DNA of 64,000 nt from NCBI GenBank assembly GCA_963847445.1, contig CAWJZV010000027.1, positions 64,001 through 128,000 on the forward strand, written 5' to 3'. This document shows, piece after piece, positions 1 through 64,000 of this stretch. The position numbers and the translations under genes are program-made. Positions within the stretch are counted from its first letter, which is position 1. Each line of letters opens with the position of its first letter. Source of the DNA: an uncultured delta proteobacterium (GTDB lineage Bacteria > Desulfobacterota > Binatia > UBA9968). The notes beneath the pieces were generated by a model. The model ran no database searches, had not been told where the DNA came from, and saw nothing but the letters and a program-made list of their open reading frames with translations.

Positions 1-312
1 GAAGAGTTATTCGGCCACGTGATCGAGAGACAGCCGGCATTCGCCGAGGGTTGGAACAAGCGCGCGACGGTGCGCTACATGCGCAAAAATTTTAAAGGCT
101 CGATCGCCGACTGCCAGCAAACCTTGGCGCGCAATGCCAATCACTTCGGCGCGGCGGCGGGGCAAGGCCTTTGTCATCTGACGGTGAGCGAGTTTCGCGA
201 AGCGGCGATATGCTTTCGCCGGGCGCTGGAAATCCATCCCCATCTCGATGCCGTGCGCCACAACCTAGCGGCGGCTGAGGCCGAGGGTGGCGGCAGTGGC
301 TATCTCAATTAG
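1..312 (+). CDS. TPR-repeat protein, C-terminal part (starts before window)
   Basis: Open frame from base 1; TPR-like segments AEGWNKRATVRY, NHFGAAAGQGLCH, AAICFRRALEIHP. Confidence 0.8.
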   Translation, partial: EELFGHVIERQPAFAEGWNKRATVRYMRKNFKGSIADCQQTLARNANHFGAAAGQGLCHLTVSEFREAAICFRRALEIHPHLDAVRHNLAAAEAEGGGSGYLN

Positions 313-329
313 ACAAAATTCCTGAACTC

Positions 330-477
330 GTTCCAATCGTTCAAGCCGTTCAAAACGTTCCAATCGTTTAGGATTCGACCTTGTTCAAGGTTCAAGCGTT
401 CAAGGGTTCAATCGGATCGGCTGGCTCGGTGATCTTGAATTCCGGACCTTGAACTTGAACCTTTGAACTTTTGAACG
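330..477. repeat. Short GTTCAA/GTTCCAA repeats followed by inverted TTGAAC repeats
   Basis: Repeated gttcaa units at 330-411 and cttgaac/tttgaac units at ~448-477; the same unit recurs at ~52740-52765. Confidence 0.7.
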
Positions 478-552
478 GATATCCGCAACCTGCTTGACCT
501 TGCCACCGTCGGCACCGTATATGTTCTCGATTAACTTTTGCTTGGAGGTCGG

Positions 553-1110
553 ATGGCTATACGGGTTGCCGGAATTTGTGGGAGTTTGCGCGAGGCTTCG
601 CTAAACAAGGGGTTGCTGAGAGCGGCGGCGGAGTTGGCGCCGGCGGAGATGGAGATTCAAATCTATACGCGGCTGGGAGATATCCCGCCGTACAACGACG
701 ATGTATTCGTCAATGGCGACCCGGAACCGGTGGCGGATATGAAGGCGTTTATCGGCGCTGCCGACGCTATTCTCATCGTCAGTCCGGAATATAATTACGG
801 CGTGCCCGGCGTGTTAAAAAACGCCATCGACTGGGCGTCGCGGCCGAGCGGCAAGTGCGTGCTCAACCGCAAACCGGCGGCGCTGATGGGTTGCTCGCCA
901 GGGCTGGGCGGGACGATTCGCTGCCAGCACGCGCTGCGCCAATCGTTTGTTTTTACCGATACGCATGTCATGTCCCAGCCGGAGATCAAGATTCCCTCGG
1001 CGGCGCCGCTGTTCGATGCCAGCGGTAAACTCACCGACGACAACACCGGTCAACATGTGAAGAGGTTTCTCGAAGCCTTTGCCGTATGGATCGGACGATT
1101 CAAGGATTAG
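553..1110 (+). CDS. NAD(P)H-dependent FMN reductase (ChrR/SsuE-like flavodoxin fold)
   Basis: GSLREASLN, SPEYNYGVPGVLKNAIDWASR motifs; GGAGG RBS before ATG 553. Confidence 0.9.
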   Translation: MAIRVAGICGSLREASLNKGLLRAAAELAPAEMEIQIYTRLGDIPPYNDDVFVNGDPEPVADMKAFIGAADAILIVSPEYNYGVPGVLKNAIDWASRPSGKCVLNRKPAALMGCSPGLGGTIRCQHALRQSFVFTDTHVMSQPEIKIPSAAPLFDASGKLTDDNTGQHVKRFLEAFAVWIGRFKD

Positions 1111-1231
1111 CTGGGTCGGATCGACAAAAGCTGCCATGACGGCATTGACAGTGAACAAGGTCATCGGGTAGTGTCGCCGGAAAATAGCCAGTTGGTTTAT
1201 CGAAAACACTTAGAATACGGGAGGCGACAGT

Positions 1232-2742
1232 ATGTTAAAGAGGTTTGTTATTGCGCTTGCGCTGGTGCTGCTTACTGGATTTAGAGCGAACGGGGCCGAC
1301 ACGACGCTCCAGCAGATCGCCGACGCGCTGGACGTGTCGACGATGAAAACGTTTCAGTTTACCGGCAACGGCAGGATGTGGCATGTCGGACAGATCGACC
1401 AGCCCGATGGCGGCGTGGCCGAGATATTACGTAAAGAGCTTAACCCGCATGTACGACTTCACCGCGGGAGCGATGCGCGATCAAATGGTCCGCACCCAGG
1501 GCGAGGCGCCGCCCAGCGGCGGCGGCGGTCAGCCGCTTGAGGGCGACCAGCAAATCATCGCTCTTGTCAGCGGCGATCTGGCGTGGAACGAGGCCGGCAA
1601 GAACACGCCGGCTCGGCCGCACGAAGCCAACGCTCGGGCGCATGAGCTGGCGATTTCACCGCATGGACTGCGTACGCGCTGCGTTTGCCAGCAATGCCGC
1701 CGTAACCAAGAAAATGATGGATGGGCGCGAGATGACGGTGATCTCGTTCACCGATCAAGGCAAGCGCAAGATCGTCGCCTATGCCAACGATCAGAATGCC
1801 ATCGAGCGTGTGGAATCTAGCTACGGCCATCCCGTGGTGGGCGATATGAAGGTCGTGACCAACTACGGCCCGTACCGCGACTTTGCCGGCGTCAAGTTTC
1901 CCACCAAGATCGTTCAGTACCAGGACGGTTTGCCGGCTCTGGATATTACGGTGACGGCGGTGCGCGCCAATCCGACTTTCAATGTCGAAGTGCCGGCCAA
2001 CGTGCGCTCCACGCCGACGACGGTGAAGTCCGAAAAGACCGCGGACGGCGTTTGGTTCATCGGCGGCGACTCGCATAATTCCGTTTTGGTCGAGATGAAA
2101 GACTATTTAATCGTCGTCGAAGCACCGTTGGGCGATCACCGCTCGATGGCGGTGATCGCGGAGGTCAAGAAGCTGGTGCCGAGCAAGCCGATCAAGTACT
2201 TGGTCAACACCCATCATCACTTCGATCACTCCGGCGGCATTCGCGCCTACGCGGCGGAAGGAGTGACGATCGTCACTCATGAAGCTCAACCGGCCGTATT
2301 TCGAGCGGGCGGCGTTGAATACTTGGAGTCTCGCTCCGGACCGCTTGGCGAAGTCGAAGAAGAAGCCGGTTTTCCAAACCATGGGCGATAACATGGTGTT
2401 GACCGATGGCGCGCGCTCCGTGGAGCTTTATCAGATCGTCGGCAACGCACACCATGACGGCTTCGTCATGGCGTACCTGCGCAAAGAGAAACTGCTGATC
2501 GAAGCGGACGCTTTCAGTCCTCGCGGCGTGCCCAAAACACCCGATCCATTTACCGTCAACCTGGAAGCCAACGTGCGGCGTCTGAATATCGAAGTGGAGC
2601 GGGTTCTGCCGATCCATGGTTCGGTGGTGCCCTACGTCGAGGTGATGAAAGCGATCGGCAAAGATCCGGCGGCGGCGAAAAAACCACCGGCGGAAAAACC
2701 ACCTGCGGAAAAGGCACCGCCGGCAAAGCACCGGCGAAGTAG
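1232..2742 (+). CDS. Secreted MBL-fold metallo-hydrolase, paralog 1 (split by several indels)
   Basis: Signal peptide, NTHHHFDHSGG motif; fragments in ORFs 1232, 1383, 1537, 2279; Pro/Lys/Ala tail, probable true stop TAG 2740-2742. Confidence 0.8.
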
Positions 2743-2877
2743 TCAGCCTGTAAACGGGCAAAGGCGCGAGCGCGGCAATGGGCCGCGTCTCGCGCCTTTT
2801 TTTGTCTTGTAACTTTCCCGCGGCTGACATATGAAGTTGTCGATCCAGGATTTTATTGACAAATCAGGAGGCTGTTT

Positions 2878-4329
2878 ATGTTTACCAGGCTCGTAGCGGC
2901 GCTCGCGCTGGTCGCGCTCATGGGATTCCGCGTGGAGGCTCAGGAGACCGATCTCCAGCGGATCGCCGATGCGCTCGACGTGTCGACGACTAAGACGTTT
3001 CAGTTCACGGCTAATGGCACGATGTATTCCCTCGGCCAGAGCACCAGTCCGGCGGCGGCGTGGCCGAGGCAGTTCGTGAAAAGTTGACGCGGGTTTACGA
3101 TTTCACCGCGGGGGCGATGCGCGATGAAGTCGTGCGCATGGCGGGGGAGACGATCGACCGTCGGACCTGAGGCACGACACGGTCATACGTGGTCAGCGGC
3201 GACCACGCCTGGAACGAGGCCGGCAAGGATATGGTGCCGAGGCTCTGGGAGGCCAATGACCGTGCTCATCAGATTGTGATCTCGCCCCACGGCATACTCC
3301 GCGCGGCGTTTGCCAACAACGCGAGCGGTCACGAAGAAGACTATCGAAGGGCGGCAGATGACTGTTATTTCATTTACCGACCGGGGCAAACACAAGGTGG
3401 TTGCCTACGCCAACGATCAGAACGCCATCGAGTGGGTCGAGTCTTCTTACGGCCATCCGGTCGTCGGCGATATCAAGGTGGTGACCTATTACGGTCCCTA
3501 TCGCGACTTTGCCGGCGTTAAGTTTCCGACCAAGATTATTCAGTATCAGGACGGCAAGCCGACTTTGGATTTGACGGTGACGGCCGTCAGAGCCAATCCG
3601 CCGGTGGATATCGAGGTTCCCGCCAATGTGCGTAGCGATCCGGTGCCGGTGAAATCCGAGAAGGCGGCGGACGGGGTTTGGTACATCACCGGCGGCTCGG
3701 CGTCACAGCGTGCTGATCGAAATGAAAGATTATTTGATCGTCGTCGAAGCGCCGCATGGCGAACGACGTTCGCTGGCGGTGATGGCAGAAGTGAAAAAGC
3801 TGGTGCCGAACAAGCCGATCAAGTATCTGGTCAATACGCACCATCACTTCGACCACTCTTCGCGGCATGCGCGCGTACGCGGCCGAGGGCGTCACGATCG
3901 TCACCCATGAAGTCAACCGGCCGTATTATGAACGCGCGGCGGCTTAATTCTTGGAACTTCGAGCCCGGATCGTCTTGGCGAAGTCGAAGAAGAAGCCGGT
4001 GTTTCAGACCATGGGCGACAACATGGTCTTGACCGACGGCACGCGCTCGGTGGAACTCTATCAGATCATCGGCAACGCGCATCACGATGGCATCGTCATG
4101 GCGTATTTGCGCAAGGAAAAACTTCTGATCGAGGCCGATGTCTTTACTCCGGGTCCGGCGGGCGCGGAGCCGCCCAAGGTTCCCAATCCGTTTTCGGTCA
4201 ACCTGGAAGCCAACGTTCGGCGCTTGAACATCGACGTCGACTCGCATCGTGCCGATTCATGGCCGCATCGTGCCGTACAGCGAGTTGCTCGCCGCCATCG
4301 GCAAGAAGCCGGCGCCGGCGAAGAAGTAG
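2878..4329 (+). CDS. Secreted MBL-fold metallo-hydrolase, paralog 2 (split by several indels)
   Basis: Colinear with paralog 1 (ADALDVST, YGPYRDFAGVKFPTKI, NTHHHFDH, KEKLLIEAD); GGAGG RBS. Confidence 0.8.
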
Positions 4330-4340
4330 GTAAACTGCAA

Positions 4341-4419
4341 TTGGAGTGATGGAATGATGGAGTGTCGGAGCGATGGGAATTCGCAAACCCAGTACTCCAT
4401 CACTCCATTCCACTCCAAT
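4341..4419. repeat. GGAGTGATGG / CTCCATCACTCC inverted intergenic repeat
   Basis: ttggagtgatggaatgatggagt ... actccatcactccattccactccaa; same family at ~49906-50010 and 51074-51148. Confidence 0.75.
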
Positions 4420-4452
4420 GCCCTGGCTCCTCTTTCACCTTTTCCAACTTCG

Positions 4453-5484
4453 ATGAAAAATATCATTGCCAGTCTCACGTTTCTTCTCTTAACGCACGGC
4501 AACGCCGGGGCGCAGACGCCGTACTATCAAGGCAAGACCTTGCGCATCTTTGTCGGCTACCAAGCCGGCGACACCCATGATCTGTGGTCGCGCGCCTACG
4601 CGCGCCATATGGGCAAGCATATCCCCGGCAATCCGTCCTTGGTGGTGCAGAACATGCCGGGCGCCGGGTCGATGGTGGCGGCCAATCACGTTTATAGTGT
4701 CGCCAAGCCGGACGGCCTGACCTTAGGCTCCATCGCTCCCGGTCTTTACCTGCCGCAACTCACCGGCAGCAAAGAGGTCAAATTCGATTGGGCGAAATTC
4801 TCCTGGATTGGCACCCCCGAGCATAATGGCACCTTGTTGTTCATGCGCGCCGACGCGCCGTTCAAATCCATCGAGGACATTCGCAAGGCGAAGGATGGGC
4901 CTAAGTGTTCGGCCACGGGAGTGGGCACCAGCGGCCATCTGATTCCGCGCTTGCTCGAAGAGACGCTGAATTTGAAATTTCAAATCGTCACCGGTTATCC
5001 CGGCGGCTCCGATCAAGACTTGGCGCTCGAGCGGGGCGAAGTGCAGTGCCGCGCGATCACGGTGGCGGCCTATTTCGGGCGCGAGCCGTTTATCAGTTGG
5101 TACAAAAAGGGCTTCGTGCGCATCTTGATTCAAACTTCGCGCAAGCGCCATCCGAAGATCCCCGAAGTGCCGACGCTTTGGGAGATCATGGAGAAAGAAA
5201 AAGTTGCCGAAGCCAACCGCCGCTTAGCCGTCGTCGCTCTTGGCTCCGGTGGCTTCGGTTCCTGGCCGATCGTATCCACGCCTGGAATACCGGCTGATCG
5301 CTTGAAGATTCTGCGCGAGGCCTATGCTAAGACACTGCAAGAGCCGGATCTCCTGGACGAAGCGAAAAAGCGCGGTTGGGAACTGCGTCCGGTCGGTGGC
5401 GAAGATCTCGCGACCCTGGCCAAGGAAGTGAGCGCGCAACCGGCCGACGTGGTCGAGCGTATGAAGAAGCTGATGGGCGGATGA
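4453..5484 (+). CDS. Bug/TctC-family tripartite tricarboxylate transporter substrate-binding protein
   Basis: Signal peptide; KHIPGNP..VVQNMPGAGS, KPDGLTLG, GYPGG..LALERGEV motifs. Confidence 0.88.
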   Translation: MKNIIASLTFLLLTHGNAGAQTPYYQGKTLRIFVGYQAGDTHDLWSRAYARHMGKHIPGNPSLVVQNMPGAGSMVAANHVYSVAKPDGLTLGSIAPGLYLPQLTGSKEVKFDWAKFSWIGTPEHNGTLLFMRADAPFKSIEDIRKAKDGPKCSATGVGTSGHLIPRLLEETLNLKFQIVTGYPGGSDQDLALERGEVQCRAITVAAYFGREPFISWYKKGFVRILIQTSRKRHPKIPEVPTLWEIMEKEKVAEANRRLAVVALGSGGFGSWPIVSTPGIPADRLKILREAYAKTLQEPDLLDEAKKRGWELRPVGGEDLATLAKEVSAQPADVVERMKKLMGG

Positions 5485-5621
5485 GATGGGCAGGAGGCGT
5501 GAGTTGCCGAGGAGCGCATAGGAAACCAGCGGATTCTCAGCTAGCGCCCAACGTAAACTTGTGAACCTTCACGAGGTCCAATATTATAAATACATAGTAT
5601 TGACCCGTGGGAGAGAGAGTC

Positions 5622-5819
5622 ATGAAAACTTCTTCGTTGCGAAAGAAACACGTGCAAATAGATCAGCGCAAGCTCAACCGCGCGTTGCGTATACTAAAAG
5701 TACGTACGGTAACTGAAGCATTGGATGGCGCGCTCAGCGTCGTTGTCAGCGAGGATAAAATAAACACTGCGTTACGAAAAGTCCGGGGCAAAGGGCGCAT
5801 TCGAAAAGTCTTCGAATAA
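5622..5819 (+). CDS. Putative VapB-type antitoxin
   Basis: 65 aa basic protein ending 1 nt before a PIN toxin start. Confidence 0.7.
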   Translation: MKTSSLRKKHVQIDQRKLNRALRILKVRTVTEALDGALSVVVSEDKINTALRKVRGKGRIRKVFE

Positions 5820-5820
5820 A

Positions 5821-6258
5821 ATGCAGCGGGTAGTTATCGACACCAATATCTACATCGATTGGCTTAACGAAGGCCGACATGAAGACATTATTTTTCAGAG
5901 AGAGATAGTCAAGCATCTTAGCGCGGTGGTGCTGATGGAGTTGTTGGCGGGAGCGTTTTCCATCCGCGACCGTAGACTTATTCGCGACTTCACCCTCCCT
6001 TTCGCCAAAGCCAACCGAATGGTTACGCCGACAGTTTTGATTTATCAGGAGGCCGGCGATGTGTTACGACGGCTTCAACGTGTGCGCGGTTACTCCATCC
6101 CTAGGGTTTACGGTCTCGTGAATGATGTGCTCATTGCGCTGTCGGCTCGCTCGATTGGCGCGAGTGTGATCACCCAAAACGAACGCGACTTTTTGGCTAT
6201 TCAATCAGTGCGGCCGTTTAAGCTGGTGGTGCAGCCGTCGACCAGCGGAGCAAATTAA
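5821..6258 (+). CDS. vapC: PIN-domain VapC toxin
   Basis: VVIDTNIYI, SAVVLMEL, NDVLIALSA, ITQNERDF acidic PIN residues. Confidence 0.88.
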   Translation: MQRVVIDTNIYIDWLNEGRHEDIIFQREIVKHLSAVVLMELLAGAFSIRDRRLIRDFTLPFAKANRMVTPTVLIYQEAGDVLRRLQRVRGYSIPRVYGLVNDVLIALSARSIGASVITQNERDFLAIQSVRPFKLVVQPSTSGAN

Positions 6259-6302
6259 TGGTGACTTGCTTGGTGGCAAGCAATCCTGATTAAGGGGACG
6301 TC

Positions 6303-7331
6303 ATGAAAAAGCTTTTTTTTAGCTTCGTGCTGATAGTTTTATCGCTCGGCAATGCCGGCGCCCAGGCGCCGTTCTATCAGAATAAGACCGTGACCATCGT
6401 CGTCGGCTACCTGGCGGGCGATGGCTATGATATCTGGGCGCGGCTCTTGGCGGCGCATATGGGCAAGCATATTCCGGGCAATCCTAACTTCGTGGTGAAT
6501 AACATGCCCGGCGCCGGGTCGATGATCGCGGCTAACAATATTTACAACGTCGCCAAGCCGGACGGTCTGACGATGGCGGCCATCGGGCCGTCGCTGTATC
6601 TCGATCAGGTGATCGGCAAGAAAGAAGTGCAATTCGATTGGGCCAAATTCGGTTGGGTCGGCTCGACGGAGAATACCCCATGGCTGTTCTACATGAGCAC
6701 GAACACGCCGTTCAAAACCATCGACGATGTGCGCAAGGCCAAGGAAGCGCCCAAGTGTTCGGCCACCAGCAGCGGCACCAGCGGCCATTTCATTCCTAAG
6801 CTACTCGAGGAGGCGATGGGGGCAAAATTCACCGTCGTCATGGGCTATCAGGGCGGTTCGGAACAGGATTTAGCCTTCGAGCGTGGCGAGGTGGTTTGCC
6901 GCGCGCTCAGCATCCCGACTTTTTTCGCGCGTGAGCCGTTTACCACCTGGCGCAAGAAAAATATGGTGCGCATCCTGTTGCAGACCGGCCGCAAGCGCGA
7001 TGCCAAGATGCCCGACGTGCCGACGATCCATGAGTTGATGACGGAGTACAAGACGCCGGCTTCGACTCGGGCTCTGGTCATGGCGATCCTGGCCTCCGGC
7101 GATCTCGGCCGACCGTTTGTCACGCCGCCGGGGCTTCCCGCTGAACGTTTAAAAATCCTGCGCGAAGCCTTTCGCAAGACCATGGCCGACCCTGGGTTCT
7201 TGGCCGACGTCAAAGCGCGCAAGTTAGAGATCGACCCCGACTATGGCGAACAGTTGGAAGCCCTGGCCAAAGAGATCGTCTCCCAGCCGCGCGAGATTTC
7301 CGATCGCATGAAGAAACTGCTATCTGAGTAG
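6303..7331 (+). CDS. Bug/TctC-family substrate-binding protein, paralog of 4453-5484
   Basis: Signal peptide; HMGKHIPGNP, NMPGAGS, KPDGLT, LAFERGEV. Confidence 0.88.
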   Translation: MKKLFFSFVLIVLSLGNAGAQAPFYQNKTVTIVVGYLAGDGYDIWARLLAAHMGKHIPGNPNFVVNNMPGAGSMIAANNIYNVAKPDGLTMAAIGPSLYLDQVIGKKEVQFDWAKFGWVGSTENTPWLFYMSTNTPFKTIDDVRKAKEAPKCSATSSGTSGHFIPKLLEEAMGAKFTVVMGYQGGSEQDLAFERGEVVCRALSIPTFFAREPFTTWRKKNMVRILLQTGRKRDAKMPDVPTIHELMTEYKTPASTRALVMAILASGDLGRPFVTPPGLPAERLKILREAFRKTMADPGFLADVKARKLEIDPDYGEQLEALAKEIVSQPREISDRMKKLLSE

Positions 7332-7595
7332 CCCGCTAGATGGTGGCACGTGCGCTCCAAACTGTTCGGCCTTCTGGGCGACAGTCTTAAGACAACTTAC
7401 CTGTGGCTGTCAGTTTGGTCTGAGTGGCGCCGTTTCGGCGGGTCTGCTAATCACTGCTAATTGTTTTTGTCCGGCCGCCATTTGAGATCGTGGCGAACGC
7501 GCCGGCTAAAAACTTGCCGGTCATGTCTGGCGGGAAATTTCCAATATGTTAGCTGTGGGAGAAACGATGCCATCTAGTCTGTGGAGAGTTCGCCC

Positions 7596-8087
7596 ATGTC
7601 GCAAGTGAAGTGTCCGAGTTGTTCCCGCGAGTTTGTCCGGCGCGTTGTCAGAGCCGGCCTGAAGGATCGGCTGGCGGGCTGGTTTTTCATTTATCCCTTC
7701 AAGTGCCAGATTTGCGGCTTGCGCTTTCGTTCACTTAAGTGGGGCGTGCGCTACCTCCGGCTGCGCCCGGACCATCGCGAATATGACCGGATGGGGATGA
7801 ATTTCCCGGTGCTGTTTCGCGGCGATCAGTTTGACGGCGTCGGCAGCGTGACGGATATTTCCATGGGCGGCTGTAGCTTCACCACGGCGAGCAAACTCAC
7901 CAAGCGCGCGATCATGCGGCTGGAACTCAAGGTGTCCGAGGAGGCCGCGCCGGTGATTGTCGAGCTCGCGGTGCTGCGCCATTGGCACAATCAACTCGCC
8001 GGTGTCGAGTTTCTGCGCTGCGATGAAAAAGAGCGTGAGCGCTTGCAGCTCTTCGTTCACGGTTTGCTGATCGGACGAAGATCGTAA
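7596..8087 (+). CDS. Zinc-ribbon + PilZ domain protein
   Basis: CPSC..CQIC at N-terminus; PilZ motifs REYDR (RxxxR) and DISMGG (DxSxxG). Confidence 0.8.
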   Translation: MSQVKCPSCSREFVRRVVRAGLKDRLAGWFFIYPFKCQICGLRFRSLKWGVRYLRLRPDHREYDRMGMNFPVLFRGDQFDGVGSVTDISMGGCSFTTASKLTKRAIMRLELKVSEEAAPVIVELAVLRHWHNQLAGVEFLRCDEKERERLQLFVHGLLIGRRS

Positions 8088-8091
8088 AAAC

Positions 8092-10039
8092 CTATTGAAT
8101 AGCTTCTCTCACTGCCGGGGCTCTGCGCCGCCGGTACTGTAAAATCCCAGCCATGCCAAATAGGCCGATGCCGATTACATCTTGTATGAGGCTCGGATAG
8201 ACCAGCACCAGCCCGGCGGCGATCAGGATTGCCCGTTCGGCTATTGTGGTTTTGACCAGCAACCAGCCGGTCAGGCCGGCGGCGAGGGCGGCGAGGCCGG
8301 CCGCCGCGGTGGCGGTGGTCCACAGGATATTGCTCCATTCGCCCTTCAACAGTAAGCCGATGCCGTCGGGATGAAGCGTGAACATGAACGGCACGAGGAA
8401 CGCCGGCGCGGTGTATTTCCACGCCATCATGGTCGTCTTGTATGGGCTGCCGCCGGTGATCGCCGCGGCGGCAAAGGGCGACAGCGCCGTGGGCGGCGAG
8501 ACCTCCGAGAGCACGGCATAGTAAAAAATAAACATATGCGCGGCGTACTCGGGGATGCCCAACTTGATCATTGCCGGCGCGGTAATCACGGCGGCGATGA
8601 TATACGACGCCGTCACCGGCACGGCGAGGCCCAAGAGCCACAATGACAATGCGGTATAGAGGACGGTGAGGAACAGATTGTTGCCGGCGAGGGTGAGGAT
8701 GATCAGGGAAAACTTTAGGCCGAGGCCGGTAAGCGTGACGACGCCGACGATGATGCCGGCGGTGGCGCAGGTGGAGGCCACCGACAAGACATCGACGGTG
8801 CCCTTTTCGAACAGCCGCCAGATTTTTGCCGGCGTGAGCGCGGTGTCGCGCCGAATGTAGCTCAACGCGATGCCGAGGACGATGGCATAGGCCGACCGAA
8901 AGAATCGCGGTATAGCCCCACAGCATGAAGCCGACGATGGCGATCAACGACAAGAAGTGAAAGCCGTATTTGCGCGTCAGACTCCACATGCTATCGCCCT
9001 CGACGGCGATCGGTATGGCGCCGAATTTTCTCGCGTCGAGTTCGACCATGGTGAAGATCGACCAGTAATAGAGCAGCGTCGGAATCGCCGCCATGGCGAG
9101 CACGTCGAGGTAGGAAATCTTGAGAAACTCGGCGATGAGAAACGCCGCGGCGCCCAGTACCGGCGGCGAGATGATCGCGCCAATGCCGCCGGCGGACAGC
9201 AGCCCGCCGGCCGAGTCCTTGTCGTAGCCGGCTTTGGCGAGCAGCGGCCAGGCAACGGAACCCAGGGTCACGGTGGTCGCCACGCCGGAACCGGAAGGTC
9301 CACCGAGTAAGAACGATGCGAGCGTGACCGTGCGCCCGGCGGCGGCGGGTTTGCCGCCGGTGGCGGCTAGGGAAAAATTCACGTAGAACTCACCGGCTTT
9401 GGAAAACTCCAACACCGCGCCATAGATCGTGAAGAGAATAATAAACGTCGCGGCGACGTCGAGGGGCACGCCGAAGATGCCTTCGAGGGTGATGTACATA
9501 TGACCGACCAGGCGGTCAAGCTGGTAACCTTGATGGGTCCACGGCGGCGGTAAATAGGCGCCGAAACTGGCATAGGCGAGAAAACCGATGGCAACCACAG
9601 GCAGTACCCAGCCGGTGGTGCGCCGGGTCGCTTCGAAAACCAAGAGCATGGTGAGGGCGCCAAAAATCTGATCCATCTGGGTCGGCAGGGCGGCGCGGTA
9701 AATAAACTCTTCGAAATCCCACAGCGGGTAGGCGACGACGGCGATGCTGGCGAGCGCCAGGAGCCAGTCATGCCAGGGAATCCAGGTACTATTGGCGCTG
9801 CGATGGGTCGGATAGATTAGGAAAGAAAGCGTCAGTGCGAGGCCGAGGAAAACCAGCCGCAACACTTGCGCGGTGACGCTCGCCCACGCCCAGTAGAGAA
9901 ATACCAGCGACATGCCGACGGCCAGCGCCGACGTGATTTTGCCGATGGCGCCGGTCAAATGGCGCCGCGGTCCTGCCTCTTGCTCGATGAATCGCTGCGC
10001 CGCCTCGAGGTGAGATGGGTCGATGGAACCTTCAGCCAT
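8092..10039 (-). CDS. TRAP transporter fused 4TM/12TM permease (TAXI-associated DctQM), one indel near 8890
   Basis: EGIFGVPL, GGPSGSGVA, AHMFIFYYAVLSEVSPP motifs across ORFs 8057-10039 and 8092-8865. Confidence 0.88.
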
Positions 10040-10781
10040 GGGCGCTGCTTTTGCAGGATGCGACGGTCAATCGCAGCGCGCCGGTCGGTCGGATCGTAAG
10101 CGGTTTGGAGTCGTAACGACGATCGAAATAAAGAGCCATGGCGGCGTCGGCGCTGATGTTTAGGTTGAGCGAGGGCAGCAGCACCGGCGGCGGGTTGACT
10201 ACCCACGCGCCGTTTTCGAGGTCGGCATTCTCATAGCCGTAGAAATCCACCAAGCGCGCTTCGCTGTAGCGTAGTTGAGTCAATTGAAAACCGTCGCGCC
10301 GCAGCGAAAACACTTCTTCGACTTGGCTGCCGTAGATCGAGTGGCGGAAACTGAGGCGCATGGCGCCGCCGAGATCCATGGGTACGCTACGTTGTCCGCC
10401 CGTGTCGCTCGTTAGCTCAACGCAGATCGATTGAGTTTTGTCCGATGTCCAGGCTTCGAACGGCGAGTCTGAGAATTGCGGCGGTGTCTGCATCGCCGCT
10501 TTGAAGAAGAGACGTGACGCGATGGGGCGATTTGCCTTGGACGTCATCCGAGCTGCAGCAGAGATTTGCTGTCTGCTACTTACAAAGACGATTCCTCGGC
10601 TGCGCCTCGAATGCCAGTTCGACACAGTTCCAATGGGGAGTAGGCGAATTCCAGGCGACGATTGTGCTCGGCGAATATTTTGCGGCTGGCTGTTGCTCGC
10701 CGGATAAATCACCGCAACCAAGGCGCAGAGCGCGATGCCGCAGGCTGAACTGCTCCGCCTGAATGTCGCCGGTGGGATCAT
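10032..10781 (-). CDS. DUF1850-like protein (start uncertain)
   Basis: LSFRHSIYGSQVEEVF motif; lies between TAXI binding protein and permease, overlapping both. Confidence 0.65.
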   Translation of the reverse strand: MIPPATFRRSSSACGIALCALVAVIYPASNSQPQNIRRAQSSPGIRLLPIGTVSNWHSRRSRGIVFVSSRQQISAAARMTSKANRPIASRLFFKAAMQTPPQFSDSPFEAWTSDKTQSICVELTSDTGGQRSVPMDLGGAMRLSFRHSIYGSQVEEVFSLRRDGFQLTQLRYSEARLVDFYGYENADLENGAWVVNPPPVLLPSLNLNISADAAMALYFDRRYDSKPLTIRPTGALRLTVASCKSSAHG

Positions 10782-11779
10782 TTGCTCGCTGTCGGCACCT
10801 TGATGCCCTTTTCTTTGTAGTAGCGCAGCGCGCCCGGGTGAAACGGGATCGGCGAGCCGATGACGGCATTTTTCAAACTCATCTCGCTGGCGGCTTTGTG
10901 CACGGCGACTAGATCGGCGGTGTGTTCAAGCAAGAGCTTGGTGATCTGGTAGGCGAGATTTTCGTCGAGTTTTTCGTTGGCGATCAACAGATTGGTCGCC
11001 GCGGCCACCGGGGTATCCTCATCGATGCCTTTGTACAGACCCTTGGGGATATTGCTGGTGAAATAGAGCGGGCCGTACTTCGCGACCATTTTAGGAATCG
11101 CGTCGCCGTGAGGAATCATGTGGATTTTGATTCCCGGGGTCGCGGCTAAGTCGAGCACCGCGCCGGTGGGCAGACCGCCGTCCCAGAAGAACGCGTCGAT
11201 CTTACGGTCTTTGAGAGCGCCGGCGGACTCACCGGCGCCGAGCCGTTCCTGGTTCTTCAGGTCTTTTGGCGTGAGGCCGTACGCTTCGAGCACGCGCAGC
11301 CCTTTGACTTCGACACCGGAGCCGGGCGCGCCGGTGGACACGCGCTTGCCTTTGAGGTCGGCGACCGACTTGATACCGCTCCCGTCAGCGGCGACGATAT
11401 GCATGAAATTTGAGTAGAGCGCCATCAAAGCGCGAATATTCGCCTTTTGCGGCAGTCCCTTGATAACGCCGCTGAAGCCGTCCCAAGCGGTGTCAGGCAG
11501 CGAAAAAGCCAAGCCGACGCGGTTGCCGTGCAGCAGTTTGACATTATCCACCGACGCGGTGGTGACCTCCGCCGTCGCTTCGGTGTTGGGAATATTCTTC
11601 GAAATCAGCGCGGCCATGCCGCCGCCGAGCGGATAATAGACGCCGCCGGTACCGCCGGTGGCGATGGAGATCCGATTCTTCACCTGGGCGTGAGTCAAAT
11701 TCGGAATCACGGTAAGCAGCGCGATGGCTAATTGCGCGAGGATCATCACAAGGGTTCTAAACATGGAACTCGCTTTCAT
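10778..11779 (-). CDS. TAXI-family TRAP solute-binding protein
   Basis: IATGGTGGVYYPLGG, TTASVDN, GKRVSTGAPGSG, PFHPGALRYY. Confidence 0.93.
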   Translation of the reverse strand: MKASSMFRTLVMILAQLAIALLTVIPNLTHAQVKNRISIATGGTGGVYYPLGGGMAALISKNIPNTEATAEVTTASVDNVKLLHGNRVGLAFSLPDTAWDGFSGVIKGLPQKANIRALMALYSNFMHIVAADGSGIKSVADLKGKRVSTGAPGSGVEVKGLRVLEAYGLTPKDLKNQERLGAGESAGALKDRKIDAFFWDGGLPTGAVLDLAATPGIKIHMIPHGDAIPKMVAKYGPLYFTSNIPKGLYKGIDEDTPVAAATNLLIANEKLDENLAYQITKLLLEHTADLVAVHKAASEMSLKNAVIGSPIPFHPGALRYYKEKGIKVPTASK

Positions 11780-11807
11780 CGTTGGAATGGAAGATTTGCA
11801 GTCATCA

Positions 11808-12779
11808 TCAATTCACTCTTTGCATCGGAATGACGTAATAGGGGACGAAACCGTCGCCAGGATCGACTTCGAGCCGTTCTTCAAAACCGTCCGCCGTGGG
11901 TCGAAGAATTTTGCGCGCGCGTTTCCATTGGCTGGCATGGCCGGGGGGCACGTCGGCAAATTCAAGATTATCGTCATGGCGTTCGATGGCATATTCGCGC
12001 ATCGCGCCGCCGTCGGTGTAGGCGTGGGCGCTGATTTGGCCGGTGGGCTCGGAACCGACGATGACAAACGCCTTGTGCACGTCATTGCGGCCATCGGCGA
12101 GCGGATAGGAAGCATCCATTCGCAGTGCGATGAAGCGCCCGCCGGCCTCAAAGCTACCGACGACTTCCTTTTGAAAGGCGTAGTCGGCCATGGCGTATCT
12201 CCCTTCGCCGCGGAAGTGGCCGAGGAGGAATTCTAAGGGCTTCATATGGGCGCTCGGTTTGCCGTGGTCATGCACCGGGTCGAAGCGGAATCGTTCCGCC
12301 GCGCCGGTGTCGACGAGTAGCGAATTGGCGTGCACCGCGGCTTTGACAAATTTGAGCAGCGCGCGCCAATCTTCATCGCGCGCCACTTCGGCGAATACTT
12401 CTTGTTTGTCGCCGATCCGCAGCGCCAGCACCGGTGCTTGTTTGCAAGGTCCTTGGCAGCCGGTCTTGACGATGGTTGCGCCGATCTGGTTGCCCAGCCG
12501 GGATAGTTCTTGGTCAGAAACATCGTAGCCGGCTTTGTTGCAGCAAGGCTGCGCTGCGCATGCGTAGAGACGTTGGTTTCCCAAACTATATTCTTGCTTG
12601 GCTCGCTGTAAGACCTCGCCTAATTCGTCTGTAGTCGGTTCGAGATGGCGCAGTTTGAGGAAGTGGCGGAACTGCGCCAACGCGCCGTCGGTCCAGTTAC
12701 CCTGAGTGCGAACGAGAAAGCCCGAGGCGTGGAAGGCAAGTTCCATTGTACGGTGCGCTGAAGCGGTCAATCGGCCCAT
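11808..12779 (-). CDS. Thioredoxin-like [2Fe-2S] ferredoxin domain fused to a nitrobindin/DUF1794/DUF1579-like beta-barrel
   Basis: CAAQPCC ... TGCQGPCKQAP; C-terminal half begins PLEFLLGHFRGEG and is beta-strand rich. Confidence 0.6.
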   Translation of the reverse strand: MGRLTASAHRTMELAFHASGFLVRTQGNWTDGALAQFRHFLKLRHLEPTTDELGEVLQRAKQEYSLGNQRLYACAAQPCCNKAGYDVSDQELSRLGNQIGATIVKTGCQGPCKQAPVLALRIGDKQEVFAEVARDEDWRALLKFVKAAVHANSLLVDTGAAERFRFDPVHDHGKPSAHMKPLEFLLGHFRGEGRYAMADYAFQKEVVGSFEAGGRFIALRMDASYPLADGRNDVHKAFVIVGSEPTGQISAHAYTDGGAMREYAIERHDDNLEFADVPPGHASQWKRARKILRPTADGFEERLEVDPGDGFVPYYVIPMQRVN

Positions 12780-12956
12780 ATAATCTCCTTGCGCTGCAAT
12801 CTACTTTGGACCGAGCGTCGCCGTCAAGGAACGGGCTCTTGGATAGGGCGCGAGGCGGCGGGTACAAATGATCTGGAAGCTGTAAGCGCGCGGATTCGGA
12901 AGTGCCTCTCGCATAGGCGCGTCAACGAGGGGCGATTCGATGACATCGCCCTTACC

Positions 12957-13132
12957 GTCATTTCGACCAGGCCGGGAAAAATCTCTCTTGGATCCCTCGT
13001 GTTCGCTAGAGCTAAGAAGGATTTCTCTCTCCGTTCGAAATGACAACGTTCTTCCTTTGCGCCCTTTGCGTGCTTTGCGCGAGACATTCTCAGATTCGGT
13101 TGCGGCTGCGCCGCGCTGGGTCACTTCGCGGT
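12957..13132. repeat. GTCAT..ATGAC palindrome plus CTTTGCG repeat cluster
   Basis: gtcatttcgac...ttcgaaatgac (12957-13043) and cctttgcgccctttgcgtgctttgcgcgaga (13054-13084). Confidence 0.65.
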
Positions 13133-13151
13133 GATGTTCTGTCCCTTAAAC

Positions 13152-13187
13152 GCACAACGCCCAAGCCTTGCGGCCTGGGCGTTGTGT
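13152..13187 (-). terminator. Hairpin, probable terminator of the 13.2-13.6 kb ORF
   Basis: cacaacgcccaag-ccttgcgg-cctgggcgttgtg stem. Confidence 0.5.
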
Positions 13188-13212
13188 GGGAGGCAACGAA
13201 CGTGAGCCTATC

Positions 13213-13631
13213 TCACGCCGCCGCGGTTAACACGTCCAAAGTTTTTGCCACCGCTGAGCGTCGTCGCCGGCGTCAGCGGTACGGAGGGTCATTTGTTGGC
13301 GGATGTCAGCGAGTTTCGAGCCGGTTAGACCGGCGCGCTGGCGCCCATCGTTTTCCTGGAGCCGCGGTTGAAAGTCGCTGCGGTCGGCGGTTTCCTGCAG
13401 CATGCGCGCGACGAAAACATCGCGGGCACCGCTCATGGTCGGCACAATGGAACGGTGCCCGCGCCCCGGGATTAATTCAGGAGGCGTTTCATTGAACCAG
13501 AAGACGCCCAGGCTACGAAGCTCTTCATGAAAAAGCGGATCTGCGGCGCTAGGGTCACACAAATTCATGTTCCGAGCGTTCTCGGTAAACACCGCGCGCA
13601 TGTCGGCTCTCTTGACCTGTTGATCTAACAT
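13213..13631 (-). CDS. Hypothetical protein (3' end possibly frameshifted)
   Basis: 134 aa ORF followed by a hairpin; no recognisable motif. Confidence 0.35.
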
Positions 13632-14061
13632 GTCCCGGTAGAAGTCCTTGTATTAATCTTAATTTAAATTCCAGCCACGTCGCCTTAACGCTAAGTAGAA
13701 GACGGTTTTATTTATCACTATGGCGATTTTCCGCTAGTATAAGTATTAGACTGCGCCATTGATATTTTGTTCCAAGGAAGACCCCATAGATAATAGATAT
13801 ATTGAGCGGCCTCAGCCGGCGGCGCGACCAAAGCCGGTCGTTGGTGCGCTAGAGCCCGAATTGGACGCTGTCATCCCGAATCCTTCGGCCAAGCTCAGAA
13901 TCGACCCCGTGAGAGGGAATTTACCCGCCCTGAGTCACTATGGTGGCATTATTCGGCTTGACGAGATAACCGGAGGTTCAGTAGAGTCAGCCACTATCTA
14001 GACGGTTCCCGGATTTCCGTTTTGACCTAAAAATTTCTTAACCCAAGGGAGGAGACCAATC

Positions 14062-15175
14062 ATGTTTGTATGTCTATCGCCTGGAGGCCAGTTGCTCACC
14101 AACGGTGAGACGCAGACGGATAAGTTGCTTGTCGGCACGGTGGATGGAATTTTTTCTTTCCAAAAAAATGGCGGCGCCTGGGCGCAGCAAGCGACCATGG
14201 TGCCGGGCAAGCATTTTAGCTCAATCATCTTCGAGCCGACGACCAAGACGCTGTTCGGCGGCACCTACAGCTGCGAGATCTTTGCCAGCAGCGATCTCGG
14301 CAAGAGCTGGGAGCGGCGCGACAAAGGCATCGGCGAGAAGGAAATCTATTCGCTCGCCAGTCAATTAGTTAACGGCAAGCCGCGCATTTATGCGGGTACC
14401 CAGCCGGCGCATCTATATTTCAGCGACGATCTCGGCAAGAGCTGGACCGAGCTGCCCGGTCTGCGCCAGGTGCCGGGTGTCGAGAAATGGACTTTCCCCG
14501 GCGAGCCGCATCTGGCCCACGCCAAGAGCATCACCTTCCATCCGAAAGACCCGAACATCATTTACGTCGCCGTCGAAGTCGGCGGCTTCTTGCGCAGCAC
14601 GGATGGCGGCCAGACCTGGACCACCGTCGATAATATCAACCCCGATGCCCACCGCGTCTTGGTGCCGGCCAACGATCCGACCAAACTCTACGGCACCGCG
14701 CCGACGACCAACTGCGGGCCGGAAACAGCCGCTGGTTTCTGCGTCAGCAGCGACGGTGGCGCGAGCTGGACGAGCATGACGCCACGTGACTTCCGCATCG
14801 GTTATGTCGATCCGTTCTTCGTCCATCCCAAGGATCCAAATCTTTTGTTTGTCGCCGGCGCCAAGACCGGCCCCGGCACCTGGCGCAAGCTCCACACCGC
14901 CGACGCGCGCATCGCGCGCAGCCGCGACGGCGGCAAGACTTGGGACATGCTGAGCCGGCGGCTTGCCGGAGCATATCCGCGCCAACATCGAAGGCATGGC
15001 GATGGATGCGTGGAACGGCGGCTACGCCATCTTCGCCGGGACGACCGACGGCGATGTTTTCTATAGCGACGACGAAGGCGAGCACTGGCAGACGATCGTC
15101 AAAGGCATCGGCGCGGTGTCGAAGTCGCATCACTACGTCAATCTGTCGTTGGACGAACAGGCGGCGCATCACTAA
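14062..15175 (+). CDS. BNR/Asp-box beta-propeller protein (one indel near 14955)
   Basis: Repeated SxDxGxxW Asp-boxes (SSDLGKSW, SDDLGKSW, STDGGQTW, SRDGGKTW); GGAGG RBS. Confidence 0.85.
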
Positions 15176-15201
15176 ATAGACTGAAGTCGCGAAGTTGAAA
15201 C

Positions 15202-15235
15202 AAAAAGGGGCACGGTAATCCGTGCCCCTTTTTTT
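15202..15235 (+). terminator. Rho-independent terminator
   Basis: aaaaaggggcacgg-taat-ccgtgcccc-ttttttt. Confidence 0.85.
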
Positions 15236-15420
15236 GTTGGTTCTTACCTTGGCGTTCTTTGCGCCTTGCGCGAGAAAATACTCTTTTCCGGATTCGGATT
15301 ATCTCTCGCAAAGGCGCCAAGGCGCGAAGTTCGGAAAACTTGACCGGTGCGCGTCTGCTCAGAGCGGGCAACCCTTGAGAATCCTAAACTCGCACTTTAA
15401 AAAACTCAAGGTGGCAATTT

Positions 15421-15486
15421 TCAAGGTCGAGCACTGGTCCCTGGCTTCTTCAGAAGGCGGTGGGTGTCAAGCAGCCGCACGATCAC
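15421..15486 (-). pseudogene. VapC N-terminal remnant
   Basis: GTG overlapping the antitoxin TGA; translates (M)IVRLLDTHRLL then a stop after ~21 codons. Confidence 0.55.
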
Positions 15487-15638
15487 GGCTTCCCTTCGAA
15501 GGCATTGAGTAACTCTTTGGGCAGCGGCGCATCGAAGTTTTTCTTGATGCGAATCTTTCCGCGCATGCTGCCTGGCCGGCGTACGGTGGCTTTTGTTACT
15601 AACTGCGTCTTGGCTTGATGGCTATTCACCTTAGTCAT
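15483..15638 (-). CDS. Shortened Phd/YefM-like antitoxin, 51 aa (not in ORF track)
   Basis: MTKVNSHQAKTQL...RRPGSMRGKIRIKKNFDAPLPKELLNAFEGKP resembles both ends of Phd-type VapB antitoxins with the middle missing. Confidence 0.7.
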   Translation of the reverse strand: MTKVNSHQAKTQLVTKATVRRPGSMRGKIRIKKNFDAPLPKELLNAFEGKP

Positions 15639-15835
15639 GGTGGACACAGGTTGTTCCGCGAATCAGGGCTCGTCAAACCGCGAGGGTGATCTGCCTTGGC
15701 GCCTTTACGTGAGATACTCTTTTCCGAATCGCCTCACCCCTGACCCTTCACCCCTTACGCGGTTTGTAACCAACCCTTTCCTTGACGCGTAGCGACGACC
15801 TGGCGTACAAGTCAGCAGTCTAATCCAGTGGTTCT

Positions 15836-18800
15836 ATGGCAACGATTAAGAAAAAAGTTGGGAAGATGGCCAAGGCCAAGCCGCGCTCTGCCGTAGCGAA
15901 GAAAGCCCAGCCTCAAAAAGACCAACTCAACTCAGGATCTACAGCGCGAACTCGCCGATGCGCTTAGCGCGGGAAAACGCCACCAGCGAGATCCTGCGGA
16001 TGATCGCCAAGGCTTCCGGCGATCTTCAGGCCGTGTTAGATGCGCTTGCCCAATGCGCGGCCCGATTGTGCGATGCCAAGGATGCGCAGATTTTTCGCCG
16101 CGAGAACGATCTGATTCACCGTGTAGCTACGTACGGCGATTTGCCCGTCGCGCTCGAACACACGCCCTATAATCGCGAGTCGCCGGCCGGGCGCGCGATG
16201 GTGGATCGGCAGAGGGTTCATATTCGCGATCTTGCTGCCGTGGTCGATAGTGAATTCCCGGTAATCAAAAACTATGCGCGGGCGTATCGGACATCGGACG
16301 ACGCTGGCGGTTCCGTTGCTGCGCGACGGGCTTTCGATCGGCGCGATTCTGATTCGCCGCCTGGAAGTTCGCCCGTTCACGGATGCGCAGATCAAGCTGC
16401 TCGAAACCTTCGCCGACCAGGCCGTCATCGCCATCGAGAATGCCCGGCTGTTCCAGGAACGTGAGGCCGGCAACCGCGATCTCGCCGCGCTGCACGACGT
16501 GACGACCGCCGCCAGCCGGTCCTTGGAGATCAAGCCGGTCTTGGACGAAGTGATTAGGAAGATAACGGAGATTTTTGCTTTTGATTCGATGAGCATTTTT
16601 CTCTTCGACCCGCAGAGAGAATATCTAAATAGAGTGGCTTCCTTCGCTCCTCATGAAGAAGCACCTTCCCCTAGAGGCTTTCGCCGTGGCCAGGGACTCA
16701 CGGGCAGAGTGGCGGAGACCGGCGAACCGATCATTTTTGAGAACGTCAAGACCGATCCTCGTTATCAGGAACTGAGTCAAACCAAAGCCACCCAACAGCG
16801 CGATCACTGTTTCTTCGCGCTTTTTCCGATCAAAGCCAAAGAACGGTTTTTGGGGACAATCACCTGCCTGGGCAAAGAGCCGAGAAAGCTGATTGCCGAA
16901 GAAGTCCGGCTGATCAACTCGATGTGCGATCAGATCGGCGTCGCCGTCGAGAACATCAATCTTTTTGAACAGGTCAAAACCAAGACGGCCGAGTTGGAAA
17001 GCAGCAACTCGGAACTGCGCGAGGCACTGGCCCAACAAACCGCCACCAGTGAAGTGTTGCGGGTGATCGCCGCCTCTCCGACCGACGTCCAGCCGGTGTT
17101 CGAGACGATTGCGCACAGCGCGGCGCAGTTGTGTGAAGCCTTCGATGTCCTGGTCCTGCAGGTCGACGGCGAAGTATTGCGCCTGGTGGCTCATCACGGG
17201 GAAATTGCTGCAGGTGACATCCCGCTTCATCGCGGGACAGTAAGCGGTCGGACCGTAATCGAACGCCGCGTGATCCATCTCAGCGACCCGCAGAAGGAAA
17301 CAGAGGAGTTTCCCGAAGGCAGCGCCCTTGCGCGAGAATGGGGCCAGCGCAGCACGCTCAGTGTGCCTTTGCTGAAAGAAGACGTCGCGATCGGCGTCAT
17401 TCAGGCTCGTCGTGACGAGATCCGTCCCTTTTCCGACCAACAGATCAACTTGCTTCAAACCTTCGCGCATCAAGCCGTGATCGCCATCGAGAACGTGCGG
17501 CTGTTCAAGGAACTGGAGGCCCGGAACCGCGATTTAACGGAAGCGCTGGAGCAGCAGACCGCGACGAGCGAAGTGCTGCGGGTGATTGCGTCCTCGCCGA
17601 CTGAGTTGCAGCCGGTGCTCGACACGCTGATCGCGAACGCTGTGCGACTTTCCGGCGCGACCAGGGGGCATGTACGGCAATTCGACGGTGATTTCTATCG
17701 CGCGGTGGCCCACGCCGGCGAGACGTCCGGACATGATCGCCACTCTTCGCGCCAATCCCCTTCCAGCGAGTCCGGACATTCCTGCCGCTCGGGCGCTTCT
17801 CGGCGGCAAACCGGTTCATATCCTCGACGTTCAATCGGAGAGCGGAGTGCATCTCAATCTGGCGCGGCAAATGGGTACGCGAACCATGCTCGCCGTGCCG
17901 CTGCTGCGCGAAGGAACGTCTATCGGTAGTCTCACCATCTGGCGCGATGTTGTCGAAGCATTTACTGAGCGGCAGATCGAGCTGGTGAAAACTTTCGCTG
18001 ACCAGGCAGTGATTGCGATTGAGAATGTTCGGCTGTTCAAAGAACTAGCATCGCGCAACCGCGATCTCACCGAGGCCTTAGAGCAGCAGACCGCTACTAG
18101 CGAAGTACTCAAGGTGATCAGCCGCTCGACCTTCGACCTCGAACCGGTGCTGCAAACTTTGCTGGAAAACGCGTCGCGGCTTTGCGGCGCGGATCATGGA
18201 TCGATCCATAGAGTCGACGGCGAGATGCTGCCAATCATTGCCGCCTATCGCCATCCCGAAGAGCTGACCAGGCTTGTCGAGCAAAATCCGCCGCGGGTTA
18301 CGCGCGACACGGTAACCGGTCGCGTCGTGATCGAGTGTCGTTCGATCCACATCCCGGATTTGATGGCCGATCCAGACTATCATTACGCTGTAACTTCCTT
18401 GGGTCTCAGGACCGTGCTCGGCGTGCCGCTGCTGCGCGAAGGCGCGCCGGTCGGCGTCATTATCATCTTCAAGACTGAGGTCGAACCGTTCACTGACAAA
18501 CAGATCGAGCTCGTCACCACCTTCGCCGATCAGGCGGTGATCGCCATCGAGAACACGCGCTTGCTCAAAGAATTGCAAGACCGCAACGATCAATTGACCG
18601 AGAGCTTGGAACAGCAGACGGCGACGAGCGAGATTCTGCGCGTCATCGCCAGCTCGCCGACGGATATCCAGCCGGTGCTGGATGTGGTAGCGGCGAATGC
18701 CGCTCGGCTCTGCGAGGCTAACGACGCTCAGATTCTGCGGATCGAAGGAGAGGTCTTCACCGCGTCGGCCTCATATGGAACACGCCAAACTGCGGAAACT

Positions 18801-21800
18801 CGACCCGTCACACGGGAAATCGTCGCCGGCCGGGCGGTTATCGACCGGCAGACGGTTCATGTCCACGACATTCGTGACGCGCAGGACCAAGGCTACCCAG
18901 GGGCCGCTGCGTTCGGTCTCAACGAGAGTCGCACGCTTCTCGCAGTGCCACTGCTTCGCGAGGGCATTTCCATTGGCGCTATCCTGATTCGACGGTTCAA
19001 GTCCGCCCGTTTTCAGACAAGCAGATCAAGCTGCTCGAAACCTTCGCCGACCAGGCCGTCATCGCCATCGAGAACGTGCGGCTTGTTCAAGGAACTCGGC
19101 GAGCGCAACGCGGAATTGCGCGAGGCGCTGGAGCATCAGACGGCGACGGCCGAGGTGCTCGGCATCATCAGCCGCTCGCCGACCGACGTGCAGCCGGTGC
19201 TCGACGCCATCGTCGAGAGCGCGGCACGGGTTTGCGGGATCGATGACGTGGTGCTGCGACTCCGCGAGGGGAACGCTATGGTTCCGCGGGCTCATTTTGG
19301 TCCCATACCCATCGCCCGCGTCGAGATCAGTATCGATGAGCCACAGTTTCGCTGGATGCGCGAGCATGGCACGCTCCACATTCCCGACGCCCGCGCGCAG
19401 AACGATTTCCCAATGTTAGGTTCCGCCGGCAGCTGGCGCACCTTCTTGGCCGTTCCCCTTCGTCAGCAGGGGGAACTCATTGGAGTACTGATCGCACGTC
19501 GCACCGAGGTGCGCCCCTTCACCCCGGCGCAGATCAAGCTGCTCGAAACCTTCGCCGACCAGGCGGTGATCGCCATCGAGAACGTGCGGCTGTTCCAAGA
19601 ACTCAAGGAATCGTTGGAGCAGCAGACGGCGACGAGTGAAATCTTGGGCGTCATCGCCAGCTCGCCGACGGATATCCAGCCGGTGCTGGACACCGTTGCC
19701 GAGAACGCGGCGCGAGTTTGTGGACGCCGATGACGCCGTCATTCGGCTGGTCGAGGGCGATGTTCTGCGGCGCAGTGGCCCATTACGGACCCGTGCCGCG
19801 AAGTTGCCGGAGCGACTCGGCCCATCGACCGCGGACTCAGTCGCCGGTCGAGCCATTGTCGACCGCGCAGACGATCCACATCCACGACTTGCATGCCGAG
19901 TCGCAGACAGATTTCCCGGACGTCATGACGCAGCTCACGAGCAGGGTGTTCGGACACTGCGTTGGCAGTGCCGCTGCTGCGCGAAGGCGTCGCCATTGGC
20001 GTGATTCACATTCGCCGCACGGAGGTCCGCCCTTTCACCGACAAGCAGATCACGCTGCTCGAAACCTTCGCCGATCAGGCGGTCATCGCCATCGAGAACG
20101 TGCGGCTTGTTCAAGGAACTCGGCGAGCGCAACGCGGAATTGCGCGAGGCGCTGGAGCATCAGACGGCGACGGCCGAGGTGCTCGGCATCATCAGCCGCT
20201 CGCCGACCGACGTGCAGCCGGTGCTCGACGCCATCGTCGAGAGCGCCGCCCGGGTTTGCGGGATCGATGACGTGGTGCTGCGACTCCGCGAGGGGAACGC
20301 TATGGTTCCGCGGGCTCATTTTGGTCCCATACCCATCGGCCGCGTCGAGATCAGTATTGATGAGCCACAGTTTCGCTGGATGCGCGAGCATGGCACGCTC
20401 CACATTCCCGACGCCCGCGCGCAGAACGATTTCCCAACGTTGGGTTCCCTCGGCGGCTTGCGCACCTTCTTAGTCGTTCCCCTTCGTCAGCAGGGGGAAC
20501 TCATTGGAGTACTGAACGCACGTCGCACCGAGGTGCGCCCCTTCACCCCGGCGCAGATCAAACTGCTTGAAACCTTCGCCGATCAGGCGGTGATCGCCAT
20601 CGAGAATGTGCGGCTGTTCCAAGAACTCAAGGAGTCGCTGGAGCAGCAGACTGCGACGAGTGAAATCCTGGGCGTCATCGCCAGCTCGCCGACGGATATC
20701 CAGCCGGTGCTGGACACGATCGCCGCAAGCGCCGCGCGAATATGCGGTGCGGACGATGCCCTGATCCGGCTTGTCGAAGGTAATGTACTTCGCTTGAAAG
20801 CCCACCAGGGTTCTATCCCATCTTTCTCACAAGCGCATGGAGCCGAGTCCGATTCTCTCGATCGCGGTCGCGAATGGATACCCGGCCGAGCGGTGCTCGA
20901 TCGAGAGACGATTCATATCCATGATATAACCGCAGGTAGAAACGGAGTTTCCGGAGACGGCCGTGAGAGCGAGGCGGGCAGGGGTTCGCACGGCACTCGC
21001 TACACCGCTACTTCGCGAAGGTGCTGCCATCGGTGTGATTTTCATTCGTCGCACCGAAGTCAATCCATTCACCGATAAACAAATCTGCTTTGCTTAAAAC
21101 CTTCGCCGACCAAGCGGTAATCGCCATCGAGAACGTGCGGCTTGTTCCGGGAACTCGGCGAGCGCAACGCGGAATTGCGCGAGGCACTGGAGCATCAGAC
21201 GGCAACGGCCGAGGTGCTCGGCATCATCAGCCGCTCGCCGACCGACGTGCAGCCGGTGCTCGACGCCATCGTCGAGAGCGCCGCGCGGGTTTGTGGGATC
21301 GATGACGTGGTGCTGCGGCTGCGCGAGGGGGACATGATGACGGTGCGGGCTCATTTCGGTCCCATACCCATCCGGCCGCGCCGAGATCAGTGTCGATGAA
21401 CCACAGTACCGCTGGATCCACGAGCATGGCACGCTTCATATTCCCGACGTCCGCGCGCAGAACGATTTCCCAAGGTTGGGTTCCGTCGGGAATCGCACCT
21501 ATCTTGGCCGTTCCCCTTCGCCAGCAGGGGGAACTCATTGGAGTCGCTGAGCGCTCGTCGCATCGATGTCCGCCCCTTCACCCCGGCGCAGATCAAATTG
21601 CTCGAGACCTTCGCCGACCAAGCGGTGATCGCCATCGAGAACGTGCGGCTGTTCAACGAACTCAAGGAGTCGCTGGAGCAGCAGACGGCGACGAGTAAGA
21701 TTCTTGGCGTCATCGCCAGCTCGCCGACGGACATTCAGCCGGTGTTGGACACTGTGGCGGAAAATGCCGCGCGGCTGTGTGACGCCAACGATGCGGTGAT

Positions 21801-24800
21801 CTTCCGGGTATTCGGTGATAATCATCAGCGGGTAGCGAAGTATGGTTCCATGCCGGCGCCGGATTTCCCAGTTCCGATCAGTCGCGGCGTGCCCGGCGGC
21901 CGGGCGATCGTCGATCGTCAGACGGTGCACATCCACGATCTTGCAGCTGGAGATCGACACGGAGTACCCGGCGATCAAACCGATCCAAAAAGAGATTGGC
22001 CAACGGACCGTGCTTGCGACGCCTTTGCTGCGAGAAGGCGTCGCCATCGGCGCGATCGTCATTCGCCGGATAGATGTCCGCCCGTTTACCGATAAGCAGA
22101 TAAAACTTCTTGAGACCTTCGCCGCTCAGGCGGTGATCGCCATCGAGAACGTGCGGCTGTTCAAGGAACTCGGCGAGCGCAACGCGGAATTGCGCGAGGC
22201 GCTGGAGCATCAGACGGCGACGGCCGAGGTGCTCGGCATCATCAGCCGCTCGCCGACGGACGTGCAGCCGGTGCTCGACGCCATCGTCGAGAGCGCCGCG
22301 CGGGTTTGTGGGATCGATGACGTGGTGCTGCGACTCCGCGAGGGGAACAGTGATGGTTCCGCGGGCTCATTTTGGTTCCATACCCATTGGCCGCGTCGAG
22401 ATCAGTATTGATGAGCCACAGTATCGCTGGATGCGCGAGCACGGCACGCTCCACGTTCCCGACGTCCGCGCGCAGAACGATTTTCCAACGTTAGGTGCCG
22501 TCAGCGGCTGGCGCACCTTCTTGGGCGTTCCCCTTCGTCAGCAGGGGGAACTCATTGGAATGCTGGGCGCACGTCGCACCGAGGTGCGCCCCTTCACCCC
22601 GGCGCAGATCAAGCTGCTCGAAACCTTCGCCGACCAGGCGGTGATCGCCATCGAGAACGTGCGGCTGTTCAAAGAATTGCAGGAACGCAACCGTGATCTC
22701 ACCGAGGCGTTGGAGCAGCAGACCGCGACGAGTGAGATTCTGAGTGTCATCGCCAGCTCGCCGACCGACATTCAGCCGGTGTTGGATGTCGTTGCCGAAA
22801 GTGCGGCACGGCTGTGTGAAGCGGCCGATGCTAACATTTACCGTCATTGATGGCGCTGGCTATCGGCTCGTGGCCTCACACGGATCTATGCCTATCGCCC
22901 GACCGCGAGTAAACCTAGACCTCTCATCCGGGGTCTGCCTCCAGGCAGAGCTATGATCGATCGAGCGGTCGTACACGTCGATGACATGTTCAGCCCGGAG
23001 GCGCAGGCGGAATTTCCCGAAGGCCGGACGTTCACACAAGCCGTCGGTCTTCGTACGATGTTAGTTGCACCTTTGCTCCGCGAGGGGGTTGCAATCGGGG
23101 CCATCTTTATTCGCCGCACCGAAGTCCGCCCGTTCACCGACAAGCAGATCGCGCTTCTCAAAACCTTCGCCGACCAGGCCGTGATCGCCATCGAGAACGT
23201 GCGGCTGTTCAAGGAATTGGGAGATCGCAACCGCCAACTTACTGAGGCTCTGGAGCAGCAGACCGCGACGAGCGAGATTCTGCGCGTTATCGCCAGCTCG
23301 CCGACGGATATTCAACCGGTGCTGAGGTGGTGGCCGAAAATGCCGCGCGGCTTTGTGATTCAAGCGACGCGCAGATCTTTCGCGTCGAGGGTGACATGGT
23401 GCGCAAGGTCGCGAGTTACGGCGTCACGGCCCCCGTCCTCGGAGTCGGCGAAACCCGGCCGATCAGCCGCGGCTCTGGGAGTGGACGCGCTATCCTCGAC
23501 CGGCAGCCCGTCCACATCCACGACAGCCTAGACGTGCTCGACGAAGACTATGCGGACAATAGGCGTGCCCATGAGCGCCTGGGTATTCGGACGGTACTGG
23601 CGGTTCCGCTTCTGCGCGAGGGCGTTGCGATTGGGGCCATCGCGATCCGGCGCACCGAGTTGCGGCCGTTCACCGAAGAACAGATTGCCCTCCTCAAGAC
23701 CTTCGCCGACCAAGCCGTTATTGCAATCGAAAATGTCCGGCTCTTCCAAGAACTCACCGAGTCGTTGGAACAGCAGACCGCGACGAGCCAGATCCTTGGC
23801 GTCATCGCCAGCTCGCCGACGGACATTCAGCCGGTGCTCAGATGTGGTAGCCGAGAATGCTGCGCGGCTGTGCGATGCAACGGATGCGTCATTCAACGTG
23901 TCGAGGGTGAATTGGCTTCGCGCCGTGGCATCCTTATGGGTCGATGCCGGCTGACGCAGGTCTGGAGGAGAGGTGCTCATTACCCCTGGCCATGCGCCCT
24001 CGGACGGGCGATCATCGACCGGCAGACGATTCATGTTCATGATCTCGTCGCGGAGGTCGAAACTGAGTTTCCTGAAAGCAGGGTCGCACCAAAAGCGTTT
24101 AGCGGGTCTCGGACGCTGCTTTGCGACGCCATTGCTTCGCGAGGGGGTATCTCTCGGTTCGATCATGATTCGCCGCACCGAAGTGCGCCCGTTTACCGAT
24201 AAACAGATCAAACTTCTTGAGACATTCGCCAGCCAAGCCGTCATCGCCATCGAAAACGTCCGGCTGTTCAACGAGCTCGATACCCGCAACCGCCAGCTTA
24301 CCGAAGCTCTGGAGCAGCAGACCGCGACGAGCGAGATTCTGCGCGTGATCGCCAGCTCGCCGACGGATATCCAGCCGGTGCTGGATGTGGTGGCCGAGAA
24401 TGCCGCGCGGCTGTGCGACGCGACTGATGCTGACGATCTTCCGGGTAGATGGCGACATCCTTCAGTCGGTGTCGCAGTACGGCGTGCCAGATTCTCGATC
24501 AGATCGACCGCACCGATCAGCTCGCGGTATGCCAGCTGGTCGGGCGTGCTTGATCGATCGGCAGACCATTCACATCCACGATGTTTGGCCGATGATGGAA
24601 ACGGAGTTCCGCAGAAGCCAAAGCTGCTCAGCAACGGACTCAAGTACTCGAACCGCTTCTCGGCGACGCCGTTAATCACGAGAAGGTGTTGCCGATTGGT
24701 ACTATCTTGATTCGCCGAACGGAAGTCCGCCCATTCACCGACAAGCAAATCGCTCTACTCAAAACCTTCGCCGACCAGGCCGTGATCGCCATCGAGAACG

Positions 24801-26084
24801 TTCGGCTGTTCCAAGAATTGCAGGAACGCACGCGCGAACTGGTGGAATCGGTCGAGGAATTAAAAGCGCTCGGCGAAGTCGGTCAGGCGGTGAGTTCCAG
24901 CCTCGATCTCGAAACGGTGCTTGAAACTATTGTCGCCCGCGCCGTCGATCTGTCGGGAACCGATTGCGGCGTCATCTATGAATATGACGAGGAAGAGCAA
25001 GAGTTTAATTTGCGCGCCAGCCATCAAGATGGAAACCGAGGCGGTCGAAGGCGCTGAGAGCGGCGCGCATACGGCTGGGCGAAGGGTCGGCGGGTCAGGC
25101 GGCGCGTGACTCGCGCGCCGGTGCAGATCCCGGACACGTTGGATACAGCAGGAGCGTACGGCTTCGCGGATCAGACCACTGCTCACCCGCCTCGGTTACC
25201 GCTCGCTTCTGACGGTGCCGCTGTTGCGCGAGCAGCAAATTATGGGAGGTCTGACGGTCTGGCGGCGGCAGGCCGGCGAGTTCGAGCCGGAAGTGATTAA
25301 CCTGCTGCAAACCTTCGCGACGCAATCGGCTCTGGCGATCCACAACGCGCGGCTGTTCCGCGAGATCGGCGACAAAAACCGCGAGATCGAAGCGGCGAAC
25401 CGGCACAAGTCGGAATTTCTCGCCAACGTGTCGCATGAGCTGCGCACGCCGCTCAACGCCATCATCGGTTTCTCGGAAGTGCTGCTGGAAAAGTACTTCG
25501 GCGAGTTGAACGACAAGCAAAATGAATACGTCGACGACATTCTTTCCTCCGGGCGCCATCTGCTGTCGCTGATCAACGACATCCTCGATCTGTCCAAGGT
25601 CGAGGCTGGACGCATGGAATTGGAGGTGACGACGTTTCACCTGCCGGACGCCATCGACAACGCCCTGTTACTGGTGCGCGAGCGCGCCAGCCGGCACGGC
25701 ATTAAACTCGACCAGGCGATCGACGAGCGCTTGGGCGAGTTCACCGGCGACGAGCGCAAGATCAAGCAGATCCTCGTCAATCTACTGACCAACGCGGTGA
25801 AGTTCACGCCCGAGGGCGGCCAGGTGAAGGTCGAGGCGAGGTTGGGCGACAGCGCGGTGATCCTGTCCGTCGTCGACACCGGCATCGGCATCGCCAAGGA
25901 AGACCAGGAAGCGATCTTCGAAGAATTCCGCCAAGCCAGCGGCAACTACGCGCAGAAGCGCGAAGGCACGGGGCTGGGATTGACGCTGACGAAACGTTTC
26001 GTCGAAATGCACGGCGGCAAAATCTGGGTCGAGAGCGAAGTGGGCAAAGGCAGCACTTTTACATTTACGCTGCCGATCGGATAA
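15836..26084 (+). CDS. Giant soluble sensor histidine kinase: 18 GAF domains + HisKA + HATPase_c (many indels)
   Basis: 18 QAVIAIEN-type GAF C-terminal helices counted; [15 protein letters not shown]-box, [22 protein letters not shown]; no TM helix seen. Confidence 0.85.
19092..22670 (+). repeat. Four near-identical ~500-600 bp GAF modules inside the kinase gene
   Basis: gaactcggcgagcgcaacgcggaattgcgcgagg starts at 19092, 20116, 21151, 22166 (spacing 1024, 1035, 1015 bp). Confidence 0.92.
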
Positions 26085-26169
26085 GAATATTATCCCGCAA
26101 AGGCGCAAAGACGCGAAGTTATGACGGAAGGACGACGGAGGTAAGAGTTCGAAAGGCGCAAAGCGAAGT

Positions 26170-26565
26170 TCGATGAAGAGTGCATCGGAACAAGTGTCTT
26201 GGATGCTGCGATTGAGGTGCATCGGGAGCTTGGGCCTGGGTTGCTTGAATCGACGTTTACGAGCAATGTCTTGGCTTATGAACTCGAGACAGCGCGGTAT
26301 TCCGTGTCAATCTTCAAGTGCCGATTCCGATTCGACTATAAAGAAATGACATTCGACGCGGCATACCGAGTCGATCTCGTTGGTGGAGGAAAAGAGTCAT
26401 CGTTGAACTTAAAGTCGTTGATCAGTTACTGCCGAGCTCATAAGAAACAGGTGCAGACCTATTTGCGACTTACCGGATGCAAGCTTGGTTTGCTGATCAA
26501 TTTTGGCGTACGGTCTTGATGAAAGCGTGTCGATGATTCGTGTGGTTAATGGACTCGACGACTGA
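26170..26565 (+). pseudogene. GxxExxY family protein (frameshifted or eroded; start unclear)
   Basis: AAIEVHRELGPGLLEST, YRVDLV, HKKQVQTYLRLTGCKLGLLINFG, RVVNGLDD*. Confidence 0.8.
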
Positions 26566-26635
26566 ACTTCGTGTCTCCGTGGTGAAAACTTCGCGTACTT
26601 GGTAGCAGGAGAATATATCCGAGAGCAGATCCAAG

Positions 26636-27014
26636 ATGGCAAACGAACTAATACTGATCATCGAGGACAATGAGAAGAACCGGAAGCTTGTGCCGCGATG
26701 TGTTGCAGGTGAAAGGGTATCGGACTATCGAGTCGGAGACCGCTGAGCAGGGGCTGGAGCTTGCGCGCAGCGAGGCGCCGGCGCTGATTCTCATGGACAT
26801 TCAGTTGCCGGGCATGGACGGGATCACGGCGATGAAGCAATTGAAGGCGGAAGCGCAGACGCAGAACATCCCGATCATCGCGATCACCGCGTCGGCGATG
26901 ACGAATAATCGGACGGCGATGTTGGCCGAAGGCTTCGACGGCTATCAGACCAAGCCGATCACGTTGAAAGATTTTTTCGCTGAAGTGGAACGGGTTCTTG
27001 CGGGGCGGAAGTAA
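26636..27014 (+). CDS. Single-domain response regulator (DivK-like), one indel near 26690
   Basis: ILIIEDNEKNRKL, LILMDIQLPGMDG, AITASAM, TKPI. Confidence 0.88.
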
Positions 27015-27709
27015 ATTCGAAGCACGAATTTCGAAATCCGAAACAAACAAGCTCAAAATTCGAATTCTGAAGGACCAAACTCGAAACAAATCCAATGAAA
27101 TGCGAAACAGAATCAATATTCAAAATGACATGGAAGTGACGACCAGAACGTATGAAAGAAAATCGCATCGGCCTGTACGATCTTGAAGACCGAACGTTTG
27201 ATTTTGCCAAGACGATACGAGCTTGTACCAGGCAGTTGCCGAAAACGTTGTCGAATTTGGAAGATATCAAGCAAGTAGTGCGTTCGTCCGGTTCTGTTGG
27301 AGCGAACTACATTGAGGCGAATGAGTCGTTGAGTAAGAAGGACTTCCTGATGAGAGTCAAGATTTGCCGCAAGGAAGCCAAGGAAAGCCGGTATTGGTTG
27401 CGATTGATCGACTCAGGGGACGACGCGGCAATTAAGAAGCAATGTGATCTCCTCGTCCAGGAAGCTACCGAGCTAACCAACATTTTTGGAGCAATTTTGC
27501 GTAAGAGCGAATAGCCATGGAATGCAAATTCGAAGCACGAAAGAAGCCCCGCGGACCGAAAGCAACCCGCGGATCGAAACAAATCCAATCAAGGGAGAAA
27601 CACAAAATCCCAAACGAGCATTTTCGGATTCCCGGTTTTGGATTTTCATAGTTTGAGACTTATTTGACTGCGTTTGTTTCGGATTTCGTGCTTCGGATTT
27701 CGAATTTAC
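27011..27709. mobile_element. ~700 bp inverted-repeat-bounded cassette carrying a four-helix-bundle gene
   Basis: 38 bp imperfect inverted repeats at 27011-27048 and 27672-27709 built from CGAA-containing heptamers; AT-richer than flanks; mobility is inferred. Confidence 0.5.
27152..27514 (+). CDS. Four helix bundle protein (TIGR02436 / 23S rRNA IVP / Avd-like fold)
   Basis: DLEDRTFDFA, QVVRSSGSVGANYIEANE, ICRKEAKESRYWL. Confidence 0.9.
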   Translation: MKENRIGLYDLEDRTFDFAKTIRACTRQLPKTLSNLEDIKQVVRSSGSVGANYIEANESLSKKDFLMRVKICRKEAKESRYWLRLIDSGDDAAIKKQCDLLVQEATELTNIFGAILRKSE

Positions 27710-27713
27710 TGGA

Positions 27714-28829
27714 ATGAATACACCCGCTAAAATTCTTGTCGTCGACGACACGCCGCGCAATGTGAAGCTGTTGGCCGATTTGCTGGGCGTGAAGGGCTAT
27801 GCGGTGGTGACGGCTGCGTCGGGACGGGAGGCGTTGCTGAAGATCGACGCAGAGCCACCGGATTTAGTTCTTTTAGACGTCGTCATGCCGGAGATGAGCG
27901 GCTATGAAGTTTGCCTGAAGATTCGCGATAATCCGGCGACGGCGATGCTGCCGGTGGTCATGGTCACGGCGCTCGATCCCAGTGTCGAACGGGTGAAAGG
28001 CATCGACGCCGGCGCGGACGATTTTCTCACCAAGCCGATCAATCAATCGGAGCTGCTGGCGCGGGTGAAGTCGCTGCTGCGCGTCAAAGAATTGCATGAC
28101 ATAGTCCAGGTGCAGGCGGCGCAATTGGCTGAGTGGAACAAGACGCTGGAATTGCGCGTTCAGACACAGGTGGAACAACTGGAACGATTGGAACGGCTCA
28201 AACGATTCTTCTCGCCGCAACTCGCCGAATTGATTGTCGCGGGCGGCGCGGACGATCCGCTCAAGACGCACCGGCGCGATGTGACGGTGGTGTTCGTCGA
28301 TCTGCGCGGCTTCACGGGGTTCGCCGAAACCGCCGAGCCCGAGGAAGTGATGGGCGTGCTGCGCGAATATCATGCGGCCATGGGCCAACTGATCATGGAG
28401 CATGAGGGCACGCTCGAGTGTTTCATCGGCGATGGCATGATGGTGATTTTCAACGATCCGGTGCCGGTGCCTAATCCGCAAGAGCGCGCGGTCCGCATGG
28501 CGCTGGCGATGCGCGGGCGCTTCGAGGAACTGTCCCGGGCGTGGAGCAAGCTCGGTTATGACATCGGTATGGGCGTCGGCATCGCTCAGGGTTACGCGAC
28601 CATCGGCGCCATCGGCTTCGAGGGGCGTTGGGACTACGGCTCCATCGGCACGGTTTGTAACCTGGCTTCGCGCCTATGCGGCGAGGCCAAGCCGGGGCAG
28701 ATTTTGCTTCCGCAACGGCTGCTCGCGAGCATCGCCGATCTCGCCGAGGTCGAACCCGTCGGTGAGTTGTCATTGAAGGGTTTTCAGCGCGCGGTTGTTG
28801 CTTACAACGTGCTGGGGCTCAAGGAATAG
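27714..28829 (+). CDS. Receiver domain + class III nucleotide cyclase
   Basis: ILVVDD, LLDVVMP, ADDFLTKP; VFVDLRGFT, IGDG, NLASRL. Confidence 0.93.
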   Translation: MNTPAKILVVDDTPRNVKLLADLLGVKGYAVVTAASGREALLKIDAEPPDLVLLDVVMPEMSGYEVCLKIRDNPATAMLPVVMVTALDPSVERVKGIDAGADDFLTKPINQSELLARVKSLLRVKELHDIVQVQAAQLAEWNKTLELRVQTQVEQLERLERLKRFFSPQLAELIVAGGADDPLKTHRRDVTVVFVDLRGFTGFAETAEPEEVMGVLREYHAAMGQLIMEHEGTLECFIGDGMMVIFNDPVPVPNPQERAVRMALAMRGRFEELSRAWSKLGYDIGMGVGIAQGYATIGAIGFEGRWDYGSIGTVCNLASRLCGEAKPGQILLPQRLLASIADLAEVEPVGELSLKGFQRAVVAYNVLGLKE

Positions 28830-29087
28830 GGACGCAAGGCGTGAGGGGTAAGGACTAAGAATTTCGCGCAAAGGCGTCCAAGGCGCAAAGTTGGCACACA
28901 AGAAAGATCCGAAGAATCATCTTCCGAAAGGCGTCAAATGACGCCAAGTTGACAAGAAGATAAATCCGAAATCTTAGCTCTGAGACTCCAATGACTAATT
29001 ATGGATTTTCCAAGCATAATGTTTGACAGGCATTTGAGTTCTGTTACGCATCTTTGCGCGATCTTCGGATTTCGAATTTGATTTCTT

Positions 29088-29804
29088 ATGGTTCAACCTC
29101 GTAATGCTTCCACTGTTGTTCTGCTGCGTCCCGATGAAATGGGCGGTTTTGAAATTCTGCTGACGCGCCGGCCGGAGACCATGCGCTTTCTCGGCGGCTT
29201 CTACGTTTTCCCCGGCGGTACGGTGCATCGCGATGATTTCTCTCCAGAGATGCTGCGGCGCTGTCGGCGTTTGACCGGCGCGGAGGCGCGGCAGATTCTC
29301 GGCAGTCATCACGAGCCGGCTGAAGCCATCGGTCATTGGGTGGCGGTGGCGCGGGAGTTGTTCGAGGAAGTCGGGATTCTCCTCGGGTTGACGAATCTGG
29401 CGAGAGCTTATCATCGCGATTGACGACGACACCCGGCGGCGGCTCGAGCAGAAACGCCAGGCGATCGTCAATAAGCAGCTGGATTTCGCCGGATTCTTGG
29501 AATCGGAGGATCTTTTCTGCGATCTTACACGGGTGGTCTACTTCGACCATTGGGTGACGCCGGAGATTTATTCGATGCGCTTCGATACGCGCTTTTATGT
29601 CGGCGATGCTGCCGTCGGGACAAGTTCCATTGACGCTGCTCAGAAGAGGTGACCCACAGTCTATGGATCAAGCCGGCGGAAGCGTTAGCGCGCATGAACC
29701 GGCGCGACTTTCCGATCTTGCCGCCGACCACCACGGTGTTGCAGGAATTTTCTCGATTCCCCTCCTGGGAAGATCTCAGCGCAGAATTCAAATTTAGCTT
29801 CTGA
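29088..29804 (+). CDS. NUDIX hydrolase (split by indels)
   Basis: VFPGG..., ARELFEEVG Nudix box; HWVTP..RFDTRFY in downstream frame. Confidence 0.8.
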
Positions 29805-29894
29805 AGAGCGCGTTTCTGCCTTGCTAGATCACGGTTGAACCCAGTAAAAGTATTGGGGTTGTTATCGAATCCACAAATCACAGGAGGAATTATT

Positions 29895-30398
29895 ATGGCT
29901 ACGGTTAAGTTCAAAGACAGCGTGCTGACCTTGCTCGGCAACGAGGTGAAGGTTGGCCAGGCCGCGCCGGATTTCAAAGTGCAGAAGAGCGCCGACATGA
30001 GCGACTATACGTTGGCGAGCGGCGCCGGAAAAACCAGGATAATCGCTACGGTGCCTTCATTGGATACGCCGGTGTGCGATGTCGAGGCGAAGCGCTTTAA
30101 CGAAGAAGCGAGCAAGCTCGCCAACGTCGAAGTCGTCGTCGTCAGCATGGATCTGCCGTTTGCGCAGAAGCGCTGGTGCGGCGCTTCCAGCGTCGATAAA
30201 ATCATCACCGCGAGCGATCATCGCGAGGCATCTTTCGGTAAAAATTATGGCTTGTTGATTTCCGGCGGGCCGCTCGATCGAGTGCTGGCGCGCGCGGTCT
30301 TCGTCGTTGGCGCTGACAATAAGCTCAAACATGTCGAATACGTCGGCAGCATCGGCGAGCATCCTAACTACGACGCTGCTCTGGCCGCTGCCAAGTAA
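29895..30398 (+). CDS. tpx: Thiol peroxidase Tpx
   Basis: VPSLDTPVC, SMDLPFAQKRWC, LARAVFV; GGAGG RBS. Confidence 0.95.
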   Translation: MATVKFKDSVLTLLGNEVKVGQAAPDFKVQKSADMSDYTLASGAGKTRIIATVPSLDTPVCDVEAKRFNEEASKLANVEVVVVSMDLPFAQKRWCGASSVDKIITASDHREASFGKNYGLLISGGPLDRVLARAVFVVGADNKLKHVEYVGSIGEHPNYDAALAAAK

Positions 30399-30431
30399 CT
30401 CTCGCAATCTGCTCCTTATTTAAGTCAAAGG

Positions 30432-30466
30432 GCCTGCCCGGCGGGTGAATCTTCCCGCCGGGCAGG
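30432..30466 (+). terminator. GC-rich hairpin after tpx
   Basis: cctgcccggcggg-tgaatctt-cccgccgggcagg; no clear U-tract. Confidence 0.5.
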
Positions 30467-30622
30467 AATCTCGCGCCTCATTCTCCTGTCTGAGCAGTTA
30501 ACGACTTAGATTGAACGCTCCTTTACTCGCGCTTCCCGTATTGAAAATTGCCAGTTAATGCTTATATTACCCTCCGGGCGTTCTTACGGAACGCTTAATT
30601 TTATTAGGAGGAAAAAATCATC

Positions 30623-31092
30623 ATGATCGGAGTTGGACAACAGGCGCCTGATTTTGAGCTGGTGAGCCACTTGGCTGGAACCAAGTTCACCCTGAGCCAG
30701 TTCAAAGGCCAGAAAAATGTCATGTTGGTGTTCTATCCACTGGATTGGACACCCACTTGAAGCAAGGAGGTTCCTGGACTCGAAGCGCTGAAAAGCGAGT
30801 TTCAGGGCTGCGACACCCAAGTTTTGGGTGTTAGCGTCGATAGCAGATTCTCCCATGACAACTGGGCAAAATCGCTGGGCGGCATCTCCTTCCCGCTGCT
30901 TCAAGATTTTCATCCCAAGGGAGATATGGCCAAGAAATATGGCGCATATCTCGAAGACAAAGGCATCACCGACCGCGCCACGGTTATTATCGACAAGCAG
31001 GGCGTGGTGCGTTACGCTGCATCGGTGACACCGGCGGGGAGCGCAATCCGAAAGATCTCTTGGCGGAATGTCAGAAGATCAACAAGGGATAA
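30623..31092 (+). CDS. Peroxiredoxin (AhpC/TSA family) with probable selenocysteine
   Basis: AGGAGG RBS, MIGVGQQAPDFEL...FYPLDWTPT-TGA(30758-30760)-SKEV...VLGVSVDS..DRAT in one frame; indel near 31035. Confidence 0.85.
30761..30808 (+). promoter_or_regulatory. Candidate bacterial SECIS hairpin
   Basis: Just 3' of the TGA: cctgga..ctc..cgct-GAAA-agcg..ag..ttcagg can pair. Confidence 0.55.
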
Positions 31093-31102
31093 GAGGCGGC
31101 CA

Positions 31103-31342
31103 ATGGCGATGGAACTTTACTTTTACAACGAATGCGGTTTCTGCCAGAGCGTGCTCAGCTGCATGACCAATCTTCACTGCGATGAAAAGATCGTCAAGAA
31201 GAATATTCGCGAGAGCCCGGACAGCGAAACGGAGTTGATTCAACTGACCGGCGCTAAAACAGTTCCGGTGTTGGTGGTCGACGGCAAGCCGATCAAGGGC
31301 TCCGAGCAGATCAATCAATTTCTCGTGGGCAAGTTCATGTAG
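31103..31342 (+). CDS. Glutaredoxin-like protein
   Basis: CGFC active site, TVPVLVVDG; own GAGG RBS. Confidence 0.85.
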   Translation: MAMELYFYNECGFCQSVLSCMTNLHCDEKIVKKNIRESPDSETELIQLTGAKTVPVLVVDGKPIKGSEQINQFLVGKFM

Positions 31343-31365
31343 CCGATGGCTGGATCAATATTGAC

Positions 31366-31400
31366 AAAAAGGGGACGGAAGCAATCCGCCCCCTTTTTTT
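31366..31400 (+). terminator. Rho-independent terminator
   Basis: aaaaaggggacgga-agcaa-tccgccccc-tttttttt. Confidence 0.8.
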
Positions 31401-31602
31401 GTAATTTGGGATTGGCAGGCTTAGCCGCGAAGAACGCAAAAATAAATTCGAGCTACTCCCGCCAAGGCGCCAAGTTAAATTAAAAGGCGAAGTTCTGAAT
31501 CCTTCGTTTAATGTTCGGCGCAGTGCATGTTTACTTCGTGAACATTGCCTAGCCCACGTCGAAGACTTGCGTCGGGCGCGGCGCTAGAATAACCAATCTT
31601 CT

Positions 31603-32398
31603 ATGTCGTTTTCCGTTGCCTCGTATAATGTTCTCGCCACGCGCGTACATTCAGCGCGCCTGGTATCGGCGCACGCCGGCGCTGGTGTTAAATCCCGCCT
31701 GGCGCGTGCCGGCGTTGGTGCAGTATATCTCCGTGCTCAACGCCGATCTCTTTTGCTTGCAGGAAGTCGAGCCGGTAACCTTCGTCGCATTGCGCAGCTA
31801 TCTCGGCGAGCGCGGCTACGGTGCGGAATACGCGCGTAAACTCGCGGGGCGTCCCGAGGGGTTGGCGGTCTTTTATCGGCGCACCTGCTTTGATTGGGGC
31901 AGTGCCAGGGTGATCCCATACGCCGACGGCGCTGGAGTAGCGGCGGACAGCGGCTACGTTGCCCAGTTAGTACTATTACGGCATGCAGAAAAGATCCTCG
32001 GCGTGATCAATACCCACCTGACTTGGGACCCGCCAACGACCGCCCGCGAGGCGCAGCGTGGCTTGCGTCAATTGCAACAATGCTTGGCGGAGTATCGAAG
32101 CCGCAACGCTGAAGCCCACGGGTGGATTATCAGCGGCGATTTCAATGTCACACCTGAAAGTGAGATCGTCGAGCTCGCGTTGCGCGCGGGAATGCAATAT
32201 CCCCACCACAATCTGGCCGATGTTTATTCCTGCAACATTGGCGGCCGCGCGCGCCTGATCGATTATCTTTTTTATTCCGCGGGATTGAGCGCCGAGGCGT
32301 CAGTGCTGAGCCGGATCGACGACCAGACGATCTTGCCGTCGGCGGAAGAACCGTCGGATCATGTGCCAGTTATGGCAAGGTTCGACTGGAACGACTGA
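31603..32398 (+). CDS. Endonuclease/exonuclease/phosphatase (CCR4/nocturnin-like), one indel near 31640
   Basis: SYNVLA, FCLQEV, NTHL, GDFN, IDYLFY, PSDH. Confidence 0.85.
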
Positions 32399-32459
32399 GC
32401 GAGCCACGGTTGCAAGCCCTGTGTGCTGAACTCGTCGACTGAAGTTGGCTCTTCTTCCG

Positions 32460-32551
32460 GTCATTCCGGCGCAGAGCTTGCCCTGTACTGGATACGGGGC
32501 CGGAATCCGGACCTACCATCCACCTGGATACCGTTATTCAGCGGTATGACG
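32460..32551. repeat. GTCATTCC..ATGAC REP-like palindrome
   Basis: gtcattccggc ... ccggaatcc ... gcggtatgac. Confidence 0.6.
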
Positions 32552-32627
32552 GAACGTAACCTCGCCGGATACGTGCCGCTAATTCCCGTCTGACGCCGCA
32601 AGACTTCAGCCTGCCCAGCCAAAAACA

Positions 32628-34041
32628 TCAAGCGAGCTGGTCGAGCTGCCAAGTGGTCCGCAGGCCATTCTGAATTTGCTTGATGATGATGAACGCTTCT
32701 TTTAGATGGCGCCGTTCCAAAACCGATAAATCTTTCAAGCGCACGCTGTGATCGACGGGCGTCTTGGCGGCCAACGCCGCGAGTTGCGCGCGCAAACGGA
32801 GCTCAAACAGGGATGGAAAGATTTCCGCCAGGGCGGTGGCGTCGCCGGCGCTCAGCACAAGACCGGACTCTCTGGCGACATCGAGCCGTGCCAACGTCGA
32901 GCGTTCACGCGAGCCCGCGGCCAAGGCGGCGACCCGGGCCAGTCCGACGATCGGCGCTATGGCGCTTTTTTTAAGATCGACTTTGCCGTTGTCGGTGCGC
33001 AAGCGATTGAAGAATCCCAAAGGCGGATAAAAATCCAGCGCGCCGCGCGCCAGATGGGACAGAAACCGTCGCTCGGATTTTGCAGCGCCGATGATTTCCT
33101 CCAATGTATCCAGCGCAAGCGTTCCTGCGACCGAGCGAAAATCGAAAAAGATCGCCGCGTCGAGCAGCGCTTGCGGCTTGGGCAGGCTGTATCCAGTCGG
33201 TAAACAGCTCTCGCCATGCCGCGAGCGGCTTGCACCAACGAGTTGCCATGAAGCCGCCGGCGCAAGGCGGGAACCCGGCTTCGATCAAAGCATCGACGAC
33301 TTGCTTGGCCAGAGCGGCGAAGTAAGCGCGCGCGGTGTCGGAGTCTTCCTGGTAAATTAACGCATTGTCCTGATCGGTGAGCAGCGTCTGTTCGAGCCGT
33401 CCCTCGGAGCCGAAGACGATCCAAGCAAATGGTGTTGGCGCGGTGCCGAGTTTTTCGACCGTAAGCGCGACCAAACGTTTGACCAGTGCGTCGTTGAGGC
33501 TGGAGACGATCTTGCTGATATGGATCGCCGCCAGGCCGCTGTCGAAGAGCGTATGCACCAAGGTGGCGATCTCTTCGGCGTAATTCACCGCGTGCGAGTT
33601 CTGCCAGTTTTCAATGACGCCGCGCAAATACAGTGGATTGCGGCCCTGATGGAGCAGCAGATCGGTGGCGCTGACTACGCCAATGATCTTTCCTTCTTCA
33701 ACCACCGGTAGATGATGGATATTTTCATCGAGCATGAGACGCAGCGCGGCGAATACCGGCGCGCCGCAATCGATGGTTACGAGCGGGCGTGACAGCACTT
33801 GGGTCACGGGAGTGTCCGGCCCAAGTCCCGGGGCGAGGACCCGACCGCGCAGATCGCGGTCGGTGACGATGCCCGGCGGCTCGCTGGCGATGAGCATGGA
33901 GCCGACGCGGGCGTTCTGCATGGCTTGCGCGGCTTGTTTGACGCTCACGCTGGCGTCAACGAACAGCGGCGCGCGCTTGATCAGATGCTTGACCGGCAGT
34001 GCCAGGTGGGAGTCGGTGATGGTTCTGTCAGAGGTCGCCAT
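32628..34041 (-). CDS. CBS-pair + DUF294 nucleotidyltransferase-like protein (one indel near 33190)
   Basis: GIVTDRDLR, IHHLPVV, GSEGRLEQTLLTDQDNAL, VDLKK..IAPIV. Confidence 0.88.
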
Positions 34042-34147
34042 GGGATGCGCGGTTGCCTGATTTTACCAGCGCTGATGAGTGATGTTTTCAGTCTAGGATG
34101 AAATGGTTTCCGATAGGTAATATAGCGCAATTGCCGGTTTGGCAGAT

Positions 34148-34426
34148 TCAATTTACCCAATAGCGGCCGGCGAAAACCAGCGCTAACCAGAGTAGACCGT
34201 AGAAAATCAGCGAATAGGAGACGATTTGGTCATTGGTCGCGTCGGGGGATGAATACTTTTTCACGGGTGTTGTCAGTGGTGTGGTGAGCACCCCGAAGAA
34301 CCAGAGCAGCTTGCTTTCCGGCTTGCGGCTCAAGCGCGCGACAATCTTGTGCAAGGCAAGATAGAAAACCGCCATGAAGCAGACGAAGCGTAGTAGAAAA
34401 ACGATTTGCGCGGTTGGTTCGATCAA
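34148..34426 (-). CDS. Small membrane protein
   Basis: 92 aa with hydrophobic segments, co-oriented in the symporter cluster. Confidence 0.6.
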   Translation of the reverse strand: MIEPTAQIVFLLRFVCFMAVFYLALHKIVARLSRKPESKLLWFFGVLTTPLTTPVKKYSSPDATNDQIVSYSLIFYGLLWLALVFAGRYWVN

Positions 34427-34488
34427 GTTACTGGCCGTCCACGGCGGCGAGATAAGAGATGATCTCGCCGCCGTGGGTAAGTCTTATT

Positions 34489-36429
34489 TTAGTGGGCGCC
34501 TGCCGGCTGCTCGCGTCCCAGCGGATCGCCGGTGGTCGCTTGGCCGCTCTTCGGGTAGCGCACACTGGCGACCAGTTCTTGGACTTCTTTGGGCGGCGCT
34601 GCGGTCATGAGCGAGACGATCCAGATGACCAGGAAGCCCACCGGTAATCCGAAGACCGCCGAGGCGATGGTCTGGGTGCCGAACCAAGATACGTCCGTAG
34701 AAGCGGCTGCCGATCATGTAATAGGCGGTGACAGCCAGACCAGCGATCATGCCCCAACAGGCGCCGGCGCGTTGGCGCGCTTCCACCAGATGCCCATGAC
34801 CAGTGCCGGGAAAAACGACGCCGCCGCGAGGCTGAACGCCCAGGCGACTAATTCGACGATGATCGCAACTCGGAAGGTCGCAACCTAGGCGGCGATTAGA
34901 GCGGTAACGACCAGCAGGATCTTCGTGATCGTTAGTCGCTTGGTCAGCGAGCCTTGCGGATCGATCACGTTGTAATACAAGTCATGTGAGAAATCGCGTT
35001 GGCGATGGTCAGCAACAAACCGTCAGCGGTGGAAAGCGCTGCCGCCAGACCGCCGGCCATGACCAGACCGGTGATGACGAACGGTAGTCCGGCGACCTCA
35101 GGCATCGATAAAACGACGAAATCGGTCGACTTGACCACGAAGTCCGCCCACTGGACGATGCCGTCGCCGTTCTTGTCGACGACTTCGAAGAGCCCGGCCG
35201 GTTGCCAGAGCGTGATCCAGCGCGGCAATTCGGCGATTTTGGTGCCGACCAATTTGACGTAGATCGTGAAACGGGCGAAGGCCGCATAGGCCGGCGCGGT
35301 AAAGTAAAGCAAGAAAGATAAAAAACAGCGACCATGCCACTGAGACGCGCGCTTGGCGAACCGACGGCGTCGTGTAGTAGCGCGTCAGAATATGCGGCAA
35401 TCCCGCGGTGCCGACCATCAAGCAAAAGGTCAGCGCGAGGAAAGTTCCACATGCCGACGCCGCTTGGCACGGTCAAGTATCGGCCAATTGTCGCGTCGTC
35501 GCTCGCTGCCGGGCGCGGTGGCCTGCTGGGTGGCGGTTTTCGCCGCCGCCTTAAGTTTGTCGGTTTCCGCGTCGGTGAGATTGCCCATCTTTGATCTTTG
35601 CATTGGCCTCGTCGGCGTCCTTCTTCCAAAGAGCGCGCGCGTTTCCTTTTCCTTCGCATCACGCGTGATCTCGATCGCCTTACTATTGTTGATTTGCAGA
35701 TAGCCGTCCGTAAATCAATTCAGGAATCGGAATCGAGAAAAGCTGATACGAAAGATACACCACGGGCACCAGATACGAAACGATCAAGATGATGTACTGA
35801 GCAACCTGTGTCCAGGTGACCGACTTCATGCCGCCGAGCACGGAGCAGAACAGCACGCCAATCAGACCGACAAAGACGCCGATTGGAAAAATCCAAGCCG
35901 ATGAAGCGCGAGACGATCAAGCCGACACCGGTCACCTGGGCGATCAAGATACGTAAAAGAGCAGGCGATGGCGGCGACGACGCCGATGATGCGCGCAAGG
36001 TTGCCACCGTAGCGGGCGCCAAGGAAGTCGGGAATCGTGTAGGCGCCGAATTGACGAAGGTAGGGACCTAGGAAGACGGCGAGCAAAAGATAGCCGCCGG
36101 TCCAACCCATCACGTATGCAAGACCGGCGAATCCTTGGGCGGAAAGCGCGCCGGCCATCGATATGAAACGAAGCGGCCGACATCCAGTCCGAGCCCGTGG
36201 CCATGCCGTTATACACCGCCGGCACGCCGCGGCCGGCGACATAGTATTGATCCGGGTTCGACGTGCGCGTGATGATGCCGATGACGATGTAGATGCCCAG
36301 CGACAGGCCCATGAATATCCAGCCGATCCATTGCGGCGACAGGCCGAGAAATTGCTCTGCGAGGCCGATCAAAATCGTGACGCCGAGAAAACAGACGGTG
36401 TACAGTCCGAAGATTTTTCCTAGACTCAT
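34489..36429 (-). CDS. Sodium:solute symporter, ActP-like (VC_2705 subfamily), many indels
   Basis: YYVAGRGVP..NGMATGSDWMSAASF, GWTGGY, GTAGLPHIL, AGGLAAALSTADGLLL. Confidence 0.85.
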
Positions 36430-36432
36430 GGC

Positions 36433-36702
36433 TCAGCCCTCCTCTCGGATGCCGTATTTGAGATCCAGCTTGTTCATCAGGTAGGCGTACACGGCGATCT
36501 CGATGACGAAGATCGCCAAAGAGCCCTGCGCGGCCATGTAGTAGCCGAGGGGAAATCCGAGAAAGGAAAATTGATTGAGGCTGGCGGCCCAAAGACCCGA
36601 GATCAGGTAAGTGACGACGAACCAAACGATCAGCAGGATGGTTGTCAGTCTTACGTTGTAACGCCAATAGGATTTCTTTTGTTCCTCCGAGAGATCAGCC
36701 AT
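36433..36702 (-). CDS. DUF4212 small subunit of solute:sodium symporter
   Basis: YWRYN, GFPLGYYMAAQGS, MNKLD; GGAGG RBS. Confidence 0.88.
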   Translation of the reverse strand: MADLSEEQKKSYWRYNVRLTTILLIVWFVVTYLISGLWAASLNQFSFLGFPLGYYMAAQGSLAIFVIEIAVYAYLMNKLDLKYGIREEG

Positions 36703-37055
36703 ACGCACCTCCTCGATGCATTTTTGAATCTGTCGCTGCGAGAGAAATCGTCGATCCTCGATGTAATTCCTTCGAGTGGAGCTCAGCGTTACTCGAAACG
36801 AGCGCTACTCGGGGCGGGTTATGTTACCGCGTCTCATGGGTGGCGCTTGTGAATCGCCACCGGACACATGAGAGCAACCGGTAACGCGGGCTTGTAACAA
36901 AGGCAGAGTTCATGTGTCAAGCGGTATTTTAGGGCGGTCAAATTTTACTTGCGCATCTCAGCCGATTTGGACTATAGACCGAGCTAGCCAGCCTGGGTGC
37001 GAGTTTGTCGGGCGAACAATTACCGCATGGTTTGCTATGCGGCGGACACTAACTG

Positions 37056-39316
37056 TTGGCGGGGACGACGCACTTGTTAAGCTTGCTTAAGGTCGCCGCC
37101 TTTGGCCTATTACTAGGGCTAATGGGAAACATCGCAAGTGTTTACGATGAGGTTCGTGAGCTTGAGGAAAATGTCGGCCTGGGGTTGCTCTTTCAATTAA
37201 GAGGCGCCACAAAAGCTCCAGACGACGCGGTCGTCGTCGCTATCGACCGCGAATCTTCTGAACGCCTCAAGCTCCCGAATAATCCTGATCGCTGGCCGCG
37301 CTCCCTGCATGCGCGCTTGATCGAAGCACTCAACCGAGCCGGCGCCCGCGTGATAGTTTTCGATCTCTATTTTGCCGAGTCCAGGTCGCCAGAGGAGGAC
37401 GTGGCGCTCGCCGAACGCGATAAAGAAGGCGGGAAATGTTGTGCTCGCCGAACAACTGAGGTCGAAAGAAGTTACTTCAGCCGTCGATGCTACAGTAGAC
37501 AACGCCGGGCATAAGATTGTCGAAGCATTAAAACCGATCGAATCGTTCTCGCAATCCGCCTTCGCCACAGCGCCGTTCGTGTTGCCGCGCATGCCGGTGC
37601 GGGTGAGCCAGTATTGGACTTTTCAAACCGATGCGGGAGATACACCGACGTTCCCGGTTCTGGCGCTGCAGCTCTATACGCTCCAAGCCTATCCAGATTT
37701 CCGAGCATTGATGGAAAAGGCGAACCCGAAACACGCAGCGCTGCTGCCGCGCGACGCAAGTTCGGCGATCGAATCGACCGGAGCGTCAAAATTCACCAGG
37801 AACTTGAGACAAGTCTTTCGCAGCGATTCTGACCTCGGCGACGCGTTGGCGCATGTCGCTGTTGGCTCCGGCAGCGATCACAGACCGGTAAGTGCGATGG
37901 TCCATCTGTACACCGGTGCGAATCGCCAATACCTAAATTTCTACGGCCCGCCCCGCTCGGTGACCACCCTGCCTTATTATCAAGCCTTGCAGCTCGGCAA
38001 CGATGGCGCCAACGGCGCGCCCATGGACCTGCGCGGAAAAGCGGTTTTCGTCGGACTATCGGAAAACCTGCTCGCCGAGAGACAAGACAGCTTCCATACG
38101 GTTTTTTCCACAACCACAGGCGTTTTTATCAGTGGCGTCGAAATCGCCGCCACGGCATTTTTGAATCTATTGACGAGCACCTCGGTCAAACCGCTCCGCC
38201 CAAGTTATCAAATCGCTACGCTTCTGCTTTGGGGCATGATCGTGGGGCTTATTTGCCGCTTGGCGCCTCCTCTCTCCGCGGCTGTAGCGGTCATTTTGTG
38301 CAGTACCGCTTATGTGTTCGCTGCCAGCTACCAGTTCCGCGCCAACGCCATATGGTTTCCGATCGTTGTGCCGTTGTTTTTCCAGGCGCCTGTCGGCTAT
38401 GTCGGCGCGCTCTTGTGGAACTTTTTCGAGATCAACAGAGAACGCAAGAGAATCACACAGGGCGCTCGGCTATTATGTGCCGGAAGAAGTTGTCACCCGG
38501 GTGGCTAGAGACATGATCGACATCCGTCGATACGGCCAAACCGTTTACGGCACATGTTTATTTGCCGATGTTGCCGGCTACACGCCGGTTTCCGAATCGA
38601 TGACGCCGCGCGACTTGAGCGAGCTGATGCACAATTATCTTGAGGCGGCATTCGAACAGATTCATAAGCAAGGCGGTCTGGTTGTCGAGCTCAAAGGCGA
38701 CTCGATCCTGGCCATTTGGAAAGGGAGCTTGGGCGAGCTGGTGTTCCGGCAAAAGGCCTGCGAAGCCGCTCTCGACATGGCCGAAGCGGTACGCCGCTTC
38801 AATCAATCCACCGACGCCGCGCTCAAACTCCCTACTCGGATTAGCCTTCATGCCGGTCCGATCTTTCTCGGCAACATCGGCGCCGGAACCCACTACGAAT
38901 ATGGCGTGACCGGCGATACGGTCACCACGGCGGCGCGATTGGACGGCTTAAATAAATACCTGGGGAGCAACATTCTGGTATCCGATGAAGTGATGCGCGA
39001 CCTCGATAAATTCCTGACTCGGCCGGTCGGAGTATTTCTCTTGAAAGGCAAGTCCCAACCGATCGTGGCTCATGAATTGATCTGCCGCGCCGGCGACTGC
39101 GCCGACTGGCAAAAAAAAGCTTGCGAGATATTTGCCGAGGCGCGGCAGGCTTTCGAGCGCCGCCTCTGGGACGAGGCCGATGAGAAATTCATGCAGTCGG
39201 ACCAATTGTTTAATGGCGATGGTGTCTCGCGGTTTTATCGTCAGCTTTGTGCCCAGTATCGCTCGAGCCCGCCACCGGAAAACTGGAACGGCACGATAGC
39301 GATGGCTGAAAAATGA
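37056..39316 (+). CDS. CHASE2-domain membrane class III nucleotide cyclase (two indels)
   Basis: VVVAID..WPRSLHARLI..VIVFDL, GVEI, three TM segments, LFADVAGYT, KGDS, TAARL, LKGK. Confidence 0.87.
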
Positions 39317-39344
39317 TCGCCGTCGTATTGATGTAAGAAATCGC

Positions 39345-42300
39345 ATGACTGAAAGCAGGCGAATCGTGAAAACGCGCAATCAGAAGTTGGTTGTATTTAG
39401 CTTTGCCGGATTAGCGGTATCGTTGCTAGTCACTGGCGGGTTGTCGGCCTCGATCACCTGCGATCGTTGGGTCGCCAGAATGGTTTCCACCCAAGGTCAC
39501 GTCGAGGTCAGCCGCGCCGGCCAGACGCAGTGGCAGCGGGCTACGCTCAACGACACCTACTGCGCCGGCGACCGCGTCCAGGTGGGCGAAAGAAGCCGCG
39601 CCGACATTGCGCTCGTCAACCGCCCGATCATTCGCTTGGAGCAGAACACGACGATTACTTTGGCGGGGCGTCCGGGAGGAAAGACGCTCGGTCATACAAT
39701 TGCTGCGCGGCGCGCTCTATTTCTTCAGCCGTCTATCGGGCCATCTGGAAGTGTCTACGCCGTTTGTCAACGCCGGCGTCGAAGGCACCGAAGGGCTTGG
39801 TCAAAGTCGAATCCGATAGCACTTTGATAACCATCTTCGAAGGCCAGGTCATCGCTTCGAACCCCGCCGGCAGTCTCATTCTCACGAGCGGCCAATCGGC
39901 GATCGCGCGCCAAGGCAGCGCGCCGGTTCTTGACCACCATCGTGCGGCCGCGCGACGCGGTGCAATGGGCGCTCTATTATCCGCCGGTCTTCGATTTTCG
40001 TCCTGAGACTTTTCAAGACCCAACCTGGCAGGCGGTCGCGGCAAACTCGATCGCGGCCTACAAGCAGGGCGATTTTGCCGCGGCCTTCGAAAGCATTAAA
40101 GGCGTGCCGGATACCATCGCAGACCCGAGCTTCTTCAGCTATCGCGCGGCGCTGTTGTTGGCAGTGGGGCGCAGCGACGAAGCGCGCCGAGATGTCGAGC
40201 GGGCGTTGAGTTTGCGTGCCAACGACAGCGCGGCGTTGGCGCTTCAGGCGATTATCGCCGTGGCGCAAAATGACAAAGACAAAGCGCTCGAGGCCGGGCA
40301 AAAAGCGGTTACGGCAAATCCAAAGTCGAGCGCGGCGCTGATCGCGTTGTCCTACGCGCAGCAGGCCCAGTTCGATCTCACCGGCGCGCGCGCCAGTTTG
40401 CAGCAGGCCGTCGCAGTCAATCCCAACGACGCGCTTGCCTGGGCGCGGCTGGCCGAGTTGCATATGTCCTTCGCCGACCTCGACGACGCCCTCGAAGCCG
40501 CGCAAAAAGCTGCGGCCATCGACCCGAATCTGTCCAGAACCCAGACGGTTTTAGGATTCGCTTATCTGACGCAGGTCAAGACTACCGAGTCGAAGAAGGC
40601 GTTCGAACGGGCAATCGAACTCGATCAAGGTGACCCGTTGCCGCGACTGGGTCTTGGCCTCGCGCTCATCCGAGAGGGCGATCTCGACGCCGGCCGCGGC
40701 GAACTCGATATCGCCGTGAGTCTGGATCCGGATAATTCACTGCTGCGCAGCTATCTCGGCAAAGCCTACTACGAAGAAAAGTTGGACAAGCAATCGGCGG
40801 ATCAGTACGAAATGGCAAAGACCTTGGATCCCAAAGATCCGACGCCCTATTTTTACGACGCCATCCGCAAACAGACCACCAACCGGCCGGTCGAAGCGTT
40901 GCAAGACATGCAGAAAGCTATCGAGCTCAACGATAACCGCGCGGTCTACCGTTCGCGCCTGCGAACTCGATTCCGATCTTCGCCGCTCGCAGCGCCAGCC
41001 AAGCGCGAATCTACAGCGATCTCGGCTTCCAGCAATTGGCATTGGTCGAAGGCTGGAAATCGGTCAACACCGATCCGACGAATTTCTCGGCGCATCGGTT
41101 TCTTGGCCGACTCCTATTCTATCCTGCCGCGCCACGAGATCGCCAGGGTCAGCGAACTGCTGCAATCGCAATTGCTGCAGCCACTCAACATGACGCCGAT
41201 TCAGCCGCATCTGGCGGAAAGCAATCTGTTTCTGATCAGCGCTGGCGGTCCAGCGGCTCTCTCGTTCAACGAGTTCAATCCGTTGTTTAACCGCAACGGG
41301 ATTAATTTTCAGACGACGGGTCTCGCCGGCGAGAATAACACCTACGCTGGTGAAGGCGTGCTCTCGGGAATCTATCAGAAAGCGGCCTTTAGTCTCGGTG
41401 GATTTCACTTTCAGACGGACGGCTGGCGCAAGAACGCGGATCAAAAAGATACCATCGCGAATGCGTTTTTACAGTTGGAACTCTCGCCGCAGACGAGCAT
41501 TCAAGGCTGAAGTTCGACGCAGAGAAACTACACGCGGTGATCTTCAACAGAGGTTCTTTCCTGAAGACTTCTTCCCTGGCCTGACAGATAAAATCGACAG
41601 CTATTCGACTATGCGCCTTGGCGGACGTCACTCCTTTTCGCCAGATTCGATTATTCTCGGATCATTTCATGTTTCAAGATCGTCAGCAGAGGTCAAAAAA
41701 CGACTCGCCTTCGCCGCTGTTGATTCGCGGCGACTGCCTCAAAGCGCTTTGGCTTCGAGCTTCAACATCTGTTTCGCTCGCGTTATTTTAATCTCACGAG
41801 CGGAGTTGGATACTTTGATATCGATGGAGAATTACGGGCGACGGTGAAGGATCACTTCTTCCTCCGCCTTTCTTCGTGTAGCTACCACTGATCTTAGGTA
41901 TCCAGCACTTTAACGCTTATACCTATGCGAACATCAGCCTGTTGAACAATGTCACGATCACTGCGGGGGCAGTTTTGATTACTTGAATGGAGTGAACCTG
42001 CGGATTTTTCGGATGGAAGATGTGCATCAGTTCAACCCGAAATTCGGAATTACTTGGAATCCATTACCAAGCGACGACTGTTCGCGCGGCTGATTTCGGG
42101 TCGTTGAAGAGGACGCTGATCACGGACCAGACCCTCGAGCCGACCCAGGTTGCTGGCTTCAATCAGTTCTTATGATGATCTAAACGGAACAAAAGCTTGG
42201 CGCTACGGCGCGGCTATCGATCAGAAATTTACGAAAGATCTGTTTGGAGGCGTGGAATTTTCCAAGCGGGATTAAAAATTCCACTTGATAGATACTACAG

Positions 42301-42766
42301 TCCAGCCCGGAGACGATCCACGATTTCGACGGCAAAGAGTATCTTGGTCGCACCTACTTATTCTGGACACCCCATCCATGGTTGGCGCTCAGAACGGAAT
42401 ATCAGTATGAGGGATTTAGAAATGACTCAGGGCTCGGGCGAACCGACGGAAGATAAATACTCATCGTGTTCCACTGGGCCTAAATTTTTTTCACCCTTCG
42501 GGATTAAGCGCTGTCGCTGGCAGCCACTACTACAATCAAGGCGGCAGGTTTGTTGGACCTTCGGGCAACTGTTGAGTCGGGTACGACGATTTCTGGACAG
42601 TCGATGCGGCGATCAATTACCGTCTGCCGAAGCGATATGGATTCATCACGATTGGAGCGACTAATCTTTTCGACAAAAAATTCAAGTATTTTGAGGTGGA
42701 TCGTGACAACCCGCGTATTCAGCCGGACCGGATGATTTTTTTCGAATTACCCTGGCATTGCCATAA
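39345..42766 (+). CDS. FecR domain + TPR repeats + TonB-dependent-receptor-like beta-barrel (3' third heavily frameshifted)
   Basis: Signal peptide; FecR motifs GDRVQVG, STPFVNAGVEGT, IFEGQV; ~8 TPRs; barrel-type fragments QTLEPTQVAGFNQF, DAAINYRLPKRYG, NLFDKKF. Confidence 0.75.
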
Positions 42767-42853
42767 GACAAAACTACGCCTACGGAAAGCGAATATGCCC
42801 AGCGGGAAGCGCGATCCGGTCACTTGACTACAAGCTGCGTGCCGATGGAAGAG

Positions 42854-43096
42854 CTAACTGCAGGGCACCTGTACTTTAAAATCACCTATTACCATAAAGC
42901 ACTTTTTAGGTGATTGTGTGATTTCCGTCTCAAATAAAGTATCGACCGCTTTAAGCCCATAGGGACAAGTCTCGAAGTCCTTTCGTTCCGAAGTGGTTAA
43001 AGGGGTGACTTCGACGTCCTTGCTAATTGCTTCTACGCCGACGATTTTTTTCTCACGAATCACCAGTTTGATTTCAACATCGCCTGGTAGTCCCAT
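42854..43096 (-). CDS. Small protein A, 80 aa, with C-terminal CFMVIGDFKVQVPCS
   Basis: AAGGAGG RBS before ATG 43096; paralog immediately upstream. Confidence 0.75.
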   Translation of the reverse strand: MGLPGDVEIKLVIREKKIVGVEAISKDVEVTPLTTSERKDFETCPYGLKAVDTLFETEITQSPKKCFMVIGDFKVQVPCS

Positions 43097-43230
43097 AAAA
43101 AATTCCTCCTTTATTATTGAGTTACGCTGACATAACCACCAGAAGCAACCGCCTGCAAAAATCAGATAGATTCGACCGACCTCGGCACCCGGTCCCAAGG
43201 CGGATCGGCGTTGAGCGACTACGGACAGCG

Positions 43231-43504
43231 CTAACCACAAGGTACCTGTACTTTAAAACCACCGATGATCATATAGCACTTCGTGGCCGTACCAAGTGTT
43301 GCGTCAGGATCTGGTGTCTCATATATCGTCTCGAGTCGGTCTGAGACCATGTAAGCTACGTCTAAATTTTTTTTTCTCGCTGGATTCCAACTCGCTGACC
43401 TGTACATCTGCAGAATTATCTTGGTGTCTCTCCACATTGGAAATATATCCGTCTTTAAATGTGACTATGAGTTTAACGACTTGCGCTACTGCTGGGTCGA
43501 CCAT
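43231..43504 (-). CDS. Small protein B, ~90 aa, with C-terminal CYMIIGGFKVQVPCG (one indel near 43335)
   Basis: AAGGAGG RBS before ATG 43504; ORFs 43319-43504 and 43231-43437 join to match protein A. Confidence 0.7.
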
Positions 43505-43836
43505 TGTAAATTCCTCCTTTTTGTTACATGAACGAAATTAACGACAATCGCCTAATGATTGATCAGAACCGACAACGGAAGCATAGCCAACAAAAACCTA
43601 CGAATCCTTGACATGGCCGCGACCGGGCCTGGCTTCGATAGACCGCATCGCTGTGACTTTGAAATTCACGGCCAACTCATACTTCCGCGGACTCTAGTCA
43701 CTAGCAGTCTTTTAAGTCAAGGCCAATTTTCGTGCGTATGCTTTGCGGCGGTTGACGGTCAATCCTTACCTGGCGTAGGTTAAGGCTCGGCCAGTCGCCG
43801 CAAATTTTGCAGAGCAAAAGGAGCACGAAGCCAGCC

Positions 43837-44718
43837 ATGGACAACCGCCGCTACGACTATTCGCCGATCATTCGCCGGCCCAAGATCGAATGGCCTAATC
43901 ATGGCCGTGTCGCTTTGTGGGTGGCGCCGAATATCGAATATTTTCATTACAACATGCCGATCCGCGGCACGGGCAGCAGTCATTGGCCCGACGTGCCGGG
44001 CTATAGCTTGCGCGATTACGGCGCGCGCGTCGGCGTCTATCGGATCATGGACGTGCTCGATAAGTTCAACATCCGCGCCAGCGTGCTGTTGAACGCCGAG
44101 GTCTGCGAGAAGCATCCGCCGATCATCGAAGAGGGCAATAAGCGCAACTGGGAATGGCTTGGCCACGGCCTGACCAACAGCGTCTCGATGCTCGACTATG
44201 CGCCGGAAGAGGAGCGGGCGATCATTCACAACGTCAAAGAGATGATCACCAAGGCCACCGGCAAAGCGCCAAAAGGTTGGCTTGGCCCCGGCCTGGGCGA
44301 AACTCACGACACGCCGGATCATCTGGCCGCCGAGGGGTTTGAATATGTCTGCGACTGGGGCAATGACGAACAGCCGACGGCGATGCGGGTGAAGAGCGGA
44401 CGCATGGTGGTCGTGCCCTACGAGCTGGGGGTCAACGACATCCGTGTCTTTCAGCGTGAGAATCACACGCCGGAGCAGTACTTCCGGATGGTCTGCGATC
44501 ACTTCGACACGCTCTACAAAGACAGCGTCTCGGGCGGCCGGGTGTTATGCTTGCCGCTCCACCCGTTCGTCATCGGCATGCCGTTCCGGATTAAATATTT
44601 GGAAATGGCGCTGGAGTATATGTGTTCGCACGATGGCGTGTGGCGCACGACCGGATGGGAGATCGCCGAGTGGTACTACAAGAACTACTATAAGGATCCG
44701 GGGCGGTTTGAGGGATGA
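43837..44718 (+). CDS. Polysaccharide deacetylase family protein (PuuE-like)
   Basis: IEWPN..VAPNIEYF, RDYGARVG, GHG, GWLGPG, LPLHPF. Confidence 0.88.
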   Translation: MDNRRYDYSPIIRRPKIEWPNHGRVALWVAPNIEYFHYNMPIRGTGSSHWPDVPGYSLRDYGARVGVYRIMDVLDKFNIRASVLLNAEVCEKHPPIIEEGNKRNWEWLGHGLTNSVSMLDYAPEEERAIIHNVKEMITKATGKAPKGWLGPGLGETHDTPDHLAAEGFEYVCDWGNDEQPTAMRVKSGRMVVVPYELGVNDIRVFQRENHTPEQYFRMVCDHFDTLYKDSVSGGRVLCLPLHPFVIGMPFRIKYLEMALEYMCSHDGVWRTTGWEIAEWYYKNYYKDPGRFEG

Positions 44719-44773
44719 GGAGAAACCGTAAGGGGTGAAGGGCAAGGGGTAAGGCGATCGGAGGAGCGAGTTC

Positions 44774-46219
44774 ATGGGCATTGGCGTAGAAAAGAAGTTT
44801 GTTTTCGATACTGTCGAGCGTAATGGCGGGGCGATCGCGCAGCTATGTGACAATATTTTTTATTTCGCTGAGCTGGGCATGCAGGAGTTCGAGACCTCCG
44901 GGTTGATGATGGAGCTGTTGGACAAGGCGGGCTTCGCCATCGAACGAAATCTTTCCGGCATGCCGACCGGTTTCGTCGCGACTTACGGTTCGGGTAAGCC
45001 GGTGATCGCTTTACATACCGAGTTCGACGCGACACCGGCCTGCTCGCAGCAGGCCGGCGTCATCGAGCCGGCGCCGATCGTCGATGGCGCGCCGGGACAC
45101 ACGGAAGGCCACAACGTCAATGGCGCGGTAATGATCGGCGCCGCGATCGCGATCAAGCAGGCGATGGATCGTTTCGGCCTCAAAGGCACGCTGAAAGTTT
45201 TCGGCGCCCCCGGCGAAGAGCAACTGGTGAGCCGGCCCTATTTCGTGCGCGATGGCTATTTCAAAGATGTCGACGTGGCATTGCACGATCATATCGGCAC
45301 CGGCTTCGGCACGGTTTACGGGCTGCGCCAGTATGCGCTTATTTCCGCCGAGTTTACTTTCAAGGGACAGTCCGCACATGCGGCGACTGCGCCGTGGAAC
45401 GCGAAAGACGCGCTCGATGCGGTGGTATTGATGGACATCGGTTGGGACAAACTGCGCGAGCACTTGGAGCCGACCCAGCGCAGCCACCGAGTGATCACCA
45501 ACGGCGGCGACCAGCCCAACGTGATTCCCAACAAGGCGGCGATCTGGTGGTTTTTCCGCGAAGCGACGGCGGAGAAAACCCGCGCGCTGTTCGAAAAGGC
45601 CAAGCGCATCGCCGAAGGCGCGGCGATCATGACCGACACGACTTATTCAGTCAACGTGCTGAGCGCCGTCTGGCCGACGCGGGCGAACCGGACTTTGGCC
45701 GAAGTTATTCAGGCCAACGTCGAGCAGATTGGCATGCCGCAATGGGCCGAAGGGGAGCAGAAGTTAGTCTGCGACTTGCAAGCCAAGATCAACAAGAAAG
45801 CCGCCGGCATGCCGACGCAAATCATGCCGCTGAAAGAATGCGTGCAGTCGGTCTCCGCCAATGACTCGGGTGAGGTATCCTGGGTCGTGCCGACTGGATT
45901 GATTACGTTTCCGTCGAACATTCCCGGCGTCTCCTATCATCACTGGTCCGCCGGCGTGTCGTTGGCGACGACCATCGCGCACAAGGGCGCGGTCGCCGGC
46001 GCCAAGGCGATGGCGGCGTCGGCGCTCGATCTGTTCATGGATACCAAACTGGTCGCTCAGGCGAAGCAGACTTTCAAAGCAGAGATCGGCGATACCGAGT
46101 ACCGTCCGCTGCTGCCGCCGGATCAAAAACCGCCGCTGGAATTGAACCGCGATTTGATGGAGCGCCATCGGCCGGCGATGCGCGCGCATTATCTCAAAGA
46201 GAAGCCGGTGTTTAGCTAA
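44774..46219 (+). CDS. M20 amidohydrolase, AbgB-like
   Basis: ELGMQEFETS, GHTEGHN, GAPGEE, AHAA..PW..ALDAV, GGDQPNV. Confidence 0.85.
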   Translation: MGIGVEKKFVFDTVERNGGAIAQLCDNIFYFAELGMQEFETSGLMMELLDKAGFAIERNLSGMPTGFVATYGSGKPVIALHTEFDATPACSQQAGVIEPAPIVDGAPGHTEGHNVNGAVMIGAAIAIKQAMDRFGLKGTLKVFGAPGEEQLVSRPYFVRDGYFKDVDVALHDHIGTGFGTVYGLRQYALISAEFTFKGQSAHAATAPWNAKDALDAVVLMDIGWDKLREHLEPTQRSHRVITNGGDQPNVIPNKAAIWWFFREATAEKTRALFEKAKRIAEGAAIMTDTTYSVNVLSAVWPTRANRTLAEVIQANVEQIGMPQWAEGEQKLVCDLQAKINKKAAGMPTQIMPLKECVQSVSANDSGEVSWVVPTGLITFPSNIPGVSYHHWSAGVSLATTIAHKGAVAGAKAMAASALDLFMDTKLVAQAKQTFKAEIGDTEYRPLLPPDQKPPLELNRDLMERHRPAMRAHYLKEKPVFS

Positions 46220-46261
46220 CGGAATGTCTCACGCTGTTGGTAGTTTATCGGGGGAGTCACT

Positions 46262-46491
46262 CACCACGAAGGTCACGAAGGGTTGGGATGACCAAATCTC
46301 CGAACTTCGTGCTCTTCGTGTCCTTATTCGAAAATACAGGGCATCGGTTTGTAGGATGTGGTGACCAAAGGGAACCGCATCGTTGGTAAGCCGCACTCCC
46401 TCGATGCGGTTCGCGGACTCACCACATCCTACGGCTTTCGCTATTTTGATTGTCCGTAGGTGTGCGTAAGCACATGAAACACTTCGTGGTG
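46262..46491. repeat. Nested palindromic repeats (CACCACGAAG..CTTCGTGGTG enclosing a GTAG-type REP doublet)
   Basis: gtaggatgtggtg..aaccgcatcg (46351-46382) inverted to cgatgcggtt..caccacatcctac (46402-46432). Confidence 0.7.
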
Positions 46492-46812
46492 AAAAACTAT
46501 TTCCCATTGGGTTGTGTGGGAGCCGCGCTGGGATATCTGTGCGTTTGTGGCGAATCCTTCCGGTAGTTCGAGGCCAATGGTTAGATCGAAGAAGAAGTGC
46601 CTTCACTTAAGAGGCACTACACTGGATGTTTCTTGAATGAATAACGGATGGCCGTGCGTTCACCTTAGCCCGCGGAAATGTCATGTGTGTCATCCGGAGG
46701 CGATACCGAAGGATCTCGCTTTCGTAAGCGGCTGACAAGACGATATGCCTCGCTCGGCTCGGCATGACAACATCTTTGCAACCGTCAATCATTGTCCCAC
46801 GCGATTGGCAGT

Positions 46813-47532
46813 CTACCGCTCACTCACTTCCGCCACCAAAGTCACCGTCGACTTGACGTCGACGGTTCCCTGCTCGATTGGTGTCGGCGCGGCGGCGGCC
46901 GCCATATCGGCTCTGGCCATGGGCGCCGCTCGGTAGACCGGTTGAAAGGAGCGTTCGCCCTCGGTCACCGAGGAGATTCTGACGATCTTTAGTCCCAGTG
47001 ACGCGGCGATGGCTTCGGCTTTGACTTTCGCTTTGGCGGCGGCTTGCTTGAGAGCGTCGAGACGGGCGCCTTCTTCGTCTTTTAACGTGAACGCCAGACG
47101 GTTGATGTTGTTGGCGCCGGCCTGCATGGCGGCGTCGATCAGCTTGCCGACTTCGTCGAGCTTGGCGGTCTTGATGCGCACGATGTTGTTCGCCGTGTAG
47201 CCGACGATTTCCGGTTTGCCGCCTTGGGGATAGCGGTATTGCGGCGTGAGCGAGTAGCCGCTGGTTTTCACTTCGTCCCCTTTGCCCAGTAGCTTTTTTA
47301 CTTCGCCGAGGACGCGGGAAATCCGCTCGGCATTTTCTCGCGACGCGTCCGGCGCGGTGCGCGCTTGGTTAGTGACGCCGATATCGATCTGCGCCTGGTC
47401 GGGTTCGGCGGCGATGGTGGCTTCGCCGTTGACCGCTATCGACGGCGGTCGGGGCCGTTCTGGGCCTTGCTGGGCCGAGGCGGCGGACGCTAAAGCTAGT
47501 AATACGATAGGGAAAATGGACAGTGGCTTCAT
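46813..47532 (-). CDS. SIMPL/DUF541 (YggE/BP26-like) periplasmic protein
   Basis: Signal peptide; IAVNGEA..PDQA, LIDAAMQAGAN, KAEAIAASLG. Confidence 0.9.
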   Translation of the reverse strand: MKPLSIFPIVLLALASAASAQQGPERPRPPSIAVNGEATIAAEPDQAQIDIGVTNQARTAPDASRENAERISRVLGEVKKLLGKGDEVKTSGYSLTPQYRYPQGGKPEIVGYTANNIVRIKTAKLDEVGKLIDAAMQAGANNINRLAFTLKDEEGARLDALKQAAAKAKVKAEAIAASLGLKIVRISSVTEGERSFQPVYRAAPMARADMAAAAAPTPIEQGTVDVKSTVTLVAEVSER

Positions 47533-47641
47533 GTGCGATCCTTTCGCCGTGGGCGATGATTAGACTCCTACCGCAATAGCATCCTGGCCGCTATCTTTGA
47601 CGCGCGACTGCGATATGGTCAAAAAATTAGACGAGGCGGCG

Positions 47642-48424
47642 ATGAAATCGTTCATTGGAATTTTCTTACTTTTACTCTTTACCGGCTGCACTACCCAACG
47701 AGACGAGCTCATTTGGCGGGTAAAGGACGTCGTCCTGTCGCCCTTTTCTGAGATCATATTGGAAGGGCCGGACGGTGAGCTTGTCCTGACTGTGCCGACT
47801 CGGACGATTCAGGAAATGTTTTTAGCGCATACGCGCATCAGCCGGACGGCCAACGTGCAGAGCGAACTCTATATCGCCGCCGGCGATGAGCCGAACGCGT
47901 TCGCAGGTCCGGATGCGACCGGGCGCAACATCATCGGTATCAACGTCGGCATGATCAAGTTGGTCGGCGCCGATGCCAGCGTGTACGCGGCGTTGATCGG
48001 CCACGAAGCGGCGCATTTGGCCAAGGGTCATGGAACATCGGGACGGCAGCGTGCCAATACCCTTGACCTGCTCGGCACGGTAGTCGGCGCGGGTCTAGGC
48101 ATGGCCGGTGTGCCGGGCGGCGGCTTAGTCAGCCGACTTGCCGCCGATGTCATCGATTCGGTGTACAGCCGCGATCAGGAACGCGAGGCCGATGCTCTGG
48201 GCGTCGACTATATGCTCGCCAATCAATACGATCCCCAGGGCGCGATCCGTTTGCATGAGTTGCTGGTCAAATCCAGCAACGGCTTTCGCATACCGTTTCT
48301 TTCCAGCCATCCAAGCAGCGACGAGCGGATTGCGAATTTGCGTGGCTTAATTGCAGCGAAAAAGCCAAGAGCCGAGTCGTCACCGTCGATTCCCTCCCTC
48401 GATGGTGCCGCTGCCAAACAATAG
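47642..48424 (+). CDS. M48 family metallopeptidase, probable lipoprotein
   Basis: Lipobox FTGC; PNAFA, GHEAAH, YSRDQEREAD, FLSSHP..ERI. Confidence 0.9.
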   Translation: MKSFIGIFLLLLFTGCTTQRDELIWRVKDVVLSPFSEIILEGPDGELVLTVPTRTIQEMFLAHTRISRTANVQSELYIAAGDEPNAFAGPDATGRNIIGINVGMIKLVGADASVYAALIGHEAAHLAKGHGTSGRQRANTLDLLGTVVGAGLGMAGVPGGGLVSRLAADVIDSVYSRDQEREADALGVDYMLANQYDPQGAIRLHELLVKSSNGFRIPFLSSHPSSDERIANLRGLIAAKKPRAESSPSIPSLDGAAAKQ

Positions 48425-48437
48425 CGCCGCAACGTTC

Positions 48438-48504
48438 TGTCATTCCGAGCGCGAGCGAGGAATCTCGTCTCAACGCGAGATCTCTCACGTCGTTCGAGAT
48501 GACA
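48438..48504. repeat. TGTCAT..ATGACA REP-like palindrome
   Basis: tgtcattccgagcg...gaatctc...gagatctc...cgttcgagatgaca. Confidence 0.6.
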
Positions 48505-48602
48505 TTCCATCGGATCTTTGATTGACCACAAAAGAATAATTGTCGCGCTTCCCGCCGCCGGCCGAATTGCTAGTGCGGCGCTTTTCCTGCTAAACCGATG
48601 CT

Positions 48603-49935
48603 GTGGAATCCACTGCTGAGTTAGCCCGCAACACCTCCAAGCCTAAAATATTCTACGGTTGGTACATCGTTACCGTCGGCTTTCTCGCCAACGTGGCATC
48701 GTCCTTCGCGCTGGCGAGCACGATGAGTATCTTCTTGAAGCCGCTTACCGCTGATTTGGGAATATCCCGTGGAGTTTTTTCATTACTGCGCTCCGGCGAA
48801 GGTATCATTGCCGCATGCATCGCGCCGCTGAGTCGGCACCTTGGTCGACCGTTACGGCGGGCGCTGGTTGATGGTGATCGGCACCGGCATCGTCGCGGTG
48901 GGTTATTTTCTCTTGAGTCATATCGATACCTTTGCTCAATTCGCGGCGATCCGCTTGACGCTGGTGACCCTGGGCGATTCGATGATGGGCTACATGGTGG
49001 TCAACGTCATCATCGCCCAGTGGTTCGTGCGCCGGCGCGGCCGGGCGCTGGCGATCTCGAGCATGGGCGTGGGTTTCGCCAAAGTCTGCATGCCGGTGGT
49101 GGCGGCTTCGCTGATTCTCTGGCTCGGCTGGCGCCAGACCTGGTTCGTTTTCGGCTTGATGACGTTGGGGCTGTTGGTGCTGCCGGCGCTGTTGATCATC
49201 CGGCGCTCGCCGGAGGCGATGGGATTGCTGCCAGACGGCGCGACGGCACCAGTGGCCGGCGCTGACGCGAGCGCGCATCAGTCCGCGGCGCGCATGGCTG
49301 AGACCGGGGCGCAGGACGCGACCTGGACGCGTGCCGAAGCGGCGCGGACGACGGCGTTCTGGCTCCTGGTGATTACCTTTGGCATATCCAGTATCGGTGT
49401 GACTGGCCTCAATCTGCATGTTTATTCCTACGTCACTGACACCGGCTACTCGGCCGTGGTCGCGGCCACGGTGATGAGCATCATCGCGTCGATGCAGCTG
49501 GCTTCACCTTTGGGCTGGGGACTTCTCGCCGAGAGAATCGGCGTGCGCTATGCCGCGACCTTGCGCTTTGTCATCCAGGGCTGCGGATTGGCGCTGGCGA
49601 TACTGACCGGTAATCTGCTCTGCCTCTATGCCGGTTTTTTACTCTACGGCATCGGTCTGGGCGGCAACATGGTGTTGCCGGACATGCTCTGGGCCGATTA
49701 TTTCGGGCGCCAGTCCCTCGGTAAGATTCGCGGTTTAGGTTTGCTGATCTCGCATTTTCTCGCCGCCATCGGCCCGCCGTTTTTCGGCTTTCTCTTCGAT
49801 ATCACCGGCGGCTACGGGCTGTCGTTTGCGATCTTTGGCGCCGTGCTGGCGACTTCGGCGCTGCTCAGTCTCATGTTGAAGCCGCCCGGCAGACTCATTG
49901 AACAATGGAGTATTGGAGTAGTGGAGTGTTGGTAG
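48603..49935 (+). CDS. MFS transporter (one indel near 48830)
   Basis: IFYGWYIV, LVDRYGGR, WFVRRRGRALA, DYFGRQSLG. Confidence 0.88.
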
Positions 49936-50073
49936 TCTAGGAGTTCGGAATTTGCGCAGTGGTGGAACTCGAGCGGCATCTGGACCAGTATTCGATCGTT
50001 TGATACTCCAGCCTTTGCTCCTTTGCGCGCTTCTCTGTTAGGTAGATGGACAAATCACTCAGGAGGATCCTTC

Positions 50074-51069
50074 ATGGTTATCGATATTCACAATCACATC
50101 GTCGCCGGCGAGCAGCTGCAAACCTTCCAGGCCGGCTTGATCAACAGCGCGGGGTTTCACAAGCCGCGCGGTGTGGTTGTTACCGAGAAAGATATTCAAG
50201 CAGCTAAGTGGCATGGCCACCGCCATTCCGAAGTGCTCAGCGAGGTCGGCACGGACTTCGCTTTCATCTCGCCGCGACCCTACACGATGATGCACTCGGC
50301 GAAACCGGAAAAGATCGTTCACTGGTACTGCCAGGCGGTCAACGACGCGCTGGCGCTGCAAGTGAAAATGGAGCCCGATAAGTTTCGCGCCATTGGCGGC
50401 CTGCCGCAGAACGCCGGCGTGGCGGTGACCAACAGCTTTGACGAAATCGACCGCTGCATCAACGATCTCGGCTTCGTCGGCATCATGATCAACCCCGATC
50501 CCGGCGAGGGCGACGGCATGACGCCGGCGATGGGACAGGAGTATTGGTATCCGCTTTACGAAAAGATGGTCAAGATGGATATCCCCGGACTGGTGCATGG
50601 CGCGAGCTGCAAGAACCCGCGCGAGTCGTTCCACGGCCACTTTATTACCGAGGAGAGCATCGCGATTCTTTCGTTGGTCGATTCCAATGTGTTCAAGGAT
50701 TTTCCCAAACTCAAGCTGATCATTTCCCACGGCGGCGGCTCGGTGCCCTATCAAGTCGGCCGCTGGCGTTCGCAGTTGCGCGGTCCCAATGATACCGAGA
50801 CGTTCGATCAGCGTTTGAAGCAGCTCTATTTCGACACGGCGCTGTACAACATCGAGTCACTGAAGCTCTTGTTCCGTATCTGCGGACCGGAGCGCTGTCT
50901 GTTCGGCACCGAACGCCCGGGGGCCGGCTCGAAGACCGATCCGCGCACCGGCAAATGGTATGATGATGTGAAGCCGAACATCGACAGCATTCCCTGGCTC
51001 ACGGCTGACGACAAGGCGAAGATCTTCGACCAGAACGCGCTGCAAGTGTTCAGCCGGTTCAAGAAATAA
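50074..51069 (+). CDS. Amidohydrolase_2 family, LigJ (4-oxalomesaconate hydratase)-like
   Basis: IDIHNH, ISPRP, INPDP, ISHGGGSVPY, YFDT, LFGTE.PG, WYDDVKP. Confidence 0.8.
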   Translation: MVIDIHNHIVAGEQLQTFQAGLINSAGFHKPRGVVVTEKDIQAAKWHGHRHSEVLSEVGTDFAFISPRPYTMMHSAKPEKIVHWYCQAVNDALALQVKMEPDKFRAIGGLPQNAGVAVTNSFDEIDRCINDLGFVGIMINPDPGEGDGMTPAMGQEYWYPLYEKMVKMDIPGLVHGASCKNPRESFHGHFITEESIAILSLVDSNVFKDFPKLKLIISHGGGSVPYQVGRWRSQLRGPNDTETFDQRLKQLYFDTALYNIESLKLLFRICGPERCLFGTERPGAGSKTDPRTGKWYDDVKPNIDSIPWLTADDKAKIFDQNALQVFSRFKK

Positions 51070-51156
51070 AACCCGGAGTTTTGGAGTGATGGAGTAGTGG
51101 AGTATTGACGGCCGGTCGACCCATCACTCCAGTACTCCACCACTCCAGTCTTGCGC

Positions 51157-52416
51157 ATGTCTTCCGACACCGTCATCCTTGATCTCCACGCGCTGTCTCC
51201 CGACCGGCAGGTCGACGAACTTAAGCGCCAATACATCTCGCTGCGCGGTAAGCACTCCCTCGTTCGCGCCCGCGTCGGCGCGCTGCCGGTACGCCAGTAT
51301 GTCTCGATGCTCGAACGCGGTTACCGGGTTGCGCTTGAGCGTGACAGGGAAGGTTATTTACTAAAGCTTTGGCCGGACGGTTCGACGGCGCGCTCCGGTT
51401 TGCGCGGGGCGCATTCCATCGCTTGTCATTCCGATGGTCGTGTTTATACCAACACGACGGATAATCGCGTCGCCGTGATCGACGGCGGGACACGCACAGT
51501 CGTTAAACATATCGCCGTCGGCGACGAACCGTCGCACTTGGAGTTGGCGCACGATGGTAAGCGGCTTTATGTCGCCAACAGCGGCTCCAACGATGTGACG
51601 ATCGTCGACACCACCAACGATGGAGTGCTCATGACCGCGCCGACGGGCAAGCGACCGTTACTGCCGTGCGTCGCGGCAAATGGCGAGGCGGTTTACCTGC
51701 CGAGCGGGCCGGATCGGAACGTCACGGTGCTCGGCGGCGATGGTGAGTTTAAGAAAACCATCCCGGTCGGGTTGGCGCCGCACGATGTGGCGGTGTCGCC
51801 GGACAGCCGTTGGGCCTATCAACCCAACTCCGCTTCCCACACCGTGACCGTGATCGACGGCAAAAACTATGCAGTCGTTGGCGAAGTGAGAGTCGGCTTG
51901 GGACCTGGCCATATCGCGTTCGATCCCGAAAGCCGCTTTGCCTACGTCGCCAATACGCTTTCCGACGATGTATCAGTGGTGCGCACCGGCGATCATGAAG
52001 TTGTCGCGACGATTCCCGCCGGCGCCGGCGCGCACTTGCCGGCGCTGAGTTCGGATGGCCGATATGGTTACGTCGCGAACTTCGCCGCCGATAGTTTGAC
52101 CGTGTGGAATTGCCGGACTCATGGGGTTATCGCAACTATTCCCGTCGGCATCTATCCGCACTTCTTCGCTCTGAGCCCAGATGGCAAGTGGCTGATAGTT
52201 TCCAACACCGGCGAATCGAGCATCTGCGTGATTGACGCCCGCGACTACGAAGCACGAGTACGACTCCCGGTGGGCGGCGCGCCGGCGCATATAGCGTTCA
52301 GTCCGGACGGCGAATTGGCGTTCGTCGGCTGTGAAAGCTCGGATGAAGTGGCGGTGGTGGATCTCGGGCGAGTCAATATCCTCGATCTGGTTCGCGCTGG
52401 CGCGATCGGTGCATGA
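51157..52416 (+). CDS. YncE/YVTN beta-propeller protein with N-terminal extension
   Basis: Repeated YVAN..S..VTVID / IPVG..P..A.SPDG blades. Confidence 0.88.
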   Translation: MSSDTVILDLHALSPDRQVDELKRQYISLRGKHSLVRARVGALPVRQYVSMLERGYRVALERDREGYLLKLWPDGSTARSGLRGAHSIACHSDGRVYTNTTDNRVAVIDGGTRTVVKHIAVGDEPSHLELAHDGKRLYVANSGSNDVTIVDTTNDGVLMTAPTGKRPLLPCVAANGEAVYLPSGPDRNVTVLGGDGEFKKTIPVGLAPHDVAVSPDSRWAYQPNSASHTVTVIDGKNYAVVGEVRVGLGPGHIAFDPESRFAYVANTLSDDVSVVRTGDHEVVATIPAGAGAHLPALSSDGRYGYVANFAADSLTVWNCRTHGVIATIPVGIYPHFFALSPDGKWLIVSNTGESSICVIDARDYEARVRLPVGGAPAHIAFSPDGELAFVGCESSDEVAVVDLGRVNILDLVRAGAIGA

Positions 52417-52450
52417 CGCGGTGATTGCCAACTAAGGACTCAACTCCGGC

Positions 52451-52723
52451 GTGCAGGTACGGCTTGGTCATGCACGGGAGAATTTCCTATCGACCCTCAG
52501 TGCTCGCGGCAGGCAAAAAGAAGTTCCCGCGCTGATTTACGTGACGCACCACATCGAGGAAATCTTACCGATGTTTAAGCAGACACTAGTTCTGCGTCAT
52601 GGCCAAGTGCTCCATGCCGGGAAGACTCAAGATGTTCTCAAGCCACGGGTATTGCAGGAGCTCTATAGTGCGCCTCTGTCGCTACGCAAAGGCGGTGGAC
52701 GTTTCTGGCCGGTTGGGCGTTAA
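52451..52723 (+). pseudogene. C-terminal fragment of ABC ATP-binding protein (ModF-like)
   Basis: ARENFL..LIYVTHHIEEI H-loop present; Walker A and signature absent. Confidence 0.7.
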
Positions 52724-52832
52724 ATAAATTCCGTTCATGGGTTCAAGGTTCAAAAGTTCAAAGGTTTCGGATGGCGTGAGCGCTTACCGGTGTTGACGCA
52801 TTCGACCAGCCGCGCAGGTGTCTAGACTACTG

Positions 52833-54308
52833 ATGGATGCAACAACCAACAAACCGGCATCGCCGTCACGCAACCGCTGGTGGTCGTTATCCGTGGCCTC
52901 GATCGCGACGCTGATCGTCACCGCCGACACCGGGCAGTTGAGCATCGCGCTGCCGCTGATCATCACTGAGTTCGGCGCCGACCTGACATTAGCGAGCTGG
53001 ATCGCGCTCGTCTACGCATTGATCACCGCGTCGCTTTATTTGCCCTGCGGCCGCATGGCGGATCTGCTCGGCATCGGCAATCTGTTTCTCGCCGGGTTTA
53101 TTTTGTATGCCGTGAGTTCCATCGCGGCGGGCTCGTCGCAGAGCGCCGTGCAGTTGGTGATCTTTCGCGCCCTGCAGGCGGCCGGCAGCGCGCTGATCAT
53201 GGCGAACAATTTTGCCTTGGTGACGGCGTTGTTTCCGCCCGAAGAGCGCGGCCGGGCGATGGGCATCGCCGGCGGCGCGATCTCGGCGATCGGTTACACC
53301 ATGGGTCCGGTGATCGGCGGTCTGCTGACTCATGGCTTGGGCTGGCGCTCGAATTTTTTTGTTTCTTCTGTTCTCGCCGTTGGCGGTTTCGCTGCCGCGC
53401 GGGTCCTATTGCCGCCGGAAAGTTTCAAACCCTCAGTTGCCAAAGGGGCGAAAAAAGAGCCTTTCGATTTGATCGGCGCGCTGTCCTTCGCCTGCTGCAT
53501 TTCGCTGATACTATTCGGACTCGCCACGGCGCAGAAGGGCGGTTGGCAATCGCCGCTGGTGGTGGTTTCTTTGATCGCCGGCTTTGCGCTGCTGTTTTTC
53601 TTCATCCATTGGGAGCGGCGCGCGGGCGCACCCCTCCTCGATCTGGCGCTGTTTCGCATCCCCGCTTTTACCGTTGGCAACATGGCGCGCTGGATCAGTT
53701 TTATCACCATGAGCGTGAGCATCTTGCTGATGCCCTTTTACTTGCAGTTCGCGCTCGGTCTGGACCCGCTGCGCGCCGGATTCCTGGTCGCGCCGACACC
53801 CCTGGCGATGGCGCTTTTGGCGCCGCTGACCGGTTGGATGTCGGAACGGTTTGCCGCCGAACGGCTGTGCGCCGCGGGATTGGCGGTGAGCGGCTGCGCA
53901 TTTGTGCTCATGAGTCTGCTGTCGCCGATGTCCACGTCCGTGCAGATCGTTGTTTGCCTCGGACTGGTCGGCATCGGCATGGGACTTTTTCAAACGCCGA
54001 ACAACAATCTGCTGATGACCGCCGTGCCGCGCCACCGTCTCGGTGTCGGTTCGGCGTTTCTGTCGATCGTGCGCAGCTTGGGGTACTCCATCGGTACGGC
54101 GCTGGCGACGACGATTGTCGGCGCGCAATTGACGGCGACCGGGGCATCGTCGTTGCAGTCGTTTGCCAAGCAGGTGGGGACGGCCGGCAGTGGTGTCGGA
54201 TTAGCTGCTTTTATGCGCGGCTTTTATTTCGCGTGTTTGACGGCGGCCGTGCTGTGTTTTCTCGGCGCGCTAATCAGCTCGGTGCGGGTGTCGCGGGAAG
54301 CGCGCTAA
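52833..54308 (+). CDS. DHA2-family (14 TM) MFS transporter
   Basis: IALPLI, GRMADLLG, FRALQAAG, FPPEERGRAMG, GPVIGG, FQTPNN. Confidence 0.9.
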   Translation: MDATTNKPASPSRNRWWSLSVASIATLIVTADTGQLSIALPLIITEFGADLTLASWIALVYALITASLYLPCGRMADLLGIGNLFLAGFILYAVSSIAAGSSQSAVQLVIFRALQAAGSALIMANNFALVTALFPPEERGRAMGIAGGAISAIGYTMGPVIGGLLTHGLGWRSNFFVSSVLAVGGFAAARVLLPPESFKPSVAKGAKKEPFDLIGALSFACCISLILFGLATAQKGGWQSPLVVVSLIAGFALLFFFIHWERRAGAPLLDLALFRIPAFTVGNMARWISFITMSVSILLMPFYLQFALGLDPLRAGFLVAPTPLAMALLAPLTGWMSERFAAERLCAAGLAVSGCAFVLMSLLSPMSTSVQIVVCLGLVGIGMGLFQTPNNNLLMTAVPRHRLGVGSAFLSIVRSLGYSIGTALATTIVGAQLTATGASSLQSFAKQVGTAGSGVGLAAFMRGFYFACLTAAVLCFLGALISSVRVSREAR

Positions 54309-54322
54309 AGGGTCGCCCGCGG

Positions 54323-55630
54323 TCAAAGCTTGATTCGCGCATAACTGCGCCCGGCGATTGGCCGTGAAATTTGCCCAAGCTTTCGCAGTAACAGGAAGAA
54401 CAGCCCGGTCAAAATTATTTCCAACAGCAGCGGGATCAATTTGATGTTGGCGAATGCCAACATTGGCGCGAGAAACCCGCTGACGCAAAGCCAGCCAAGC
54501 ATGGCGAGCCAGCGCAGCTCTTTGCGGCCAGCCCAGGGCCCGGACTTGGTCAGGAGCAGTGCGCCTGCGGGCAGGAGCACGCAGAGATCGTAATAGAGCA
54601 AGTGGGGCAGAGTAATCGCCGACAAGCAAATGCCGATGGTCAGGGCGATGGCCAGGCCGGGTAAACTATCCAGTTGTGCTTTGGCAAGTTTAATCGCGTG
54701 GCCAAATCCAATGACCCAGAGCATGGCGGCGCCAAAATAGAGCGGCCATTTCAACGCCGCCCGTTGCGCCACCGGGAATAAAATCATCAAGTTGGCTGGT
54801 AAGCCGGTGATGAGATGGCTCGGAATACCTTGCTGGCCGCTCGAATACATGGCGTCGCTAACCTGGTGGCTCAACAGCCATTGTTGGGTCAGGTCCGGGC
54901 CGAATGCCAACAAGGTAACGACCAAAAGCCCGATGACCCCGGAGCTCATGCCGATGAACGTCCAATAGCGCCCGCTTACTAGCAGTACCAGCGAGACGAA
55001 CGCCGCGGCGAGAAAGTATTGCGGCTTGAGCAGCAGGATCGACCAAATCACACCCGCGAGCAGCGGCCGATTTTTCACCAACAGGCTGAAACCCAGGCAC
55101 AGTGGTAGCAAGCCAAACGTCAGCCCCAATTGACCGGCCCATAGGGTGAGAAAGATCGGCAGGAATAGGAAGGCCAAAAAAAACATTTCACTGGTCTTCG
55201 CCCCTGTGAGCGCTGCGAGTTCGCGGCAGCACCAGAGCAGCGCCAGCGCTGAAATCGCTTGCCACAGCAGCAACGAAAAGTTGGGATTTAACCAGCCGAA
55301 GGGGGCGAAAAAACCGGCGACCAACGGAATGTACATGTAGGCACCGGTGGAGTCTTTGGGCAGCGTGGGCAGATACTCATGGGCGGCTTTGTCGAACCGT
55401 GAGTTGACGAAAGTCTTGGCGCTGGGATCGGGATAAAGTTCGCTCGCCCGCCCCTCGCTCACCAGACGGCCGGCAACATGAAAGGTCATGATGAAGTCCG
55501 ATTCGTGAAACTGTTCGGGCTGAGAGAATAGGTTGTTGTCGATGAGAAAGATGCAGACCGCCAGGGTGAACGCCGTCGCCAGAAAAACGACCGCGCGGTA
55601 TGGTGTCGAGGCGGTGGTCCGGTCTGGCAT
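54323..55630 (-). CDS. GT87/DUF2029-like membrane glycosyltransferase
   Basis: Polytopic; SDF..F, YMYIP, GQ, LLLKPQ, PHLLYYDL. Confidence 0.8.
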   Translation of the reverse strand: MPDRTTASTPYRAVVFLATAFTLAVCIFLIDNNLFSQPEQFHESDFIMTFHVAGRLVSEGRASELYPDPSAKTFVNSRFDKAAHEYLPTLPKDSTGAYMYIPLVAGFFAPFGWLNPNFSLLLWQAISALALLWCCRELAALTGAKTSEMFFLAFLFLPIFLTLWAGQLGLTFGLLPLCLGFSLLVKNRPLLAGVIWSILLLKPQYFLAAAFVSLVLLVSGRYWTFIGMSSGVIGLLVVTLLAFGPDLTQQWLLSHQVSDAMYSSGQQGIPSHLITGLPANLMILFPVAQRAALKWPLYFGAAMLWVIGFGHAIKLAKAQLDSLPGLAIALTIGICLSAITLPHLLYYDLCVLLPAGALLLTKSGPWAGRKELRWLAMLGWLCVSGFLAPMLAFANIKLIPLLLEIILTGLFFLLLRKLGQISRPIAGRSYARIKL

Positions 55631-55667
55631 CCTGAGCGTTTAATGATTTCCTGCTGAAAGCTCAGGT

Positions 55668-56414
55668 TCAGTTTTCGCCCATGCCGAGGCGGCCAATGAA
55701 AGGCAGTTTGAGGGCTGGCTTATAGAAATCGATGCCGAAGGTGAATCCGAGAAGATTCAGTTCAAATCCTTCTTCGCGGGCCATGGTCACGCCGAGGACG
55801 CCGAGCATGGAAAGCTGGTAGCCTGTGCCGCTCGGGGCGCGATCGATCATCGAGCCGTTGATCGGGTAGTCTTTGCCGATGGCGGTGGCGGGCAGATCCA
55901 TGCGCAGTTCAGGCACCGCGCGGCCGATGAAAGCGACGAAGGTATTGCTATTGGGTCCGGGCCAAAGTGTGTATTCGTTGGCATAAGGATAGTTGGCGAC
56001 TGCCTCGGTGATCTTCGGTATCGCTTTGGCGGCGGCGTCGCCGCGCAGATCGGCGATCAACGTCGGAGCGTTACCGAACCAACGGGCGTCCGGGATGCCC
56101 GGCGCTGAGAACGCCGCGGGTAGATCGCGATAAATCCGCCAGCCGATGACTTGATGCACGGTATACTCTGTGGCGTTTGCCGGTTTGGTGGCGATCCAGG
56201 TGTGGACGCCGAAAATACCGCGCCAATTGAGCGCGCGGGCGAAATAGACTTGCACCACCGCTTCCGGGGTCGACTCAGCGCGCGGCGCGATGCCAGCGCT
56301 GGAGCGGTCCGCGGTGCGAAAGTCACGTCCCTGCGGCGCTTGACCGGAGAGCACGGTATATAGCGGCAGGGCGACAAAGATCAGCAAGCAGATGATCAGC
56401 ATATGCGGTCGCAT
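55668..56414 (-). CDS. DUF3750 domain protein
   Basis: ADRSSAGIAP, WRGIFGVHTW, WPGPNSNTF, AIGKDY. Confidence 0.85.
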   Translation of the reverse strand: MRPHMLIICLLIFVALPLYTVLSGQAPQGRDFRTADRSSAGIAPRAESTPEAVVQVYFARALNWRGIFGVHTWIATKPANATEYTVHQVIGWRIYRDLPAAFSAPGIPDARWFGNAPTLIADLRGDAAAKAIPKITEAVANYPYANEYTLWPGPNSNTFVAFIGRAVPELRMDLPATAIGKDYPINGSMIDRAPSGTGYQLSMLGVLGVTMAREEGFELNLLGFTFGIDFYKPALKLPFIGRLGMGEN

Positions 56415-56615
56415 GGTTCTTGAACTTGGCGCGAAGTATAACGGATAGAAGCTGTGAACACCATAACCGTTATTTCGTCGCAGGGTGCCGGTGCGATTGA
56501 TATTTCCGTTGGCCGGAAATAACGAGATTCCGGCCGGCAATCTTCACTTCGACCAGCAATTCGGTTGAATGTCGCAGCGGTTCGGGCGATGATACCGGCA
56601 ACTGACTGAAAAGCG

Positions 56616-57098
56616 ATGGCAAAACAGTTTCGTATCGGTCATGGTTTCGACGTGCACCGCTTTCGCCATGGCCGGAAATTGATCCTTGGCGGCGTTGAGA
56701 TTCCGTCGCCGGTCGGTTTACTCGGCCATTCCGACGCCGATGTGGTTTTGCACGCGCTGATCAATGCTTTGTTGGGCGCCATGGGCGAAGGGGATATTGG
56801 CAGCCATTTCCCCGATACCGATCGCCGTTACAAGGGGATTGCCAGCGCCAAGCTACTTGCCGAGGTGCTGGCGATCATGCGGCGCAAGCGTTTTAAGATC
56901 GTCAATGTCGATGTGACTTTGGTGGCGCAGCGGCCCAAGTTGTCGCCGCACTATCCCGCCATGCGCAAGAGCGTTGCCGGCCTGCTCAAACTCGCCATAA
57001 GCGAGGTTAGCATCAAGGCCGCCACCACCGAGAAGCTCGGTTGGCTTGGCAAAGGGCAGGGAATGGCGGGTACTGCGGTGATTTTGCTCGGTCGTTAG
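56616..57098 (+). CDS. ispF: 2-C-methyl-D-erythritol 2,4-cyclodiphosphate synthase
   Basis: RIGHGFDVH, GHSDADVVLHA, GDIGSHFPD, KAATTEKLG. Confidence 0.96.
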   Translation: MAKQFRIGHGFDVHRFRHGRKLILGGVEIPSPVGLLGHSDADVVLHALINALLGAMGEGDIGSHFPDTDRRYKGIASAKLLAEVLAIMRRKRFKIVNVDVTLVAQRPKLSPHYPAMRKSVAGLLKLAISEVSIKAATTEKLGWLGKGQGMAGTAVILLGR

Positions 57099-57165
57099 CG
57101 CTTTAAGAGGGGCCAAATTGTTGACAAAGAATATTTTCTATAATAATCAACAATCCTAATCTCAG

Positions 57166-57516
57166 GTGACATCCGATACTCCCAATCTTGCGCCGGAAGC
57201 GCGCGAACAAGAGATCGAAAGGTTGGCTCAAGAGCTTGGCCGTCTGATTCAGGGCGCCGACCCTGAGCGGCGCCATGATCTCAAGGAGTTGGCCATCGCG
57301 CTGATGCGCGAGGAGTTCATCCACAAGGTTGAACCGGCGCCGGGTGCGGGGGCGACACCGGCGCCTTTCAATCCACTGGGAACCGGAGTCCTGTTGTTCT
57401 TTTTGGGTGGCGGTTTGTCGTTCATATTCGGCCCGGTCGGCCTGCTGCTGATGCTAGGCGGCGTAATTTTTGTAGTTTGGGGAGCGTTGATCAGCTGGCT
57501 TAAGAAAGCGAAATAG
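57166..57516 (+). CDS. Hypothetical membrane protein
   Basis: 116 aa, two C-terminal TM segments, ends 2 nt before the Rieske gene. Confidence 0.65.
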   Translation: MTSDTPNLAPEAREQEIERLAQELGRLIQGADPERRHDLKELAIALMREEFIHKVEPAPGAGATPAPFNPLGTGVLLFFLGGGLSFIFGPVGLLLMLGGVIFVVWGALISWLKKAK

Positions 57517-57518
57517 TT

Positions 57519-58037
57519 ATGGCAGATGCGGAAAAGAAAAAGGGCGGCATTTGGTCACGGCGGGATTTTTTCACGCGTTTGGGCTGGGGCGGATTTGGCG
57601 TATTTGGCGGGTTGAGCCTGCTCGGTTTTCTCCGCTCGGCGTTTCCCCGGGTGCTGTTTCAACCGCCGGCAACTTTTAAAGCCGGGTTTCCTTCGGACTA
57701 CGCCGTCGGCGAAGTCAGTGAGAAGTATAAGCAAGACCAGCGGGTTTGGATCGTCCGCGAAGAGACCGGCGTTTATGCGATTTTTGCCAAGTGCACGCAT
57801 CTCGGCTGCACGCCGCGCTGGCTCGCCGCGGAGAGTAAATTCAAATGTCCCTGTCATGGCAGCGGCTTTTATAAGTCCGGGTTGAATTTCGAAGGGCCGG
57901 CGCCACGGCCGCTCGACCGCTTTAAGCTTACTGTCGGCGACGATGGCCAGCTGGTAGTCGACAAGAACAAGATTTTTAGGGGTACGGCCGGGGCCGATCC
58001 AGACGAGCAGTATCCCGATAGTATTCTCAAAGCCTAG
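57519..58037 (+). CDS. Rieske iron-sulfur subunit of bc-type complex
   Basis: Tat motif SRRDFF; CTHLGC and CPCHGS; GPAPRPL. Confidence 0.95.
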   Translation: MADAEKKKGGIWSRRDFFTRLGWGGFGVFGGLSLLGFLRSAFPRVLFQPPATFKAGFPSDYAVGEVSEKYKQDQRVWIVREETGVYAIFAKCTHLGCTPRWLAAESKFKCPCHGSGFYKSGLNFEGPAPRPLDRFKLTVGDDGQLVVDKNKIFRGTAGADPDEQYPDSILKA

Positions 58038-58048
58038 CGGAAAAAATC

Positions 58049-58819
58049 ATGAGTCCATTAGAAAAGATCAAAAACGATATCGTTGAAAGCCAAGTTTGGA
58101 AGGCGATCTTCCGTCACGGTTATGACGATACGCCGCGTAACCGGGTGATGATGGTGACCTCCAACGTGTTCCTCCATCTGCATCCCGCCAAGGTGCGGCG
58201 CCATGCCGTGCGCATGCGCTTTACCTGGTGCATGGGCGGTCTCACTTTCTTGATGTTTCTCATCACCGCCATAACCGGCATCTATCTGATGTTTTACTAC
58301 CGTCCGGTGGCGGAGTACGCCTACGCCGACATGAAGTATCTCGAGTTCGATATGCCCTTCGGCATGCTCATGCGCAACATGCACCGGTGGGCGGCCCACG
58401 CCATGATCGTATTCGTCTGGCTGCATATGTTCCGCGTTTTTCTCACCGGTTCCTACAAACCGCCGCGCGAGTTTAACTGGATCGTCGGCGTGCTGCTGCT
58501 CGTGCTGACGCTGCTGTTAAGTTTCACCGGCTACTTGCTGCCCTGGGACCAGCTGTCGATCTGGGCGGTTACCGTCGGTTCCAACATGGCCCGGGCGACG
58601 CCGCTGTTCGGCTATGAAGGTCCCTTCGCCGAGTTTGTCGGCGCCAATCCGATTTACGATGCCCGCGCCTTTCTCTTCGGCGGCGGCGAGATCGGTCCGC
58701 ATACGCTTTTACGCTTCTACATCCTTCATTGCATTTTTATCCCGCTGGTCGCCAGCATCCTGATGGCTGTGCATTTCTGGCGCATCCGCCGCGACGGTTT
58801 TTCCGGTCCATCTTTATAG
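58049..58819 (+). CDS. Cytochrome b6-like N-terminal subunit
   Basis: RNMHRWAAH..LHMFR, SYKPPREFNW, GYLLPWDQ, RFYILH..H. Confidence 0.95.
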   Translation: MSPLEKIKNDIVESQVWKAIFRHGYDDTPRNRVMMVTSNVFLHLHPAKVRRHAVRMRFTWCMGGLTFLMFLITAITGIYLMFYYRPVAEYAYADMKYLEFDMPFGMLMRNMHRWAAHAMIVFVWLHMFRVFLTGSYKPPREFNWIVGVLLLVLTLLLSFTGYLLPWDQLSIWAVTVGSNMARATPLFGYEGPFAEFVGANPIYDARAFLFGGGEIGPHTLLRFYILHCIFIPLVASILMAVHFWRIRRDGFSGPSL

Positions 58820-58843
58820 GCAACGCGAAAACGAGGCTGATCT

Positions 58844-59611
58844 ATGGCAGAGGCCGCACAAGAGCGAAAACTTCCGGTCGACGACAAGATTCATACCTGG
58901 CCCCATCTGGTGCGGATGGAGTTTCTGGTGATGCTGTTCGTGATGATCGGTCTGACGATTTGGTCGCTGACCATCGACGCGCCGCTCGAGGAACCGGCCA
59001 ATCCGACCAAGACGCCCAACCCGTCGAAGGCGCCTTGGTACTTTTTGGGCTTGCAGGAGATGCTGGTTTACTTCGATCCCTGGCATGCCGGCGTGGTGCT
59101 GCCGACCTTGATCATTGTCGGTTTGATGGTGATCCCATTCATCGATACCAACCCGAGAGGCAACGGCTACTACTGCTTCAAAGACCGCAAGTGGGAGATC
59201 CTCACCTTCATATTCGGTTTTCACGTTCTCTGGGTCGTGACGATCATCATCGGCACCTTTTTCCGCGGTCCGGGTTGGAATCTTTTCTGGCCATGGCAGC
59301 ACTGGGATGCTCATAAAGTGGTCGCCTTGACCAATGTCGATTTGCCCTATTTGCTTGGATTTCGCGATTATTGGCTATCGGCGCTGTTTGGCTTGGTCGC
59401 GATCGGTGCCTATTTTGTCGGCGGCATGTTGCTGTTCTACCTGTTTGTGATCAAGGTCAAAGGCAAAGAGTTTCTTGAGCGCTGGGGCATGGTGCGCTTC
59501 ACCATCACCGGCGTGATTCTTGTCCTCATGATGTCGCTGCCGGCGAAAATGTTTTTGCGCCTCGCGTTTAACGTCAAATACGTCTTGGTTACGCCGTGGA
59601 TTAATATCTAG
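58844..59611 (+). CDS. Cytochrome b subunit IV-like protein
   Basis: APLEEPANP..TPNPSKAPWYFLGLQE. Confidence 0.88.
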   Translation: MAEAAQERKLPVDDKIHTWPHLVRMEFLVMLFVMIGLTIWSLTIDAPLEEPANPTKTPNPSKAPWYFLGLQEMLVYFDPWHAGVVLPTLIIVGLMVIPFIDTNPRGNGYYCFKDRKWEILTFIFGFHVLWVVTIIIGTFFRGPGWNLFWPWQHWDAHKVVALTNVDLPYLLGFRDYWLSALFGLVAIGAYFVGGMLLFYLFVIKVKGKEFLERWGMVRFTITGVILVLMMSLPAKMFLRLAFNVKYVLVTPWINI

Positions 59612-59614
59612 CGT

Positions 59615-59782
59615 ATGTTTTACGTGGCGAAAATTCTCCAGGCTTTGGGGCTTGCGGATATCGGATATGCTTTGTTCGTCGGCATCATGAGAAATTCTTC
59701 CATGGCGGAAGAAATTGTTTTGACGCTCATCGGTCTCGGAGTGTTTTCATTGGGCCGCGCGCTGGAGCGCAAGGTGGCGTAA
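59615..59782 (+). CDS. Small membrane protein, 55 aa (not in ORF track)
   Basis: MFYVAKILQALGLADIGYALFVGIM...LTLIGLGVFSLGRALERKVA fills the operon gap exactly. Confidence 0.7.
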   Translation: MFYVAKILQALGLADIGYALFVGIMRNSSMAEEIVLTLIGLGVFSLGRALERKVA

Positions 59783-59792
59783 GGGAGTCGGG

Positions 59793-62490
59793 ATGGCGGA
59801 ACGAGGAGTCGACCCAAAAGAAGAGAAGAAGTCTTACGGCAGCGCTTTCGTCCTCGGCGCGGGCATACTGGCGGCGTTGTCTCTCTGGGCTTACTTGGAT
59901 GACAACATCACGCGGCGCCCTTGGAAAGGCGTCCAGGCGAAATTCTACCGGCTCGATTACAACAAAGCCCAGGCCGCTTACGATGAAGAAGACAAGAAGC
60001 TTCAGGCGGACGAGAAATACAAAGAACTGACGCAAAAGCTTGCGGCGTTTCAGGCTGATTTAGCGAGCGGCGAGACCGGCAAGAAGCTCAAGGCGCTCGA
60101 ACGGGAAGAGGCCCGAGTCACGGTCAAGTTTCAGGAGACCGATCAAAAGGTTAAGGACGTCAAGAGCGAGCTCGAAGAGGCCTGGTACGAGCATGATCAC
60201 GCGGTGCAGCAAAAGCGCAACCCGCAACCTTATCTCGATGTCATTGCGGAGCTCGACAAGAAAAGGGCGGTTTTGGAGAAGGAGCTTGAGCCGGTACGCG
60301 CTAGGCGGAACCAGTTAAAGGACGAGATTAAAAAGATCCAGTCCGGCGCCAAGGAAATCGAGAATGAACTTGGCAAAATGACCGGCGAGCGGGACAAATG
60401 GATCCGGGTAAAGGAAAACGTGACCTTTAAGCTCGGTCCCATGACCTTCTTCAAAATTCCCAAGATCCAACAAGTTTCTCTCGATGAGTTCGACCGCAAC
60501 CGTTTCGACCAACCGGTAGCTCGGGTCGATCGTTGCCAGACCTGTCATCTGGCGATCAATCGAGCTGGCTTCGAGAAAGAGGCGAATCCCTTCAAGACCC
60601 ACCCGCGGCGCGAAGTGTTGCTCGCCGATAGCGCCCATTCACCGGACCGCATCGGTTGCACCGGCTGTCATGAAGGCCAGGGGATGGCCGTCAATAGTGT
60701 CAAACAGGCCCATGGTGACGTGCATCTGTGGGAGTTTCCGTTGTTGCGCGGCAGCAAGGTGCAGTCGAGCTGTACCTCTTGCCATCAAGACGTCCAAAAA
60801 TTCGCTGAGGATGCGCCGCTACTGGCCGAAGGCCAAAGGCTGTTCGAGCAGGTCGGTTGCACAGGTTGCCATTTGATCAAAGGCTACGAAAATATTCCCA
60901 AGATCGCACCAAGCTTGAAAAAGATCAGCGCCAAAGTCGATCCCGGCTGGCTGGTGCGCTGGATCGAGAACCCGCATAAGTTCCGGCCGCGCACGCGCAT
61001 GCCGAACTTCGATCTGAAACAGGAAGATGCAGTGGCGGTTGCCGCTTATCTCTGGTCGCAGTCGAAGGAAGAGGGCGACAAGTGGACCCAGGAACATCCG
61101 GCGCCGGCGGGATTCCGCGAGGGCGACCCCAACGGCATAGCCCAGGGGAAAAAACTTGTCGAAACTATTGGCTGCAAAGGTTGCCATGGGTTTGCTGATG
61201 GGGAGTTTTCCACACCGCTGGGCAAATCTAAGGATATCATTCCCAATCTCAAGGATATCGCGGCCAAGGGCGTCGGTCCGCAGTGGATCTACCATTGGAT
61301 TAAAGACCCGCGCGGCTTTTCTCCCGACACGCGCATGCCGAGTTTGCGTCTAACCGACGACGAGGCTTTGGCGATTACCAATTATTTAATGAGCTTGGGC
61401 GGCAGACCGGATCCGGTTGCCGGCATTCAGGAAAAGCTTGCCGATGCCAAGAACATCAAGCGCGGTGAAACTTTGGTCCGCAGGTGGGGCTGCTTCGGCT
61501 GCCATGACATCAAGGGGATGGAGAAGGAGTCTCGCGTCGGTGCCGAATTAACCACCTTTGGATCAAAAACGGTTGAAGAGCTGTTCTTCGGAAATCGCAC
61601 CGATGTAAAGCATACCTGGGACGACTGGACGTACTATAAGCTCAAAACCCCGCGAGGTTACGCTACCGAGCGGATTGAGCAGCTGATGCCGCAATTCAAT
61701 TTCGACGACGACGACATCAAAGCCTTACGGACCGTTGTTGGGCGGCTTCCGCGAGCGTAAAGTCGGCCATCGTTACCTGGCCGATCAAGGGTTGCGCGTC
61801 CAACAGGTGGTCGAAGGGCGGCGCTTGATGCAGCAGTATAACTGCGTCGGTTGCCACGAGATCGAAAATCGCGGCGGTTTCGTGCGCAAGTACTATCAAG
61901 AGAATGTGACGCTGGCGCCGCCGCCATTGAACGGCGAGGGTGAGAAGGTGCAATCGCCGTGGTTCTACAGCTTTTTGAAATCGCCTACTATCTTGCGGCC
62001 TTGGTTAGACATTAGAATGCCGACCTTCGGCTTCTCCGATGACCATACCACGCAACTGGTGAACTACTTCAACGGCCTGTCGAAGGTCGAGCAGCCGTTT
62101 CATTACATCGATGATCGCAACATCCCGGCAGAGCATATAGAAGCCGCGAAAACTCTGACTTCCGCCGATTATTTCAACTGCTTTAGTTGCCATGTCCAGG
62201 GCGCTAAAAATCCTGAGGGGCCGAAAGACGGTTGGGCTCCTGATTTAGCTATGGCGCGGCAGCGGTTGAATCCCAACTGGATCATCAAGTGGCTCAAAGA
62301 TCCGCAGAAAGTTCAGCCCGGGACAAAAATGCCGTCGTTCTATCCGGGCGGCCCGGATAACATCCTCGGCGGCAAAGAAGACTTGCAGATCGAGGCGTTG
62401 CGCGATTACCTGATGTCGATCGGGCGCGGCGGGGCGCCCGCGGCTGCCGCTGCGGCGCCGCAGGTGGCTAAAACAAAACCGGTAAAATAG
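59793..62490 (+). CDS. Membrane-anchored multiheme cytochrome c, 8 CxxCH motifs (one indel near 61735)
   Basis: CQTCH, CTGCH, CTSCH, CTGCH, CKGCH, CFGCH, CVGCH, CFSCH; N-terminal TM and long coiled coil. Confidence 0.9.
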
Positions 62491-62560
62491 CGATTAATAG
62501 ATGAATATCGTAGTAGCCTGGTCGTCCAACCGATGACCAGTTAGGTCGAAGGAGGAAATT

Positions 62561-63275
62561 ATGAGTAAATTTGGTTTTTTAATGTTGACTACCGCTTTGG
62601 TGACGGCGCCGGTGAGCGTAATGGCGCAGTATAAAGGTGGAGACGTGAAAGACGGCGGATCAATTTCCGGCACCGTCAAATTCAAAGGTACGGCGCCAGC
62701 ACCGAAAAAGCTCGACGTCGGCAAAGATAAAGAAGTTTGCGACAAATCGCCAAAGATGGATCCAGTCTTTGATCGTGAAAGACGGCAACCTGGCCAATGC
62801 GGTGGTAACGATCACGGATATCAAGAGCGGCAAGAAGATCGATGCCAAAAAAGTGACTCTCGACCAAAACGGTTGCGAGTATAAACCGCATGTACTAGCT
62901 TTTCCGGCTGGGTCAACTGTGGAAATCCTCAATCCTGACGGTATCCTTCATAACGTTCATTCCTATAGCAAGGTTAACACCCCGTTCAATCAGGCCCAGC
63001 CCAAGTTTAAAAAGACCTTGGAAGTGAAGGTTGAGAAACCGGAAGCGGTGGAAGTGAAGTGCGATGTCCATGGCTGGATGCATGGCTGGCTCGTGGCCAC
63101 CGCCAACCCCTATTTTGCGGTTACCGACGGATCGGGCAGCTTCAAGCTGACCGATGTGCCCGCCGGTAGTTACACCGTCGAGGTGTGGCATGAAAAGCTC
63201 GGCAAGAGCACCCAGAAGGTTGCGGTCAAGGCGAAGGAAGACGCGAAGGTAAGCTTCGAAGTCGCCGGCAAGTAA
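62561..63275 (+). CDS. Secreted cupredoxin-like / carboxypeptidase-regulatory-like domain protein (one indel near 62765)
   Basis: Signal peptide; LDQNGCEYKPHV, LHNVH, CDVHGWM, WHEKLG. Confidence 0.85.
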
Positions 63276-63295
63276 ACTTTTTCGAATCAGTCGAT

Positions 63296-63331
63296 AAAAA
63301 GCGCGGCATCTTCTGGGTGCCGCGCTTTTTT
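63296..63331. terminator. Bidirectional rho-independent terminator
   Basis: aaaaagcgcggca-tcttctggg-tgccgcgctttttt between convergent genes. Confidence 0.85.
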
Positions 63332-63345
63332 CATTTTTAAGCCGC

Positions 63346-64000
63346 CTATCTGCTCTCGCGCTCCACCTTGTTCTTAAAGAAATTCCAGGCCCGCTCCATG
63401 TCGACCGGCGGCAACGCTTCGATCTGCCGTTGTTTCGCCTCGTCGATGGTCAATGGGATAGGCGTACCGATTTGTAACGCGCCATGAAGCACCTCCGCCG
63501 TCTCTTCCAGATAGATCGCCATCATTACCGCTTCCGGAATCGTTCTGCCAACCGTCACCTGGCCGTTGCCACGTAGTAGAATAGCCGGACGATCACCCAA
63601 GGTTGCGCTGACATCGCTGCCCAGCTGCTCCGTTGAGATCAGGTCGGGGTTGGTAAACACCGGCACGCCGCCGGCGAAGAAACTGCCGTGATTGTGCACC
63701 GGCTCGAGGCGGCGCTCGGTGACTGAAAAGATATTTGCCACGCGCGCGTGGATGCGGGTGATCGCGTTAACCCGCGGCTTGGTTTTCATGATCGCCGTGT
63801 GCAGCCAAGCTTCAAAGGGCGCCGGGTGGCTTCCTTCGACGATCTCCCCGTTCAGGTTCAGGGTCAGCAATTGCTCTTCGCTGACCATAGCGAGGCTGAT
63901 CCGCGGGGTGATCAAGAAGCGGTCGCTGTCGGGGATGCGCGCGCTGACATGACCGAAGCCTTCGACGAGTTTCAGGTGCGAAAGAATCCGGCTGGCGCTG
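63346..64000 (-). CDS. Class II aldolase/adducin family protein (starts beyond window)
   Basis: GFGHVSAR, EAWLHTAI, IHA, AILLRGNG. Confidence 0.88.
   Translation of the reverse strand, partial: SASRILSHLKLVEGFGHVSARIPDSDRFLITPRISLAMVSEEQLLTLNLNGEIVEGSHPAPFEAWLHTAIMKTKPRVNAITRIHARVANIFSVTERRLEPVHNHGSFFAGGVPVFTNPDLISTEQLGSDVSATLGDRPAILLRGNGQVTVGRTIPEAVMMAIYLEETAEVLHGALQIGTPIPLTIDEAKQRQIEALPPVDMERAWNFFKNKVERESR

Follow-up and report, generated by a model that had tools for sequence, protein, structure and literature searches.

The window, that is, the whole stretch of 64,000 nucleotides analysed here, comes from an uncultured delta proteobacterium and holds a block of four genes, the features of which are collected in Table 1. 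An earlier, sequence-only reading of this DNA had given the positions and gene contents correctly, and the gap that it reported between the first two genes was right to the base: the cyclase stop ends at 39316 and the receptor ATG lies at 39345, leaving exactly 28 bp. An intact four-gene block with the same order and orientation was found in locus L001, from a Syntrophobacteraceae MAG, in which the counterpart gap is 20 bp. None of the 8 ORFs flanking the L001 block was matched in the window. Moreover, the synonymous sites of the cyclase gene were near saturation (pS 0.74), and the adjacency of the genes was nonetheless kept.

Table 1. Predicted features of the four-gene block (window coordinates).
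Feature	Position	Strand	Remarks
CHASE2 class-III nucleotide cyclase, inner-membrane (gene 1)	37056..39316	+	~750 aa if read through; +1 frameshifts at ~37416 and ~38455
NsrA-like outer-membrane protein, the receptor (gene 2)	39345..42763	+	signal peptide, FecR, ~11 TPRs, TonB-dependent-transporter-like barrel; 14-18 frame-disrupting indels
Small gene A (gene 3)	42854..43096 including stop (coding 42857-43096)	-	80 aa, leaderless, ends C-x12-C-S; intact
Small gene B, paralogue of A (gene 4)	43231..43504 including stop (coding 43504-43234)	-	+1 frameshift at ~43336, after ..HGLRP
Sigma-70-like promoter TTGACT-18 nt-TAGAGT	43691..43720	-	serves the B-then-A operon; leader ~185 nt

Genes A and B, each preceded by a strong AAAGGAGGAA ribosome-binding site, would form an operon read B then A from a promoter of their own, convergent with the cyclase-receptor module. 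A promoter scan placed this promoter at the orthologous position in both loci (9438-9467 in L001), within the sole stretch that is strongly conserved when the upstream regions are aligned. A conserved CRP/Clr box was found upstream of neither operon, so there is no case for regarding the small genes as an output under cNMP control. GC content was 0.60 in the FecR/TPR part of the receptor gene, 0.50 in its barrel part and 0.44 in A and B, compared with 0.574 for the whole window, and the block forms a low-GC island in L001 too. The drop in the barrel and small genes had been noted previously as what a co-varying receptor/ligand pair should produce. The drop itself was confirmed; the interpretation was not borne out, in that divergence within the block is lowest, not highest, in gene A and the barrel, and 19 other clusters hold A-type proteins of 50-90% identity (at least 70% in 18 of the 19).

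The window cyclase was recognised by Pfam in pieces split over three frames, with CHASE2 in 37053-37514 and 37357-38508 and Guanylate_cyc in 38288-39316. Frameshift-aware alignment with the intact 755-aa L001 gene showed 59% identity over 737 codons and 2 frameshift events, the +1 shifts falling at 37416 and 38455. The L001 cyclase contains CHASE2 and Guanylate_cyc (Pfam) together with TM-like segments at 7-31 and 384-458, and it aligns with S. meliloti CyaK at 27% identity (E 5e-26). Adenylate cyclases carry Lys and Asp/Thr at the two positions that specify the base. At these positions the window cyclase has Glu (..VVELKGD..) and Gly (..YEYGVTGD..) and the L001 cyclase Asp and Ala, whereas CyaK has Lys at the first; an adenylate-type assignment of the window cyclase was accordingly not supported. 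The best solved relative was a rhodopsin-guanylyl cyclase (6ao9), whose Glu aligns with the window Glu and whose Cys aligns with the window Gly. Given the Glu and Gly at the two base-specifying positions, the product of the window cyclase may be cGMP rather than cAMP.

For the receptor, Pfam matches to TPR families were obtained both in the window fragments and in the L001 protein (1,134 aa). FecR (PF04773) was detected in the intact L001 receptor (E 4.6e-12) and in S. meliloti NsrA (E 2.3e-15); the window fragments 39300-39827 and 39401-40006 matched no Pfam family and are 58-75% identical to the FecR region of L001. When the L001 receptor was compared with NsrA by BLASTP, the FecR/TPR part aligned with an E value of 3e-18 and the barrel with 3e-8 (L001 761-1107 to NsrA 837-1179). 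In an AlphaFold2 model of the receptor, the FecR domain was rich in beta structure and the TPRs made up ~22 helices; a signal helix and a barrel with ~23 strand elements at 654-1131 were also seen, and Foldseek matched the modelled barrel to the TonB-dependent transporters FpvA, FecA and BtuB (E 3e-11 to 5e-9). The TPR-barrel exopolysaccharide porins PgaA/BcsC were also considered and were rejected: the protein scored 16 bits with the NCBIfam models, which require 367 and 858, and the barrel matches 22-strand transporters. The receptor family is very large, with more than 5,120 matches, the best 120 of which are each at least 62% identical.

Judged by homology, genes 1 and 2 are of a known kind, being distant full-length homologues of CyaK (SMb20776) and NsrA (SMb20775). 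Like NsrA, the receptor combines FecR, TPRs and a C-terminal barrel (1,134 aa in L001 versus 1,200 aa), and its gene adjoins that of a CHASE2 class-III cyclase, as nsrA and cyaK adjoin each other on pSymB. The homology runs along the whole length, at an identity of only ~24-27%. Unlike in nsrA-cyaK, however, the cyclase gene comes first in both the window and L001. To our knowledge, few CHASE2 sensors have an identified ligand, and NsrA-CyaK is the sole studied pathway leading from an outer-membrane receptor to a CHASE2 cyclase. As given in the available parts of two reports, NsrA is an outer-membrane receptor that acts upstream of CHASE2 cyclases and responds to a protein-like signal (PMC7529298, PMC13001267); in S. 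meliloti, it is needed for this signal to reach the cyclase and activate cAMP synthesis (PMC7529298). By analogy, the barrel of gene 2 would face outward, with the TPR and FecR domains hanging in the periplasm, and the periplasmic CHASE2 domain of gene 1 would take up the signal and turn on cyclic-nucleotide synthesis in the cytoplasm. Whereas domain make-up and homology were observed directly, we infer the flow of signal from receptor to cyclase from the S. meliloti genetics. The sequence-only reading had proposed a cascade from barrel through TPR/FecR and CHASE2 to cNMP, and this agrees with the published NsrA-CyaK pathway, which it had not named.

Parts of this arrangement recur in other systems. 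[quoted passage not shown] That cluster resembles the block in grouping a CHASE2 cyclase with a FecR-domain outer-membrane protein and TPRs; it differs in that the TPR protein is encoded by a separate gene and that a phosphodiesterase is included, whereas none adjoins the block in the window or L001, and no small proteins are described in that portion of the report (PMC9239204). The Burkholderia 'BiofilmReg' operon likewise places the gene for a FecR-domain protein beside a CHASE2 sensor gene but, as far as the accessible text goes, it signals through a histidine kinase and a response regulator in place of a cyclase, and its periplasmic FecR protein bears LysM and has neither barrel nor TPR (PMC5192318). 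As in E. coli FecA-FecR-FecI, a FecR-type domain accompanies a barrel resembling that of TonB-dependent transporters, and the modelled barrel matched FecA structures; in contrast to that system, FecR here forms part of the barrel protein and not of an inner-membrane anti-sigma factor. ECF-sigma surface signalling of the FecA/FecR/FecI kind was rejected, given that Pfam found no Plug or STN family in the L001 receptor and that a scan of the 130 window ORFs with a length of 128 aa or more turned up no ECF sigma/sigma-70 family. The small-protein profile, when compared with the N-terminal signalling domain of FecA, also gave no match (hhalign probability 0.5%).

As sequenced, the module genes of the window are not intact, the cyclase and receptor genes both being frame-broken. 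Frame-disrupting indels numbered 2 in the cyclase gene, 14-18 in the receptor gene, 1 in small gene B (intact counterparts of which occur in L001, at 9618-9878, and in cluster P0027) and 0 in small gene A. The longest ORF of the receptor gene is 526 aa. Tiling of the intact L001 homologue yielded 14 frame changes, and frameshift-aware alignment to L001 yielded 18 indel events, densest at 41500-42450; the 1,108 codons matched were 74% identical and contained 0 in-frame stops. The '~1,100 aa gene' reported before thus had its FecR, TPR and barrel content assigned correctly but is not a single open frame, the frameshifts having been overlooked. Real bacterial pseudogenes tend to favour deletions, and stop codons tend to accumulate in them as well. 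Over the entire locus there were ~21 indels and 0 in-frame stops in ~1,930 matched codons, and 14 of the 21 were single-base insertions, for which homopolymers were not the only sites. Because in-frame stops were absent and the indels were mostly +1, assembly error is favoured, and we consider it quite likely that the indels in genes 1, 2 and 4 are mainly errors of sequence (assembly) and not real decay. True decay, which would make the cyclase, the receptor and B pseudogenes and A the sole survivor, seems unlikely to us. It would fit the clustering of the frameshifts (the receptor gene has 18 within 3.4 kb, with many neighbours of 1-2.7 kb intact), and A, the sole intact gene, might be under separate selection. 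However, decay sits poorly with the predominance of single-base insertions and the lack of any stop among 21 indels, with a dN/dS of 0.08-0.13, at which selection is not relaxed, and with some 30-aa tiles being 100% identical to L001; moreover, other, unrelated genes of the window are split likewise. For users of the GCA_963847445.1 assembly, this means that many genes are frameshifted.

The small proteins make up a real, rare and unnamed family, with 18 genuine clusters among 1.84 billion representatives (other counts ran up to about 40 clusters). A and B are paralogues: with the L001 B protein as query, tblastn matched gene A at 42% identity (E 6e-17). These proteins are 80-86 aa long, with a conserved YGLRP motif and a predicted C-terminal beta-hairpin between two invariant cysteines. 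The terminal C-x12-C motif was invariant in 20 of 20 aligned members and is present in both A and B; in the family, G47, C66, P78 and C79 are invariant. Compared with L001, dN/dS was 0.24 for A and 0.29 for B. Pfam and NCBIfam assigned neither protein to a family, and fold and family searches returned no match pointing to a role.

The sequence-only reading regarded A and B as a candidate peptide signal. Such self-made, secreted peptides would bind the barrel or TPRs of the receptor and drive the CHASE2 cyclase in an autocrine or quorum-type loop, an idea that would gain from the adjacency of the small genes in every readable locus, from the invariant Cys pair flanking the predicted hairpin, which would suit an extracellular disulfide, and from conserved residues 46-62, which are modelled as disordered and resemble a binding epitope. 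NsrA-type receptors, moreover, respond to a protein-like cue according to the available text of one report (PMC7529298). We nevertheless find this loop improbable. N-terminal hydrophobicity was measured as the Kyte-Doolittle mean (window 12, windows starting at residues 1-24), and its maximum was 0.38-1.62 across 19 members, with no segment reaching 1.6 in L001 A or B; neither these 19 proteins nor L001 A and B showed a signal peptide or hydrophobic N-terminus. A Sec/Tat-secreted peptide signal was therefore not supported and, because a signal peptide is lacking, the usual route cannot bring A and B to those parts of the receptor that lie in the periplasm or at the surface. In addition, no exporter or maturation gene adjoins the small genes in the window locus or L001, conservation spans the whole 80 aa and is not divided into leader and core, and the vast majority of receptor homologues are without small genes.

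It is very improbable, in our view, that A and B encode the precursors of ribosomally synthesised and modified peptides, each with a Gly-Gly site separating a long leader from a short C-terminal core. IGG does precede the last 8-9 residues in most members, and two precursor-like paralogues stand in tandem; but 7 of the 20 aligned sequences, window A among them, have GD, AG, GK, GR, DG or GA in place of GG, conservation is highest in what should be a variable core, and neither locus holds a maturation enzyme, a peptidase-ABC exporter or a radical-SAM gene. A double-glycine-leader RiPP or bacteriocin precursor was rejected on these grounds. A rather speculative proposal, to which we give little credence, is that A and B are leaderless cytoplasmic signals freed by the lysis of kin, locked outside the cell by a C-x12-C disulfide and sensed via the NsrA-like receptor, leading to the guanylyl-type CHASE2 cyclase. 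It has a parallel in S. meliloti, where, according to the accessible part of the report, the cytoplasmic ribosomal protein uL2 in a non-ribosomal form is the NsrA-dependent cue (PMC7529298). If true, this would provide the first genetically encoded cognate ligand for the CHASE2/NsrA pathway.

The small genes adjoined the receptor gene in both of the 2 readable loci, and a third such locus was inferred from a receptor and a small-protein homologue whose 4.9-kb contigs agree in length and source; all of the linked loci belong to a single receptor subclade. Linkage to CHASE2/FecR-barrel loci, as suggested earlier, therefore held in these cases but failed as a general rule. More than 5,120 receptor matches stand against ~20-40 small-protein clusters, so most receptor loci must be without small genes, and a small-protein homologue was found in 0 of 88 plasmid records holding an NsrA homologue, rhizobial NsrA loci thus differing from the window in this respect. 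Within the subclade, the conserved position of the small genes hints at a job shared with the module. The adjacency could also stem from common descent, or from the block being transferred whole, with no function in common. It is possible, though we lean somewhat away from it, that A and B have no functional tie to the module and are, for instance, small redox or metal-binding proteins of the cytoplasm, co-inherited or co-transferred with it in a low-GC block. A separate, convergent promoter implies no co-transcription with the module, most receptor loci do without these genes, the low GC of the block in L001 as well fits transfer as a unit, and two Cys per leaderless chain would suit a shared metal site. 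Such a reading is at odds with an adjacency that persists despite near-saturated synonymous sites and differing flanks on both sides, and with the third, inferred locus, which has both.

Taken together, the four-gene block is probably an NsrA/CyaK-type module with a separately promoted small-protein operon as a rare add-on, its indels being mainly error. This add-on would travel with the module in one narrow subclade, and we consider it slightly more likely that A and B work together with the module than that they do not; they might serve as the protein cue or a partner of the receptor, or as a cytoplasmic partner or output. Should the small proteins prove unrelated, the locus would simply be another member of the very large NsrA-like family. 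The guanylyl-type residues suggest that cGMP is made by some CHASE2 cyclases, and the two small conserved proteins, encoded beside the module in all readable loci of the subclade, are a defined candidate partner.

One scan of species-representative genomes, for which an alignment of the small-protein homologues served as the query, returned 47 stretches that fitted the pattern, and one locus, designated L001, was confirmed in a Syntrophobacteraceae MAG. In L001 the cyclase is intact (755 aa, CHASE2 plus cyclase domain) and is followed after 20 bp by a receptor gene of 1,134 aa that comprises a FecR domain, TPRs and the C-terminal part. Facing this large pair are two small genes, one of the A type (80 aa) and one of the B type (86 aa). 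Because none of the eight L001 ORFs flanking the block had a match in the window, the conserved unit consists of exactly four genes and the stretch that precedes B.

The sequence-only reading of the window had placed the features at the right coordinates, and the 28-bp gap that it reported between the cyclase and the receptor gene is exact (39316 to 39345); however, the two large genes are not the open reading frames that it took them to be. Within 37056-42800, the longest ORFs were 152, 378 and 334 aa in the cyclase region and 160, 179, 526, 165 and 155 aa in the second gene. Pfam scans of window fragments split CHASE2 between two frames, placed Guanylate_cyc in another, and located the TPRs in a 559-aa stop-to-stop piece of the second gene, whose 3' end gave a weak outer-membrane-barrel match (E 0.0062, under the curated cut-off); 12 of the 17 fragments scanned, all three small-protein fragments among them, had no Pfam family. 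When the L001 proteins were tiled over the window, the frame changed twice in the cyclase and 14 times in the second gene. By frameshift-aware alignment, the cyclase carries two +1 events, at 37416 and 38455, and B carries one, at 43336; the second gene has 18 (eleven +1, two +2, three -1 and two -2) and A has none. The same alignment revealed no in-frame stops in the cyclase, the second gene, A or B. The indels cluster, with at least 10 inside 41500-42450, and their sites extend beyond homopolymers.

Such breaks may reflect either sequence error or gene decay. Certain long-read consensus errors are mostly insertions; real bacterial pseudogenes tend to deletions, and accumulate stop codons as well. 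In the comparison with L001, the cyclase had a dN/dS of 0.10, FecR/TPR of 0.08 and the barrel of 0.13, and certain 30-aa tiles were 100% identical. Given that insertions dominate, that nonsense codons are absent, and that there is no indication of relaxed selection, we consider the indels to be probably errors of sequence rather than marks of decay. A Pfam scan of 130 other window ORFs (each at least 128 aa) also uncovered split genes outside the block (see the table), beside many genes that are whole; these point to an assembly-wide problem or to a pseudogene-rich genome.

Table. Coordinates of the four-gene block, associated repeats and other genes of the window.
Feature	Window position	L001 position	Remark
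CHASE2 cyclase gene	37056-39316 (+)
Receptor gene	39345-42763 (+)
Small gene A	42854-43096 (-)
Small gene B	43231-43504 (-)
A/B 3' direct repeat	42850-42904 and 43227-43281	9831-9905 and 10196-10270
Inverted repeat, 18 nt	36331-36348 / 43786-43803		brackets the four-gene block
DctM permease	8060-10066		split over frames
GAF-repeat histidine kinase	16265-26081		~10 kb, at least 12 pieces
Second class-III cyclase	27657-28826		intact
DUF294 protein	32631-34062		split over frames
SSF symporter	34487-36694		split over frames
Two MFS transporters	48594-49932 and 52797-54364		split over frames

The identity of the large pair was examined with the L001 proteins. By tblastn, the receptor matched 88 plasmid records, mostly Sinorhizobium and Ensifer megaplasmids, and the annotated matches were named nsrA, 'FecR domain-containing protein' or 'TonB-dependent receptor'. 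On pSymB of S. meliloti, nsrA (1,200 aa) is directly followed by cyaK. BLASTP aligned the L001 receptor with NsrA both over FecR and TPR (24% identity, E 3e-18) and over the barrel (L001 761-1107 with NsrA 837-1179, E 3e-8), the Pfam make-up of the two proteins is the same, and the L001 cyclase is 27% identical to CyaK (E 5e-26). In an AlphaFold2 model of the L001 receptor (mean pLDDT 67.6, pTM 0.45), a signal helix is followed by a beta-rich FecR domain (45-197), some 22 TPR helices (227-609), a linker of poor model quality (599-670) and a barrel (654-1131) of about 23 strand elements. Foldseek searches with this model matched the TPRs to the OGT superhelix and the barrel to TonB-dependent transporters, among them FpvA, FauA, FhuE, FecA and BtuB (E 3e-11 to 5e-9), over alignments of ~455-545 columns. 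The cyclase has one N-terminal hydrophobic segment and a later cluster of them, and its CHASE2 residues 32-383 are thus predicted to lie outside the cytoplasm. These combined data strongly suggest that receptor and cyclase form a module of the NsrA/CyaK type, of which the window locus is a distant member with the gene order reversed relative to S. meliloti.

According to two reports (PMC7529298, PMC13001267), NsrA is the outer-membrane receptor that is needed for activation of CyaK and CyaD1/D2 by a protein-like plant signal, with a non-ribosomal form of ribosomal protein uL2 as the candidate signal; a third (PMC5192318) notes, for Burkholderia, a CHASE2 kinase accompanied by a LysM-FecR protein. 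The trans-envelope cascade that the sequence-only reading proposed is therefore of a known kind, matching the published NsrA-to-CyaK pathway to whose members the pair is homologous. By analogy with the S. meliloti genetics, the receptor would relay the signal, by way of its periplasmic TPR/FecR part, to CHASE2 and from there to the cyclase.

Several other observations concern this module. The TPR-barrel junction of the receptor (L001 residues 581-740, window ~41100-41560) is its best conserved part, with tiles 90-100% identical and many invariant columns, yet residues 599-670 were modelled at pLDDT <50 by AlphaFold2; this stretch might act as a plug-like segment or bind a partner. Proteins that consist of the barrel only (P0165, P0177, P0190 and others; 460-560 aa), ~50-55% identical to the L001 barrel, sit on long contigs (47-580 kb), so that the barrel may also occur in split or stand-alone forms, if frameshifts have not produced these as well. 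In the pSymB locus (L002), the gene divergent from nsrA (5340-5885) encodes a PycTM domain (E 3e-11), which is the membrane domain found in cyclic-pyrimidine effectors of Pycsar systems; such a gene is an unexpected one to find beside a receptor linked to a cyclase.

In the catalytic domain of the cyclase (window 38513-39160), the two positions that we take to specify the base are occupied by Glu and Gly in the window and by Asp and Ala in L001, whereas CyaK has Lys. The closest solved relative is the rhodopsin-guanylyl cyclase 6ao9 (E 2.4e-14), the Glu of which aligns with that of the window protein. Judged by these residues, the window enzyme may be a CHASE2 guanylyl cyclase with cGMP as its product. 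The second class-III cyclase of the window, fused to a response-regulator receiver domain, lies a short way downstream of the GAF-repeat histidine kinase.

Small protein A has 19 other homologous clusters (50-90% identity, each 79-91 aa), one of them labelled as a Candidatus Binatia MAG. A profile search of 1.84 billion representatives gave 20 matches at E <= 0.001, from which P0037 and P0038 were rejected as tandem-repeat artefacts, leaving a genuine family of 18 clusters of 75-100 aa. Among 20 aligned members, G47, C66, P78 and C79 are invariant, and the C-terminal consensus is C-[YF]-x-[VI]-I-G-G-[FY]-K-V-x-V-P-C, with at most one residue after it. Compared with L001, A has a dN/dS of 0.24 and B one of 0.29. 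AlphaFold2 modelled A (pLDDT 66.9, pTM 0.54) as three strands, a helix, a low-confidence segment (46-62) holding the conserved YGLRP..T..ET motif, and a terminal hairpin with the two cysteines at its ends. No match to the small proteins was found in Pfam or NCBIfam, nor in the ESM Atlas when searched by features; the A model had no PDB match by Foldseek at E <= 0.001, and the family profile gave a lone match among PDB sequences (E 0.48). The Atlas structural neighbours of a B-type member, taken from a low-confidence model, were TolA/TonB_2/STN clusters (TM 0.40-0.44); this lead was rejected because hhalign of the family profile against the FecA signalling domain returned a probability of 0.5%.

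Upstream of B, a sigma-70-like promoter (TTGAC[TA], 18 nt, TAGAGT) occupies the orthologous place in the window and in L001. As there is also no terminator-like site between B and A, the two genes probably form one operon, convergent with the receptor gene; their ribosome-binding sites are strong and near-identical. No Rfam family was detected in window 36500-44000, the leaders of B showed no folding beyond that of shuffled sequence (z +0.70 and +0.85), and neither B nor the cyclase is preceded by a conserved CRP or Clr box. A direct repeat, 75 nt at 91% in L001 and 55 nt at 82% in the window, covers the 3' ends of A and B and runs past the stop codon by ~10 nt in the window and ~30 nt in L001, while over their full length the proteins are only ~42% alike; this suggests that the Cys-hairpin ends evolved in concert or that a 3' element is conserved.

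We then considered how firmly the small genes are linked to the module. They lie next to the receptor gene, at its 3' end, in both loci for which DNA was read, and this adjacency has been kept despite near-saturated synonymous sites in the cyclase (pS 0.74) and differing flanks. A third linked locus was inferred from P0006 (small protein) and P0041 (receptor, 85% identical to that of L001), NCBI entries from a Candidatus Binatia MAG that each lie on a single 4,931-bp contig. All three loci belong to one subclade, in a sample that takes in two of the 19 other A-type clusters and none of the divergent ones. Matching the small proteins against 120 short barrel fragments yielded no pair of equal contig size. 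The receptor family is large: of 8,000 candidates scored, more than 5,120 reached E <= 1e-10 (the best 120 all 62-98% identical), whereas the small-protein family is far smaller (~20-40 clusters), and none of the 88 plasmid records bearing an NsrA homologue had a small-protein match at E <= 0.1. The expected linkage to CHASE2/FecR-barrel pairs thus held as adjacency but failed as a general partnership: from the single subclade, the family sizes and the plasmids, we conclude that the small genes are a rare accessory of such pairs. That A and B are merely unrelated neighbours retains a substantial probability, somewhat short of even.

The low GC of the barrel region and small genes had been read as the sign of a co-varying receptor/ligand pair. 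The drop is real (barrel 0.50, small genes 0.44), and it is milder in L001 (0.525 and 0.51/0.48), whose entire block falls below the 0.60-0.68 of its left flank; however, rapid co-variation does not follow, since A is among the better-conserved proteins (80% amino acid identity with L001, against 64-91% for barrel segments and 43-59% for B, the lowest). Between window 37083-43096 and L001, the synonymous difference declines steadily: the cyclase stands at 0.74, the barrel 3' end at 0.42-0.47 and A at 0.36. This gradient and the low-GC island suggest mosaic ancestry or recombination inside the block, and the island with its different flanks fits transfer as a unit. There is no second copy of the 18-nt inverted repeat (17/18 complementary) anywhere in the window (0.01 expected), nor any copy in L001; its left arm falls within the SSF symporter gene, which argues against a simple insertion boundary.

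As to the role of A and B, we lean slightly towards a functional tie of some sort with the module. Within such a tie, a cytoplasmic partner or output is a tentative reading. An extracellular cue that dispenses with Sec export is rather unlikely, divided about equally between a self-made exported and a lysis-released form; the rest falls to an unspecified role. That A and B should be modified-peptide precursors appears very improbable. A hydrophobic N-terminus was absent from every member checked. By analogy with uL2, A and B could act as a lysis-released, disulfide-locked kin signal, which we regard as improbable. Two runs of complex prediction for A with L001 receptor residues 230-1134, made with no controls, scored 0.00 and have no bearing on binding either way.

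The significance of the locus is limited by the few linked loci and the damaged window copy, and the receptor-cyclase pair itself is an already known type of system. The parts of the literature searched describe no small proteins linked to CHASE2/FecR or NsrA/CyaK loci; so far as they show, a conserved small Cys-hairpin pair attached to this module is a previously undescribed feature.
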